A stretch of DNA of 42,550 nt. Origin: a virus. Lineage: Duplodnaviria > Caudoviricetes. Under the pieces are notes generated by a model. The model was not told the origin of the DNA. It saw only the letters and a program-made list of their open reading frames with translations, and did not search any database. Of this stretch, positions 1 through 42,550 are shown one piece after another. Numbering within the stretch: position 1 is the stretch's first letter; each line of letters begins with the position of its first letter. A program made the position numbers and the translations under genes. The stretch lies in IMG/VR virus record IMGVR_UViG_3300037851_000840, positions 1-42,550 of that record, one strand, 5' to 3'.

Positions 1-99
1 ATAATCGTCTTTCCAACTAAATCTTTGAACTTCATTTCTTCCTCCAGTCTGGCGTCAGTGTTTTGGCTTGTCCGAAACACTGCAAAAGATCAACCTAAC
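1..99. repeat. Direct repeat of 38766..38864 (5' part of duplicated cassette A)
   Basis: 99 bp identical to 38766..38864; identity stops right after CCTAAC, i.e. at the G of the minus-strand GTT core. Confidence 0.95.
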
Positions 100-145
100 A
101 ACAAATTAAGCGGCGTTGTCCGACCGCTTGAATGCCCGGTTGGAA
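93..145 (-). mobile_element. attC site 1 (53 bp)
   Basis: Minus strand TTCCAAC-CGGGCATTCAAGCGGTCGGACAACGCCGCTTAATTTGTT-GTTAGGT: R''/L''/L'/R' layout like short aadA-type attC. Confidence 0.88.
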
Positions 146-293
146 CTCTTTCGGAAATTTTCGGGTGTTTTGTGGTCAATGCCTAAAAAACGTAATTATT
201 ACAGATATTTGGTATTGACTTTTCCCCGAAAATATGATATGTTCTAAATTAGTTTTATCGTATTTCACTCTGTTCCGTATTTCACTCTTCCAA
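99..293 (-). mobile_element. ORF-less gene cassette (195 bp)
   Basis: Begins G|TTGGAA (294..288), complementary to its own attC R'' TTCCAAC (145..139); no ORF inside. Confidence 0.75.
215..243 (+). promoter_or_regulatory. Sigma70-type promoter, antisense to the array
   Basis: TTGACT-17 bp-TATGTT with extended -10 TG. Confidence 0.65.
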
Positions 294-368
294 CGATAGA
301 AATAAGCGGCTGAGGAAGGCGCAGAATGTACTTTTAATCAACTTTTTTTTATATTTGGTTTTTTTCAT
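282..368 (-). CDS. 28-aa basic leader ORF reading through the half attC
   Basis: GGAGG RBS then ATG at 368; MKKTKYKKKLIKSTFCAFLSRLFLSLEE. Confidence 0.35.
   Translation of the reverse strand: MKKTKYKKKLIKSTFCAFLSRLFLSLEE
288..330 (-). mobile_element. Right-half attC (L'-R' only) at the head of the array
   Basis: Minus strand GCGCCTTCCTCAGCCGCTTATTTCTATC-GTTGGAA; no complementary left arm upstream. Confidence 0.65.
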
Positions 369-417
369 AATATCCTCCATTTGCCATGTAGCGGACAGTC
401 CGTCCGCATTGTAAATT

Positions 418-867
418 TTATATGAACTCTTTAAAGGCTCTGTCGCCTTTTTCCATATCTTCCATTGCCTCGAAATCGGGGTCAAAATATTGATAGATTG
501 CAATTAAGACGCTTTGCACGGTTTCGAGTGCGGTTCTTCTGGGGTCTTGGGGTTTCATTCTTTCAAGATGACTATCAAACAATGGCAGAAGAAAACTGAG
601 ATAGACCGCAATATCTTCGCCGTCGGCTTGAAAGCATTTCTTTTTCATTCGGTCAAACTGGTCTGCAATTTGAACGAGTTGGCCGGGTTTGAGTTCGTGG
701 CGGGGGTACAATTGAATACCGTGAAAACTTTCTACATTCAAGGTTTTTAAGAGAGATTTCAGGGCTGGCCAGTCCGGATCATTTTTGGGGTAATTTTTGA
801 GATAGATCACGGCAAGGGCTTTGCTGAGAGCAAGGGTTTTTAGGGCTTCGAATTGGGCGCTGGTCAT
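418..867 (-). CDS. Hypothetical phage protein
   Basis: 149-aa ORF with ATGA overlap to the upstream gene in the leftward operon. Confidence 0.7.
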   Translation of the reverse strand: MTSAQFEALKTLALSKALAVIYLKNYPKNDPDWPALKSLLKTLNVESFHGIQLYPRHELKPGQLVQIADQFDRMKKKCFQADGEDIAVYLSFLLPLFDSHLERMKPQDPRRTALETVQSVLIAIYQYFDPDFEAMEDMEKGDRAFKEFI

Positions 868-1298
868 GCGTTTTCTTTCATGTAAAAAAAGCTGCGCAAT
901 TTGTCTGAGGGCATGGTTAGCAGTTGATCCGGTGTAACTGGCCTGCCCAATTCTTTGCAGGCGTTTGCAATTCGTGTTCGCACCTGCATTCCTGGAGCGG
1001 GTTTTTTGCTGATAAGGTGGGATATGTCTTGAGGATATACGTTCGCAAGTCTGGTCACCTCACGAATAAAACCCGGTTTTTTGCTTTTGGGGTTTATTGT
1101 TTTGGGCGTGTTGGCTTTTTTCTGGGCTTTCGCGTTGTTTCTCCATTTTTTGTTATTTTCTTTGCGAACGGCAGAGAAAGGGCATTGAATGGAGCGCTCT
1201 GTATCGCAATGCGCGGGGCTCAGCTTGCAATTCAGACAAATTTTTTTTTCATCATCTATTCTTTTGAGGATTGATCCTGAAGTGTAATTTTTGGGCAT
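864..1298 (-). CDS. Hypothetical basic protein, Cys cluster plus possible HTH
   Basis: CLNC..C..C N-terminus; helix pattern IREVTRLANVYPQDISHLIS; operon position. Confidence 0.6.
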   Translation of the reverse strand: MPKNYTSGSILKRIDDEKKICLNCKLSPAHCDTERSIQCPFSAVRKENNKKWRNNAKAQKKANTPKTINPKSKKPGFIREVTRLANVYPQDISHLISKKPAPGMQVRTRIANACKELGRPVTPDQLLTMPSDKLRSFFYMKENA

Positions 1299-1306
1299 AA
1301 AATTTT

Positions 1307-1729
1307 TTATTTTCCGGTTGAACCGTAACCTCCTGCGCCTCGGAGGGTTGGGGTAAGGGTTTCAACCTCTTTCCATATGATTTCTGGTTTTTGTACGATG
1401 ATGATTTGGCCGATTCTATCCCCTATTTCATATTTTTTGCGTGCGGTTTGCATTCGGTAAAATTTGAATAAAACTTCTCCCCGGTAGTTTGAATCTAAAA
1501 TTCCCATGCCATTGCTTAATAAAAGGCCGTAATCGGCCACAGAGGATCGGGCTGCCAGCAGGCCGACTGAGTCTTTTGGCAATTCAATGGCCAGGCCTGT
1601 GCCTATGATCAAAAGATCCATTTCGTGAATTTGTGCGGCAAACAGATCAAACGCTGCCGCTCCGTCTGTGGCTTGCAAGGGGGGTTTAGCGTTTGGGTGT
1701 AGCTTTTTGTATTTGATTCGGATGGTCAT
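1307..1729 (-). CDS. dut: Trimeric dUTPase
   Basis: Motifs AAAFDL, ARSS, GILDSNYRGE, GDRIGQ, RGAGGYGSTG. Confidence 0.95.
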   Translation of the reverse strand: MTIRIKYKKLHPNAKPPLQATDGAAAFDLFAAQIHEMDLLIIGTGLAIELPKDSVGLLAARSSVADYGLLLSNGMGILDSNYRGEVLFKFYRMQTARKKYEIGDRIGQIIIVQKPEIIWKEVETLTPTLRGAGGYGSTGK

Positions 1730-2185
1730 TTAGTATTCTCCTCTTTTGATTTTGATGGCCGTGCCTTTTGAAATTTTATATTCTCTGCAAATGTGGGTTA
1801 GGGATAGAGTGCTAAAATCTTCTCTGTTTCGTATGGTTTCACTTAATGCTGCATATTTTTTTCTAAGAGAATTTTTAGGTGCAAAAATATCTTGATTTTT
1901 GCTTTGTCTGACCCGGATCAACTCTGCGCATGATCCGCAATAACGGCTTTCTGAGGTGGTGCGATTGGTGCAGCCAGGAAAAATACAGATTGATGCTGAT
2001 TCTGTTTTGTAAAAGGTTCTTTGCCTGCGCTCGAAACAGATGTTTCCATCCATGATCGGCGGAAACATATCCTCCATTGCCAGGGCATAATCCCAGGGAA
2101 TATTGCGATTCATACATGACATGCATTCAAGGCATGAGTCTTTGTCATGGTCTATATTGCTGCAAGAAAAGCACGGACTTCTCAT
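1730..2185 (-). CDS. Cys-rich (Zn-finger) hypothetical protein with C-terminal HTH-like end
   Basis: SPCFSC, CMSC, CIFPGC..YCGSC; abuts dut. Confidence 0.65.
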   Translation of the reverse strand: MRSPCFSCSNIDHDKDSCLECMSCMNRNIPWDYALAMEDMFPPIMDGNICFERRQRTFYKTESASICIFPGCTNRTTSESRYCGSCAELIRVRQSKNQDIFAPKNSLRKKYAALSETIRNREDFSTLSLTHICREYKISKGTAIKIKRGEY

Positions 2186-2226
2186 TTTTTCTCCTCTCTT
2201 TTCCTCTCTTCAGATGTTGTGAAATA

Positions 2227-2252
2227 CGGGGGATAAAAAAATTTATCCCCCG
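2227..2252. terminator. Intergenic hairpin
   Basis: CGGGGGATAAA-AAAA-TTTATCCCCCG, 11-bp perfect inverted repeat. Confidence 0.4.
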
Positions 2253-2285
2253 GTCTGATTGACACGGGGCTGGAGAGTACCCCTG

Positions 2286-2654
2286 TTACTTTTCCCGTTC
2301 AGACGTCCGGGTGGAGAGATCCGTCTCAGGAGGTGAGGACGCACAAATTTGAAGGGCCTGAATTGCCGTAAATAAGGTGATGGGCTGGGCCGGTTTATTC
2401 TGAGATTTTGCCTGCAGAATAAACCGAGCGATGTATGGGGTTGATGTTCGGGGGATTTGATGCGGGGAACTGATGAGAATCGGTGCTGTGGGCGGAGAGG
2501 TTTCTGTTTCATAACTTACGAACAAGGTATAGGTTTCGATCAAAATGCCGTCAATTGAAAGCTGAAAAGACACCTGCGGAAGAACGTCTTCAGCTATGAC
2601 CGGCGAAGCCAGAAGAAGAATGAGAAAGGCAATGATTTTTTTCATGGGATTCAT
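2286..2654 (-). CDS. Putative exported protein
   Basis: Signal-peptide-like MKKIIAFLILLLASPVIA-E. Confidence 0.55.
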   Translation of the reverse strand: MNPMKKIIAFLILLLASPVIAEDVLPQVSFQLSIDGILIETYTLFVSYETETSPPTAPILISSPHQIPRTSTPYIARFILQAKSQNKPAQPITLFTAIQALQICASSPPETDLSTRTSEREK

Positions 2655-2656
2655 CC

Positions 2657-3301
2657 TTATAGGGTTGTGATGTTTTTCAGGTTGAATGGTGGATCTATTT
2701 TTTTCCGCGTTCCGGTAAGCGGATGAATCAATTCGCCGTCATTGAGGATGGCGGTCATGATGGCGCTTGTGATGCGCACGTCGTTCATGCAGTAGGTAAT
2801 GAGCTGCCCAAATTCTTTTTTTTGGTATAAAACCGGAGCGAGGGCGCCGTTTCCGTTTTTGAGATAGGTTTCATGAAAATTCATTCGAGAAGTGTTTTCG
2901 AGTGAAATTCCATTCTTACCATAATGGACATCTACCGCGTCTGCGAGTTCTCTTTTGATGTCATATGATTTTTGATTGAGCAGATCTATAATTCCATTGC
3001 GGACGATGGCTTTTCCGCCTGAAAATTCATAGGCCAATACTTCATTATCAAAGCCTATGTTGTTAAACCCGGCGATAAAAGCATGACATTCAACTTCTTT
3101 TAGAAAATCAAAGAGGTTGTCGTCCATCCAAATGAAGGGTTTATATTCTTTCAGGGAATATCCGCAAATACAAGAGACTCCCATATTGGCGGTGTCGTGC
3201 CATCCTTCGCAATATTCAATTCCTTCGATGCGCGGCTGGCCATCTACCGGGATGGCCTTTTTGATTTCGATATCATATATTAAGATGCTGTTGCTGGTCA
3301 T
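2657..3301 (-). CDS. DEDD/RNase H-fold 3'-5' exonuclease
   Basis: ExoI IYDIE, ExoII GFNNIGFD, ExoIII YCMNDV; likely start MTSNS at 3301 rather than 3544. Confidence 0.82.
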   Translation of the reverse strand: MTSNSILIYDIEIKKAIPVDGQPRIEGIEYCEGWHDTANMGVSCICGYSLKEYKPFIWMDDNLFDFLKEVECHAFIAGFNNIGFDNEVLAYEFSGGKAIVRNGIIDLLNQKSYDIKRELADAVDVHYGKNGISLENTSRMNFHETYLKNGNGALAPVLYQKKEFGQLITYCMNDVRITSAIMTAILNDGELIHPLTGTRKKIDPPFNLKNITTL

Positions 3302-3611
3302 GGGGTCTCTCCTTTTTTTGGGTGGCAATGGTATAAAACCCTTCGCAATCGGACGATTCCAGGGTTGCGTTGGGGATGAAATCAAGGGCTGTGTCTTGAT
3401 GCTTGCCATAGATTGAAAACAGGCGGTAGAGAACGCCGCCGGGCACTTGAAGGGCTTCGCCGATTTCCATCCAGTCTCCGCTTTCGGTTGTGATTCGGAA
3501 GAGCGGTTCGATGCGGAATTGAATTTTCGCATCTTTTGATTCATGGCGTTTTTGCCGGTTGAATTCGCTCACCGTCAGGGTTTCAATCTTGCAATGATTG
3601 AGATTGATCAT
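3273..3611 (-). CDS. Hypothetical phage protein
   Basis: 112 aa; ATGA overlap with the cro-like gene. Confidence 0.6.
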   Translation of the reverse strand: MINLNHCKIETLTVSEFNRQKRHESKDAKIQFRIEPLFRITTESGDWMEIGEALQVPGGVLYRLFSIYGKHQDTALDFIPNATLESSDCEGFYTIATQKKERPHDQQQHLNI

Positions 3612-3769
3612 TTTTTCCCCATTTCAGATCGAAAAAAATTTTCGATCTTTTTAGATTTGGTTTTTCCGGAGAGAAAATTGGAAATTGCCGCGTCTGAAAC
3701 TTTCAGTTTTTGGGCAATTTCTCTTTGACGAATGTTGTGGCGCATAAGCCACAGTCTGATTTTTTTCAT
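3608..3769 (-). CDS. Cro-like XRE HTH protein (53 aa, not in the ORF track)
   Basis: MKKIRLWLMRHNIRQREIAQKLKVSDAAISNFLSGKTKSKKIENFFRSEMGKK; AAGGTG RBS; divergent from the repressor-like HTH. Confidence 0.85.
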   Translation of the reverse strand: MKKIRLWLMRHNIRQREIAQKLKVSDAAISNFLSGKTKSKKIENFFRSEMGKK

Positions 3770-3788
3770 AAACACCTTCAAAAAAAGG

Positions 3789-3873
3789 TTGAAAACCTGA
3801 GAACATATAGATATGCTCAGGTTAAAAGTTTAACTGGGCAGATTTAATAACACCCATTTGAGAAGGTTGTCAA
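3789..3873. promoter_or_regulatory. Genetic switch: face-to-face promoters and operator-like inverted repeat
   Basis: Plus TTGAAA-17-TATGCT (3789..3817); minus TTGACA-18-TATTAA (3873..3844); inverted repeat AACCTGAG..CTCAGGTT (3794..3823). Confidence 0.6.
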
Positions 3874-3880
3874 GCAAAAA

Positions 3881-4616
3881 ATGCACTCAAAAGAGAGAAT
3901 AAAGCAAATTCGTAAAGTTTTGGGTTTAAGTCAGAAAGATTTTGCAACAAAAACGGGAATTAGTTATCGTTCAATCCAAAATAATGAAGATATTCCTAAA
4001 GTACCGCCTTTTCCCAAACTGTCTTACCAGCTACCCGAAATTCAATATATTTCAATTGAGCAACAGACGGCGCTATTGAGCGCTATTCCTGCTGGGGATC
4101 GTCCTGTCTTTGAATTTCTATTTGAATATGGATTGAGAGTGTCGGAGGTCTGCGGTCTGCAAAAAGATTGCCTCTCAGAAAATGAGGTGAAAATTTCCAG
4201 GGCATTTACGCGGGGAGAATTGAGGGAAGAAACTAAGGGGAAAAAAGATAGGCATTATCCCCTATCAGATTATGCCAGGGAAGTTTTGGGCAGGGCGCGG
4301 CTGAATTTTTCACCTTATATATTTGTGCGCTCTAATGGCAAAAACTATGACACGAAGTCTCTGAATAAGATATGGCACAAGGCAGAGGCAGAGACGGGGA
4401 TCAAGATCAAATTGCAGAATGCGGCGCGTCATTCACTAGGGTGTCAGTTGGCGGATATAGGAGTGGATTTTTGACCTGATCAGGGAGACGCTATGGCACT
4501 CAAACCAAATCATGACCAGGCGTTATGTGAAACGCAATTTGATCAAAATAAACGAGGCATTAGAGCTTAGAAGGGGTGTGCTAATCCCCTTCAAAAAAGA
4601 GAAAGTTGGGAAGTAG
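3881..4616 (+). pseudogene. XRE repressor N-terminus fused to a frameshifted tyrosine integrase catalytic domain
   Basis: HTH RIKQIRKVLGLSQKDFATKTGISYRSIQ, then YGLRVSEV and ARHS; stop at 4472 in a T5 run; the shifted frame continues DLIRETLWHSNQIMTRRY to TAG 4616. Confidence 0.85.
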
Positions 4617-4676
4617 TGGGAACTTTTTTTTTATTGATGAAATATTTAATGATTTCAATTATAATTTTTTAGGGTA

Positions 4677-4704
4677 GTGGGTTCGACTCCCGCCGCCTCC
4701 ATCA
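4677..4704 (+). mobile_element. attP core matching a tmRNA (ssrA) 3' end
   Basis: GTGGGTTCGACTCCCGCCGCCTCCATCA: T-arm plus acceptor strand CGCCTCC-A typical of tmRNA; directly downstream of the integrase in AT-rich DNA. Confidence 0.75.
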
Positions 4705-5004
4705 AGATATTCTTGATTTTCTTGATAAAAACATCGACAAAAATAGTTTGAAAATGGTTGGTAAAATAAATTAAATAATTTTACAAATTGAATAGACTCC
4801 CCTTATTATAGAAATAGATAATTTCCTCCCCCCCTATTCCCCCCTCATTAAAAATAAAACCAGAAAGTCACATGATCCAAATCAAGGTACTTTCTGAGAC
4901 CTTGAACAAGGGTCACCCGCCCCCGCCGCTTTGAGTGCGTTCATTTTTGAAAATGGAATGGAAAATGGAAAAAACCATTCCAAGAACAAAAAAGGAGCGC
5001 CTCA

Positions 5005-6579
5005 ATGGAGTATGAGCGTTTATTCAATTATGTTTCAATGGGAGCCCTGGGGGATGGGCTTTTATATCGAGATATTCATCAGCAGGATTTTATTTTTGAT
5101 GAAACCGGCGGGAAAAATGGCTTTTGGAATTTTTGGAATGGCCACTTTTGGCAAGAAGATTTTCGCCATCACAATCAAATAGCAGTTGAAAACGTCTCCC
5201 GGCAATATCTGGAGTTGAAAACCTGGCTCCAGAAAGACGACGCTGGCCGAAAATTCCTCTCTGAGAAATTCCAAGATCCGGACGATCAAAAAGAATTCCT
5301 CAAAACCATCACAAAAAAAATAAAATCTCTCAGAAATTCAGATGGCCGCAGGGCATGTCTGGAATTCGCTCACACCTGTGAAAATGGTTTATCAATCCTA
5401 TCTGAGCAATTTGATTGCCAGACTCACCTTCTCCCTGTTCAAAATGGCGTTTTAGATCTGAGACTTGGGGAAATCTCCCCTGGCCGTCAGTCTGATTTTT
5501 TAAAGAAAGCGGCGACGGTTGAGTGGCAAGGCTGCAATGCGCCCTGCCCTAACTGGAAACGCTTTCTTTTGGAAATCATGGATGGCCGGGAGGAAATGGT
5601 CACCTTCCTGCAACGGATTTTCGGCATGGCGCTTGCAGATCTCAACCGGCAGGCGGCGTTTTTCATTTTGATTGGCCGAGGCCGAAACGGAAAAACCCTT
5701 ATGTTTGAAACCATTTCAAACATTTTGGGGAATCTGGCCGGGCCAATCCGCATCGAAATGTTGCTCGATTCTGGAATGACCGCCAACCCAGACGCCCCAA
5801 CCCCTTCCCTGGTAACCCTCAAGGGCCTTCGCATGGCGTTCGCTCAAGAACCCAGCGAACGCGCCACCTTTTCAACCGCAAAAGTAAAGTGGTTGACAGG
5901 CCGGGACACCCTCCGGGCCAGGCTGCCCTATGCTGGGCTTGAAATGACTTTTAACCCTTCGCACACCCTCTTTATTTCTGCAAATAATTTGCCACATTTC
6001 GATGGCACTGACTTCGCTTTCAAAGAGCGCTGCCACGTCATCCCGTTTGAATTCTCTTATGTCGCCCGCGAACCCAGACAAGCGTTTGAGAGAAGGGCCG
6101 ACCCTGACCTTCCCAATAAACTCAAAGAAGAATACCCCGGAATCCTTGCCTGGCTTGTTCAGGGAGCGATTGACTTTATAGGAGAATGGAAAGGTCAAAT
6201 TGTTTCCCCTGCGCCGGTTTTAGAAGCAACATCAAAGTATTATGAAGCTGAGGATTGGCTTCAAGGTTTTCTCGATGCCTGTTGTATCATTGATCATGAT
6301 CCAGAAACCAAAACCGGCGCAACGGTTCTACATCATGCCTTTTGCGGCTGGTGGATAAAACACGTTTCCGCAAAACCGAGAACGCAAAGAGTGTTCGGCG
6401 CGGCGCTTTCCAAAATTTTTAAGCGTGGCAAAAGCGGAGACAAGCACTATGAAGGGTTGACCTTGAACAATGTTGGATATGATTTTTATAATAAATATCA
6501 AGTAATCATTGAGACCAGAGGCAATAAAGAAACAAAATCCAATCCGGACTATCCGGACGATTCTGGACGATTGCTTTAA
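5005..6579 (+). CDS. P4/D5-family SF3 helicase (D5_N plus ATPase; no N-terminal primase)
   Basis: FWNGHFW, VQNGVLDLRLG, Walker A GRGRNGKT, VKWLTGRDTLRAR, SANNLP. Confidence 0.92.
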   Translation: MEYERLFNYVSMGALGDGLLYRDIHQQDFIFDETGGKNGFWNFWNGHFWQEDFRHHNQIAVENVSRQYLELKTWLQKDDAGRKFLSEKFQDPDDQKEFLKTITKKIKSLRNSDGRRACLEFAHTCENGLSILSEQFDCQTHLLPVQNGVLDLRLGEISPGRQSDFLKKAATVEWQGCNAPCPNWKRFLLEIMDGREEMVTFLQRIFGMALADLNRQAAFFILIGRGRNGKTLMFETISNILGNLAGPIRIEMLLDSGMTANPDAPTPSLVTLKGLRMAFAQEPSERATFSTAKVKWLTGRDTLRARLPYAGLEMTFNPSHTLFISANNLPHFDGTDFAFKERCHVIPFEFSYVAREPRQAFERRADPDLPNKLKEEYPGILAWLVQGAIDFIGEWKGQIVSPAPVLEATSKYYEAEDWLQGFLDACCIIDHDPETKTGATVLHHAFCGWWIKHVSAKPRTQRVFGAALSKIFKRGKSGDKHYEGLTLNNVGYDFYNKYQVIIETRGNKETKSNPDYPDDSGRLL

Positions 6580-6814
6580 AGATCGTCCAAAACCATAACC
6601 TTCTTTAAAATCAACAAAAGTCGTCTGCCTTTGGGACGATAGACCGTGAACCAGGGGAAATCCCCTGGGGAAATTTTATAAAATTTTTTCCTTATCATTT
6701 TTCTATATATATCATCCATCATCCAGAGAGAGAGAGATTTTTCTGGTAGTTTTAAAAGGTTGCGGGTTTGGACGATCAAACAAAGGATCGTCCAGGATCG
6801 TCCAGATCATCCAG
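6542..6814. repeat. Iteron cluster, probable replication origin
   Basis: Repeated GGACGAT/ATCGTCC(A) in both orientations flanking an AT-rich core at about 6670..6720. Confidence 0.7.
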
Positions 6815-8224
6815 ATGAAGGAGGCAAAAAGTATGACTGAAAACATCATGGATCTATATAATCGAAAAGGATTTCATGCGATTAAGAACGCATCGCATGC
6901 ACACACGAAGGGCCGTTCAATGGGTGCTGAATATCACGGCGGCTGCCCGAAGTGCGGGGGTGAAAAGCGTTTTATCTTATGGCCGGAAGTTTCCGACGGG
7001 GGGGAGTTCTGGTGCAGGGATTGCGGCATAGGCGGAGATCTTTTGGCTTGGCTGACCAAGGTTGAAGGGAAACCCTATCGAGAGGCTTGCGCTTCGCTTG
7101 GACGTGATCCTGTGCGGAAATATTCCCCGTCTGCCCATGCGAAAACTTACCTTCCTTCTCAGCATCTCAGAAAATGGGAACCTCGCAATCCCCCCCCCGC
7201 GTGCGATCTTTGGGTAGAAAAGGCCGCAGGCTTTGTGGGATGGGCATCCCGGCAATTACAAAAACACCCTGAAATCATGGACTACCTGCAAAAAAGAGGC
7301 ATTTCAAAGCACACAGCAGAACGGTTCAATCTGGGGTATAATCCAGACGTGATTTATCGTCCCCGGACAGCGTGGGGACAGGAGGAGGTTCTCGATGACC
7401 AAACCGGAAAACTCAAACCCATTTGGATTCCGGAGGGGGTGGTGATTCCGGTGTATTCCAATAACCGTCTCTGCCGGGTGAGAATCCGCAGATTCAAGCT
7501 GCGCCCTGATGACAAAAATAAATACATCAACCTGACGGGATCGGTTTCAGTTTCGTTCAATTGCAATCCCGCAGTCCAGTTCGCAATCATTACAGAAAGC
7601 GAACTTGATACCCTGGCCATTCATGAGGCGGCAGGTGATTTTGTTTCTGCCGTGTCAACCGGGTCCGCGTCCACACGTCCAGATGCCTCGCTTCATGCTT
7701 TTTTTCAATCGTGTCTGAAAATTTTGGTTGCCCTGGATCGAGACGACGCGGGGGAAAAAAATATTCCTTGGTATTTGGAGCGCTACCGTCAAGCGGTGAA
7801 ACACCTGCCGGTTGAAGGCAATAAAGATCCTGGGGATATGGTGGCCAAGGGGATCAATCTTCGCGAATGGGTGCTTTCTGGGCTTCCGCAGGCTGTGCGG
7901 TTTAAAATGGAAAAGGCCGTTATTTCAATGGAAACTCCGCCGCAGGAAAAACGGGTTGAACCGGCGGAACCGGCTGTTCCGCCAAAAGAAGAGGAAAAAA
8001 AGGATGGGGTTCAAGAATTGTATCTTGTGATGAAAGAACACAAATTACTTAAAATTATCAATACATATGATCGTTTGGCATTTGAAAATCCGGCATATGA
8101 ATTGCCTTGGAATGTCATTTCTCAGGTTTCAGATTTGATTTTTCACAATAAAGAGGTGCTGTATTATATCCGCCACCATCCGGACGATTTCATTACTTAT
8201 TCAAATTTAATTATAAAAAATTGA
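6815..8224 (+). CDS. DnaG-type primase (Zn finger plus TOPRIM)
   Basis: CPKCGG..FWCRDCGIGGD, YLQKRGI, ITESELD, ALDRDDAG, KDPGD. Confidence 0.9.
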   Translation: MKEAKSMTENIMDLYNRKGFHAIKNASHAHTKGRSMGAEYHGGCPKCGGEKRFILWPEVSDGGEFWCRDCGIGGDLLAWLTKVEGKPYREACASLGRDPVRKYSPSAHAKTYLPSQHLRKWEPRNPPPACDLWVEKAAGFVGWASRQLQKHPEIMDYLQKRGISKHTAERFNLGYNPDVIYRPRTAWGQEEVLDDQTGKLKPIWIPEGVVIPVYSNNRLCRVRIRRFKLRPDDKNKYINLTGSVSVSFNCNPAVQFAIITESELDTLAIHEAAGDFVSAVSTGSASTRPDASLHAFFQSCLKILVALDRDDAGEKNIPWYLERYRQAVKHLPVEGNKDPGDMVAKGINLREWVLSGLPQAVRFKMEKAVISMETPPQEKRVEPAEPAVPPKEEEKKDGVQELYLVMKEHKLLKIINTYDRLAFENPAYELPWNVISQVSDLIFHNKEVLYYIRHHPDDFITYSNLIIKN

Positions 8225-8278
8225 TATATTTGTCTTTTATAATTTGCCAAATTCAGTGAATTATGGTAATATTGAGAC

Positions 8279-8638
8279 ATGATGCTGACACCTATTATAG
8301 AATTATCTGAAGAAGTCATCGGAAAAATTTGTTATGGGATTGACCTGGGCGCAGATTTTGAGGTGGCATGTATGTCGGCAGGGGTCATGCCTGAGACAGC
8401 AGCCAGTTGGATTCGCACCGGGATGGAAAAAAAGGAAGGACTTGAATATGCTTTGTATTTTTTGGTCATGCAAACCAGGGCGAGCTTCGAGGTTTCTCAA
8501 CTTGAGTTCCTCAAAAAAAACGGCGGTGTTACCGAAGCAAAGTATATGCTTGAAAAAACAAACCCAGGGAAATGGTCAGAATCCCATCAAAAAGCAACAG
8601 GGAAAAAGAAACCGAAAAAGATTGAGTTTCAAGGATGA
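8279..8638 (+). CDS. Hypothetical HTH-like protein of the packaging region
   Basis: ACMSAGVMPETAASW helix pair; YMLEKTNPGKW ending. Confidence 0.6.
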   Translation: MMLTPIIELSEEVIGKICYGIDLGADFEVACMSAGVMPETAASWIRTGMEKKEGLEYALYFLVMQTRASFEVSQLEFLKKNGGVTEAKYMLEKTNPGKWSESHQKATGKKKPKKIEFQG

Positions 8639-9246
8639 AATTTATGCAGATTGAAACCTGGCCGATTGACCGGATCATCCCGTATCATAAAAACGCTAAA
8701 ATTCACAAGGTTGACCAGATCGCCGCATCTATTCGGGAATTCCGAATAGATCAACCGATTGTGGTGGATCAAAACGGCGTGATCATCAAAGGTCATGGCC
8801 GTTTGAAAGCGGCCAAAAAGCTGGGGTTAGCAGAATTTCCGGTTGTGGTGCGGAAAGACCTGACTGCCGAGCAGGTTCGCCTGGCTAGAATTGCAGATAA
8901 CCGGGTCAGTGAAGGCGGGTGGAACCCTGAACTTTTGCAGGATGACCTGAAATCTCTGTTTCAGGCGAGTCCTTCTTTAGACTTTTCTTCTTTTGGTATT
9001 TCAAATGATTGGCTTAGCCAGTTTGCCTCGGAATCCTCTGTTTTTAATTTTTCGGAGAATTGCAATGAACCTGCTGAAAAAACGGATGAATCCGCGCAGA
9101 AAAAACCGGTTCATGAAATGAAATTGATTCCGATTTTGATGGAATTATCGCCATCTGAATTCAAAAAATGGAAAGAATTGAAAAAAAAATATCAGGTAAG
9201 AACCGATAAAGAATTGATTCTCAAATTGATCGGGGAGGAGTTATGA
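8635..9246 (+). CDS. ParB/Srx N-terminal domain protein
   Basis: IIPYHKNAKIH, PIVVD..IIKGHGRLKAA, RIADNR. Confidence 0.9.
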   Translation: MKFMQIETWPIDRIIPYHKNAKIHKVDQIAASIREFRIDQPIVVDQNGVIIKGHGRLKAAKKLGLAEFPVVVRKDLTAEQVRLARIADNRVSEGGWNPELLQDDLKSLFQASPSLDFSSFGISNDWLSQFASESSVFNFSENCNEPAEKTDESAQKKPVHEMKLIPILMELSPSEFKKWKELKKKYQVRTDKELILKLIGEEL

Positions 9247-10393
9247 TCCGTCCGTATTTTGGGGAATTTTTGGTCTGTCCAATCCCACTACATTTGAACT
9301 TAAATAAATGCAATATTTGGAAGAAATGGACTATAAAGCACTTAAAAACCAGATATATAAATTTCAAGGGCAGAAAACGCATGTGGCAAACCTGCTGAAA
9401 ATGGGTTTTCCTGTTTGTGTTTCTAACACATCGGACCCATTTTGCACTCGCAATGATGACATGTTTTTGCAGGTGCGCGAGTGGTTTGGCAGCAGGCAGA
9501 TCCCGATTGCATATCAAACCAAAGGTGGAAGATATGCGTTTGAAACCCTTGAAAGTCATGCGCCTACTTATGTTTATATCAGCATCACGTCAGATGATGA
9601 CGACCTGCTGAAAAAGTTTGAACCGGGCGCTCCCCGGTATGCCGAGCGCATGGCGCTTGCGAAAATGTGCAAAGAGAAAGGCCATTTTGTTGTGATTGGG
9701 CTCAACCCGTTTGTTCCGCAGTGGTGGTTTGATATTGAAAAGTTTTTGGATGACCTGAACACATCCGGAATCCGCCATATTTGGATGGGGCAAATGCACA
9801 TTCGCAAAAATAAAGTAAAGTTAAAATACAAAGAATATGAAGATTATGGGTCAAAAATTGTCAAACCCGATCAACCCCTTGTGGATTACTGGCATTTCGT
9901 GATGAATCACAATTTTAAGGTTTTCTATCATTCTCAATCTGAAAATCATGATTTTTGGAATGAATATTTCAACCTTTTACCTTGGTTTCCAACCATTGAT
10001 GAGTTTTTCGGCATCTGTCAAAAACAACAGCAAAGAACCGGAAAACCTGTTGCCTATACCGTTGATGACTTCATGAAATACCTCGGTTTTTTTGCAGAAT
10101 TGCCATTCAAAAGCCGGTTTTTCAGCTACCTGAACAATCAAGGGCAAACCCTGCGAAAAAACTTCGTTAATAAGATTTCCAGCACGCGGCAAATGGTTGA
10201 AATATTGTTTGATGTGCTGGAATATCTTTTCAGGTTTTGTAAAGACCAAACCTATGTTTTAGTTGAAAATCATGATGCGAATGATCCCGTTTTAGATGAG
10301 GATTGTAATTATATTTTGGTATATGATGATAATTGCAGAGATGGCGAGTTTACCCGGTTTGTCAAAGAGGTTGTTTTTTTAGAAAGGGGGTGA
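9243..10393 (+). pseudogene. Radical SAM-like (SPL-type) protein with N-terminal frameshift and missing Cys motif
   Basis: GAGGAG RBS and ATG at 9243 give MIRPYFGEFLVCPIPLHLNLNKC, then the frame switches to the 9308 ORF with SNTSDPF, YQTKG, SITSDD, FEPGAP; no intact CxxxCxxC. Confidence 0.6.
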
Positions 10394-10398
10394 TGAAC

Positions 10399-10554
10399 AT
10401 GGCAGGCGAGGATGGAGCATGGTCAAATGGCAAGTTTTTCAGTATTAAGAAAAACCCCGGCGCAGTAATGGCAATCAAAACAGGCAGAGCGAATAAGGCA
10501 AAGCAAAAACTGGATAAAGCTCTCAATCGGCAAAAGAAAAAAGATTTAGGTTAA
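10399..10554 (+). CDS. Small basic protein (51 aa)
   Basis: MAGEDGAWSNGKFFSIKKNPGAVMAIKTGRANKAKQKLDKALNRQKKKDLG after a GGGGGTG RBS. Confidence 0.6.
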   Translation: MAGEDGAWSNGKFFSIKKNPGAVMAIKTGRANKAKQKLDKALNRQKKKDLG

Positions 10555-10571
10555 GCTGTGCGTCAACCGAA

Positions 10572-10648
10572 TTCGTTCCTGCTCGGAGGGGTGGGAACGA
10601 AACACTGTCTTGAACCTGGATTCACAGGATTAAAGGATTTCCAAGATT
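10572..10648. repeat. REP-like hairpin plus 9-bp periodic repeat
   Basis: TTCGTTCC..GGAACGAA, then GGATTCACA GGATTAAA GGATTTCCA AGATT. Confidence 0.55.
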
Positions 10649-10653
10649 AAAAA

Positions 10654-11280
10654 GTGGATGACTTCCTTAAAGGCATTTTAAACCGGGCAGGCGGTGAAAT
10701 CGTAGGTTTGTTCGATGATTCGGAAAAAGAACCGGATCAACCGGATTTCCCTACCCTTTCTCATGTATTGCGGTTTTTGAGAGAGAAGGGGTATAAGGTT
10801 AAGAAATCAAAGCTATATCAAGATCGTAAAAAGGGATTGATCGAGGTTCGGCCAGATGGTTCGGTTTCTGGCAAGGCGGCTTTGGCGTATGCTGCCAGTT
10901 TGGAAAAAGAAGGAGGTGATCGGTCTGATATTCTTTCTGAAAATGCAGATCGAAAGTTTCAGGCAGAAATTCATAAAATCGTTGAACAAACCAAATCTAT
11001 TACCCTGCAAAGAGAGATTCTGGAAGGCAAATATATCCCCAGAACCGATGCCATTCGGCAGCGTGTGGATCAAATCACGGTCATTCAACTGAACCTTCGC
11101 AGTTGGATTGATCGCAAAGCCGGAGAATGGCGGAAATTTGAGGGAGCGGAAAAGGCGTTTAAGATCATGATTCATGATCAGCTAGATCAGGTTTTCAATG
11201 ACCTTGCAAAATCCGACAACTTCCGGGTTGAATATTTCGATGAAACTGAAGAGGGTGATGATGAAAAAAATGACTCATAA
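10654..11280 (+). CDS. Probable terminase small subunit (Nu1-like)
   Basis: HTH-like N-terminus, coiled coil, REILEGKYIPR; upstream of the GpA terminase. Confidence 0.7.
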   Translation: MDDFLKGILNRAGGEIVGLFDDSEKEPDQPDFPTLSHVLRFLREKGYKVKKSKLYQDRKKGLIEVRPDGSVSGKAALAYAASLEKEGGDRSDILSENADRKFQAEIHKIVEQTKSITLQREILEGKYIPRTDAIRQRVDQITVIQLNLRSWIDRKAGEWRKFEGAEKAFKIMIHDQLDQVFNDLAKSDNFRVEYFDETEEGDDEKNDS

Positions 11281-11518
11281 GTATGTATGGAAAAACAACG
11301 AGAAGCGAAAAACTCTTTTCAACCGGGCTTGTGTAGTTTTGAATCGTGGCAAAATGAATAGTATTTGCATAGAATTTGAAAACGGGCGCCGTGAAATTGT
11401 ATCTCGATATTCAGTTAGACGCATTAAAAACGATTCATGTACCAGTTAGATCAGGTTTTCAATGACCTTGCAAAATCCGACAACTTCCGGGTTGAATATT
11501 TCGATGAAACTGAAGAGG
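11183..11518 (+). repeat. 72-bp direct repeat (11183..11254 = 11447..11518)
   Basis: TAGATCAGGTTTTCAATGACC...GAAACTGAAGAGG present twice, 264 bp apart. Confidence 0.93.
11258..11449 (+). CDS. Small hypothetical protein between the repeats
   Basis: ..HKYVWKNNEKRKTLFNRACVVLNRGKMNSICIEFENGRREIVSRYSVRR; start uncertain. Confidence 0.65.
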   Translation: MMKKMTHKYVWKNNEKRKTLFNRACVVLNRGKMNSICIEFENGRREIVSRYSVRRIKNDSCTS

Positions 11519-11530
11519 AGGAGTTTTTAG

Positions 11531-11830
11531 ATGAGAATTTATAAATATACTATTGATATTACTGAACCATATAGCTCTATTGAAGGGTTGATTTATAGAG
11601 AGATAAGGCTTCCTATCGGGTCAAAAATTCTTTCAATTGGTTATCAAAAGACTTTTTTTTCAATATGGGTTTTGGTTGATGAAAATGTTGTAAACTTTGA
11701 ACAAAAGAAAGTTTTTTTTATCGAAACGGGTCAAGTGGTTCCTGAGTGGATTCAATTCGAACATTTTAAGGGGACATTTCGGAATGATCCATCGTCGGGC
11801 AGCTATATTGAGCATGTTTTTATAGTTTAA
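11531..11830 (+). CDS. Hypothetical phage protein
   Basis: MRIYKY..LPIGSKILS..IWVLVD..ETG..HVF pattern, common in small phage proteins; GAGGAG RBS. Confidence 0.7.
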   Translation: MRIYKYTIDITEPYSSIEGLIYREIRLPIGSKILSIGYQKTFFSIWVLVDENVVNFEQKKVFFIETGQVVPEWIQFEHFKGTFRNDPSSGSYIEHVFIV

Positions 11831-13740
11831 TGCGTTTACCCCTTCCACCATTCGTTTCTCCGTCTCTTCATCCCCTTTTGCTCGATTCTGGCAAGCAGAA
11901 GTTCGCCTTTTCCCGCGCCGAGCGCAAGCTGATGCGAAAACGGAAAAAGGTTGCGCCGTCGGAATGGGCTGAACGGCATCGAGTGCTTACGATGTCGAAT
12001 CTCAATGGGCCTTGGAGGAATGATACCGTGCCATACCTTGCTGACATTATGGACGCGGCCGATTTTGACAGCGTGGAGACTGTGAGCATCTGCAAAACTC
12101 CGCAGACCGGGGCCACCGAAATGGCCTATACCCTTGCGGGCGCGTGGGTAGATCAGGCTCCGGGGCCTGTGCTGTTCGTGTTTCCAGATAAATCCACCTG
12201 CGCGGATAACTCACGGGATCGGCTGATTCCTATGCTGAAATCATCCCCCCGGCTTCGTTCTTTTCTCACGGGAGCGGAGGATGATCTTGCCCAATACCGC
12301 ATCAAGTTGATCCATACGATTATCTATATGGCGTGGAGTCATTCTGCTTCCGCTCTGGCCAATAAACCCATCCGTTATTTGATTTTGGATGAAACCGATA
12401 AATACCCAGATACAGCAGGCCGGGCTGAAACTTCACCCGTCCTTTTGGCTGAAAAGCGCACAACCACCTACCGGACGTCCGGTAAAGCCAAAATTCTAAA
12501 GCTGTCAACCCCTACAGAAGAAAGCGGAGAAATTTGGAAATCAATGAATGACAGCGAGGCGGTTTTTGATTATGCGGTGAAGTGCCCATTATGCGGGCAT
12601 TCTCAGAAGATGATTTTTGATCAGATCAAGTTCCCCAAAGACGAACGAGATCCAAAGGCCATTGAATCGAAAAAATTGGCGTGGTACGAATGCGAAAACT
12701 GCGCGGCAAAATGGGATGATTCCATCCGGAATTCCGCAGTCCGTGCAGGTCAATGGGTCGAGCGAAAAACCGGAAAAGAGTTGTTTGCTTTTCTGAAATC
12801 TGACCACCCTAAAACCATCGGATTCCACATACCGGGTTGGATTTCTCCGTTCGTTTCGCTTTCAACATGTGCGGCCAGTTTTTTGCGCGGGTTGAAAGAT
12901 GTCAACGAGCTAAAAGACTTCATGAATTCCATCAAGGCCGAACCTTGGCGGATTTATGAGTTTGAGCGGGCAGAGAGCTTTATCGAGCGGTTGAAAGATG
13001 ATCGTCCGTTCGGGGTCGTGCCGTCCGGATGGGTTGTGTCTGCCCTGGTTGCAGGGGTTGACACCCAGAAAGACGGGTTCTGGTACGAAATTCGAGCGTT
13101 CGGTTTTGGGGAAAGCCTGGAATCATGGCAGGTGCGGCAGGGTTTTGTGGATTCGTTTCAGGCGCTCGCGCAGGTGCTTTGGGGATCAGATTACAAAACA
13201 GCATCTGGCGAGATATATCACGTTCGTCTTTCAATCATAGATGCAATGGGAGACAAGACTGCGCAGGTCTATGAGTTTTGCCGTAAGTATCGCGGGTTGA
13301 TTTTGCCGTCTCAGGGCGTTCAGCGGCTGGCCCAGCCCGTAACCTATTCTTCTGTGGAGTTCTTTCCGGGTACGAAAAAGCAGATTCCCGGCGGGTTAAA
13401 GTTGATCCGCTTTGACAGCAATTATATGAAAAACCTGCTGTTGAGTAAGCTGAAGGTTGAATCTGGCGATCCGGGCGCGTGGCATATGAGCGCAGACATG
13501 ACTAGAGACTGGGCGCAGCAGATGTGCTCTGAAGTCATTGAGGATGGCGTCTGGGTTGCACGTCCGGGCCGTCCAAATCATGGATGGGATTGCAGCGTAT
13601 TAGAGTTGGTGGGGTGTGAGATTTTGGGGTTGAAATATCTCAGTCAAAACCCAGTTCAACGCGCTCAAAAGCCGATACAAGAGGCGTTTTCTGAAGAAAA
13701 TCCGTACACGGGGGGAAGTTCATGGGCGGAAATGCTCTGA
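11830..13740 (+). CDS. Terminase large subunit, lambda GpA family
   Basis: PSEWAERHR, QTGATE, ILDETDKY, LSTPT, CPLCG, GVDTQKD, NHGWDC. Confidence 0.95.
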   Translation: MRLPLPPFVSPSLHPLLLDSGKQKFAFSRAERKLMRKRKKVAPSEWAERHRVLTMSNLNGPWRNDTVPYLADIMDAADFDSVETVSICKTPQTGATEMAYTLAGAWVDQAPGPVLFVFPDKSTCADNSRDRLIPMLKSSPRLRSFLTGAEDDLAQYRIKLIHTIIYMAWSHSASALANKPIRYLILDETDKYPDTAGRAETSPVLLAEKRTTTYRTSGKAKILKLSTPTEESGEIWKSMNDSEAVFDYAVKCPLCGHSQKMIFDQIKFPKDERDPKAIESKKLAWYECENCAAKWDDSIRNSAVRAGQWVERKTGKELFAFLKSDHPKTIGFHIPGWISPFVSLSTCAASFLRGLKDVNELKDFMNSIKAEPWRIYEFERAESFIERLKDDRPFGVVPSGWVVSALVAGVDTQKDGFWYEIRAFGFGESLESWQVRQGFVDSFQALAQVLWGSDYKTASGEIYHVRLSIIDAMGDKTAQVYEFCRKYRGLILPSQGVQRLAQPVTYSSVEFFPGTKKQIPGGLKLIRFDSNYMKNLLLSKLKVESGDPGAWHMSADMTRDWAQQMCSEVIEDGVWVARPGRPNHGWDCSVLELVGCEILGLKYLSQNPVQRAQKPIQEAFSEENPYTGGSSWAEML

Positions 13741-13943
13741 TTGCTCTATATGCAAAATATCGAGAAATGGCCAGGCAAGGGGTTGAATACCGGCTGAAAG
13801 GCGGAGCGTCTTGCCCTGCGTGCGGGCGACGCCTTCGGGTGTATGCCAGCAATGGGTCGGGCGTGAAATATTGCAAATGCAAAAATCCAACTTGCTTCAT
13901 TAGCAAGCTGGATTTTTCTGTGAAGGCGGTGGAGCAAAATTAA
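13722..13943 (+). CDS. Ogr/Delta-like zinc-finger protein
   Basis: CPACG..VYAS..YCKCKNPTC..KAVE. Confidence 0.65.
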   Translation: MGGNALIALYAKYREMARQGVEYRLKGGASCPACGRRLRVYASNGSGVKYCKCKNPTCFISKLDFSVKAVEQN

Positions 13944-14006
13944 AGATTTGTATTTTGGGGGTTAGGCTCTTGCGTCCGGCACCTGGCCTTTTGCCGCCCC
14001 TCGGCA

Positions 14007-14654
14007 TCAGTCCTCCACCACAAGCACGTCGCCATCTTCATCCATTCTAAATGAGAATGAATTGAAGAAACTCTCTGCTTTCTCCCTTATATATTCTGCC
14101 TCTTCAATAGTCTCTGGATATTTAAACCCTTGAGACAAATCCACAGCCGCAGAAATCCCGTCCCATCTGGGATTTAATGCCGTATATAGTTCTTCGCTTG
14201 CTGGGAATAATTCGCAAAAATTTTTCCAAAATAAACTTACCATCCCATCAAAATTTTCAATGCTGTGCCCCCATTTTTCCTCTAATTGGCAGGAGCTTTT
14301 CTCTATCATCAAATCATCCCTATGGTTTCTGAGTTTTCGATAGAATTCAGAGCCTTCCCTGCCAAGATATTTCAATATATTGAGAGTATTCTGGACTTCA
14401 TCCAAGTCAGAATTATCCCCAGATGCCAGCAATGCTTCCCCATATTGGTCCTTAATTGATTCTTCAAAATTTTCTGCGTCGCGATATGACTCTATAAAGG
14501 CTTCGTCTTCCGCGAAACTAAAAGTGTAGATTTCGTCGCTGCCCTCGATCTGATAAATATAATCCCCATATTCCTCATTTTCGTACCTAAACATTTCGCC
14601 GACTTCTTCTAGTATATCGGCTGCCATTGCCGCCCTGACTATTGATTTATGCAT
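14007..14654 (-). CDS. Acidic hypothetical protein
   Basis: 215 aa, strongly D/E-rich, AAAGGG RBS. Confidence 0.75.
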   Translation of the reverse strand: MHKSIVRAAMAADILEEVGEMFRYENEEYGDYIYQIEGSDEIYTFSFAEDEAFIESYRDAENFEESIKDQYGEALLASGDNSDLDEVQNTLNILKYLGREGSEFYRKLRNHRDDLMIEKSSCQLEEKWGHSIENFDGMVSLFWKNFCELFPASEELYTALNPRWDGISAAVDLSQGFKYPETIEEAEYIREKAESFFNSFSFRMDEDGDVLVVED

Positions 14655-14770
14655 AATTTTTCCCTTTCTATTTTGAGTTTTTTTGCCTCAGCACCATGCC
14701 TCAGCTTGATGACTTGAATCTAATCTCTCTTTTTTCAAAGAAAGATTCACATTTCATCTTTTCATAGATT

Positions 14771-15046
14771 TTATTGCTGTTTTGATATTACCCCCTTTCT
14801 GCCTCTGGTTTCTGGGCGTGTTTGGAGATATTCGATGGCTTTCGGCGAATACCTCCATTCTCTGCCCTTGCGCTCTGCAAGTCCGGCGGCTTGCAGTTCT
14901 AAATTATGGTGCCGGATTGCCTCTTTTCGCAGGCCGACTGCGTCGCCTAATTCTTGACTTGTGAGGACGCAGTCGGTTTTTGCTGATTGCAGGGCGGTTT
15001 TGATGCCTGCAATCTGTTTTTCGATTCTGGATAATGACAATGACAT
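14771..15046 (-). CDS. Winged-HTH-like DNA-binding protein
   Basis: LTSQELGDAVGLRKEAIRHH; C-terminal RGRKG; probable start MSLSLS at 15046. Confidence 0.65.
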   Translation of the reverse strand: MSLSLSRIEKQIAGIKTALQSAKTDCVLTSQELGDAVGLRKEAIRHHNLELQAAGLAERKGREWRYSPKAIEYLQTRPETRGRKGVISKQQ

Positions 15047-15077
15047 ATTTGTTATCCCTTTCCATTTTTTGGGTTTT

Positions 15078-15147
15078 GGTACTCTCTGAATCTTCTTTTT
15101 CAAGAGGATTCAGAGAGTACCTGAACTGTTTCGAGGTACAGTTCAGG
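15078..15147. other. Two adjacent hairpins in a leader
   Basis: GGTACTCTCTGAATC/GATTCAGAGAGTACC (15 bp) and CCTGAACTGT/ACAGTTCAGG (10 bp). Confidence 0.7.
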
Positions 15148-15224
15148 ATAAGAAACCTGGAATCTTGCACCGGCGCTCATGTTGGCGGCGGTGTGGGGTG
15201 CCTCCCATTGTTTTGTTGAAAAAA

Positions 15225-15272
15225 AATATAATATAGAAAAAAAGGTTTGTCAAGGGAAATTTTTCATGTCAA
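15225..15272 (-). promoter_or_regulatory. Repeated promoter module 3
   Basis: TTGACA-17-TATATT with a second TTGACA 19 bp upstream. Confidence 0.85.
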
Positions 15273-15466
15273 ACATTTTTTTGTTTTTTATTTTTTTTCA
15301 TTACATCTGCAGGAGATAGGGTTTTAAACAGGTTTCTTTTTTTATCAATCATATAAATTTCAGTTGAATTTTTTGGTAGCCAATAAGCGACTTCATCTTT
15401 TATGAAGGTAAAATCACCATTTGAGCTTTTAGTGGCAATTTGTTTGAATTTTTCTATTGCTTTCAT
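15269..15466 (-). CDS. Small hypothetical protein
   Basis: 65-aa ORF in the AT-rich island. Confidence 0.6.
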   Translation of the reverse strand: MKAIEKFKQIATKSSNGDFTFIKDEVAYWLPKNSTEIYMIDKKRNLFKTLSPADVMKKNKKQKNV

Positions 15467-15472
15467 TATTAT

Positions 15473-15694
15473 TCAATCCTTTTTTTGTAACATATCAATC
15501 TTAATTACATACTTTTCACTTTTTTTGTCAATAGAATAAAGTCCTTTTGAAAATAAATCAGCTGTTGCCTGCGCCATGACTCCCATTTGCAGGATTGCTT
15601 TTCTTTTATACCAGCTATCTCTTGATATTTTTCCGTTTTGATATAAAACATCCAGAACATCATATATTGTTTCTAATTTAATGGTTTTTTTCAT
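15473..15694 (-). CDS. Small hypothetical protein
   Basis: 73-aa ORF, AAGGA RBS. Confidence 0.65.
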   Translation of the reverse strand: MKKTIKLETIYDVLDVLYQNGKISRDSWYKRKAILQMGVMAQATADLFSKGLYSIDKKSEKYVIKIDMLQKKD

Positions 15695-15744
15695 TTTGTT
15701 TTTTTTCCTTTTGGTTTTGGGGAGGGTGTCCCTCCCCTTTTTGC

Positions 15745-15918
15745 TTATTCCGTGCAGTTTTCCAGCATTTCTTCGAATTCAGGGAAGTTTTTTTCGATAG
15801 CTGCGATTTTTTCACATAATGCGTTGAATGCTTTCATTTCGCTTTCGATATAGACAGATACATTTGATTTTAACATTTTAGCCATTAAGTTTTGATATTC
15901 TTCAAAGTTTTTATTCAT
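15745..15918 (-). CDS. Small hypothetical protein (57 aa, not in the ORF track)
   Basis: GGAG RBS; MNKNFEEYQNLMAKMLKSNVSVYIESEMKAFNALCEKIAAIEKNFPEFEEMLENCTE; first gene after promoter module 2. Confidence 0.65.
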   Translation of the reverse strand: MNKNFEEYQNLMAKMLKSNVSVYIESEMKAFNALCEKIAAIEKNFPEFEEMLENCTE

Positions 15919-15977
15919 TTTTACTTTCTCCGTTTCGTTTTTGGTTTGTTTTTCCCTACCGTCATTTTGTTGACCTC

Positions 15978-16025
15978 AATATAACTCACAGAAAAACTTT
16001 TGTCAACAAAAATATTTCATGTCAA
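15978..16025 (-). promoter_or_regulatory. Repeated promoter module 2
   Basis: TTGACA-17-TATATT with a second TTGACA 19 bp upstream. Confidence 0.85.
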
Positions 16026-16103
16026 AATAATTTTTTTTAATGGTCTTGAACTATGATTTGAATGATTGCTTTGAAAACTATGATTTCATGATCATGCAAA
16101 CAA

Positions 16104-16400
16104 TTAGAAGGGGGAATTAGAGATAAAACCTTTATCTTTTGCCATAAAATCAATTTCTTTTTCGATCATTCTTGAAAATTTTGATGAATTCAAAAAAGAA
16201 ATTCTTGCTGTGCTTTCTTTTGTTTTTTTCAATTTTCCTTCTCTTGTTTTTATCCAATTTTTTGCAGCAAGTTTATTTTCATTATTTTTCATTTCCTTTA
16301 TGATTTTTTTTGCTTCTGCGATATTTCCATCATTCATATTTTTTGAGAATGTTCTCCATTCTGCTTGATTTCTGGTCTCATATTTTTTTTGTTTAATCAT
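16104..16400 (-). CDS. Basic hypothetical protein
   Basis: 98-aa Lys-rich ORF, AAGGG RBS. Confidence 0.6.
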   Translation of the reverse strand: MIKQKKYETRNQAEWRTFSKNMNDGNIAEAKKIIKEMKNNENKLAAKNWIKTREGKLKKTKESTARISFLNSSKFSRMIEKEIDFMAKDKGFISNSPF

Positions 16401-16441
16401 GATTTTTTCCCTTTCATAGTCAATCAGTTAATCATTTTCAT

Positions 16442-16633
16442 CTATATTATTTGCGCCATGCTATCGGTTATATAAAGATTTTTTATTCCTATTCTTGTCA
16501 ATAAACTACTTGCGCAGTCAACATAAACACCTAAATTATCAATTATGATTATATTTTTGTTGATTTTTATGGTTACGTGTTTGTATCCCTTTTTTTCAAT
16601 TTCTTTTTTAATTTCATTTCTAAGATTTTTCAT
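16442..16633 (-). CDS. Small hypothetical protein
   Basis: Start MKNLRNE after AAGGA; downstream of promoter module 1. Confidence 0.6.
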   Translation of the reverse strand: MKNLRNEIKKEIEKKGYKHVTIKINKNIIIIDNLGVYVDCASSLLTRIGIKNLYITDSMAQII

Positions 16634-16681
16634 TGCTTTTTCCTTCTTTGGGGTTGTTTTTTCGTTCATCGTTATGGCGAG

Positions 16682-16729
16682 AATATACATCTTGAAAAAA
16701 GGTTTGTCAAGTGAAATTTTTCATGTCAA
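16682..16729 (-). promoter_or_regulatory. Repeated promoter module 1
   Basis: TTGACA-17-TATATT with a second TTGACA 19 bp upstream. Confidence 0.85.
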
Positions 16730-16862
16730 AAAAAATTTTTTTTTAATGGTCTGAACCGCAGATGGCCATCATGGAAACCTGTGGTCAAATTTAATCTGCC
16801 TTTCTTTTCCCCTTCCTTTTTATAGTCAGTTCGTTATTCCAAAAATTTTAAGTTTAAAAAAT

Positions 16863-16923
16863 GTAGTAATTACTTTAGGTAGTAAATACGTCTTTGACTT
16901 TGCTATATTTTTTTTGATATTTT
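16863..16923 (+). promoter_or_regulatory. Putative late promoter with upstream direct repeat
   Basis: GTAGTAATTAC / GTAGTAAATAC (16863, 16879), then TTGACT-18-TATTTT before gpW. Confidence 0.45.
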
Positions 16924-16929
16924 TTCAGC

Positions 16930-17154
16930 ATGACAACCATCAATGAGCTTCAATCTGAAATATCTCTCCTCAAGGCGGCCCGTGAAAAAATTTTGACGGG
17001 CGGGCAATCTTACACGATCAGCGGGCGCACCTTTTTAAGAGGCGACCTTAAAATCCTATCAGATGAAATTCGATTGCTGGAAATGCGGCTGGCAATGGCC
17101 AGCGGAGCTTCGCCCTTGCAATCTTCAATTGTTGAATTTGGAGTCAGAGCATGA
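16930..17154 (+). CDS. gpW-like head-to-tail joining protein
   Basis: ILTGGQSYTISGRTFLRGDL; precedes the portal. Confidence 0.85.
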   Translation: MTTINELQSEISLLKAAREKILTGGQSYTISGRTFLRGDLKILSDEIRLLEMRLAMASGASPLQSSIVEFGVRA

Positions 17155-18620
17155 GGGTTTCAGACATCATGGTATCTCTGATTTCTCTGGTATCTCCACG
17201 GCGAGCGCTTGGATATGCAGCAGGTCATGAAGCAGTTCGTCAATATGTGGCCGGGACGAAAAAGGGAGCGAATAAGCGGTGGAACCCTAAACTGCAAAGC
17301 GCGGATCTTGACCTTTGGAAAGACCGAAAGACTATGGTGGCCAGGTGTCGAGATCTGATTCGGAATTCTCCATATATCGCTGGCGCGGTGCGAAAAATGA
17401 CATCGAACACCGTGCGAGGCGGCATTCAACTTCAAATTTCTAAACAATTCGCCTATTCAGAAACCCTTGAAACCGAGTGGGCGGCATGGAATGCTAAAGC
17501 GGATCGCTCGGGTCATGATTCTTTTAACGCTCTGCAATCCCTGATTTTTAAATCTTTTTGGTATGACGGCGAAATTTTTATTCGCCGAACATGGGAAAAA
17601 GACACTTCAAAAGTCAAAGATCCCCTATTTAACCCCTGTACGATTGAGCTTTTAGAATCTGATTTCTTGGCAGTGAACATTGACGGCGTGGTGGGCGGTA
17701 AAAGCGTTCGGGGCGGCATTGAGCTTGAACCGAACGGAAAACCATCTGCCTATTATTTGTATAGCTCCCACCCCAACGACGTTGTCTCTGCGTCTCCCCA
17801 ACCCGTGCGCGTCCCGGCTTCGGACTGCCTTCATATTTTTATGAGGGAGAGGCCGGGACAAACACGGGGAATCCCCTGGCTGTCTCCCATTGCGTTGGAG
17901 AGCTTTGAGCTGAATGAATATCAGGCATACGAGCGCATCGGCGCTCGGTTGGCTGCGGCTTTTGGGCTTTTCGTCAAATCCAACATTCCGGAGGTGTTTG
18001 GTTCGCCCAATCCTTTTGGAGACACAACCCTGCCCGCGTATATCGAACCGGGCCGCATTCAACCCCTGCCTGCTGGCACAGAAATTCAGGTGGCATCCCA
18101 TAATCGCCCTGGGGATAATTATGCTCCGTATGTGTCTACGTCTCTGCGGAGTATGAGCACAGGCGTAGGAATGTCGAGTGAGGCATTTTCAAACGATTAC
18201 ACTTCAGCGAGCTATTCCAGTGCTCGGCAGGCGGCGTTAGAGGAGCGGATTCAATACCAAAACTATCAGGTTTTTCTGGTGGAGAAGGTCTGCCGTCCCG
18301 TTTTTCAATGGTTTTGTGAGGGGTTATACCTTGCTGGCCGTTTTCCGCAATGGGCCGTTGATCCTGCTGGAATCAAGGCTTCGGCTTTGTGGCAGTGTCC
18401 GGGCTGGCCTTGGATTGATCCCCAAAAAGAAGCGAAGGCGGCGGAGCTTGACTTACAACTTGGAATCACAACGCGAGCAAAACTTGCAGCACAGCGCGGG
18501 GAAGATTGGGAAGATATTTATAGCGCGCTGATAATTGAAAACGAAAAAATGAAAGCATTGAATCCCCAGCAGGTTACGGCGCAACCAGCGGCAAAAAGTG
18601 AGGGTGAACAAGATGGATAA
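17151..18620 (+). CDS. Portal protein, lambda family
   Basis: RCRDLIRNSPY, DGEIF, RPGQTRGIPWLSP, SYSSAR, WPWIDPQKE. Confidence 0.95.
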   Translation: MRVSDIMVSLISLVSPRRALGYAAGHEAVRQYVAGTKKGANKRWNPKLQSADLDLWKDRKTMVARCRDLIRNSPYIAGAVRKMTSNTVRGGIQLQISKQFAYSETLETEWAAWNAKADRSGHDSFNALQSLIFKSFWYDGEIFIRRTWEKDTSKVKDPLFNPCTIELLESDFLAVNIDGVVGGKSVRGGIELEPNGKPSAYYLYSSHPNDVVSASPQPVRVPASDCLHIFMRERPGQTRGIPWLSPIALESFELNEYQAYERIGARLAAAFGLFVKSNIPEVFGSPNPFGDTTLPAYIEPGRIQPLPAGTEIQVASHNRPGDNYAPYVSTSLRSMSTGVGMSSEAFSNDYTSASYSSARQAALEERIQYQNYQVFLVEKVCRPVFQWFCEGLYLAGRFPQWAVDPAGIKASALWQCPGWPWIDPQKEAKAAELDLQLGITTRAKLAAQRGEDWEDIYSALIIENEKMKALNPQQVTAQPAAKSEGEQDG

Positions 18621-20622
18621 ACAAAATAGAGAACGCAGCATCGGGCTGATTTCGCCGGTATCTTTAAATGACGAGGACCGAACGGTTGATGCCGTTTTGA
18701 CAACCGAGGCTCCTGCGCGGGTGTTTGACTGGCAAACAATGGATTTCGGCGATGAAGTGCTTTTAATGCACGGAGCGCAGGTTCCTGAATATGTTCCTTT
18801 GCTGGATACTCATGATCGTTCATCCGTTCGCAATGTGATCGGGTCTGTCCGTGGGTTTATTCCGGCTGAAACCAGCGGTTTCAAGGCTCTGCAGGGGAAG
18901 GTTCAATATTCAGATACCCCAGAGGGGAAAAGCGCATTTCAAAAAACCAAAGAGGGCCATTTGCGGGATTATTCAGTAGGGTATAAAGTCAACCATACCA
19001 CAAGAATTCCCACGAATGAAAAAGCCATGATTGCAGGAAGAGAGTTTACCGGGCCGGTTTCCGTTGTGGATTCCTGGACTTTGAAAGAGGTTTCCGCGGT
19101 TGCCATTGGCGCGGATCAATATGCCAAAGTCCGCTCGGAAGGCATAGGGCAGGCAGTACCGCTTGCCAAAACACAGCATGAGCAAGCGGGAATTTTGCCC
19201 GCGAAAGGAGGACGTATGTCTGATGGTACAGTTATGGAAACAAAATTTGAAGAGAAGAAAGAGGTTTACACGAAAGCAGAAATTGACGCGATGACGGCAG
19301 AGATTACTCGTGCGGCTGAAGATCAGGCGAGAATTGCGGTTGAGCAAGAACGCAGGCGGGCGGCTGAAATTTTTCAGATGTGCAATGCTTTTGGTCTGAA
19401 AGATATTGCCGAAATCCTGACTGCAAGCGGAAAGACAGTGGACGAGGCCAGAAAAGAGGTTTTGGAAACCCTGGTAAAAAATCAACCCCAGATTTCCAGT
19501 CGGGTTGATGTTCTGGCCGATGAAGGCGTGAAGGTGCGGGCGGCCATGATTGACGGTCTTTTTGCACGGGCCAGCGGTCAGGTAAATCTGAAGGATGCAA
19601 CTCCGGGTTATGAAGAATTTCGATCAATGTCTTTGGTTGAATTGGGCAGGGAATGTCTTACTCGTGCAGGGTTCAGTTGTCGGGGATTGAGTAAAAACCA
19701 GATTGCAGAAAAACTGTTGACTCGCGGCATTGTAGCCCAGTCAAGTTATGATTATCCCAAAATTCTTTCGGCTGTAAGCAATAAATCTTTGCAAAAGGCA
19801 TATGCAGAGGCTCCGCAAACCTGGCGACCGTTCGTGAATGTGATTTCTGCGGATGATTTCAAAGATATCTATCGGTTGAATTTTTCCGAGTCTCCCGGTC
19901 TTCTTGAAATCGAAGAAAATGGAGAATATAAAGAAACAACCTTCTCCGAATCTCAGGAAACCTTTGCTTTAAAAACATGGGGAATCCTGATCAGCATTAC
20001 TCGAAAAATGCTTGTCAATGATGATCTCAGCGCTTTTGCCCGTATTCCTGCAGAATTTGGCAAGGCGGCGAAACGAAAAGAAAGTGATATTGTTTATTCT
20101 GTGATTACAACCAACGGTTTAATGGCGGACGGCGTTGCCCTGTTTGCCTCTGGGCACAGCAACTATCACACATCGGGAGATGCGGCTGCTATTACCAGCG
20201 AATCTCTTAGCAAGGCCCGTGCATTGATAGCAAAGCAAACCGGGTTAAAAGGTGCGGTTCTGGATATCATCCCCAAATTCCTGCTTTGCCCATTAGAAAA
20301 AATCACAACGGCTGAGGTACTGCTTCAATCGGCGGCTTTACCGACTGCTGAGTATTCATCTGCAATCTATAATCCTTGGGAAGGAAAATTGATTCCCATT
20401 GCCGATCCTCGGCTTTCAGCTAACAGCACAACTGCATGGTATCTCGTTGCTGACCCGGCGCAGATCGGAACGATTGATGTAGCTTATCTGGATGGAAATC
20501 AGGCCCCCACACTTTCTGAGGAAGAAATGTTTGAGCGGGATGCTGTAAGATTCAAGATTCGGCACGATTTCAACGCTGCGCCGATTGAATATCGCGGCAT
20601 GTATAAAAATACCGGTGCATGA
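18613..20622 (+). CDS. Prohead protease-scaffold-major capsid fusion
   Basis: PLLDTH, YSVGY, EVSAVAIGAD protease motifs; C-terminal capsid motifs ITRKMLVNDDL, AYLDG..P, RHDF. Confidence 0.92.
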   Translation: MDKQNRERSIGLISPVSLNDEDRTVDAVLTTEAPARVFDWQTMDFGDEVLLMHGAQVPEYVPLLDTHDRSSVRNVIGSVRGFIPAETSGFKALQGKVQYSDTPEGKSAFQKTKEGHLRDYSVGYKVNHTTRIPTNEKAMIAGREFTGPVSVVDSWTLKEVSAVAIGADQYAKVRSEGIGQAVPLAKTQHEQAGILPAKGGRMSDGTVMETKFEEKKEVYTKAEIDAMTAEITRAAEDQARIAVEQERRRAAEIFQMCNAFGLKDIAEILTASGKTVDEARKEVLETLVKNQPQISSRVDVLADEGVKVRAAMIDGLFARASGQVNLKDATPGYEEFRSMSLVELGRECLTRAGFSCRGLSKNQIAEKLLTRGIVAQSSYDYPKILSAVSNKSLQKAYAEAPQTWRPFVNVISADDFKDIYRLNFSESPGLLEIEENGEYKETTFSESQETFALKTWGILISITRKMLVNDDLSAFARIPAEFGKAAKRKESDIVYSVITTNGLMADGVALFASGHSNYHTSGDAAAITSESLSKARALIAKQTGLKGAVLDIIPKFLLCPLEKITTAEVLLQSAALPTAEYSSAIYNPWEGKLIPIADPRLSANSTTAWYLVADPAQIGTIDVAYLDGNQAPTLSEEEMFERDAVRFKIRHDFNAAPIEYRGMYKNTGA

Positions 20623-20634
20623 TGAATGCGGCTT

Positions 20635-20657
20635 GTTCCCAAGCAGAGCTTGGGAAC
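20635..20657. repeat. REP-like hairpin
   Basis: GTTCCCAAGC-AGA-GCTTGGGAAC; degenerate relatives at about 10572 and 24420. Confidence 0.7.
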
Positions 20658-20705
20658 GAACGAAATGAGAAGATGACCGGGCAAAAAAGATAAAAGGAGG
20701 CTGTT

Positions 20706-21062
20706 ATGGCTACAAATTTTGTGTGTAATGGTGAAACGTTGACCTATGCGAATGCCGGGGCTGCAATTGCATCCGGCGCTCCGCTTTTGGTGGGTGTTCG
20801 TTTGGGTGTTGCTTTGGGAGATATTGCGGCTACTTCTGGAACCGGTGAAGTTGCGGTTTCCGGAGTGTTTGCTGTGCGGAAGGTAACCGGAGCGATTACA
20901 CAGGGCGCTTTGCTGTATTGGGACGCGGACGCTAACCCTGTTGAGGGTACAGCGGGATCTGGCGCTTTGACTACAACGGCAACAGATAACACCCTTGCCG
21001 GGTTTGCTTATGCGGCTGCGGCTTCTGGGGCTGCTACTGTACAGATTAAATTGAACGCTTGA
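20706..21062 (+). CDS. DUF2190 capsid cement/decoration protein
   Basis: MATNFV..G, GVALGDIA, GVF, LYWD, VQIKLN; follows the capsid gene. Confidence 0.88.
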   Translation: MATNFVCNGETLTYANAGAAIASGAPLLVGVRLGVALGDIAATSGTGEVAVSGVFAVRKVTGAITQGALLYWDADANPVEGTAGSGALTTTATDNTLAGFAYAAAASGAATVQIKLNA

Positions 21063-21068
21063 GATACC

Positions 21069-21214
21069 GTCTGAACCGCAGATGACCATGATATTCATGA
21101 TTTTCATGATATTCATGATTTTTCATCAAGGCAATCATGCAAATCACGGTCATCTGCGGTTCAGACAACAATCTTTGAACCACAGATACCCATGATGACC
21201 ATGATGAACATGAT
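21069..21214. repeat. Miniature inverted-repeat element with 9-bp internal periodicity, followed by a half copy
   Basis: 19-bp TIR GTCTGAACCGCAGATGACC (21069..21087 / 21148..21166) enclosing CATGATWTT repeats; partial copy at 16749. Confidence 0.8.
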
Positions 21215-21231
21215 ATAAAGAGGTGGAATAA

Positions 21232-21522
21232 ATGCCAAAATTAAAAACAGCAATAGCGATCAAAAACCCAGAGATTCCATTTGAAGACACCCAAATTTCT
21301 CTGAGTGCATCCGGAGTAGAAATCAACGGCCAGATGGATTTATCCGTGAATCTAACATTGACACCCTACCGGGCATTGCCTGGGGGAATCATCGAATACG
21401 CTCACGGGTCTGTGATTCGGTACGCCGAAGGGCAGAGCAAGAATGCAGCAAAGGCATTTCAAGATTTAGCGGCAGATATTGAATCCGCAATATCTAAATT
21501 TATGAAGACTAAAGGCCACTAA
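21232..21522 (+). CDS. Hypothetical virion-region protein
   Basis: 96 aa, GAGGT RBS. Confidence 0.7.
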   Translation: MPKLKTAIAIKNPEIPFEDTQISLSASGVEINGQMDLSVNLTLTPYRALPGGIIEYAHGSVIRYAEGQSKNAAKAFQDLAADIESAISKFMKTKGH

Positions 21523-21525
21523 TAT

Positions 21526-23004
21526 ATGGGCGTCATAAATGCCTTGAAAACTGGCAATCATAATGATCCAACCGTATGGCCGGATGAAATCATTCCCGGA
21601 GCATCAGACGATGTACATGCGAATGGATACACAATTACAATCAATGCGAACTGGACAGTTGCCTCCCTTCGCACAACAGCAGGCGGCGGAGGTGTTGCCG
21701 GGGGGAAATTTACCCCAAATTCAGGCGTTGTGATTACAGGCCATGTATATGCTGGCACGGCTTACGGAATTGAGGCATTGTATCCTTTTACACTCGTTGG
21801 AAATGCGTATGGTTCAGATACGCATTCAACTGCAGGAGTCTTTTTTTCAGGATCGGGAACGGTACTGATCATTGGCAATGCGGTTGCCGGGTTGCTGGGT
21901 TATGGTGCGTATGCATACAGTATATCTTCAAAAATCAGTCTGATAGGGAACCCTCTCCCCAGTTCAGGAGCGAACGGATTATATGCGTATTACGGTTCTG
22001 CAGATGTTACGGGGACCGTAACTGGCGGTGCGAGTGCAGTGGCGGCAATAGCAGGCCATCAAAGTCAAAATGCTGGTTTATTCCGCATTTATGGTAATGT
22101 ATCTGGCGGAACAATTGCTGGAGCGCATGGAATTTTCTCTGGTGTAGCTGGTCGTGTTGAAATTTATGGCATTGCTGAGGGCGGTGTTCACGGCGCTTAT
22201 GCTGTTCAGAGTTTTAATGTGGCGAATACATGCAAGGTTTATTCATTAAAATTCGGAGCATCTGGGCAATCTCCGATAGCTGGCCAGGTGCAGTTCATGG
22301 TGCAACCGTCTTCTGTGGTTGATATTTATACAGATTCCGGACAGCGGAATTCGTGTCTGCCATCCCCTTATATTTGCAGTCTTCCGAGTATCACAGACGT
22401 GCGCTCCGGCGTCCAATACGACTACAATACCAAAACAGGAACGTGTGCTGTTCCTGCCTCTGGTTCTGTGGCTCTCGGAGTGCCGGTTGACGCTACAACC
22501 GGGACAGCGGTTCTCACTCCGCAGGCCGTTTGGGAATATACAACTCGGACGTTGACAGCGGGCGGTTTGAGCGCTCAAGAAATTTGGGAATATGTGACGC
22601 GAACTTTGACTGAAAATTTGAGTCAGGAAGAAATTATAGCGGCGGTTCACTCCGCTTTAGATACCTGGGAAAAACCCACAACTCCGCCGATTCCGCCGAT
22701 TGTACTGCCTCCGGATAATCCTGATTTGTGCCGGTTGTCTTTGTTTGTGGCTCCTGATCCAATTACTGAAGAATACCCTGAAACTGTGGATCTTACATGT
22801 AAATTGACCCAATTACCATTTGAAAAAAGCCAAAGGTATTGGCCGGGGAAAGAAACGGATTCGGTGTATGACGCTGATACCGGCGAGGCGTCATGGCTTG
22901 TTCCTCAAGGCTGCACAGTAACCATTCTTTCTGTAGATTATTCTATGAAAAACAAACAGGTAGTGGTTCCGTTATTGGCAACGCATATCATTGAAGAAAT
23001 ATGA
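21526..23004 (+). CDS. Gly-rich fibre-like virion protein
   Basis: G/A/V-rich beta repeats, DVRSGVQY..TGT, twice WEY.TRTLT. Confidence 0.7.
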   Translation: MGVINALKTGNHNDPTVWPDEIIPGASDDVHANGYTITINANWTVASLRTTAGGGGVAGGKFTPNSGVVITGHVYAGTAYGIEALYPFTLVGNAYGSDTHSTAGVFFSGSGTVLIIGNAVAGLLGYGAYAYSISSKISLIGNPLPSSGANGLYAYYGSADVTGTVTGGASAVAAIAGHQSQNAGLFRIYGNVSGGTIAGAHGIFSGVAGRVEIYGIAEGGVHGAYAVQSFNVANTCKVYSLKFGASGQSPIAGQVQFMVQPSSVVDIYTDSGQRNSCLPSPYICSLPSITDVRSGVQYDYNTKTGTCAVPASGSVALGVPVDATTGTAVLTPQAVWEYTTRTLTAGGLSAQEIWEYVTRTLTENLSQEEIIAAVHSALDTWEKPTTPPIPPIVLPPDNPDLCRLSLFVAPDPITEEYPETVDLTCKLTQLPFEKSQRYWPGKETDSVYDADTGEASWLVPQGCTVTILSVDYSMKNKQVVVPLLATHIIEEI

Positions 23005-23333
23005 ATTCAGATTTTACAGAAGACATAGATAGTTGTTTTGATTTGAATGAGTTTGCTGTTTCAGCAACTTATAAGCTGTATGGCGCTCGAACCGGCGCAG
23101 TGATTCCCATTATTTTTGATTATGGCAAACGGTTCGCGGTTGATGGCGAAACATCACGAGAAACCGGAGAGATTGAGCTTCGGGTGTCTGATGTATCTAA
23201 ACCCAAATATCAGGATACGATTACGCTGGGCAGTGATGTCTGGCAGGTGATGCGTGTGGTTTCGGGGGACGATCTGACCTGGAAAGTTGAAGTTGAAAAA
23301 CAGGCATATCCTGTATTTGCGAAACGGTCATAA
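23001..23333 (+). CDS. Head closure (gpFII-like) protein
   Basis: FDLNEFAVSATY, P.YQDTI..W.V; synteny. Confidence 0.75.
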   Translation: MNSDFTEDIDSCFDLNEFAVSATYKLYGARTGAVIPIIFDYGKRFAVDGETSRETGEIELRVSDVSKPKYQDTITLGSDVWQVMRVVSGDDLTWKVEVEKQAYPVFAKRS

Positions 23334-23336
23334 TTT

Positions 23337-23960
23337 ATGAAAATTGCGGTTGATTTTCGGCAGATGGAAGAGTTGTCTGGATGGTTGGCGTCGTTTGGAG
23401 AAGATTCTAAACGGGCCAGGATGTCTGCTTTGAAATCAACCGGGAATATGATTCGCTTGCAGCTGAAAAGGTATTTACGAACCGGAGGGCATGGCCAGTT
23501 AAAACCTTTAAATCTGATGACTCGAAAGGCAAGTCTGAACCAGTTTGGGCGCTGGGAGATCGGTCGGGCAAAAAACAAAAAGCCGTTGTCTGGTTTAGCT
23601 CAATTCGCAAGATATCGAGTAGATTCAAAAGATGAATTCGTTCACATTGATTTAGGCAAAAGCAAGGGAGGACAACCGGGAAGGTTTGACCCCGCGCTTG
23701 CGGCCATGCTTGAAAAGCATCAACAAGGGCAAACGTATAATATCACCGAAAAAATGCAGAGATTTTTTGGCGCTACACGCCAAAAAACATCGAAACGTCC
23801 GGGCCTTGATTTTTTCCCTCTGCGAAAAGATACCTTGAAGCTGATTCTTCCAAAAAGACCGGTGATTGATCCGGTTTTTACACTGGCGGATCCAAAGATT
23901 ATGCCTCATTTTACTGAGAAATTTTTCAAAGCAATTGAACGATATACAAGCGGAAAATAG
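23337..23960 (+). CDS. Tail completion/neck protein (gpZ-like)
   Basis: Basic 207 aa with PKRPVIDP; synteny. Confidence 0.6.
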   Translation: MKIAVDFRQMEELSGWLASFGEDSKRARMSALKSTGNMIRLQLKRYLRTGGHGQLKPLNLMTRKASLNQFGRWEIGRAKNKKPLSGLAQFARYRVDSKDEFVHIDLGKSKGGQPGRFDPALAAMLEKHQQGQTYNITEKMQRFFGATRQKTSKRPGLDFFPLRKDTLKLILPKRPVIDPVFTLADPKIMPHFTEKFFKAIERYTSGK

Positions 23961-23965
23961 AACAA

Positions 23966-24415
23966 ATGAAAACCTCTGAAATGATTCGAGCGATTGCCGA
24001 TGCGCTGGCCAATGACGCGGCCATCAAGTCGTGGTGTAATCAGTATTACAGCCAAAATCAGACCGTATTTGTGGGTCTGGATATGGAAAATCCTCCAAAA
24101 TCTGAATCATTACCCTATTTGGTCATTGTGAATGCTTCGGAAGATCCAAACCCGGAGTATCGTTCATGGGAAATTTCGATTGGGATGTGTATTGCGGAAT
24201 CTGAGATAGACACCCAGCAGAACGGGGTAACGGTTCAAAATGGATTTTTGAAAATTGAAGATCTGAGAGATCTGGTCAATGACTGTTTCAGGGGATTGAG
24301 AGATTTTGAAATTGAAATGAATGCAGAGACATATCGGGAAAGTATTTTCCCATTGTTTGCGTGTGTACTGACTGCCTCCGTCAAATGGATGCGGTCTCGT
24401 AGGAAATATAACTAA
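23966..24415 (+). CDS. Tail terminator-like protein
   Basis: 149 aa directly before the major tail gene. Confidence 0.6.
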   Translation: MKTSEMIRAIADALANDAAIKSWCNQYYSQNQTVFVGLDMENPPKSESLPYLVIVNASEDPNPEYRSWEISIGMCIAESEIDTQQNGVTVQNGFLKIEDLRDLVNDCFRGLRDFEIEMNAETYRESIFPLFACVLTASVKWMRSRRKYN

Positions 24416-24474
24416 TCGCCTATCCCCAAGTTTGAGCTTTGGGACGAGCGGATTGAGAAGGAGGAAAAAAGAAC

Positions 24475-25476
24475 ATGGGACTGGCATCGAACACATCGAA
24501 AAATTTGTTGCCCAATGGACGCGGCTATCTGCTGTTCAAAAAGACAGGAGAAACCGGGCAGTATGATTTCGGTGAGACTCCGAAATTTGAGTTTACGCCG
24601 CATGTGAAGGAAGAGATGGTTTATTCTTCCCGCGCTGGCGTTAAAGAGATTATTGATCAATATCAGTCTGAAAAAGGCGCGACGGCAGAGTTTGAAATTA
24701 TTGAATATAGTGTTGAGTCTCTGGCCATGCTGCAATTCGCATCTGGAGTTGCTGCGGCTTCTCAGATTGCCGCGCAACTGGACGCAGTTTCAAAGACTGT
24801 GATCGGGGGCAGGTATATTGATTTGGGAAAAATGAAGTTGAGTTATTTTAAAATTACTCATGGGACTGTGACGAACGGGCCGTTTGATGTAGGCGAAACG
24901 GTAACCGGCGGCACAAGCACCAAAACAGCAAAGGTGGCGTGGGTTGGCAGCGGGTATCTTGCCTGTATCAATCAGTCGGGAGCGTTTGCTTTGAATGAAA
25001 CGATTACCGGCGGAACCAGTGCGGCCACAGCCACGGTTACCGCGTTGGAAAACCCGTCGGACGTGATTTTGTTGGATCATGCCACCATTCCCACAAAACG
25101 CTATGTTTTGGGTACGGATTATGAACTGCTTTCTCTGGCTGGCAGGCTGTTTGCGCCAAAGACCGGCGGGGGGATTACTTTGACGAATAACGAAGCGGCT
25201 GTCTATGTTTCTGCAGACGCGGCAGGAATGGCTTACGAAGAAATTTCTCCACTTACCGAGGCATATCTTGAGGGTGAACTGGAGTTTCTTGGGAATCCAG
25301 ATCGAGGCCCTGTTATTCGAACAATTGGGTGGAAATGCCGGTTGACCATAAGCGGAGCCATCGGGTTGATCGCAGACGGCCATAAACCCCTGGGCGTTAA
25401 GGTCGAATACCTGGCGGATCGTTCGGGTCATCCGGATTGCCCGTATTACAAAACCACATTCCTTGAAAATCGTTAA
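24475..25476 (+). CDS. Major tail tube protein with inserted repeat domain
   Basis: GRGYLLF, EGELEFLGNPDRGP; two ET.TGGTS.TA.V repeats. Confidence 0.8.
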   Translation: MGLASNTSKNLLPNGRGYLLFKKTGETGQYDFGETPKFEFTPHVKEEMVYSSRAGVKEIIDQYQSEKGATAEFEIIEYSVESLAMLQFASGVAAASQIAAQLDAVSKTVIGGRYIDLGKMKLSYFKITHGTVTNGPFDVGETVTGGTSTKTAKVAWVGSGYLACINQSGAFALNETITGGTSAATATVTALENPSDVILLDHATIPTKRYVLGTDYELLSLAGRLFAPKTGGGITLTNNEAAVYVSADAAGMAYEEISPLTEAYLEGELEFLGNPDRGPVIRTIGWKCRLTISGAIGLIADGHKPLGVKVEYLADRSGHPDCPYYKTTFLENR

Positions 25477-25486
25477 TTGATTCTCC

Positions 25487-25531
25487 ATCTGCCGGGCGGG
25501 TTTTGCCCGGCAGATTTTCCCTTCTTTTTTT
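25487..25531 (+). terminator. Rho-independent terminator-like hairpin
   Basis: ATCTGCCGGGC-loop-GCCCGGCAGAT followed by a T-rich tract. Confidence 0.75.
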
Positions 25532-25550
25532 TCTTTTCAGGAGTTTTTTC

Positions 25551-25964
25551 ATGAGTGACAACTACAGGTTAAAAACGGTTTATCGTGTGAATGGTAGAGA
25601 TATTGAAATCTCTGAATTAACCGTCGGGCAGATCAAATCTTTGATTCCACAATATGAGAAAGATTTTTTGCCGAACATGGAATCGCTGGTTGAAACCGCG
25701 TGCGGATTGAAATCGAGTGATATAGACCAGCTATCACCTTCTCAATTGAAAGGGTTATATGCAAAATTCAAGGAGGTGAATGCGGATTTTTTCGGTGTGA
25801 TCCGGGCTCTGGGGTTGATCGAGCCGATGGTCCGGGTGTGGAACGAGTTGAAAAAACACTGCACGAATCACTTGATTGGACAGTTTGCCGTCTTATTCGG
25901 GCCGGACACCGGAACCCCTTCAGATATGGATGGACTTTCTTCAGACGAGCAATTGATGAGTTGA
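25551..25964 (+). CDS. Tail assembly chaperone (gpG-like)
   Basis: ELTVGQI, PSQL, KEVNADFF; between tail tube and tape measure; AGGAG RBS before ATG 25551. Confidence 0.8.
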   Translation: MSDNYRLKTVYRVNGRDIEISELTVGQIKSLIPQYEKDFLPNMESLVETACGLKSSDIDQLSPSQLKGLYAKFKEVNADFFGVIRALGLIEPMVRVWNELKKHCTNHLIGQFAVLFGPDTGTPSDMDGLSSDEQLMS

Positions 25965-25967
25965 TTG

Positions 25968-26039
25968 AGGCGCAAGCAAAGTGACAAAGGCGCAAAGTTT
26001 TTTTGCTTTGTGCCTCCGCGCCTCTGCGCCTTTGTTACT
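25968..26039. repeat. 8-bp periodic inverted repeat element
   Basis: GGCRCARA units facing TGYGCCTC units; relatives at 31615..31692 and 35930..35980. Confidence 0.7.
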
Positions 26040-26056
26040 TCTTTTAAGGAACTCAA

Positions 26057-29000
26057 ATGGCTAAAAATGTAGATATTGTCGTCGCGCTGAAAGATATGTT
26101 TTCGGGCGAGCTGAAGAAGGTTTTGGGCGGGCTGGAGGGCATGAAGCAGGTCACTCAAACCATTACCGATTCTGTTTTTAATTTGACCAATGCGTTCGCG
26201 GCGATGATTACGGGCGGGGCTTTGGGCGGTGCGGTTTCAAAATTCGCAGAATTTGACGATATTATGCGCGAGGTGAAAGCCATTTCTGGTGCAACAGGTG
26301 AAGCATTTGAACGGTTGACAGAAAAAGCATTGCAAATTGGCGAAACGACAAGCGCTTCATCTTCGGATGCTGCCAGAGCCATGAAAGAACTTGCGGCTGC
26401 CGGGTTGAAGGAAAAAGAGGTTTTCGACACCCTTGAACCGACGCTTTATTTGGCGCAGGGCGCTCATATGGAAATGGCGAATGCCTCTGAATTTTTGATC
26501 AGCGTTTTAAAGAGCTATCAAATGGACGCGTCACAGGCGGCAAAAGTGACAGATGTTATGACATCGGCCGCGAATGCGTCTTCTGCCTCTGTTCCTCAAT
26601 TTGCTGAGGCGTGGAAATATGCCTCTGGCAGCGCGCAGGCGGCAGGCGTTTTGTTTGAAGATTTAACGACGGCGTTGGGCTTGATTCATAACGCGGGCCA
26701 TAAAGGTTCAATTGCCGGGACAGAGTTCAATTCAATGCTTCGTGAAATGCAAAATCCGAGCAATGCGGCAAAAGAAACAATTGCAAAATTAGGGGAACGA
26801 CTGGGGATAACCGGGTATTCTTTTTTAGACACAGCCGGAAAAGTAAGGCCGTTAAACGAGATTATCGGGGAACTGACACGGGCCAATATTTCTGGAACTG
26901 AGGCAATTGTTGTTTTTGGCGATGAAGGCCGTCGGGCTTATAATGCAATGGCAACTCAGGGCGTGGAAGGCTTTACAACTTTACGGCAAGAAATTGAATG
27001 GACAGAAGGCAAGGCAAAGGGATCGGGAAAGCGGGTTGCGTATGAGATGGAAGCCGGAATCGGAGGGGCTTTGCGCGAACTGTCTTCTGCGTGGGAAGCG
27101 GTCAATCTTGCATTTGGAAAGGGCACTGAAAATAAGTTACTTCCCATTATTAAGAGCGTGAAAGATGCGATTCTGGGTTTAAAAGAGAACATCAAAGAAT
27201 TAGCAAAAGATGGCGCGTTTGAACGCTGGGGGGCGTTAATTGGGGAAGTGGTGAAAAACACCATTGAAAATTTTAAAACCCTTGCCGGAATTGTGATGAA
27301 AATCACCGAGTTTTTTGGGCCGTTGATTGAGCAATTGATTTCGTTATCCCCTATTCTGGTTCCGGTTGGCATTGCGGTTGTGGGGTTGGCGACGGCATTC
27401 AATCAGGTGTTTGGAGCGGCTTCGCTGGCGGTTTCGAGCTTTATTTCTGTGGGCAATGCGCTTTCAAAAAATATGGCCATTGGAAAATATGTGGTTGAGT
27501 TGACGACCTATATTAAGGGCGTTCAAGATATGGTGAAGTGGGTCGGGCTTTGGCAGACGGCAACCCACAGTCTGAAAGATGCCTTAACCATTGCAACCGG
27601 AGTGCTTGGCGCATTTTTTCTTGGCTGGCAAATTGGCACAATGCTGAAAGATATTGATGTTGTAAAAGGTACGGTTCAGATGTTTTTTGTCTCGATTGAA
27701 AAGGGTTTTTCCACCATTAAGCGAAAATTTTATGAAGCTAAAAAAGCATGGTACGATTTTTGGGGAAATGCAGCAGGTTCTGCGGCGGCTGAGGCAAAAA
27801 TTCAGCAGCAAAGAGAACTCTATCAGCAGGTCGAATTAACCGAGCAGGCGATTTTGGAAGAAGGGAAATCGGCCAAAGATACGGCTTTTGAAGTAATAGA
27901 TTATCAAGACCAGGCGCTTGAGGCTACCTTTAAGCGGATTGATGCAAACAAGAAGTTGATGGATGACCAAATGTCCGGGTTTGACAAGGTCAACCAGGCC
28001 GCAAAGGAGAGCTTAAATAAACAAGTTCAGAATTTTGAGACGTTGACGGCAAAACGCAAGGAGCAGTTGGCGCAAGAGATTGCCAGCGTGGTTGAGGCCG
28101 AGCAGGCCGGAACCCTTAGCGCAGAAGAAGCGGCAAAAAGAAAAACTGCCCTTGAAAAACAATATTTCGCCGAACGAATGGATAAGTTGAGAGAATTTTT
28201 ATCTCAAATGAAGCAGGCGGGTTTTACCGAAGGGGATCAATATAAAAAATACCTGGAAGAATTGAAACAAACCGCGAATCAATTGAATCGGATTTCGGTT
28301 GCTGAGGCCAGGATTGCGTCGGCGGAGCGAATGAAGGTTTATTATGCCGAGGTGGATGACCGCCGGAGAAAAACAGAAACCCTGATTCGAGAAATCAACG
28401 CGCAGGAAAAGACCGGGGTATTCAATCAGCGGCAGGCGGCTGATGAGAGACGGCGGGTTGAAGAAGATTTCGCCAATTTTAGAATAAAAAAAGCCAATGA
28501 GATTATGAATCTATACCCCAAAGATTCTAAGGAATATCTTGCGGCTGCGAATATGAAGCAGCAGGCGGAGGCCGACCTGCAAGGGTATATTGCAGGCACA
28601 GGGGAATTGATTGATGAGAACACCCAAAAAGTGCGGCAGCAGGCTGAGGAGGTTCAATCCCTTGCTGAAACCTATGCCTCTTTGACCGGGGATAATAAAA
28701 AAACAACGGTTCTTTCTAAGTCTCAGGCCATGAGTCAGAGCATGTATGAACTCACGTCAAAAGGGCTTTCTGCGGCATTACAGCGGCTGGGTCTCACGGC
28801 GGAATATCAAAAATGGGTCAACACGATTAAGCGGTATGGCGGAGAAACCGAGGGGATTGACCGCAGAGATCTTTCTGAAGTCAAGAGCATGGCTGAATCA
28901 TTGCAATCCAAGGCCGAGAGCGCGGCAAAAGAAAAAACTTCTGCTGTGGATTTAGATGAAACCCGTCGGGATCTGAGCGCTACTGCGGATGAAATCAGCG

Positions 29001-29479
29001 CGTTTCAAACCTCGGTTCAGGGGTTGGATCAGCAGAATATTACATTGAATTTTAAGGGCACGGGATCAGCTACCCTTCCCCTGTCTGAAAAAATTGCGGA
29101 AATGAAGGGAAAAGTTACGGCTTTTGTTCAGGATGTCGGGCGAGAAAAACCCAGTTTGATTACAACCTTAACCTCAAAGATGCAGGTTTCAGGGCTTGGG
29201 GATCAAATTCTTTCGGCTTTGGGCGGGTTTTCTGGAGAAAAGGCTTCTGGCGGTGTGAGTCGTTCAATTTTGAATACGCTTTCGGGGGTTTCTTCTGGGT
29301 TATCGAATTTTATGCGTACCGGGATGGGTTCTGGGTCTGAGGGCGGCAGTTCTGGCGGTGTGGGACGGATGGTGCTGCAATTTCAAATTAACGGAAAGAC
29401 AATGGAAGGGTTGTTTGAAGAAAACCAAGCGCGCGCCTTGATTGATGTATTGCAGGGCGCTCAATTGCGCGCCGTTTAA
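26057..29479 (+). CDS. Tape measure protein (TP901-like core)
   Basis: FDDIMREVKAISGATG, GHKGSIAGT; 1140 aa, helical. Confidence 0.95.
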   Translation: MAKNVDIVVALKDMFSGELKKVLGGLEGMKQVTQTITDSVFNLTNAFAAMITGGALGGAVSKFAEFDDIMREVKAISGATGEAFERLTEKALQIGETTSASSSDAARAMKELAAAGLKEKEVFDTLEPTLYLAQGAHMEMANASEFLISVLKSYQMDASQAAKVTDVMTSAANASSASVPQFAEAWKYASGSAQAAGVLFEDLTTALGLIHNAGHKGSIAGTEFNSMLREMQNPSNAAKETIAKLGERLGITGYSFLDTAGKVRPLNEIIGELTRANISGTEAIVVFGDEGRRAYNAMATQGVEGFTTLRQEIEWTEGKAKGSGKRVAYEMEAGIGGALRELSSAWEAVNLAFGKGTENKLLPIIKSVKDAILGLKENIKELAKDGAFERWGALIGEVVKNTIENFKTLAGIVMKITEFFGPLIEQLISLSPILVPVGIAVVGLATAFNQVFGAASLAVSSFISVGNALSKNMAIGKYVVELTTYIKGVQDMVKWVGLWQTATHSLKDALTIATGVLGAFFLGWQIGTMLKDIDVVKGTVQMFFVSIEKGFSTIKRKFYEAKKAWYDFWGNAAGSAAAEAKIQQQRELYQQVELTEQAILEEGKSAKDTAFEVIDYQDQALEATFKRIDANKKLMDDQMSGFDKVNQAAKESLNKQVQNFETLTAKRKEQLAQEIASVVEAEQAGTLSAEEAAKRKTALEKQYFAERMDKLREFLSQMKQAGFTEGDQYKKYLEELKQTANQLNRISVAEARIASAERMKVYYAEVDDRRRKTETLIREINAQEKTGVFNQRQAADERRRVEEDFANFRIKKANEIMNLYPKDSKEYLAAANMKQQAEADLQGYIAGTGELIDENTQKVRQQAEEVQSLAETYASLTGDNKKTTVLSKSQAMSQSMYELTSKGLSAALQRLGLTAEYQKWVNTIKRYGGETEGIDRRDLSEVKSMAESLQSKAESAAKEKTSAVDLDETRRDLSATADEISAFQTSVQGLDQQNITLNFKGTGSATLPLSEKIAEMKGKVTAFVQDVGREKPSLITTLTSKMQVSGLGDQILSALGGFSGEKASGGVSRSILNTLSGVSSGLSNFMRTGMGSGSEGGSSGGVGRMVLQFQINGKTMEGLFEENQARALIDVLQGAQLRAV

Positions 29480-29493
29480 GCGAGGGTTTTGAT

Positions 29494-31266
29494 ATGGGAA
29501 TCAGTGTAAATGATGTTTTTTTATACAAGGCTTTGGAGCAGAATGATGACGCTACCGGAGGCGGAAGGCCTGGGCCTGAGATCGTCGAGAGCGGGAACGT
29601 CAACAACCTTTTCCCTAATATTGCCAGGACTGACCATGTGGAAGGCGATGTCTGCCTTCGCAAGGTGTTTTTGCGAATCAACAGCACGGGAGCGGATATT
29701 TACGCTGGCGCTCATGCGGCTTTGAAAACGATTCCGTCTGATTCGTTGGTTGACGTGGTTTTGATTCCTTCTGCGGGTCATGATGAAGTTCGTTCTGAAG
29801 TGATTGCCGCGATGGAAGATCCGACGGTTCAGGCTTTTTTGGGCGCATCGTTTCTTTCTCAGGCTGTTTTGGCTGGCGCAAAAGATTTGTATGTGGATGA
29901 AGTGGATAAGTGCATTCTGCCTGTGGCGTTTTCTGAAATTCCTTATCAATTTGGCAGCTCGGCTCCCTGGATTTATACCGGTGAAGATCAGCCGGGAACC
30001 CCATATTCTTATCACTCGAAGGCCGTTGATGGCGTACCCACCAGCGGATATACCTATTTTGTTGAATTGGAGAATAATGTGGGGATTGTTGCGCAAGTTC
30101 CTTATTTATTCGCTCGAATTGAAGGGGTGTGGCGGGAGTACCGAAAAAGTTCTAGCGGAACTATCTTTGTTCCCACTTGGGAAACCGGATCATCGGCTTA
30201 TACGATCACCAATGACGTGCTGGCATTTACCCTGCCCAATAACCGTTTTCCTGATCCTGGAACAAAAATCATTGTGTGCTGGCGGGGGCGGTTTTATGCC
30301 GATGCGCTTGCTGTGCATACGCAGAGCAAAGATCCTGTGATACCAGGCAGCGTATCTTTGGAAATTGCCAAAGCATTGGGCGGGACGTTTACGGCGGCGG
30401 ATGATGGATTCGGCGCAATGACTGGAACGGGAATTTCTGGAAGCATAGACTATCAAACCGGCTTGATTGAAATTGCAGTGACCGGGGATGATGTGAAACC
30501 TTCTGAGGGTTTTACAATCAGTTTCGATTTTGCGGCGGCTGTGAATGAATTTGATGGGTTTGACCCCAAAAAGTGGCCGTCTAACGGCAGAATGCCGGTT
30601 TTTAAACCTGGCGATATGATTGTTATTTATGACATTGTATATGAAAATTCTGAAATGGCGCTTGTGACGGGGGTTGATATTGAGAATAAAAAAATCACCA
30701 TCAACAGTGCGCTTACCCTTCCGCATGATGCGGATACCACTCTGATTTCAAGCATTGTGGATTTTGAGGATTTGCAGGCAAAAACAACCGTAAAATTTAC
30801 CCAAAAAACATGGGATTTGGTGACTTGGAATGACACGGTTTCGGGCGACCCGGCTCCGGCCGCGTATGATTATAACAATTATCCCATTGTGTTGACGAAT
30901 AAAGGTGCGACGACCGAGCGGTGGGCGTTTCGCATCAAATCTCTTTCGCCGTTGACGTGCGACGTATATGGCGAGCATTTGGGTTTGATTGGATCGAATA
31001 TCCCCTGCACGGGGATCATCGGAGATCCAAATGATCCGTTGAATGATCCCACGCGGTTGACGAATCCGGTTTCTGGTTTGCCGTATCTGACTCTTTCGCC
31101 TTCTGGCTGGGGTTCTGGCTGGCAGGTGGGGAATATTTTTCGGTTCAATACCGAGGGAGCCGAGGCTCCGTTTTGGGCGATTCGCACCATTGAACCGACG
31201 CCGTCTGAGATTACCGATGACAGCGCGACGGTTGAACTTCGAGGAAATGTGGACGCGGAAACATGA
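29494..31266 (+). CDS. Tail tip structural protein
   Basis: GGGR..VNNLFPNI.R..G..LRKVF, GSIDYQTG, ERWA, GWGSGWQVGN.FRFNT. Confidence 0.8.
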   Translation: MGISVNDVFLYKALEQNDDATGGGRPGPEIVESGNVNNLFPNIARTDHVEGDVCLRKVFLRINSTGADIYAGAHAALKTIPSDSLVDVVLIPSAGHDEVRSEVIAAMEDPTVQAFLGASFLSQAVLAGAKDLYVDEVDKCILPVAFSEIPYQFGSSAPWIYTGEDQPGTPYSYHSKAVDGVPTSGYTYFVELENNVGIVAQVPYLFARIEGVWREYRKSSSGTIFVPTWETGSSAYTITNDVLAFTLPNNRFPDPGTKIIVCWRGRFYADALAVHTQSKDPVIPGSVSLEIAKALGGTFTAADDGFGAMTGTGISGSIDYQTGLIEIAVTGDDVKPSEGFTISFDFAAAVNEFDGFDPKKWPSNGRMPVFKPGDMIVIYDIVYENSEMALVTGVDIENKKITINSALTLPHDADTTLISSIVDFEDLQAKTTVKFTQKTWDLVTWNDTVSGDPAPAAYDYNNYPIVLTNKGATTERWAFRIKSLSPLTCDVYGEHLGLIGSNIPCTGIIGDPNDPLNDPTRLTNPVSGLPYLTLSPSGWGSGWQVGNIFRFNTEGAEAPFWAIRTIEPTPSEITDDSATVELRGNVDAET

Positions 31267-31610
31267 TTACAACCTACAATTGCAAAGACCTGATTGCGGA
31301 AAGCGGAGACCGGGTGCTTTCGTGTATTGATATCAATACGCTGGTGGAAGGCGACCGCGCTTTTGTTGTGATGAATGATGAAGTCTTGCAGAGAAAAAAC
31401 CTGTTGTTTTTTGAGTTTGTTGCTGCAAGCACCAAGGCAAACAATACCTCGGTGCATCCATATCATGTGCGTCCGAATAATTACAGCGGAGCAGGAGTAT
31501 GGGAAGAATGCGAAGCGGAAACCGGCGGGCGGATTTTGTATGGAGCCGGTGATCCGCCGGACCCGTCTGAACTTCCGGACGGGGTGTTGTATGTGAAGTA
31601 TATTCCTTAA
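31263..31610 (+). CDS. Hypothetical tail-region protein
   Basis: 115 aa, ATGA overlap. Confidence 0.65.
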   Translation: MITTYNCKDLIAESGDRVLSCIDINTLVEGDRAFVVMNDEVLQRKNLLFFEFVAASTKANNTSVHPYHVRPNNYSGAGVWEECEAETGGRILYGAGDPPDPSELPDGVLYVKYIP

Positions 31611-31614
31611 AAAA

Positions 31615-31692
31615 AGGCACAAAGTGACAATGTTACAAAGGCGCAAAGTTTTTTTACTTTGCGCCTCTGTGCCTCTGTAACTCTGTGCCTTT
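31615..31692. repeat. 8-bp periodic inverted repeat element
   Basis: GGCACAAA GTGACAAT GTTACAAA GGCGCAAA followed by mirrored units. Confidence 0.7.
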
Positions 31693-31713
31693 CTTAAACA
31701 AGGTGAGCTGATT

Positions 31714-32979
31714 ATGATGATTTCAAAGCATGGTGTTTTTGGGTTTGATGAGGCCGCTCGCCAGGCGGTGTTTCAGATGGTGGCGGATACCCTGGCGGCT
31801 GCCGGGTGGACGCTTCATGATCCGGTTTCTGCTTATGACCATGTGTATCGAAGCAATGGGGAATCTGAAAAATTATCTACTGGTTACATTCGGATGTACA
31901 CCTACACGACTGGCGTATTTTTCCGCATGTATTTGTATTGGGACGCGGCCAGTCATACCGGGGTTTGCGCGCAATACCAGGAAAGCACAAGCAACGGATT
32001 TCATTGGAATTCGACCTTTACTGGATCTGAAAAAATATGGGTTTCAGCAGATAAAGATCTGTGTGTTTTAACCGGCGAAGGAGCGTTATCAACCAATGCC
32101 TCTGGCGGAACGAATTATGGTTTTTTTGGCCATGTTCCTGAGCTTGCCGGGCCGGATGTGATTTGCACGGTTGCCTCTGCGGTAACAGCGGGCACGAATG
32201 TAACGGTTGAGTTTGACACCACAGAAGGGTTGAAAATTGGCCGGGAATATATGCTTTGCGGAGAATTGGGAGAAGGAAGAGATTGGGGAATTTACGTCAA
32301 CTCGATTCTTTCTTCTACCGAGGCTGTGCTGAGTTCTGCGCCCAGAAATTATGGCATGGGTACGAAGTTTGGGGATTATCCCAATCGTTTTTTTAACACG
32401 TTCTGCAGCAATCGCGGAGCGGGAATATACCTGCCGTATCCCATTTGCCCAAGAGGGATGAACGGCTTAACCATGTACACGGCCAAAACGACAGACTATT
32501 GGAATAAGTCCGGATTAAATGTGGGGTATGGAAACCCTGCGAGGCGCTCTGATAACTGGATTTTGCCGAACTGGTATTTTTATGAGTCGGTTTTGACCAG
32601 CGGAGCGGATTTGGGATGGATAGGTTTTACGCGGCATCATCTATGCCTGCCTGAATCGGATACGGTTCCTGCGAATCATACGCTTTGGGCGGTATCGGAT
32701 GATGATGAAACCTTGAAAGGCGTGGCCACGTCGGGAGGCAACAATACTCTGACGGTTACTGGCTGGGGATTGTCTGAAGATACGCTGGCCGGAATGGTGG
32801 TCATTCTTTCAACCGGGGCCGGCGCAAATCAAACCCGTGTGATTCAGAGCAATACAACCGACACGATTACGGTATATCAAAACTGGGACGTAAACCCTGT
32901 GAATGGGGATGAGTTCTATATTGGTGAAAAAGCCTATCGAAGGCTTGGCCCGTTTATCATGCGCGAGGTCAACCGATGA
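31714..32979 (+). CDS. Putative tail fibre/receptor-binding protein
   Basis: LAAAGWT N-terminus; GAGANQTRVIQSNTTDTITV beta domain; position. Confidence 0.6.
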   Translation: MMISKHGVFGFDEAARQAVFQMVADTLAAAGWTLHDPVSAYDHVYRSNGESEKLSTGYIRMYTYTTGVFFRMYLYWDAASHTGVCAQYQESTSNGFHWNSTFTGSEKIWVSADKDLCVLTGEGALSTNASGGTNYGFFGHVPELAGPDVICTVASAVTAGTNVTVEFDTTEGLKIGREYMLCGELGEGRDWGIYVNSILSSTEAVLSSAPRNYGMGTKFGDYPNRFFNTFCSNRGAGIYLPYPICPRGMNGLTMYTAKTTDYWNKSGLNVGYGNPARRSDNWILPNWYFYESVLTSGADLGWIGFTRHHLCLPESDTVPANHTLWAVSDDDETLKGVATSGGNNTLTVTGWGLSEDTLAGMVVILSTGAGANQTRVIQSNTTDTITVYQNWDVNPVNGDEFYIGEKAYRRLGPFIMREVNR

Positions 32980-33296
32980 CGGTTTATGCTGGCCGGGTGT
33001 GGAATCCGGATCTGGCATTTTGCAAGGGGTGTCTGCGCTGGGAGCGGACGGTGTTCAGCGGAAGGCTGGCTGTTCGTGAACCTGTGGCTGCGCCTTCTGT
33101 TTCGGTTCCTGATCTTCGAGTGAGTGTCGGCGGGGCATGGAAAACCATTGACACCTTGCAGAACACCCGTCTGAGGGCGTTTAAGGATGGCGTCTCTGTT
33201 TATGTGACTGCCGCGGGTTCATGGAAGATGGCCATGCAAGATCTGCCAGAGGTGAAGATTTTGGACTGCGGATATCTTCATGCGGTGAAAATCTAA
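32976..33296 (+). CDS. Hypothetical tail-region protein
   Basis: 106 aa, two V..GG/GS-WK repeats; coupled to neighbours. Confidence 0.55.
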   Translation: MTVYAGRVWNPDLAFCKGCLRWERTVFSGRLAVREPVAAPSVSVPDLRVSVGGAWKTIDTLQNTRLRAFKDGVSVYVTAAGSWKMAMQDLPEVKILDCGYLHAVKI

Positions 33297-35123
33297 ATGC
33301 TTGACCGGGATATTTGGAAACCAGGCGACCTATGGCAGGTTGCCGACGAAACCCTGGCGCGGGATCGGTGGAGTCAATCCAATTTTCAAAGAATTCCCAT
33401 TTGTGTCTCTGTGGGGATTCCCTGGAAACGAACGGTTTCTCAAGACAAAGATTTTGTTTGGGGTTGGAATTTGGGAGCGGAAGCGGATGTCGCCATTGAA
33501 AAAATGTGGGAGGATTTCGCTGAGAACGCCGACGGTCAAAACGAATGGATTTGGCAGAATTTCAAGGGTGTGGCAGATGCTGAGAAAACGCTTGCATGGC
33601 AAGAATTCTCTGCAACAGCAGATTCCGCAATGGAATGGGTATGGAAAGATTTTCCCGTTTCAGCGGATTCCGCCAAAACCATGCGCTGGTGCGATTACCC
33701 AGAAACATGTGACGGCGCCCTTGTTTTGCCCTGGTCACAATATTCGGCCAGTGCGGATTCGGAGTGCTTTGTAGCATGGGCTGTTGGAGATGACCGCGAT
33801 TTGACGCGGTTCATCGCGACCATTTACAACGGCGGGCCGGATAGATGGAAAGAGCCGGATGTATGGCAGGCATACCCGAGCGGACGTGATCTTTGGAGCG
33901 GGTACGGAAAGCGTTTTCCGGCTTTGGATGTGCCTTTTGAGCTTCTTTGGGGTTGCGGGGTAAATTGCGATACAGATCTTGAAATCAAAACCCCAGCACA
34001 AACCCTTCAATATCAAGCGGTCAACCTATCATGGGCGAGCGGCATGGCGCAGGATAAGGCCATTCGCCTTCGATGGATAAGGAAAATTTTGATTATGTTT
34101 ACCGATTCTGTGGTTTTCAAACGGGTATATGATGATTTGATTCTGCCGTTGGAATCGTTTTCAATTGATGCGGATATTGGCAGTTATGATTTTAAATTGA
34201 CTGCAAAAATGCCGGATCGAGGCAATGCGCAGCTGGTTCGAGTGAATGCGCTTTCTGAAAATGATCTGCCGGGGCCTGTGGAAACCGAGTTGACATTTAA
34301 CGGTAAAACCTGGCGATTTTATATTGAATCTTTGAATCAGGAATTTCAACATGGATCTGGAACATATTCGATTTCTGGGCGTTCGAAAGCCTGTAAATTA
34401 GGATCACCTTATGCGCCAATTTTGACTCAGATTTTTTCAGCAACCGATTCTCAACAGTTGATTGCGGATCTTTTGGACGAGTTCAACTGGGAGGCGGTGT
34501 ATGACGAGCGGGCCGGGTTTGATGTGACGTCTTTATTCTCCATTCCTGCTGATTTGTTTTCATGCCAGGGAAAGACCGCGATTGAAGTCATTGGGGATCT
34601 GATTTCTGCCATCGGCGGAGTGGTGCAGTCTCATCCTGCGAATGATGAGTTGATCCTCATGAGTCGTTTTCCTTATTCCCCTAAAAATTTCGGCTTGGTT
34701 ACCCCTGAACACACCCTCAATTTGAATCGAATTTTTTCTCATTCTCAATCGTGGAGTGCGCAGGCAAAACATCAATATGTGATTGTGAGCGGACGGTCGG
34801 ATGGTGTTCTGGTTCATGTGGTTCGGGAGGGGGCTGACCCGGCGGCGGCTGTTAGAAAGAACGACGCGGTTCATGATTTGATTTTGGATCAAAACTTGGC
34901 GCAGGAGCGTGGCCGGGTTGAGTTGGATGAAACAGGATATGACAAGATGATCCATCGGCTTGAACTGCCGTTTGACGCTGCTGCGAATTATGTGGCTCCG
35001 GGCTCGATTGTAGAGGTTTCAGATTTGTTTTCAACCTGGCGCGGCTTGTCTGTAAACAACCGTTTAACGATGGAAAAGGGCGGACTTCAAGCGGTTGAAA
35101 TTCATCAATATATCACGGAATAA
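33297..35123 (+). CDS. Tail hub/baseplate-like protein with Trp repeats
   Basis: ISGRS..LGSPYAP, VIVSG..GV, QERGR; seven 15-aa AD..W repeats near the N-terminus. Confidence 0.75.
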   Translation: MLDRDIWKPGDLWQVADETLARDRWSQSNFQRIPICVSVGIPWKRTVSQDKDFVWGWNLGAEADVAIEKMWEDFAENADGQNEWIWQNFKGVADAEKTLAWQEFSATADSAMEWVWKDFPVSADSAKTMRWCDYPETCDGALVLPWSQYSASADSECFVAWAVGDDRDLTRFIATIYNGGPDRWKEPDVWQAYPSGRDLWSGYGKRFPALDVPFELLWGCGVNCDTDLEIKTPAQTLQYQAVNLSWASGMAQDKAIRLRWIRKILIMFTDSVVFKRVYDDLILPLESFSIDADIGSYDFKLTAKMPDRGNAQLVRVNALSENDLPGPVETELTFNGKTWRFYIESLNQEFQHGSGTYSISGRSKACKLGSPYAPILTQIFSATDSQQLIADLLDEFNWEAVYDERAGFDVTSLFSIPADLFSCQGKTAIEVIGDLISAIGGVVQSHPANDELILMSRFPYSPKNFGLVTPEHTLNLNRIFSHSQSWSAQAKHQYVIVSGRSDGVLVHVVREGADPAAAVRKNDAVHDLILDQNLAQERGRVELDETGYDKMIHRLELPFDAAANYVAPGSIVEVSDLFSTWRGLSVNNRLTMEKGGLQAVEIHQYITE

Positions 35124-35126
35124 GCT

Positions 35127-35933
35127 ATGAAAGAAATGAAGGAAGATTCAAAAAATCTGCAGGATATGAATCGGATCAACATTGATCTTGCAGATAAACT
35201 GGGTACGCATATTCAAAAGCATGGGTTCGCAATTCTTTTTTTTCTGATGCTGCTGGGCGTTGGAGGATCAATCATCCCTGAATTTATTTCGATGTTTCGA
35301 GAGAGCCATCGGGAAGAAAAAAAGATTCGGGATAAAATTTTTGAGACGCATGCAGAACTTTTGAAACGGTTTGAATCTCTTGATAGAATTTATTCTCAAA
35401 TTGATTTGAGGCTTCGAGACATTGAAGAAAGAAGCGGGAAAGGAAATGAGGTTTCAAAGCTGGAAAAGAATGCCGTGATTTCTGCCAGAATCGAAGTGCT
35501 TCTTTCTGAGAATCCGCAGCCGGGAGTCAAAAAAGCCTGGTTTGCGAGGCTTCATAATGGTTCAAGCGATTTTGCAAATCGTCCTTTTGCTTTTTTTAGT
35601 GTTTCGCAAGAGGCAATTTTTGACGGGCTGCCCACGCGGGATCGAAACCAAAGAATTTTGGTTGAGTTTTTGGGAGATGCTTGGCAAGAGCTTTTGAAAG
35701 GGAAAAGTGCGATATATGACTTGAATTTAGGCACTCGAAACAGTTGGGCGGAAAAAAATATGACCTTTGGCGGAACTCAAAAAACTTTGATTTATCCGGT
35801 TTTTGGCGGAAAAAGTCAGAAGACAATCGTCGGGCTGGTTGCGTATGAGATTGGCGAAACCGGAGACATTTGGCTGTTAAAGGTTCCATTGGCTAAAGTT
35901 TCTTTGAATATTTCTGGGTTGATGGATTTGTGA
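35127..35933 (+). CDS. Single-TM membrane protein (holin candidate)
   Basis: TM FAILFFLMLLGVGGSII, coiled coil, LHNG motif in a soluble C-terminal domain. Confidence 0.5.
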   Translation: MKEMKEDSKNLQDMNRINIDLADKLGTHIQKHGFAILFFLMLLGVGGSIIPEFISMFRESHREEKKIRDKIFETHAELLKRFESLDRIYSQIDLRLRDIEERSGKGNEVSKLEKNAVISARIEVLLSENPQPGVKKAWFARLHNGSSDFANRPFAFFSVSQEAIFDGLPTRDRNQRILVEFLGDAWQELLKGKSAIYDLNLGTRNSWAEKNMTFGGTQKTLIYPVFGGKSQKTIVGLVAYEIGETGDIWLLKVPLAKVSLNISGLMDL

Positions 35934-35986
35934 CAGAGGTACAGAGGCGCAAAGGCACAGAGGCACAAAGGGAAAGAGGCATCAAG

Positions 35987-36214
35987 ATGAACTTGTGGCG
36001 GGAATTTCAAAGAATTCAACGTCCGGTGGTGCGGATTGGCGAGGTGGTCGAAATTTTTGGCGGGCGTTCAAAAATTTTAGATTATGCGGGAAAGACGTTT
36101 TGGGCAAACGGCGCATCGGTTCCTGTCGGGCAGATTGCCTATACAGAGAACGGGCTGGTGGTTCGTGCAATGGCAGATTTAGAGGGGGCGGAGCCCGTGG
36201 TGGTGTATGTGTAA
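35987..36214 (+). CDS. Small tail-tip protein
   Basis: MNLWREF..GEVV..G..V..G..ENG; ATG at 35987 after GAGG. Confidence 0.65.
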   Translation: MNLWREFQRIQRPVVRIGEVVEIFGGRSKILDYAGKTFWANGASVPVGQIAYTENGLVVRAMADLEGAEPVVVYV

Positions 36215-36428
36215 AATTAAAAGAGAAATTGAAATTCAACTTTCTTATAAAGAGGCGTTGCAAGTATTAAGAAAATGGTGCCAAACCGCGCCGGAAATTG
36301 TTTCGATTGTTTTAAAAAATCCCCTGGGGGTTTGCAGTTTTCCGAAACAATGCCAGGATTTTTCATGTGAAACTTTGTCTTGTGAAGCGGATTTTTTGTC
36401 GAATGGACGCCCTTCTAAAATGAGTTGA
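36207..36428 (+). CDS. Small hypothetical protein
   Basis: 73 aa bridging neighbouring genes. Confidence 0.4.
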   Translation: MCKIKREIEIQLSYKEALQVLRKWCQTAPEIVSIVLKNPLGVCSFPKQCQDFSCETLSCEADFLSNGRPSKMS

Positions 36429-37210
36429 TGATGTGCAAAACGTGTGTTCGCCGGGTAGGGAATAAAAAAAAGCTGCTCAATTCTTTGCTGGGTTCTTTTC
36501 CACAAAAAATTGATACATTTGTGGATCTGTTTATGGGGTCAGGTACTGTGACGCTGGCGATGGCCAAACGTGCGCCGTATGTGATTGCCAACGATAACGA
36601 TCAAGATGTATTTAATTTTTTTATGGTGCTGAAAGAGCGCAAAGAAGAGTTGACGCTCGCCTTGGAAAAGACGCCGGTTCATGAAAGTTTGTTTTTGCAT
36701 TGGGGCAAAAACGAAGAAACGGACCCGGTATGGAAGGCCGTGCGGTTTATAATGTTGAATAATTTTGGGTTATATTGGAATGATAGCACATTTAAAATGG
36801 ACGCGGCAAATAACAGCAAACGGATTTCGCTTGACCGGATAGAAGAATGTTATTTACGGGTTCAAAATGTTGTGTTTTGCTGCTGTGATTTTCGTGATTT
36901 TTTTAAAAAATACAGTGAAAAATGGGCTGAGCGGCGGACGACGTTTGTTTATGCTGATCCGCCTTATTGTGAAACGAACGGCGGGACTTATGCCGGGTTT
37001 AAACAAAGGGATACTTTGGAATTGTTTGAGCTTTTATGCTCTTCAGGCAAAAAGTTTGCTGTGAGTGAATTTTGGAATGATTTTATTGTTCAAACGGCCA
37101 AAGATTTTGGCTTTAATGTGATTCGTTTGGGTGAGCGGCAAACGTTGAAAAATAGAAACGTTGAGGTTTTGATTTGTAATTATAACCCGGTGATGCCTTT
37201 GTTTGCATAG
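36425..37210 (+). CDS. Dam-like (D12 class) N6-adenine methyltransferase
   Basis: GNK, FVDLFMGSG, IANDND, VYADPPY, EVLICNY. Confidence 0.92.
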   Translation: MMMCKTCVRRVGNKKKLLNSLLGSFPQKIDTFVDLFMGSGTVTLAMAKRAPYVIANDNDQDVFNFFMVLKERKEELTLALEKTPVHESLFLHWGKNEETDPVWKAVRFIMLNNFGLYWNDSTFKMDAANNSKRISLDRIEECYLRVQNVVFCCCDFRDFFKKYSEKWAERRTTFVYADPPYCETNGGTYAGFKQRDTLELFELLCSSGKKFAVSEFWNDFIVQTAKDFGFNVIRLGERQTLKNRNVEVLICNYNPVMPLFA

Positions 37211-37227
37211 GACGAGAGGTTTTTTTT

Positions 37228-37617
37228 ATGGCGACGACTTTGAATGGCGCGATCAGTTTGGGGCTTGATGCTTACTGGGAAGATGAACACAAATGGACGG
37301 CCAACGTTCAAACCGTGCGGAGAACGCTCTCTGGCGGGGTGGTGGTTGAACGGCTGTTTGACCCGGTTACCGAGGGTCGGCCCATGACGGTTTTGTGCCC
37401 ATTTATTCAAAAGTCTGTTGTGGATTCTTTGATTGCCTTGCGAGACGGCCAGAGTCAAGGGCCTTGGGTTATGGCTTTTCATGATCGGCAGGGAACGTAT
37501 GAGGTGATTTTTCGGCATGAAGACGGGGAACCGGTTGAGGTTTTGCCGAGGATTCCCAGGCCGAATCATGAAAGCACGGATCGGTTTAATGTTCGATTGA
37601 AGTTGATGGTGGTGTAG
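37228..37617 (+). CDS. Distal-tail-like structural protein
   Basis: WEDE..W..VQTVRRTLSGGVVV..GRPMT; GAGG RBS. Confidence 0.65.
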   Translation: MATTLNGAISLGLDAYWEDEHKWTANVQTVRRTLSGGVVVERLFDPVTEGRPMTVLCPFIQKSVVDSLIALRDGQSQGPWVMAFHDRQGTYEVIFRHEDGEPVEVLPRIPRPNHESTDRFNVRLKLMVV

Positions 37618-37894
37618 TAGTCTTTGGGATGATCTGGTTCACGCCATTATTAGTGTTGATCAATTCTATTGCTAATTGCTTTCCCTTCTCAGTCAACCAG
37701 CCGAGATCACTTGTGACGCCATAATCATATAATCCACGATTTGACCATTTTTCTAAAAGATACCACGCTCGCTTATAATGGATATTGAATCCTGGTTCAT
37801 TGATCAAATCTCTCGGCGTTATTTGCTCTAAAAGTTTTTTGCCTTGACATCGCTGGAAAAATTGCATCAGAAAATTTTTTTCGTCTTGTTTCAT
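37586..37894 (-). CDS. Hypothetical phage protein
   Basis: KRAWYLLEKW..GLYDYGVTSDLGWLT. Confidence 0.7.
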   Translation of the reverse strand: MKQDEKNFLMQFFQRCQGKKLLEQITPRDLINEPGFNIHYKRAWYLLEKWSNRGLYDYGVTSDLGWLTEKGKQLAIELINTNNGVNQIIPKTTTPPSTSIEH

Positions 37895-38155
37895 AGGATT
37901 ATTTATTCTGGCTTTAAAGCCTGAAATTTCATTTCTTCATCCCGTCGTTCGGCATATACTCCATTGCCATTTTTTGTAAAATTGCAAAAGCCGGGATTCC
38001 AAAATTGACCAAATACCCTAAAATTTCAAGGGCTGCTCTGGCTTGTCGAGGAGCTAAACAGGTTTCGATGCACGGACGGAAAACCCATTGTTCAACGCCG
38101 GGCTCCGTTTTTTCTTTTAAAAATTTCGGTAATTTCTGCCGGATGTTGTATCATT

Positions 38156-38509
38156 TTAAGTCTCCTTTTGGTTCTGTTCCCGGTCGAGTGGCTGGTTATG
38201 GGTTTTTTTGGAAGATTTTTTAATCAACCACGCGTGATATTCCTTTGCTGTATGGACACAATGTCTATTATCAAGAGTACATTTACCATCTTGAAAACAT
38301 GGACAGCACACATCATTACAAAATGTTACCATACTTATACCTCCATCGTCCGGTTCATGCACTTGTTCGGCGCATTTTTTCTCAACAAAACCGACAAAAT
38401 CCCTCCCATTGCTATACATAAAACTTTTCGCCATCTCTCTATCGCTCGAAAAAACACCATCCCAATACTCTTCATCAGCAATCAACGCTTTTAATTCTGT
38501 AATATCCAT
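38156..38509 (-). CDS. Hypothetical protein, probably two fused cassette ORFs
   Basis: GAGGAGG RBS; internal GGAGG plus ATG (MVTFCND) just after a half attC. Confidence 0.55.
   Translation of the reverse strand: MDITELKALIADEEYWDGVFSSDREMAKSFMYSNGRDFVGFVEKKCAEQVHEPDDGGISMVTFCNDVCCPCFQDGKCTLDNRHCVHTAKEYHAWLIKKSSKKTHNQPLDREQNQKET
38177..38201 (-). mobile_element. Left-half attC remnant
   Basis: CCATAAC-CAGCCACTCGACCGG at the ORF end; no right arm. Confidence 0.5.
38347..38371 (-). mobile_element. Left-half attC remnant
   Basis: GCCGAAC-AAGTGCATGAACCGGACG; no right arm. Confidence 0.55.
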
Positions 38510-38526
38510 ATTCCCTCCTCGTGGTG

Positions 38527-38581
38527 CATGTACATTAAGTTAAGTGGCGGCTTTGCCGTCCACTTGAACGCCTTGTTAGGT
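38527..38581 (-). mobile_element. attC site 6 (55 bp), non-canonical R'
   Basis: ACCTAAC-AAGGCGTTCAAGTGGACGGCAAAGCCGCCACTTAACTTAAT-GTACATG. Confidence 0.85.
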
Positions 38582-38800
38582 TTCTTCGATTTCCACAAGC
38601 CCTTGTTCATCTTCTTGCAAAAAAACATAGGCCGGGTATTCATCCTCAGAATTACCAGAGTAGCTACCATAGGATGACACCACAAAACAATGAGAGCCAT
38701 CTTGGAACCCCAGCTTTGCCCACGCCTCATCGTCGTACTCTGGTTTTTTCATCAGTTGTGCGCTAATAATCGTCTTTCCAACTAAATCTTTGAACTTCAT
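38576..38800 (-). CDS. Cassette A: 74-aa acidic hypothetical protein
   Basis: GGAGG RBS, MKFKDLVGKTII; stop TAA inside R''; cassette starts G|TTAGGTT, complementary to AACCTAAC. Confidence 0.8.
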   Translation of the reverse strand: MKFKDLVGKTIISAQLMKKPEYDDEAWAKLGFQDGSHCFVVSSYGSYSGNSEDEYPAYVFLQEDEQGLVEIEET

Positions 38801-38857
38801 TTCTTCCTCCAGTCTGGCGTCAGTGTTTTGGCTTGTCCGAAACACTGCAAAAGATCA

Positions 38858-38967
38858 ACCTAACGTTCGTTTTCACCTGCCTTGAAAGGCGGGCGCAACG
38901 AGCTTTAATTTTCAGCAACCAAAGTTCCAGCCCGCCTTTCAAGGTCAGGTGCAAAACGTTGTTCTGC
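38858..38967 (-). mobile_element. attC site 5 (110 bp)
   Basis: GCAGAAC-AACGTTTTGCACCTGACCTTGAAAGGCGGGC...GCCCGCCTTTCAAGGCAGGTGAAAACGAAC-GTTAGGT. Confidence 0.9.
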
Positions 38968-39654
38968 TGTGTTTTCAATTCCGTCGAACAATTTGCCCTG
39001 ATAGGAATCAGGGTACACTACCGGCTTAAATAGATTCTGTTGTAATTCCGCCTGTCTGATACGCTTTTCAGCTATGACGAAGTAATCCGGCGAAATTTCA
39101 CAACCAATAAAAGAACGATTTATTTTCAGACACGCTTTCCCCACTGTGCCGCTTCCCATGAAAGGATCGAATATGACGTCCCCTTCATCTGAAATGATTC
39201 TGGCAATATGAGAAGCCCACATCACCGGCTTTGGGCATGGATGACCGTTTGCCGTTTTATCCTTGACGAAGGTTGCATGGAAATAATCGCTCTGCCGTTC
39301 ATGCTTTCCGGTTTTCCCGTAAATCAAAACCGGCTCCCAATTACTGAACCCGAAAGGTGAATGTCCTACAGAAAACGGTTTATGCCAACATAAAATCCAA
39401 ACAGGATCTTTTATGCGGCTCCACATGCTCAAATTCTTGGTGCCACAACTAAAGGCGATAGTTTTAGAACAAATTCGCTCTAATTCAGATAACCAATAAC
39501 CGCACCATTCAGCATAATCCTTGCGATTATCGTCGGTTGTTATCCCGTAATCAATGCCGACATTGTAGGGTGGGTCAGTAATCACGGCGTCAACGCTTTT
39601 ATCTGGCAGCGTTCGCATGTATTCAAGGCAATCGCCGTTGTATAACTTAACCAT
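38905..39654 (-). CDS. Beta-class N4-C/N6-A DNA methyltransferase cassette
   Basis: GDCLE, ITDPPY, HPCPKP, DPFMGSGT; C-terminus reads into attC5. Confidence 0.93.
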   Translation of the reverse strand: MVKLYNGDCLEYMRTLPDKSVDAVITDPPYNVGIDYGITTDDNRKDYAEWCGYWLSELERICSKTIAFSCGTKNLSMWSRIKDPVWILCWHKPFSVGHSPFGFSNWEPVLIYGKTGKHERQSDYFHATFVKDKTANGHPCPKPVMWASHIARIISDEGDVIFDPFMGSGTVGKACLKINRSFIGCEISPDYFVIAEKRIRQAELQQNLFKPVVYPDSYQGKLFDGIENTAEQRFAPDLERRAGTLVAEN

Positions 39655-39670
39655 GTTAAAACCTCAAGCA

Positions 39671-39778
39671 GCAGAACGTTTCATTTCACCGGCTTGGAAA
39701 GGCGGCGCAACTAAGCCTGAAATACAGCACCGGATTTTCTCGCCGCCTTTTCAAGTCCGGTGCAAATGATTGTTATAC
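39671..39778 (-). mobile_element. attC site 4 (108 bp)
   Basis: GTATAAC-AATCATTTGCACCGGACTTGAAAAGGCGGCG...CGCCGCCTTTCCAAGCCGGTGAAATGAAAC-GTTCTGC. Confidence 0.9.
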
Positions 39779-40219
39779 TTCCGTGCTTTTCTCCCACAAT
39801 GGCAAGAACGCCCGTTCTAAATACCACTGGTGCGCCTTTTTTGAATGAAAACCTAATGACGTTTCATGCCATTTGCTCAACCCGAAATTCGCGCTTGAAA
39901 TGTATATCGTTGACGGTTCAATCATCAGAATCTTTGAATGAACGCTTTTATTCAGCGCTATTCTGATATTTTGAAACCGATTTTTGATCCGCCCGGCGAT
40001 TGTAGCAAATTTCTCGTGAGCAATCAAAAAAATATCATACGGACGCCGAGAAAATTGAGTTTCGACATATTCCATGTTTGGCAGAGAATAGGTAATTATC
40101 CGCACGGTTCCTTCTTGTTTTGACAACTGGGAAAGTTTCATCGCCCAGGTTGCCCCACACGATAGCAATGCGTCATTGCACTTGAAAGCAATTCCTACAC
40201 TGTTAGTTTTAAACGCCAT
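39773..40219 (-). CDS. PLD/Nuc-like single-domain protein cassette
   Basis: HSKILMIE..YISSANF (HxK motif, D replaced by E); stop inside R'' of attC4. Confidence 0.8.
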   Translation of the reverse strand: MAFKTNSVGIAFKCNDALLSCGATWAMKLSQLSKQEGTVRIITYSLPNMEYVETQFSRRPYDIFLIAHEKFATIAGRIKNRFQNIRIALNKSVHSKILMIEPSTIYISSANFGLSKWHETSLGFHSKKAHQWYLERAFLPLWEKSTEV

Positions 40220-40239
40220 GTGCTTACCACAAGAAGGAA

Positions 40240-40297
40240 GTATAACAAAAAGTTAAGCGGCGGCGCTTTGGCCGTCCGCTTGAACGGCTTGTTAGAC
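40240..40297 (-). mobile_element. attC site 3 (58 bp)
   Basis: GTCTAAC-AAGCCGTTCAAGCGGACGGCCAAAGCGCCGCCGCTTAACTTTTT-GTTATAC. Confidence 0.92.
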
Positions 40298-40831
40298 ATC
40301 CCATTTCCCGGTATTGTCTTTTTCAAACGTCTTTTTTAATCCAAAATTCCCTTGCGTATGAAAGATAACAATACCTTCCGGTTTCATAAATCCTGGCGCT
40401 GCAATGCTTCCGCTAATCCTCAACTGATTCATAATATCCTCTACATTCAGCGTATCAAACGTCCCCCTCCATAACACAGGGACAACATGACAACAGATAG
40501 GACGGTTTTGTTCCCAACGTGCCGTGTTGAACAGGCTGAATCGTTTTTCACTCAGTCCATACCTGCGTTGTATCCCTTGCCCCCACCACTCTCCAAAATG
40601 ACGACCAACACCTAATTGCATAAGATCCTCTTTACGGTCATGCGCCCATCGAGAAAACCCGTAATTATCATCTTGCGGAGTAATCCACCGGGTACGGCTT
40701 CCGGTTAAAAATTCGCCGTCTTCCGTAATATGGATTTGGGCGTTCGTGCCATCGATTTTTTCAGTGACAATGACTTCACGGCTAAACCGCGATATTTTCG
40801 GAAACTTCATAAATTCTGGTTGCATAGACAT
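40292..40831 (-). CDS. RNA ligase (Rnl2-like adenylation domain) cassette
   Basis: Motif I TEKIDGTN, GSRTRW, FGEWWG, FSLFN, PEGIVI; stop inside R'' of attC3. Confidence 0.88.
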   Translation of the reverse strand: MSMQPEFMKFPKISRFSREVIVTEKIDGTNAQIHITEDGEFLTGSRTRWITPQDDNYGFSRWAHDRKEDLMQLGVGRHFGEWWGQGIQRRYGLSEKRFSLFNTARWEQNRPICCHVVPVLWRGTFDTLNVEDIMNQLRISGSIAAPGFMKPEGIVIFHTQGNFGLKKTFEKDNTGKWDV

Positions 40832-40843
40832 AATGTTCTCCTT

Positions 40844-40921
40844 TCAAAGTAGTTGGATTTTTGCGGTAGCTCCACGACGGAGCTTATTTACGATAGATTG
40901 CTTTGCTTGTTTCGTTTTCAT
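40844..40921 (-). CDS. 25-aa leader ORF
   Basis: GGGAGG RBS; MKTKQAKQSIVNKLRRGATAKIQLL; stop overlaps the ligase RBS region. Confidence 0.35.
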   Translation of the reverse strand: MKTKQAKQSIVNKLRRGATAKIQLL

Positions 40922-40946
40922 ATTATCCTCCCGCCTCATCGAAGAG

Positions 40947-41030
40947 GCATAACAAATTGATATAAAAGAAATATTTTTTTTGCGCTTTTTGAGAGCAAAA
41001 TAAAAAAATCTTTTTTAACTGCTGTCAATG
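40947..41030 (-). mobile_element. attI-like site with upstream AT-rich promoter region
   Basis: TTTTATATCAATTT-GTTATGC core with no attC hairpin; TTGACA at 41028..41023, weak -10. Confidence 0.45.
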
Positions 41031-41078
41031 CGTTTTAAACGACTCACAAAACATGAATCAAGAAAGAGGAAATCGTTA

Positions 41079-42230
41079 TTAGAAGTCAAGTTTCAAAACC
41101 TCCGCTATGTGCAATCTCACGTTATCAGAAATATGCTCCTTGCTTGATTCAATAATTTTGGTTATATTTTTCTTGCAATCTTCAAGAAAAGAAAAAACTT
41201 TTGTTGCTTCACTGCTATTTTTTAATCCGTTTAACAGCGTTTTTATCTCGTTGAACTTAATATAAGTTCTACCATAAGAACATCTCTTTATATCTTGTTT
41301 TTCTTCCCAATCCATTCTCCTGAATTGTTCGCCGGATGGCTGATAAACAAATTCTTCATTTTGAAAATTTTTATTAACACTGATAACATCAAATAATGCA
41401 TTGGCTAATACATCTTTCGATGTTCGGTAATTATCAATTATAGTTTGACACTCCCGTAAATTCAACTTTGGCACAGTTTTAGAAATATTATAAATCTTTT
41501 CGTATGGCAGCAAATAAAATTCTGCAAATTTATATGCAAAAAATTCAGGGACTTCATTTTCATCAATTCTGGATTTCCAATATAGGTTAGGAAGAAAGAT
41601 ATCTATTTGGACTTCAGTATCAATATCAAACAAGAGATGTGCGATTTCGTGTGCAAGAGAAAAGCGTATCCTCTGAGGCGGCTTGGAAATATTGATACAT
41701 ATAGCTACATGCTTATTGTTGTTAATGATAAAAGCGTCAAATTCAACATGGCTACTTTTGATAGGTAAAACAGGTATTGAAAAATTGGAAATAAAATTTT
41801 CAGGAGTCCCATATTTTAATTGAATTTTTGATGCAAAAGCAGCAGCCTCAGAAATAATATCAGCACGCTCATAACTCTTATTGCTGATCCGTGTCATTTT
41901 TGGAATGTTAATAGTCGGTAAAAAATCTTCAATTGATAAAAAAATATCTTCAATCTCTGATGCAAATTTTTGAATATTAAAATCTACATTTCGGAATGCC
42001 AATTTTGGCGTTGGATATTCTTCACTGTATATAAATCGAACAGGGTTTATTCCAAATCCATTACAAATTCTTGTTATTTCAGAAAAAGTAATTTCTCTCT
42101 TTTTTGACAAATATCCCTTAATAATCTCATCCGAAATTTTGATAAGATTGCAGACTTGATTCGCTGATATATTTCGCCTCTTAATTTCATACAAAATGCG
42201 ATTTGCTATTTCTTTACGAATACTTGTCAT
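41079..42230 (-). CDS. XRE HTH plus ImmA/IrrE metallopeptidase
   Basis: N-terminal HTH, RIRFSLAHEIAH (HExxH), EFFAYKFAEFYLLP; AGGAG RBS; AT-rich. Confidence 0.88.
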   Translation of the reverse strand: MTSIRKEIANRILYEIKRRNISANQVCNLIKISDEIIKGYLSKKREITFSEITRICNGFGINPVRFIYSEEYPTPKLAFRNVDFNIQKFASEIEDIFLSIEDFLPTINIPKMTRISNKSYERADIISEAAAFASKIQLKYGTPENFISNFSIPVLPIKSSHVEFDAFIINNNKHVAICINISKPPQRIRFSLAHEIAHLLFDIDTEVQIDIFLPNLYWKSRIDENEVPEFFAYKFAEFYLLPYEKIYNISKTVPKLNLRECQTIIDNYRTSKDVLANALFDVISVNKNFQNEEFVYQPSGEQFRRMDWEEKQDIKRCSYGRTYIKFNEIKTLLNGLKNSSEATKVFSFLEDCKKNITKIIESSKEHISDNVRLHIAEVLKLDF

Positions 42231-42252
42231 TCTCACTCCTTTTAACGGGTGT

Positions 42253-42390
42253 TCACAATAGAAATAAGTTGATTTCTATTTTCGTGATGCACCAGGAACA
42301 CAACGAGACTACAGTATCAATTTCTTCAGGCTGGAATTCCCCTAACACTTTCGATGTTTCGCTCTTATCATTTATACAAATTTTTATCAT
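42253..42390 (-). CDS. 45-aa ORF, possibly a truncated cassette gene
   Basis: MIKICINDKSETSKVLGEFQPEEIDTVVSL..., first ORF after attC2. Confidence 0.35.
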   Translation of the reverse strand: MIKICINDKSETSKVLGEFQPEEIDTVVSLCSWCITKIEINLFLL

Positions 42391-42418
42391 ATTTCCATTC
42401 ACCTTTCATTTACGAGAG

Positions 42419-42473
42419 GCCGAACATTAAGTTAAGTGGCGGCTTTGCCGTCCACTTGAACGCCTTGTTAGGT
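42419..42473 (-). mobile_element. attC site 2 (55 bp)
   Basis: Same as attC6 up to ..TTAATGT, then R' GTTCGGC. Confidence 0.88.
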
Positions 42474-42550
42474 TTCTTCGATTTCCACAAGCCCTTGTTC
42501 ATCTTCTTGCAAAAAAACATAGGCCGGGTATTCATCCTCAGAATTACCAG
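42424..42550. repeat. Direct repeat of 38532..38658 (3' part of cassette A)
   Basis: 127 bp identical. Confidence 0.95.

What the first reader, a model, noticed from the sequence alone, without database searches (positions are those of the whole stretch)
38150..42550. Phage-borne integron-type attC cassette array with phage-type cargo and no integron integrase
Seen: five full attC hairpins here (38527, 38858, 39671, 40240, 42419) plus one at 93..145. All are co-oriented on the minus strand, and each of the five sits at a gene end (stop codons fall in R'' in most). Established: this is integron cassette architecture, normally bacterial and shuffled by IntI. Seen: the only tyrosine recombinase here is a broken phage integrase beside a tmRNA att core. 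Inference: the phage keeps its own cassette array at the end of its early operon and uses host IntI in trans to gain and shuffle accessory genes, a phage-side counterpart to integron defence arrays.
Basis: partly seen in the sequence, partly recalled or inferred. Interest (0 to 1): 0.95.

Follow-up and report, generated by a model that had tools for sequence, protein, structure and literature searches.

The report
Phage carrying integron cassettes without integrase
An uncultured freshwater phage carries a real row of integron-type gene cassettes but no integrase of its own, one cassette doubled exactly at its recombination points and one shared with its likely bacterial host family, so it likely borrows a host enzyme to gain genes; such phage arrays are already published.

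Summary
The six attC sites are real. A covariance model built from host-family sites finds all six on the minus strand (E below 1e-6), scoring like the IntI1-validated sites of phage TJE1. Four cassettes have self-complementary ends. There is no IntI. The phage integrase is broken, and the tmRNA-type att core is internal, so the array lies inside the phage.

- 38527 and 42419 are one cassette, duplicated exactly between crossover points; the contig breaks inside the second copy.
- 38527 has a GTA core.
- The ImmA-to-ligase stretch is not a clean cassette.
- The gene-less cassette has a 76% homolog, boundary to boundary, in a Desulfococcaceae chromosome; 7 of 17 genomes of that family encode IntI.

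Best reading: a phage CALIN, likely built by host IntI in trans. Ongoing shuffling is unproven: no close relative was found. Phage CALINs, including methyltransferase cassettes, are published (Qi 2023), and this scan noted them often on other DNA. New member of a known kind.

The parts
282..368 (-). Small last ORF of the leftward early operon; its stop codon lies just inside the first cassette
99..294 (-). Gene-less cassette (195 bp between crossover Gs); its upstream boundary is a G|TT core behind a half-attC-like remnant
   Evidence: end complementarity of 7 nt; 76% homolog with the same ends in G001
184..257 (+). Conserved promoter-like motif inside the gene-less cassette, facing against the array
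   Evidence: consensus match only; conserved in host-order genomes
93..145 (-). attC of the gene-less cassette
   Evidence: 37.6 bits
1..99 (-). 5' part of cassette X, copy 2 (cut by the contig start); identical to 38766-38864
42424..42550 (-). 3' part of cassette X, copy 2, with most of its attC (cut by the contig end); identical to 38532-38658
42419..42473 (-). attC of X, copy 2 (G|TT core)
   Evidence: 55.5 bits
42253..42402 (-). 49-codon ORF behind the attC, probably a cassette remnant
   Evidence: only a weak NCBIfam hit, far below cut-off
41079..42236 (-). XRE-HTH plus ImmA/IrrE peptidase gene, 31% GC; not cassette-bounded
41015..41089 (-). 24-codon stub resembling the start of the partner gene that follows the ImmA homolog in G144; it ends at a G|TT
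   Evidence: 18 aa, 44%, E 0.016 in a one-contig search; weak
40292..40831 (-). RNA ligase gene (adenylation domain), stop in R''
   Evidence: PF09414, phrog_548
40240..40297 (-). attC after the RNA ligase gene
   Evidence: 64.9 bits
39773..40219 (-). PLD-fold protein gene in an intact 569-bp cassette
   Evidence: PF13091 E 4e-5; predicted-structure matches to PLD-family clusters; end match of 11 nt
39671..39778 (-). Long attC of the PLD cassette
   Evidence: 40.3 bits
38905..39654 (-). Orphan N6/N4 DNA methyltransferase gene in an intact 813-bp cassette
   Evidence: PF01555; end match of 9 nt
38858..38967 (-). Long attC of the methyltransferase cassette
   Evidence: 41 bits
38533..38864 (-). 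Cassette X, copy 1 (331 bp; 74-aa ORF at 38576-38800, function unknown, nearest Atlas cluster mostly viral)
   Evidence: end match of 8 nt
38527..38581 (-). Terminal attC with a non-canonical G|TA core, likely impaired
   Evidence: 46 bits, with one broken pair in the R box
38156..38509 (-). 117-aa ORF after the last site; no attC found behind it
3881..4474 (+). Broken phage integrase (repressor HTH fused to the integrase C-terminal half, frameshifted); not an IntI
4679..4705 (+). attP-type core matching a tmRNA 3' end
   Evidence: 96% over 27 nt to the tmRNA end in G003
10604..10650 (.). Single copy of a host-family dispersed repeat (host clue)
   Evidence: 31-67 matches in each of 6 of 17 family genomes, 1 match in a seventh

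Best explanation
This lambda-like phage, likely of a Desulfococcaceae host, carries a real integrase-less attC cassette array at the far end of its leftward early operon, likely built one cassette at a time by an integron integrase supplied in trans by the host. Shown: six attC sites, four cassettes with matching ends, one cassette duplicated exactly between crossover points, no IntI, and a gene-less cassette shared with a host-family chromosome. Inferred: a first cassette landed at a secondary G|T site in the last early gene, and later cassettes entered by attC x attC recombination while single-stranded phage DNA was exposed. Early-operon read-through would express the mostly promoterless genes. 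The methyltransferase and RNA ligase would blunt restriction and RNA-cleaving defences. The terminal G|TA site likely anchors the array, and older parts (ImmA region) have decayed.
For: All six sites hit a model made from host-family sites, which scores the three TJE1 sites at 34.6-46.7 bits; Qi 2023 showed two TJE1 sites work with IntI1. Own-end complementarity runs 7, 8, 9 and 11 nt in the four intact cassettes. The X repeat stops at the crossover G on one side (99 and 38864) and at G-T on the other (38532 and 42424), and is identical over all 226 visible bases. The gene-less cassette recurs, ends included, between other neighbours in G001, and many short variant contigs pile on it in both runs. 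Host clues agree: attC type, dispersed repeat, tmRNA core. IntI is over the cut-off in 7 of 17 family genomes, including 4 of the 6 rich in the repeat. In the closed genome G007, all 11 attC hits lie more than 0.9 Mb from intI, as expected if IntI acts at a distance. att is internal and the phage flanks both ends of the array, which argues against host flank.
Against: No close relative of the phage was found, so gain or loss at this locus was not observed. G001, the genome sharing the cassette, has no IntI over the cut-off. The terminal core G|TA does not fit the GWT target consensus reported by the 2022.09.11.507474 preprint, so seeding at a single such site needs a later mutation. The only allelic difference seen in run X1 lies inside the methyltransferase gene, not at cassette ends. 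No attI or Pc was identified. The two long attC sites had no counterpart in viral contigs or in 301 phylum genomes. Expression and function of the cargo are untested.
Confidence: 0.6

Rival explanations
1. Block capture: the array was assembled elsewhere (host chromosome or another phage), entered this phage once by homologous or illegitimate recombination, and has been static or decaying since.
For: Decayed parts: the G|TA core, the half-attC at the 5' boundary (also seen before the G001 homolog), the truncated ImmA partner. Qi 2023 propose this route. Family chromosomes hold many such sites (75 hits in G001).
Against: The cargo is phage-type: the ligase family lies free in most viral loci (no adjacent site in 76 of 80), and X's nearest cluster is 85% viral. 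The host arrays viewed shared only the gene-less cassette and attC type with the window. The X copies are identical in what is visible, so that event is recent relative to the decay.
Confidence: 0.2
2. The integrase comes from another mobile element, such as a co-infecting phage with its own IntI, rather than from the host chromosome.
For: Two viral records with phage replication and repressor genes carry a full IntI beside arrays holding an RNA ligase cassette (G408, G409), and they differ exactly at a core. An unrelated phage (G406) has an attC 98% identical over 49 nt to X's but another gene in it.
Against: Those records are about 59% GC and carry another attC type; nothing links them to this host. 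The host family itself has IntI.
Confidence: 0.1
3. Assembly mixture: X is single-copy per molecule. The contig joins a short phage (gene-less cassette, X, end) with a separate X-bounded 3.9-kb circle or a sister strain's insert.
For: Both contig ends fall in the X repeat (127 and 99 bases). One X2 contig runs from 38431 through X straight into attC 93 (record 12).
Against: That contig has depth 6.25 against about 3.4-4.6 for listed neighbours, as a collapsed two-copy repeat would. In X1, contigs end 30 bases into the repeat from both entries, and block depth (7.8-8.7) is near body depth (9.4). Contig depth is a weak measure, and either run may be the source sample. Even this reading needs cassette-precise recombination.
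Confidence: 0.1

Closest known systems
CALINs in phage genomes, especially Tetrasphaera phage TJE1 (Qi et al. 2023, PMC9892861)
   Same: Co-oriented attC sites with genes in the usual orientation, no intI, an orphan N6/N4 methyltransferase cassette; TJE1 sites hit the same model.
   Different: Six sites here, against three in TJE1 and two to four in the paper's Table S1. There is a cassette-precise duplication and a cassette shared with a likely host family; I saw neither in the parts of that paper I read. Nothing here is tested at the bench.
Bacterial CALINs and SALINs formed by IntI insertion at GWT (attG-type) sites (bioRxiv 10.1101/2022.09.11.507474)
   Same: A small array away from any intI; the 5' boundary is a G|TT in an ordinary gene.
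   Different: The target is a phage genome, and the 3' core is G|TA, not GWT.
Gene-less promoter cassettes (bioRxiv 10.1101/2023.11.21.568050; PMC6557892)
   Same: A short ORF-less cassette with a conserved promoter-like motif.
   Different: The motif faces against the array here and in G001, but with the array in 9 of the 13 matching genomes; activity is untested.
Complete integrons, including anti-phage arrays (bioRxiv 10.1101/2024.07.02.601686 and .601719)
   Same: Same cassette and attC anatomy.
   Different: No intI, attI or Pc; the cargo is phage-type rather than host defence.

Membership tests
attC site | R'' (AAC) and R' (GTT) cores at the two ends | tested here: met
   5 of 6 sites; the sixth (38527) has GTA
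attC site | Paired L''/L' boxes with extrahelical bases, an unpaired central spacer, and a bottom strand that folds | tested here: met
   L boxes pair 7 of 7 after removing one base at all six sites; the bulges show in the folds; the R box pairs in the minimum-energy fold at 5 of 6, not at 38527
attC site | Covariance-model match | tested here: met
   Own model from 14 host-family sites found next to sites that resembled the window's, so not fully independent; 6 of 6 hit; TJE1 control 3 hits. IntegronFinder's model was not available.
attC site | Recombined by IntI on the bottom strand | not testable with these tools
   needs the conjugation assay
Integron gene cassette | R'' complementary to the cassette's own 5' core | tested here: met
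   4 of 5 intervals (7, 8, 9, 11 nt); the ImmA-ligase interval fails with 3 nt
Integron gene cassette | Found in other contexts with the same boundaries | tested here: met
   Gene-less cassette in G001; X at two places in this record. Not shown for the methyltransferase, PLD or ligase cassettes.
CALIN | Cluster of co-oriented attC sites a few kb apart or less | tested here: met
   six sites, largest gap 2.2 kb once the contig is read as a circle
CALIN | No integron integrase nearby | tested here: met
   no TIGR02249 match in the record, which CheckV puts at 96% complete
Complete integron | intI gene | tested here: not met
   the 3881-4474 protein matches only generic recombinase models, far below cut-off
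Complete integron | attI site and Pc promoter | tested here: inconclusive
   none recognised by eye; promoter matches are near chance; no attI model for this clade was at hand

The most novel reading that the evidence does not exclude
Phages run their own cassette pool: ordinary phage early genes are repeatedly packaged as attC cassettes, in either orientation, and traded between unrelated phages by host or phage IntI. X's family occurs free, as a reversed cassette and as a forward cassette; the RNA ligase family occurs free, reversed and forward of an attC; and one attC sequence serves different genes in unrelated phages. This would make phages a visible factory for new cassettes and give an entry to the open question of how cassettes are made.
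Probability: 0.35. Interest if true: 0.75.

Novelty: new member of a known kind. Interest (0 to 1): 0.42.

Why it matters
Phage CALINs are in print, but the published evidence I read is site prediction plus an E. coli assay. This example adds two genomic signs that such an array has been worked on by an integrase and connects to a bacterial pool: a duplication bounded by crossover points, and a cassette shared end to end with a likely host family. If turnover on the phage were proven, integrons would serve both sides of the phage-host conflict, and the free, forward and reversed forms of the same phage genes would make cassette creation testable. As it stands it is a good further example, not a new system.

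Tried and rejected
Looking for close relatives failed. Terminase in viral contigs gave 14 loci, best 49%; the last late gene gave 4 spurious partial hits; the capsid gene matched 9 of 401 order genomes at 33-40%. The array DNA matched only small gene pieces in 14 phage records and nothing in plasmids. Both metagenome scans were empty. The long attC pattern found nothing in viral contigs or in 301 phylum genomes (no positive control). A short motif from the gene-less cassette gave 18 viral loci; the 10 I tested had no attC, so I took them as chance. Of 12 viral loci from the short attC pattern, only L023 held an array and L025 a single site. Rfam and ARAGORN found nothing in the window. Gaps in cover in run X1 (38651-39250; 301-9000) are no evidence, since only about 75% of the run was read. 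Rejected: a prophage inserted in a host array (att core is internal, and both ends lie in the same cassette); the phage integrase as the cassette enzyme (broken, no IntI match); the palindrome near 42260-42283 as an attC (no model hit). ImmA as a RosmerTA antitoxin is a lead only (E 1e-10). The ImmA homolog in G144 has no attC within the 20 kb fetched.
Full report
Setting. The window is the whole record, a virus contig of 42,550 bases that CheckV puts at 96% complete. It encodes a lambda-like siphophage: gpA-type terminase, lambda portal, protease-capsid fusion, tape measure, primases. A leftward early operon runs from a small HTH gene at 3781 down to about 282 on the minus strand. The gene at 3881-4474 is a repressor HTH fused to the C-terminal half of a tyrosine integrase, frameshifted near its end; an X2 contig covers 4160-4719 without difference. 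The core at 4679-4705 matches the 3' end of a tmRNA in G003. Because att is internal, the contig is the excised form, and the array lies between the early operon and the end of the late operon.

Observation. Six attC sites lie on the minus strand. My strict scan found 5 of the 6, against 2 hits in 6 shuffled windows. I aligned 14 attC sites from host-order chromosomes. They were neighbours of sites found by likeness to the window, so the set is not fully independent. Their stem covaries (10 pairs with changes on both sides). The model built from them finds 6 of 6 window sites at 37.6-64.9 bits and three TJE1 sites at 34.6-46.7 bits. Four of five intervals have an R'' that complements the cassette's own start, for 7, 8, 9 and 11 bases; the ImmA-ligase interval matches only the core. 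Stops lie in R'' at 4 of the 5 sites in the finding. No IntI is present.

Bases 1-99 equal 38766-38864, and 42424-42550 equal 38532-38658. Both contig ends thus lie in a second copy of one 331-bp cassette, X, with 107 bases unseen. The repeat stops at the crossover G on one side and at G-T on the other. Read as a circle, the order is: early operon, gene-less cassette, X, ImmA region with RNA ligase, PLD-fold gene, methyltransferase, X again, a last ORF. The last site has a G|TA core. After ImmA sits a 24-codon stub weakly like the partner gene that follows the homolog in G144 (E 0.016), so that part looks decayed.

Reads. Two runs hold the stretch; either may be the source sample. In X1, contigs end 30 bases into the repeat from both entries, and depth is 9.4 on the phage body and 7.8-8.7 on the block. 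In X2 one contig runs through X straight into attC 93, which closes the circle. Its depth is 6.25 against 3.4-4.6 for listed neighbours, so it may be a collapsed repeat or a true short form; contigs cannot tell. X1 carries a different methyltransferase allele between 39348 and 39583, inside the gene. The gene-less cassette draws many short variant contigs: summed depth 138 in X1 and 23 in X2 for bases 1-300, against about 4 elsewhere in X2. This suggests other molecules in those samples carry near copies.

Host. An attC pattern hit one genome in the GTDB set, a Desulfococcaceae MAG, G001. G001 holds the gene-less cassette at 76%, from core to core, between other neighbours. A repeat at 10604-10650 has 31-67 matches in each of 6 of 17 family genomes. 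IntI passes the cut-off in 7 of 17, including 4 of those 6, but not in G001. The model finds 75 sites in G001 and 11 in the closed genome G007, none near its intI (lower bounds, 150 candidates scored per genome). DNA of the gene-less cassette matched 13 of 401 order genomes. By my reading, its promoter-like motif faces with the array in 9 of the 13, against it in G001 as in the window, and is unclear in 3. Alone, the promoter match is near chance. The host assignment is inference; no CRISPR or prophage link was found.

Cargo. The methyltransferase is an orphan N6/N4 enzyme. The 148-aa protein has a PLD fold by predicted structure. X has five homologs, and its nearest Atlas cluster is 85% viral. 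Of two viral X homologs, one lies in a cassette reversed relative to attC and one lies free. Of the best 80 of 150 viral ligase loci, 4 have an attC within 300 bases, always with the gene reversed; 77 of the 80 had both flanks. These 4 are two near-identical pairs. Two of those records carry a full IntI beside phage replication genes and diverge exactly at a core. The PLD homolog L105 has no model hit. An unrelated phage, G406, has six model hits, no IntI, and an attC 98% identical over 49 bases to X's with another gene in it. That ligase and methyltransferase counter host defences follows from what is known of T4 RNA repair and orphan methyltransferases (recalled; the latter also in Qi 2023) and was not tested.

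Mechanism. Shown: anatomy, cassette-precise duplication, a cassette shared with a host-family chromosome, IntI in that family. Inferred: IntI in trans seeded and extended the array, and early transcription reads into it. The duplication is what excision and re-insertion, or insertion of a multi-cassette circle from a sister phage, would leave; it does not say on which molecule this happened. I put this reading at 0.6, block capture at 0.2, a phage-supplied IntI at 0.1 and an assembly mixture at 0.1.

What is known. Qi et al. 2023 (PMC9892861; I read parts 1-4 of 7, which cover the main text, and part 1 of 2 of the supplement) report 17 CALINs in 10,705 phage genomes, five methyltransferase cassettes, and IntI1 activity at 5 of 6 sites; their Dryad annotation file was not seen. 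From bioRxiv 10.1101/2022.09.11.507474 I saw passages on GWT insertion and SALINs. From 10.1101/2023.11.21.568050 I saw the abstract, on sense and antisense promoter cassettes. PMC6557892 and the two anti-phage integron preprints I saw as search listings only. Passages of PMC13323075, PMC12690207 and PMC13366799 added nothing. Searches showed no other paper on turnover of phage CALINs or on phage genes being packaged as cassettes; the library lacks most subscription journals, and preprint supplements were closed. This scan's own notes hold many phage CALINs on other DNA; none covers this genome.

Verdict. This is a new member of a known kind, with better than usual genomic signs of integrase action. 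Interest 0.42.

Noticed in passing
G409 (L241:12132-18417) and G408 (L243:3-3185): Phage-like viral records with a full IntI beside arrays (10 sites in G409) whose ligase gene is reversed relative to attC; the two share the RNA ligase cassette at 99.9% and diverge exactly at a core.
   Followed up: partly
L023:2215-4167 (G406): An unrelated 55.6-kb phage with six attC hits, tiny genes and no IntI; one attC is nearly identical to X's but carries another gene.
   Followed up: partly
L071 (G062:C46): A run of about a dozen attC sites spaced only 80-105 bases apart, apparently tiny empty cassettes.
   Followed up: no
window 184-257; L065, L090, L218-L234: A conserved promoter-like motif shared by gene-less cassettes across the host order, tandemly repeated in G037.
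   Followed up: partly
window 14007-16790: A low-GC block of small minus-strand ORFs between terminase and head-tail adaptor, with repeated promoter-like leaders; no attC hit.
   Followed up: no
window 3881-4600: The repressor-integrase fusion suggests a deletion of the lysogeny module, so the phage has probably lost the ability to integrate.
   Followed up: partly
P0051 versus window 38905-39654: A 90% identical methyltransferase allele ends earlier, in residues encoded by the attC arm; it may be an attC variant or an assembly slip at the hairpin.
   Followed up: no
window 11183-11254 and 11447-11518: An exact 72-base direct repeat near the terminase small subunit gene.
   Followed up: no
window 42260-42283: A palindrome upstream of the ImmA gene, shared with another contig in run X1 that then diverges; possibly the repressor's operator.
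   Followed up: no

What the first reader, a model, noticed from the sequence alone, without database searches (positions are those of the whole stretch)
38533..40246. Each cassette's first bases complement its own R'' box, the signature of circular-cassette insertion
Seen: PLD cassette starts GTTATACTTCC against R'' GGAAGTATAAC; MTase starts GTTCTGCTG against CAGCAGAAC; cassette A starts GTTAGGTT against AACCTAAC; the empty cassette starts GTTGGAA against TTCCAAC. In the integrated array the R'' and R' of each site mismatch, but they pair perfectly once the cassette is circularised at G|TT. Established: IntI-type excision and insertion leaves exactly this pattern. It argues these are real recombination sites rather than terminators.
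Basis: partly seen in the sequence, partly recalled or inferred. Interest (0 to 1): 0.85.

Follow-up and report, generated by a model that had tools for sequence, protein, structure and literature searches.

The report
Integron cassettes inside an integrase-less phage
A freshwater tailed phage carries several small genes, among them a predicted DNA methyltransferase, as integron-type cassettes whose ends match exactly as cut-and-reinsert recombination would leave them; with no integron enzyme of its own it likely borrows its host's, a new example of an arrangement already reported in a few phages.

Summary
On the minus strand each of four cassettes begins with the exact complement of its own R'' box (11, 9, 8 and 7 bp, against 2-3 bp as they lie). 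The six sites have paired L boxes with two bulged bases: they are attC sites, not just terminators. One unit (40246-42424) breaks the rule, and half-sites at both ends show decay. The window is a near-complete lambda-like phage without IntI; its only tyrosine recombinase is broken. Cassette A occurs twice, and the repeat ends exactly at the crossover points, as copy-paste integron recombination would leave it. A contig break in one run fits an alternative cassette order, and the gene-less cassette is several-fold more abundant than the phage there. Two other near-complete virus records without a tyrosine recombinase carry similar arrays. Best reading: a phage CALIN, likely built and reshuffled by a host IntI in trans (0.7). 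Recombination was not tested and the host was not found. Phage CALINs with methyltransferase cassettes are published (PMC9892861), and this scan has noted phage attC arrays on other DNA before. New member of a known kind.

The parts
38533..38863 (-). cassette A, copy 1 (331 bp): 74-aa protein of unknown function (38576-38800) plus its attC
   Evidence: look-alike clusters 85-88% viral
38527..38581 (-). attC of A, copy 1; bulged G and T on the bottom strand; ends G|TA at the junction to phage DNA
   Evidence: z -4.0
38864..39676 (-). MTase cassette (813 bp): N6/N4 DNA methyltransferase 38905-39654, reading into its own attC
38858..38967 (-). attC of the MTase cassette, 110 bp, bulged C and T on the bottom strand
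   Evidence: E 0.01, not in the training set; z -7.9
39677..40245 (-). PLD cassette (569 bp): single-domain phospholipase-D-fold protein 39773-40219, likely a nuclease (inferred)
39671..39778 (-). attC of the PLD cassette, 108 bp, same type as the MTase site
   Evidence: E 0.006; z -5.7
40240..40297 (-). attC behind the RNA-ligase-like gene
   Evidence: z -3.8
40246..42424 (-). composite unit Y that breaks the rule: cassette-like start with a 45-aa ORF, AT-rich HTH/M78 peptidase gene (41079-42236, 31% GC), RNA-ligase-like gene (40292-40831); likely two cassettes whose boundary was lost
   Evidence: the 45-aa ORF has no homologue
42419..42473 (-). attC of A, copy 2 (identical body); 42424-42550 repeats 38532-38658
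1..99 (-). start of cassette A, copy 2 (identical to 38766-38864, ending at the crossover G)
99..293 (-). gene-less cassette X (195 bp) with attC at 93-145; weak promoter-like match facing the other way at 215-243
   Evidence: its fold alone is weak (z -1.4)
288..312 (-). right-arm-only site (L'-spacer-G|TT at 294) in front of cassette X; head of the array
   Evidence: 16.2 bits; 0.25 such scores expected per strand; no hairpin
38345..38371 (-). orphan attC left arm (R''-spacer-L'') inside the ORF after the array; a weaker one lies near 38197
   Evidence: 20.2 bits, 0.05 expected per strand at 16 bits; the second 7.2 bits
3881..4474 (+). broken lambda/Xer-type tyrosine recombinase (HTH fused to a catalytic fragment, last motifs in another frame); not IntI
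4574..4704 (+). tmRNA-3'-end-like stretch beside the broken integrase, likely the phage's old attP
   Evidence: E 3e-4, below Rfam's cut-off

Best explanation
The sites are integron attC sites bounding real gene cassettes in a phage that has no integron integrase, and the array was likely built and reshuffled on the phage genome by a host IntI acting in trans. Shown: attC anatomy, cassette-end complementarity, an exact cassette duplication, absence of IntI, forward orientation inside the phage's leftward accessory region. Inferred: during infection or lysogeny, single-stranded phage DNA folds at the sites; host IntI excises the bottom strand of a cassette as a circle (R'' now pairs with the cassette's own start) and re-inserts it at G|TT of another site. 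The first cassette likely entered at a secondary site, later ones at attC sites or at the head site at 294; a copy-paste event would give the second A. The cassettes would be read from phage leftward promoters; the methyltransferase likely shields phage DNA from host restriction. Sites at both ends have since lost an arm, fixing their genes.
For: 4 of 5 distinct units obey the end rule, best of 120 permutations. 5 of 6 sites fold better than at least 199 of 200 shuffles. The 333-bp A repeat cannot be extended by one base at either end and both ends are crossover points. TIGR02249 finds nothing in the 96% complete record, PF00589 only the broken gene. Unique DNA inside and outside the array has like depth in both runs (X1 7-11 against 9.4). 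In X1 two contigs meet at 40219-40248, i.e. a branch three bases beyond the crossover at 40246; of the 7 sites in the window only attC X parts from this one at that base, which fits a PLD cassette placed directly behind X. Cargo is phage-type: A look-alikes are viral, RNA-ligase homologues lie in 94 phage records, homologues of PLD and A also occur in virus records without a cassette. Virus records G004 (95% complete; 6 attC, one body identical to attC A; rule met in 5 of 6) and G013 (complete) carry forward arrays and no tyrosine recombinase. Phage attC sites were recombined by IntI1 in 5 of 6 tests (PMC9892861); a bulged C in place of G costs little (PMC2727003); copy-paste duplication is documented (PMC8024014).
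Against: No host or host intI was found (0 matches in two scans of genome contigs). No joint or circle junction for PLD, MTase or A was seen in either run. The 40248 break is indirect: the other branch was not among the contigs laid, and run X1 may be the source sample. Unit Y fails the rule and the terminal junction G|TA fits neither GTT nor the attG consensus GWT (10.1101/2022.09.11.507474, passages). Half-sites show decay, so activity may be past. The MTase-to-A junction rests on the window's assembly alone (no contig across it). 0 of 4 terminase-relative records searched whole have an attC, so no relative shows gain or loss at this locus.
Confidence: 0.7

Rival explanations
1. The array was assembled in a host chromosomal integron and taken into the phage in one or two blocks by illegitimate recombination; the end signature is inherited and nothing is shuffled on the phage.
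For: Cassette X is several-fold more abundant than the phage in both runs, so it also lives elsewhere in the community. Vibrio prophages carry captured pieces of chromosomal arrays (PMC9892861). Both ends of the array are decayed.
Against: Cargo is phage-type and matches the backbone in GC (43-45% against 46%); phage-type DNA is interleaved with cassettes; A is duplicated across the block with exact ends; no bacterial genome holds these sites (weak evidence).
Confidence: 0.13
2. The sites are recombined by a tyrosine recombinase other than IntI, such as the phage's own (now broken) integrase or a Xer-like enzyme of the host.
For: A tyrosine-recombinase fragment is on the contig; 2 of 6 sites have a bulged C rather than G; earlier unchecked notes of this scan describe an integron-like system with a Xer-type enzyme.
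Against: The fragment lies next to a tmRNA-like attP, as ordinary phage integrases do, and does not score on the IntI model. Four sites are textbook attC; G004 and G013 carry such arrays with no tyrosine recombinase at all.
Confidence: 0.07
3. The two copies of A are an assembly figure-eight: a 38.8-kb phage with one A plus a separate 3.9-kb circle or polymorphic block (A-Y-PLD-MTase), joined through the repeat.
For: Both contig ends lie inside the repeat (127 and 99 nt); one X2 contig runs backbone-A-X without the block.
Against: Depth of the block is near that of the backbone in both runs; at depth 3-6 lost branches can give the X2 path. Even if true, the junctions sit at attC crossover points, so cassette recombination is still needed.
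Confidence: 0.07
4. The hairpins are transcription terminators or RNA-processing sites, and the end matches are chance.
For: 2 of 6 sites (X and Y) fit a terminator pattern; attC sites may also act as weak terminators (PMC9892861).
Against: 4 of 6 lack a T tail; the complement lies 195-813 bp away at the cassette start; bulged bases are on one defined arm.
Confidence: 0.02

Closest known systems
Phage CALINs (clusters of attC lacking an integrase), Qi et al. 2023, PMC9892861 (read: main text parts 1-4 of 7, through the conclusion; supplement searched by terms)
   Same: Several attC-bounded single-gene cassettes in a phage genome, no intI, N6/N4 methyltransferase cargo, genes and sites in one orientation as in phage TJE1.
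   Different: Six full sites and two to three half-sites; an exact duplicated cassette; a gene-less cassette; cassette-end matching and sample-level variation were not analysed in the parts I read.
Integron cassettes and attC sites, Bouvier et al. 2009, PMC2727003 (read: passages and section 20)
   Same: R and L boxes, unpaired spacer, two bulged bases, 7-11 bp self-pairing of circular cassette ends.
   Different: The two long sites have C, not G, as first bulged base; the terminal site ends G|TA.
Cassette insertion at attG secondary sites and SALINs, bioRxiv 10.1101/2022.09.11.507474 (read: passages)
   Same: Offers the route by which cassettes reach DNA with no integron platform, and notes loss of attC by slippage.
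   Different: The terminal junction here does not fit GWT; the target is a phage genome.
Copy-paste cassette duplication, Souque et al. 2021, PMC8024014 (read: passages)
   Same: First-and-last copies of one cassette around the rest of the array.
   Different: There a class 1 integron with attI and IntI1 in cis; here neither.
Gene-less promoter cassettes of Vibrionaceae superintegrons, bioRxiv 10.1101/2023.11.21.568050 (read: abstract and outline)
   Same: A short cassette without a gene, repeated many times, with a promoter-like motif.
   Different: The promoter here is only a consensus match (3 found, 1.4 +/- 1.1 expected) and faces against the array.

Membership tests
attC site | R'' ending AAC and R' starting GTT | tested here: met
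   5 of 6 sites; A copy 1 has GTA
attC site | L''/L' pairing with bulged bases on the R''-L'' arm of the bottom strand, and an unpaired central spacer | tested here: met
   6 of 6 show two bulges six bases apart; first bulge G in 4, C in 2; X folds weakly alone
integron cassette | first bases complement own R'' (circular form pairs over 7-11 bp) | tested here: met
   4 of 5 distinct units; Y fails
attC site | bottom strand recombined by an IntI | not testable with these tools
   needs a conjugation or excision assay
attC site | score on the curated attC model of IntegronFinder or HattCI | not testable with these tools
   Rfam gave no attC family; my own model R1 was trained partly on three of these sites
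complete integron | intI gene next to the array | tested here: not met
   TIGR02249 0 matches in the record
complete integron | attI site and Pc promoter at the head of the array | tested here: inconclusive
   the head site at 294 looks like an attC right arm; no host attI to compare
CALIN | two or more attC within about 3 kb of each other, no intI | tested here: met
   five sites within 38527-42473 and a sixth across the contig ends
attG secondary-site insertion | GWT at the target junction | tested here: not met
   terminal junction reads GTA at 38533
phage integrating as one giant cassette | backbone starts with the complement of a closing R'' and ends in a full attC | tested here: not met
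   backbone start pairs 2 bp with every R''; the closing site has no left arm
intrinsic terminator | GC-rich stem followed by a T run | tested here: not met
   2 of 6 sites only

The most novel reading that the evidence does not exclude
Environmental phages run a live, platform-free cassette system: their own accessory genes (methyltransferases, nucleases, small proteins) are packaged as attC cassettes, shuffled and duplicated on the phage genome by borrowed host IntI within one lake population, exchanged with other phages through a shared pool, and later fixed by loss of one attC arm. Phage genomes would then be a place where cassettes are made, not only carried.
Probability: 0.3. Interest if true: 0.7.

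Novelty: new member of a known kind. Interest (0 to 1): 0.4.

Why it matters
It is an unusually legible phage CALIN: every step of a cassette's life is visible (intact sites, exact duplication, likely reordering in the sample, decay to half-sites). If host IntI is shown to act on it, phages gain a borrowed engine for swapping counter-defence genes such as methyltransferases, and the open question of where cassette genes come from gets a testable source, because homologues of these genes occur in virus records both as cassettes and as plain genes. As it stands it adds one good case to a published class.

Tried and rejected
Host search: two scans of genome contigs (cassette X, attC A body) gave 0 matches; the metagenome scan for X gave 1 match that is not a cassette; X was not found in viral contigs, plasmids or phages. 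Close kin: terminase search gave 14 loci at 24-49% identity, none with an attC; 4 of these records searched whole had none; the gene at 37228 gave 4 weak hits only. The exact long-site pattern was found in no other viral contig or fetched locus. The idea that Y begins with a truncated cassette gene stayed untested: no homologue and only 4 hits with short repeated matches. Giant-cassette reading of the phage rejected. Reversed orientation, as in earlier notes of this scan, checked and not found here. Parts of the stretches not covered by X1 (361-5400; 38722-39303) are holes in the contigs read and prove nothing. No integration junction was seen at the tmRNA-like site. Literature: searches found no paper beyond PMC9892861 that studies attC arrays in phage genomes; subscription papers and bioRxiv supplements were not visible and may bear on novelty.

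Full report
Setting. The window is a whole 42,550-base virus record, 96% complete, classed linear. It encodes a lambda-like tailed phage: primase, terminase, portal, capsid-protease, tail and tape measure genes. Two freshwater runs hold it. The finding lies in a region of small minus-strand genes that runs from 3544 leftwards, across the contig ends, to 37586.

Observation. A scan for AAC...GT with a bulged L box gave six convincing sites, all with the minus strand as top strand: 93-145, 38527-38581, 38858-38967, 39671-39778, 40240-40297 and 42419-42473 (the other 17 candidates of that loose scan were not recovered by the model). For PLD, MTase, A and the gene-less cassette X the R'' box pairs with the cassette's own start over 11, 9, 8 and 7 bp, against 2-3 bp with the R' that follows in place. 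The true assignment is the best of 120 permutations over five units. The fifth unit, Y (40246-42424), pairs only 3 bp.

Are they attC sites? Bottom strands fold with paired L boxes, an unpaired spacer and two bulged bases six apart; the first is G in A (both copies), Y and X, and C in PLD and MTase. Five of six fold better than at least 199 of 200 shuffles; X alone is weak (19 of 200 shuffles as good). A model built from 21 short sites, three from this window, also finds the two long sites it was not trained on (E 0.006 and 0.01) and nothing else below E 2 except the sites' own opposite strands. Bouvier et al. report 9-11 bp self-pairing of cassette ends and little cost of a G-to-C change of the bulge (PMC2727003; passages and section 20). 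Only 2 of 6 sites fit a terminator pattern. Genes lie upstream of their attC on the top strand, the usual orientation, unlike the reversed phage arrays in earlier notes of this scan.

The array is larger than the finding. The contig's last 127 and first 99 bases repeat cassette A, and the repeat stops exactly at the crossover points on both sides. Closed into a circle of 42,657 bp, the order is: head site at 294, X, A, Y, PLD, MTase, A, then phage DNA. A position-weight scan trained on 62 sites from other loci finds a right-arm-only site at 294 (16.2 bits) and an orphan left arm at 38367 (20.2 bits; 0.05 expected per strand at 16 bits), with a weak one at 38197. The array therefore once reached further and is decaying at both ends. 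Y looks like two cassettes whose boundary was replaced by an AT-rich HTH/M78 gene (31% GC); this is inference, since the short ORF at its start has no homologue.

No IntI. The integron-integrase model finds nothing; the one tyrosine recombinase (3881-4474) is an HTH-fused fragment whose last motifs lie in another frame, beside a tmRNA-like 3' end. The backbone does not behave as a giant cassette.

Sample evidence (contigs only; X1 may be the source sample). Three of the four junctions of the A repeat are touched by contigs of X1 or X2; the MTase-to-A junction is not. Depth inside the block (7-11) is near the backbone's (9.4) in X1. Two X1 contigs overlap by 30 bases at 40219-40248, the mark of a branch at 40249, three bases beyond the crossover at 40246. 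A variant at 40218 would instead hit the PLD start codon. Among the window's seven sites only attC X shares exactly those two bases and then differs, so some molecules likely carry PLD behind an X-type site. The other branch was not among the contigs laid, so this is indirect. X1 also holds a second MTase allele with 130 bases replaced. Cassette X is covered by 18 short X1 contigs with depths up to 47, five times the phage, and one shows an X-type attC followed by an X-type start, i.e. a tandem or circular form. No joint for a PLD, MTase or A circle was listed.

Cargo and relatives. The methyltransferase is N6/N4 type and reads into its attC; three distant homologues among the 18 proteins I fetched end in the same attC-coded tail. 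Of 14 viral loci with a homologue, 3 obey the end rule over 10 bp; one of them, G013, is a complete 38-kb genome with a dense forward array and no tyrosine recombinase. G004 (55.6 kb, 95% complete) has six attC, one with a body identical to attC A, obeys the rule in 5 of 6 cassettes and has no tyrosine recombinase. I did not annotate the genes of these two records with profiles. Of 2 PLD homologue loci none is a cassette; of 2 A homologue loci one is partly cassette-like (5 bp) and one is not. A's look-alikes are 85-88% viral, PLD's mostly bacterial. Against: 14 terminase-relative loci, and 4 of their records searched whole, have no attC, and no host was found.

Mechanism. Shown: sites, cassette ends, duplication, lack of IntI. 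From established work: IntI excises the bottom strand as a circle and re-inserts it at G|TT, often leaving a copy behind (PMC8024014, passages), can insert at secondary sites (10.1101/2022.09.11.507474, passages), and recombines phage attC sites (PMC9892861). Inferred: a host IntI did this on the phage genome; the order suggests A was copied to the head and X added after it; the methyltransferase likely counters restriction. The terminal G|TA junction fits no published consensus I read and remains unexplained.

Novelty and verdict. Qi et al. found 17 CALINs in 10,705 phages, with five methyltransferase cassettes. Four searches gave no further study of phage attC arrays in the library held. This scan's notes already hold many such arrays (1449 findings with the words, 8 shown), none on this DNA. 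New member of a known kind; interest 0.4.

Noticed in passing
window 99-293; run X1 and X2: The gene-less cassette X is a multi-copy, variable repeat family in both samples (contig depths up to 47 against about 9 for the phage in X1), with short internal tandem repeats of varying number; it was found in no public collection searched.
   Followed up: partly
protein P0010 against window 38905-38967: A 90% identical methyltransferase ends in a peptide that fits an attC left arm lacking both bulged bases, as if the arm had been rewritten from the opposite arm or the inner site inverted; may also be a library artefact.
   Followed up: no
proteins P0077, P0079, P0106; window 39349-39481: Methyltransferase cassettes share their first residues and their attC-coded tail but differ in the middle; a second allele in X1 has 130 bases replaced there. 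Suggests swapping of the specificity region inside a fixed cassette frame.
   Followed up: partly
window 42246-42300: Strong hairpin (z -4.8) just ahead of the HTH/M78 gene, sharing an 11-base word with the head site at 294; X1 contigs branch at 42279 into other sequence.
   Followed up: partly
window 3881-4704: Broken integrase followed by a tmRNA-3'-end-like stretch; X2 carries the same sequence, so the break is not an assembly slip. With a ParB-like gene at 8635-9246 the phage may persist without integrating.
   Followed up: partly
L054 (G013) 1900-6600 and L055 340-3250: Dense forward cassette arrays of the bulged-C type in virus records, holding several methyltransferases and small genes; G013 is complete and has no tyrosine recombinase.
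   Followed up: partly
L019 2218-3900: Several cassettes of this array open with a similar leader holding a short inverted repeat.
   Followed up: no
L067 4200-5230: The homologue of gene A lies behind two cassette-like units bounded by a different, longer type of hairpin site; one obeys the end rule by eye.
   Followed up: partly
window 21069-21166, 25977-26047, 31607-31698, 35930-35980: Intergenic imperfect inverted repeats with an 8- or 9-base period in the late operon.
   Followed up: no
window 15225-15285, 15978-16038, 16682-16742: Three 61-base AT-rich promoter-like repeats in a gene-poor stretch between terminase and portal.
   Followed up: no
window 11179-11254 and 11443-11518: A 76-base direct repeat, 99% identical, at the end of the small-terminase-like gene and of the next ORF.
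   Followed up: no
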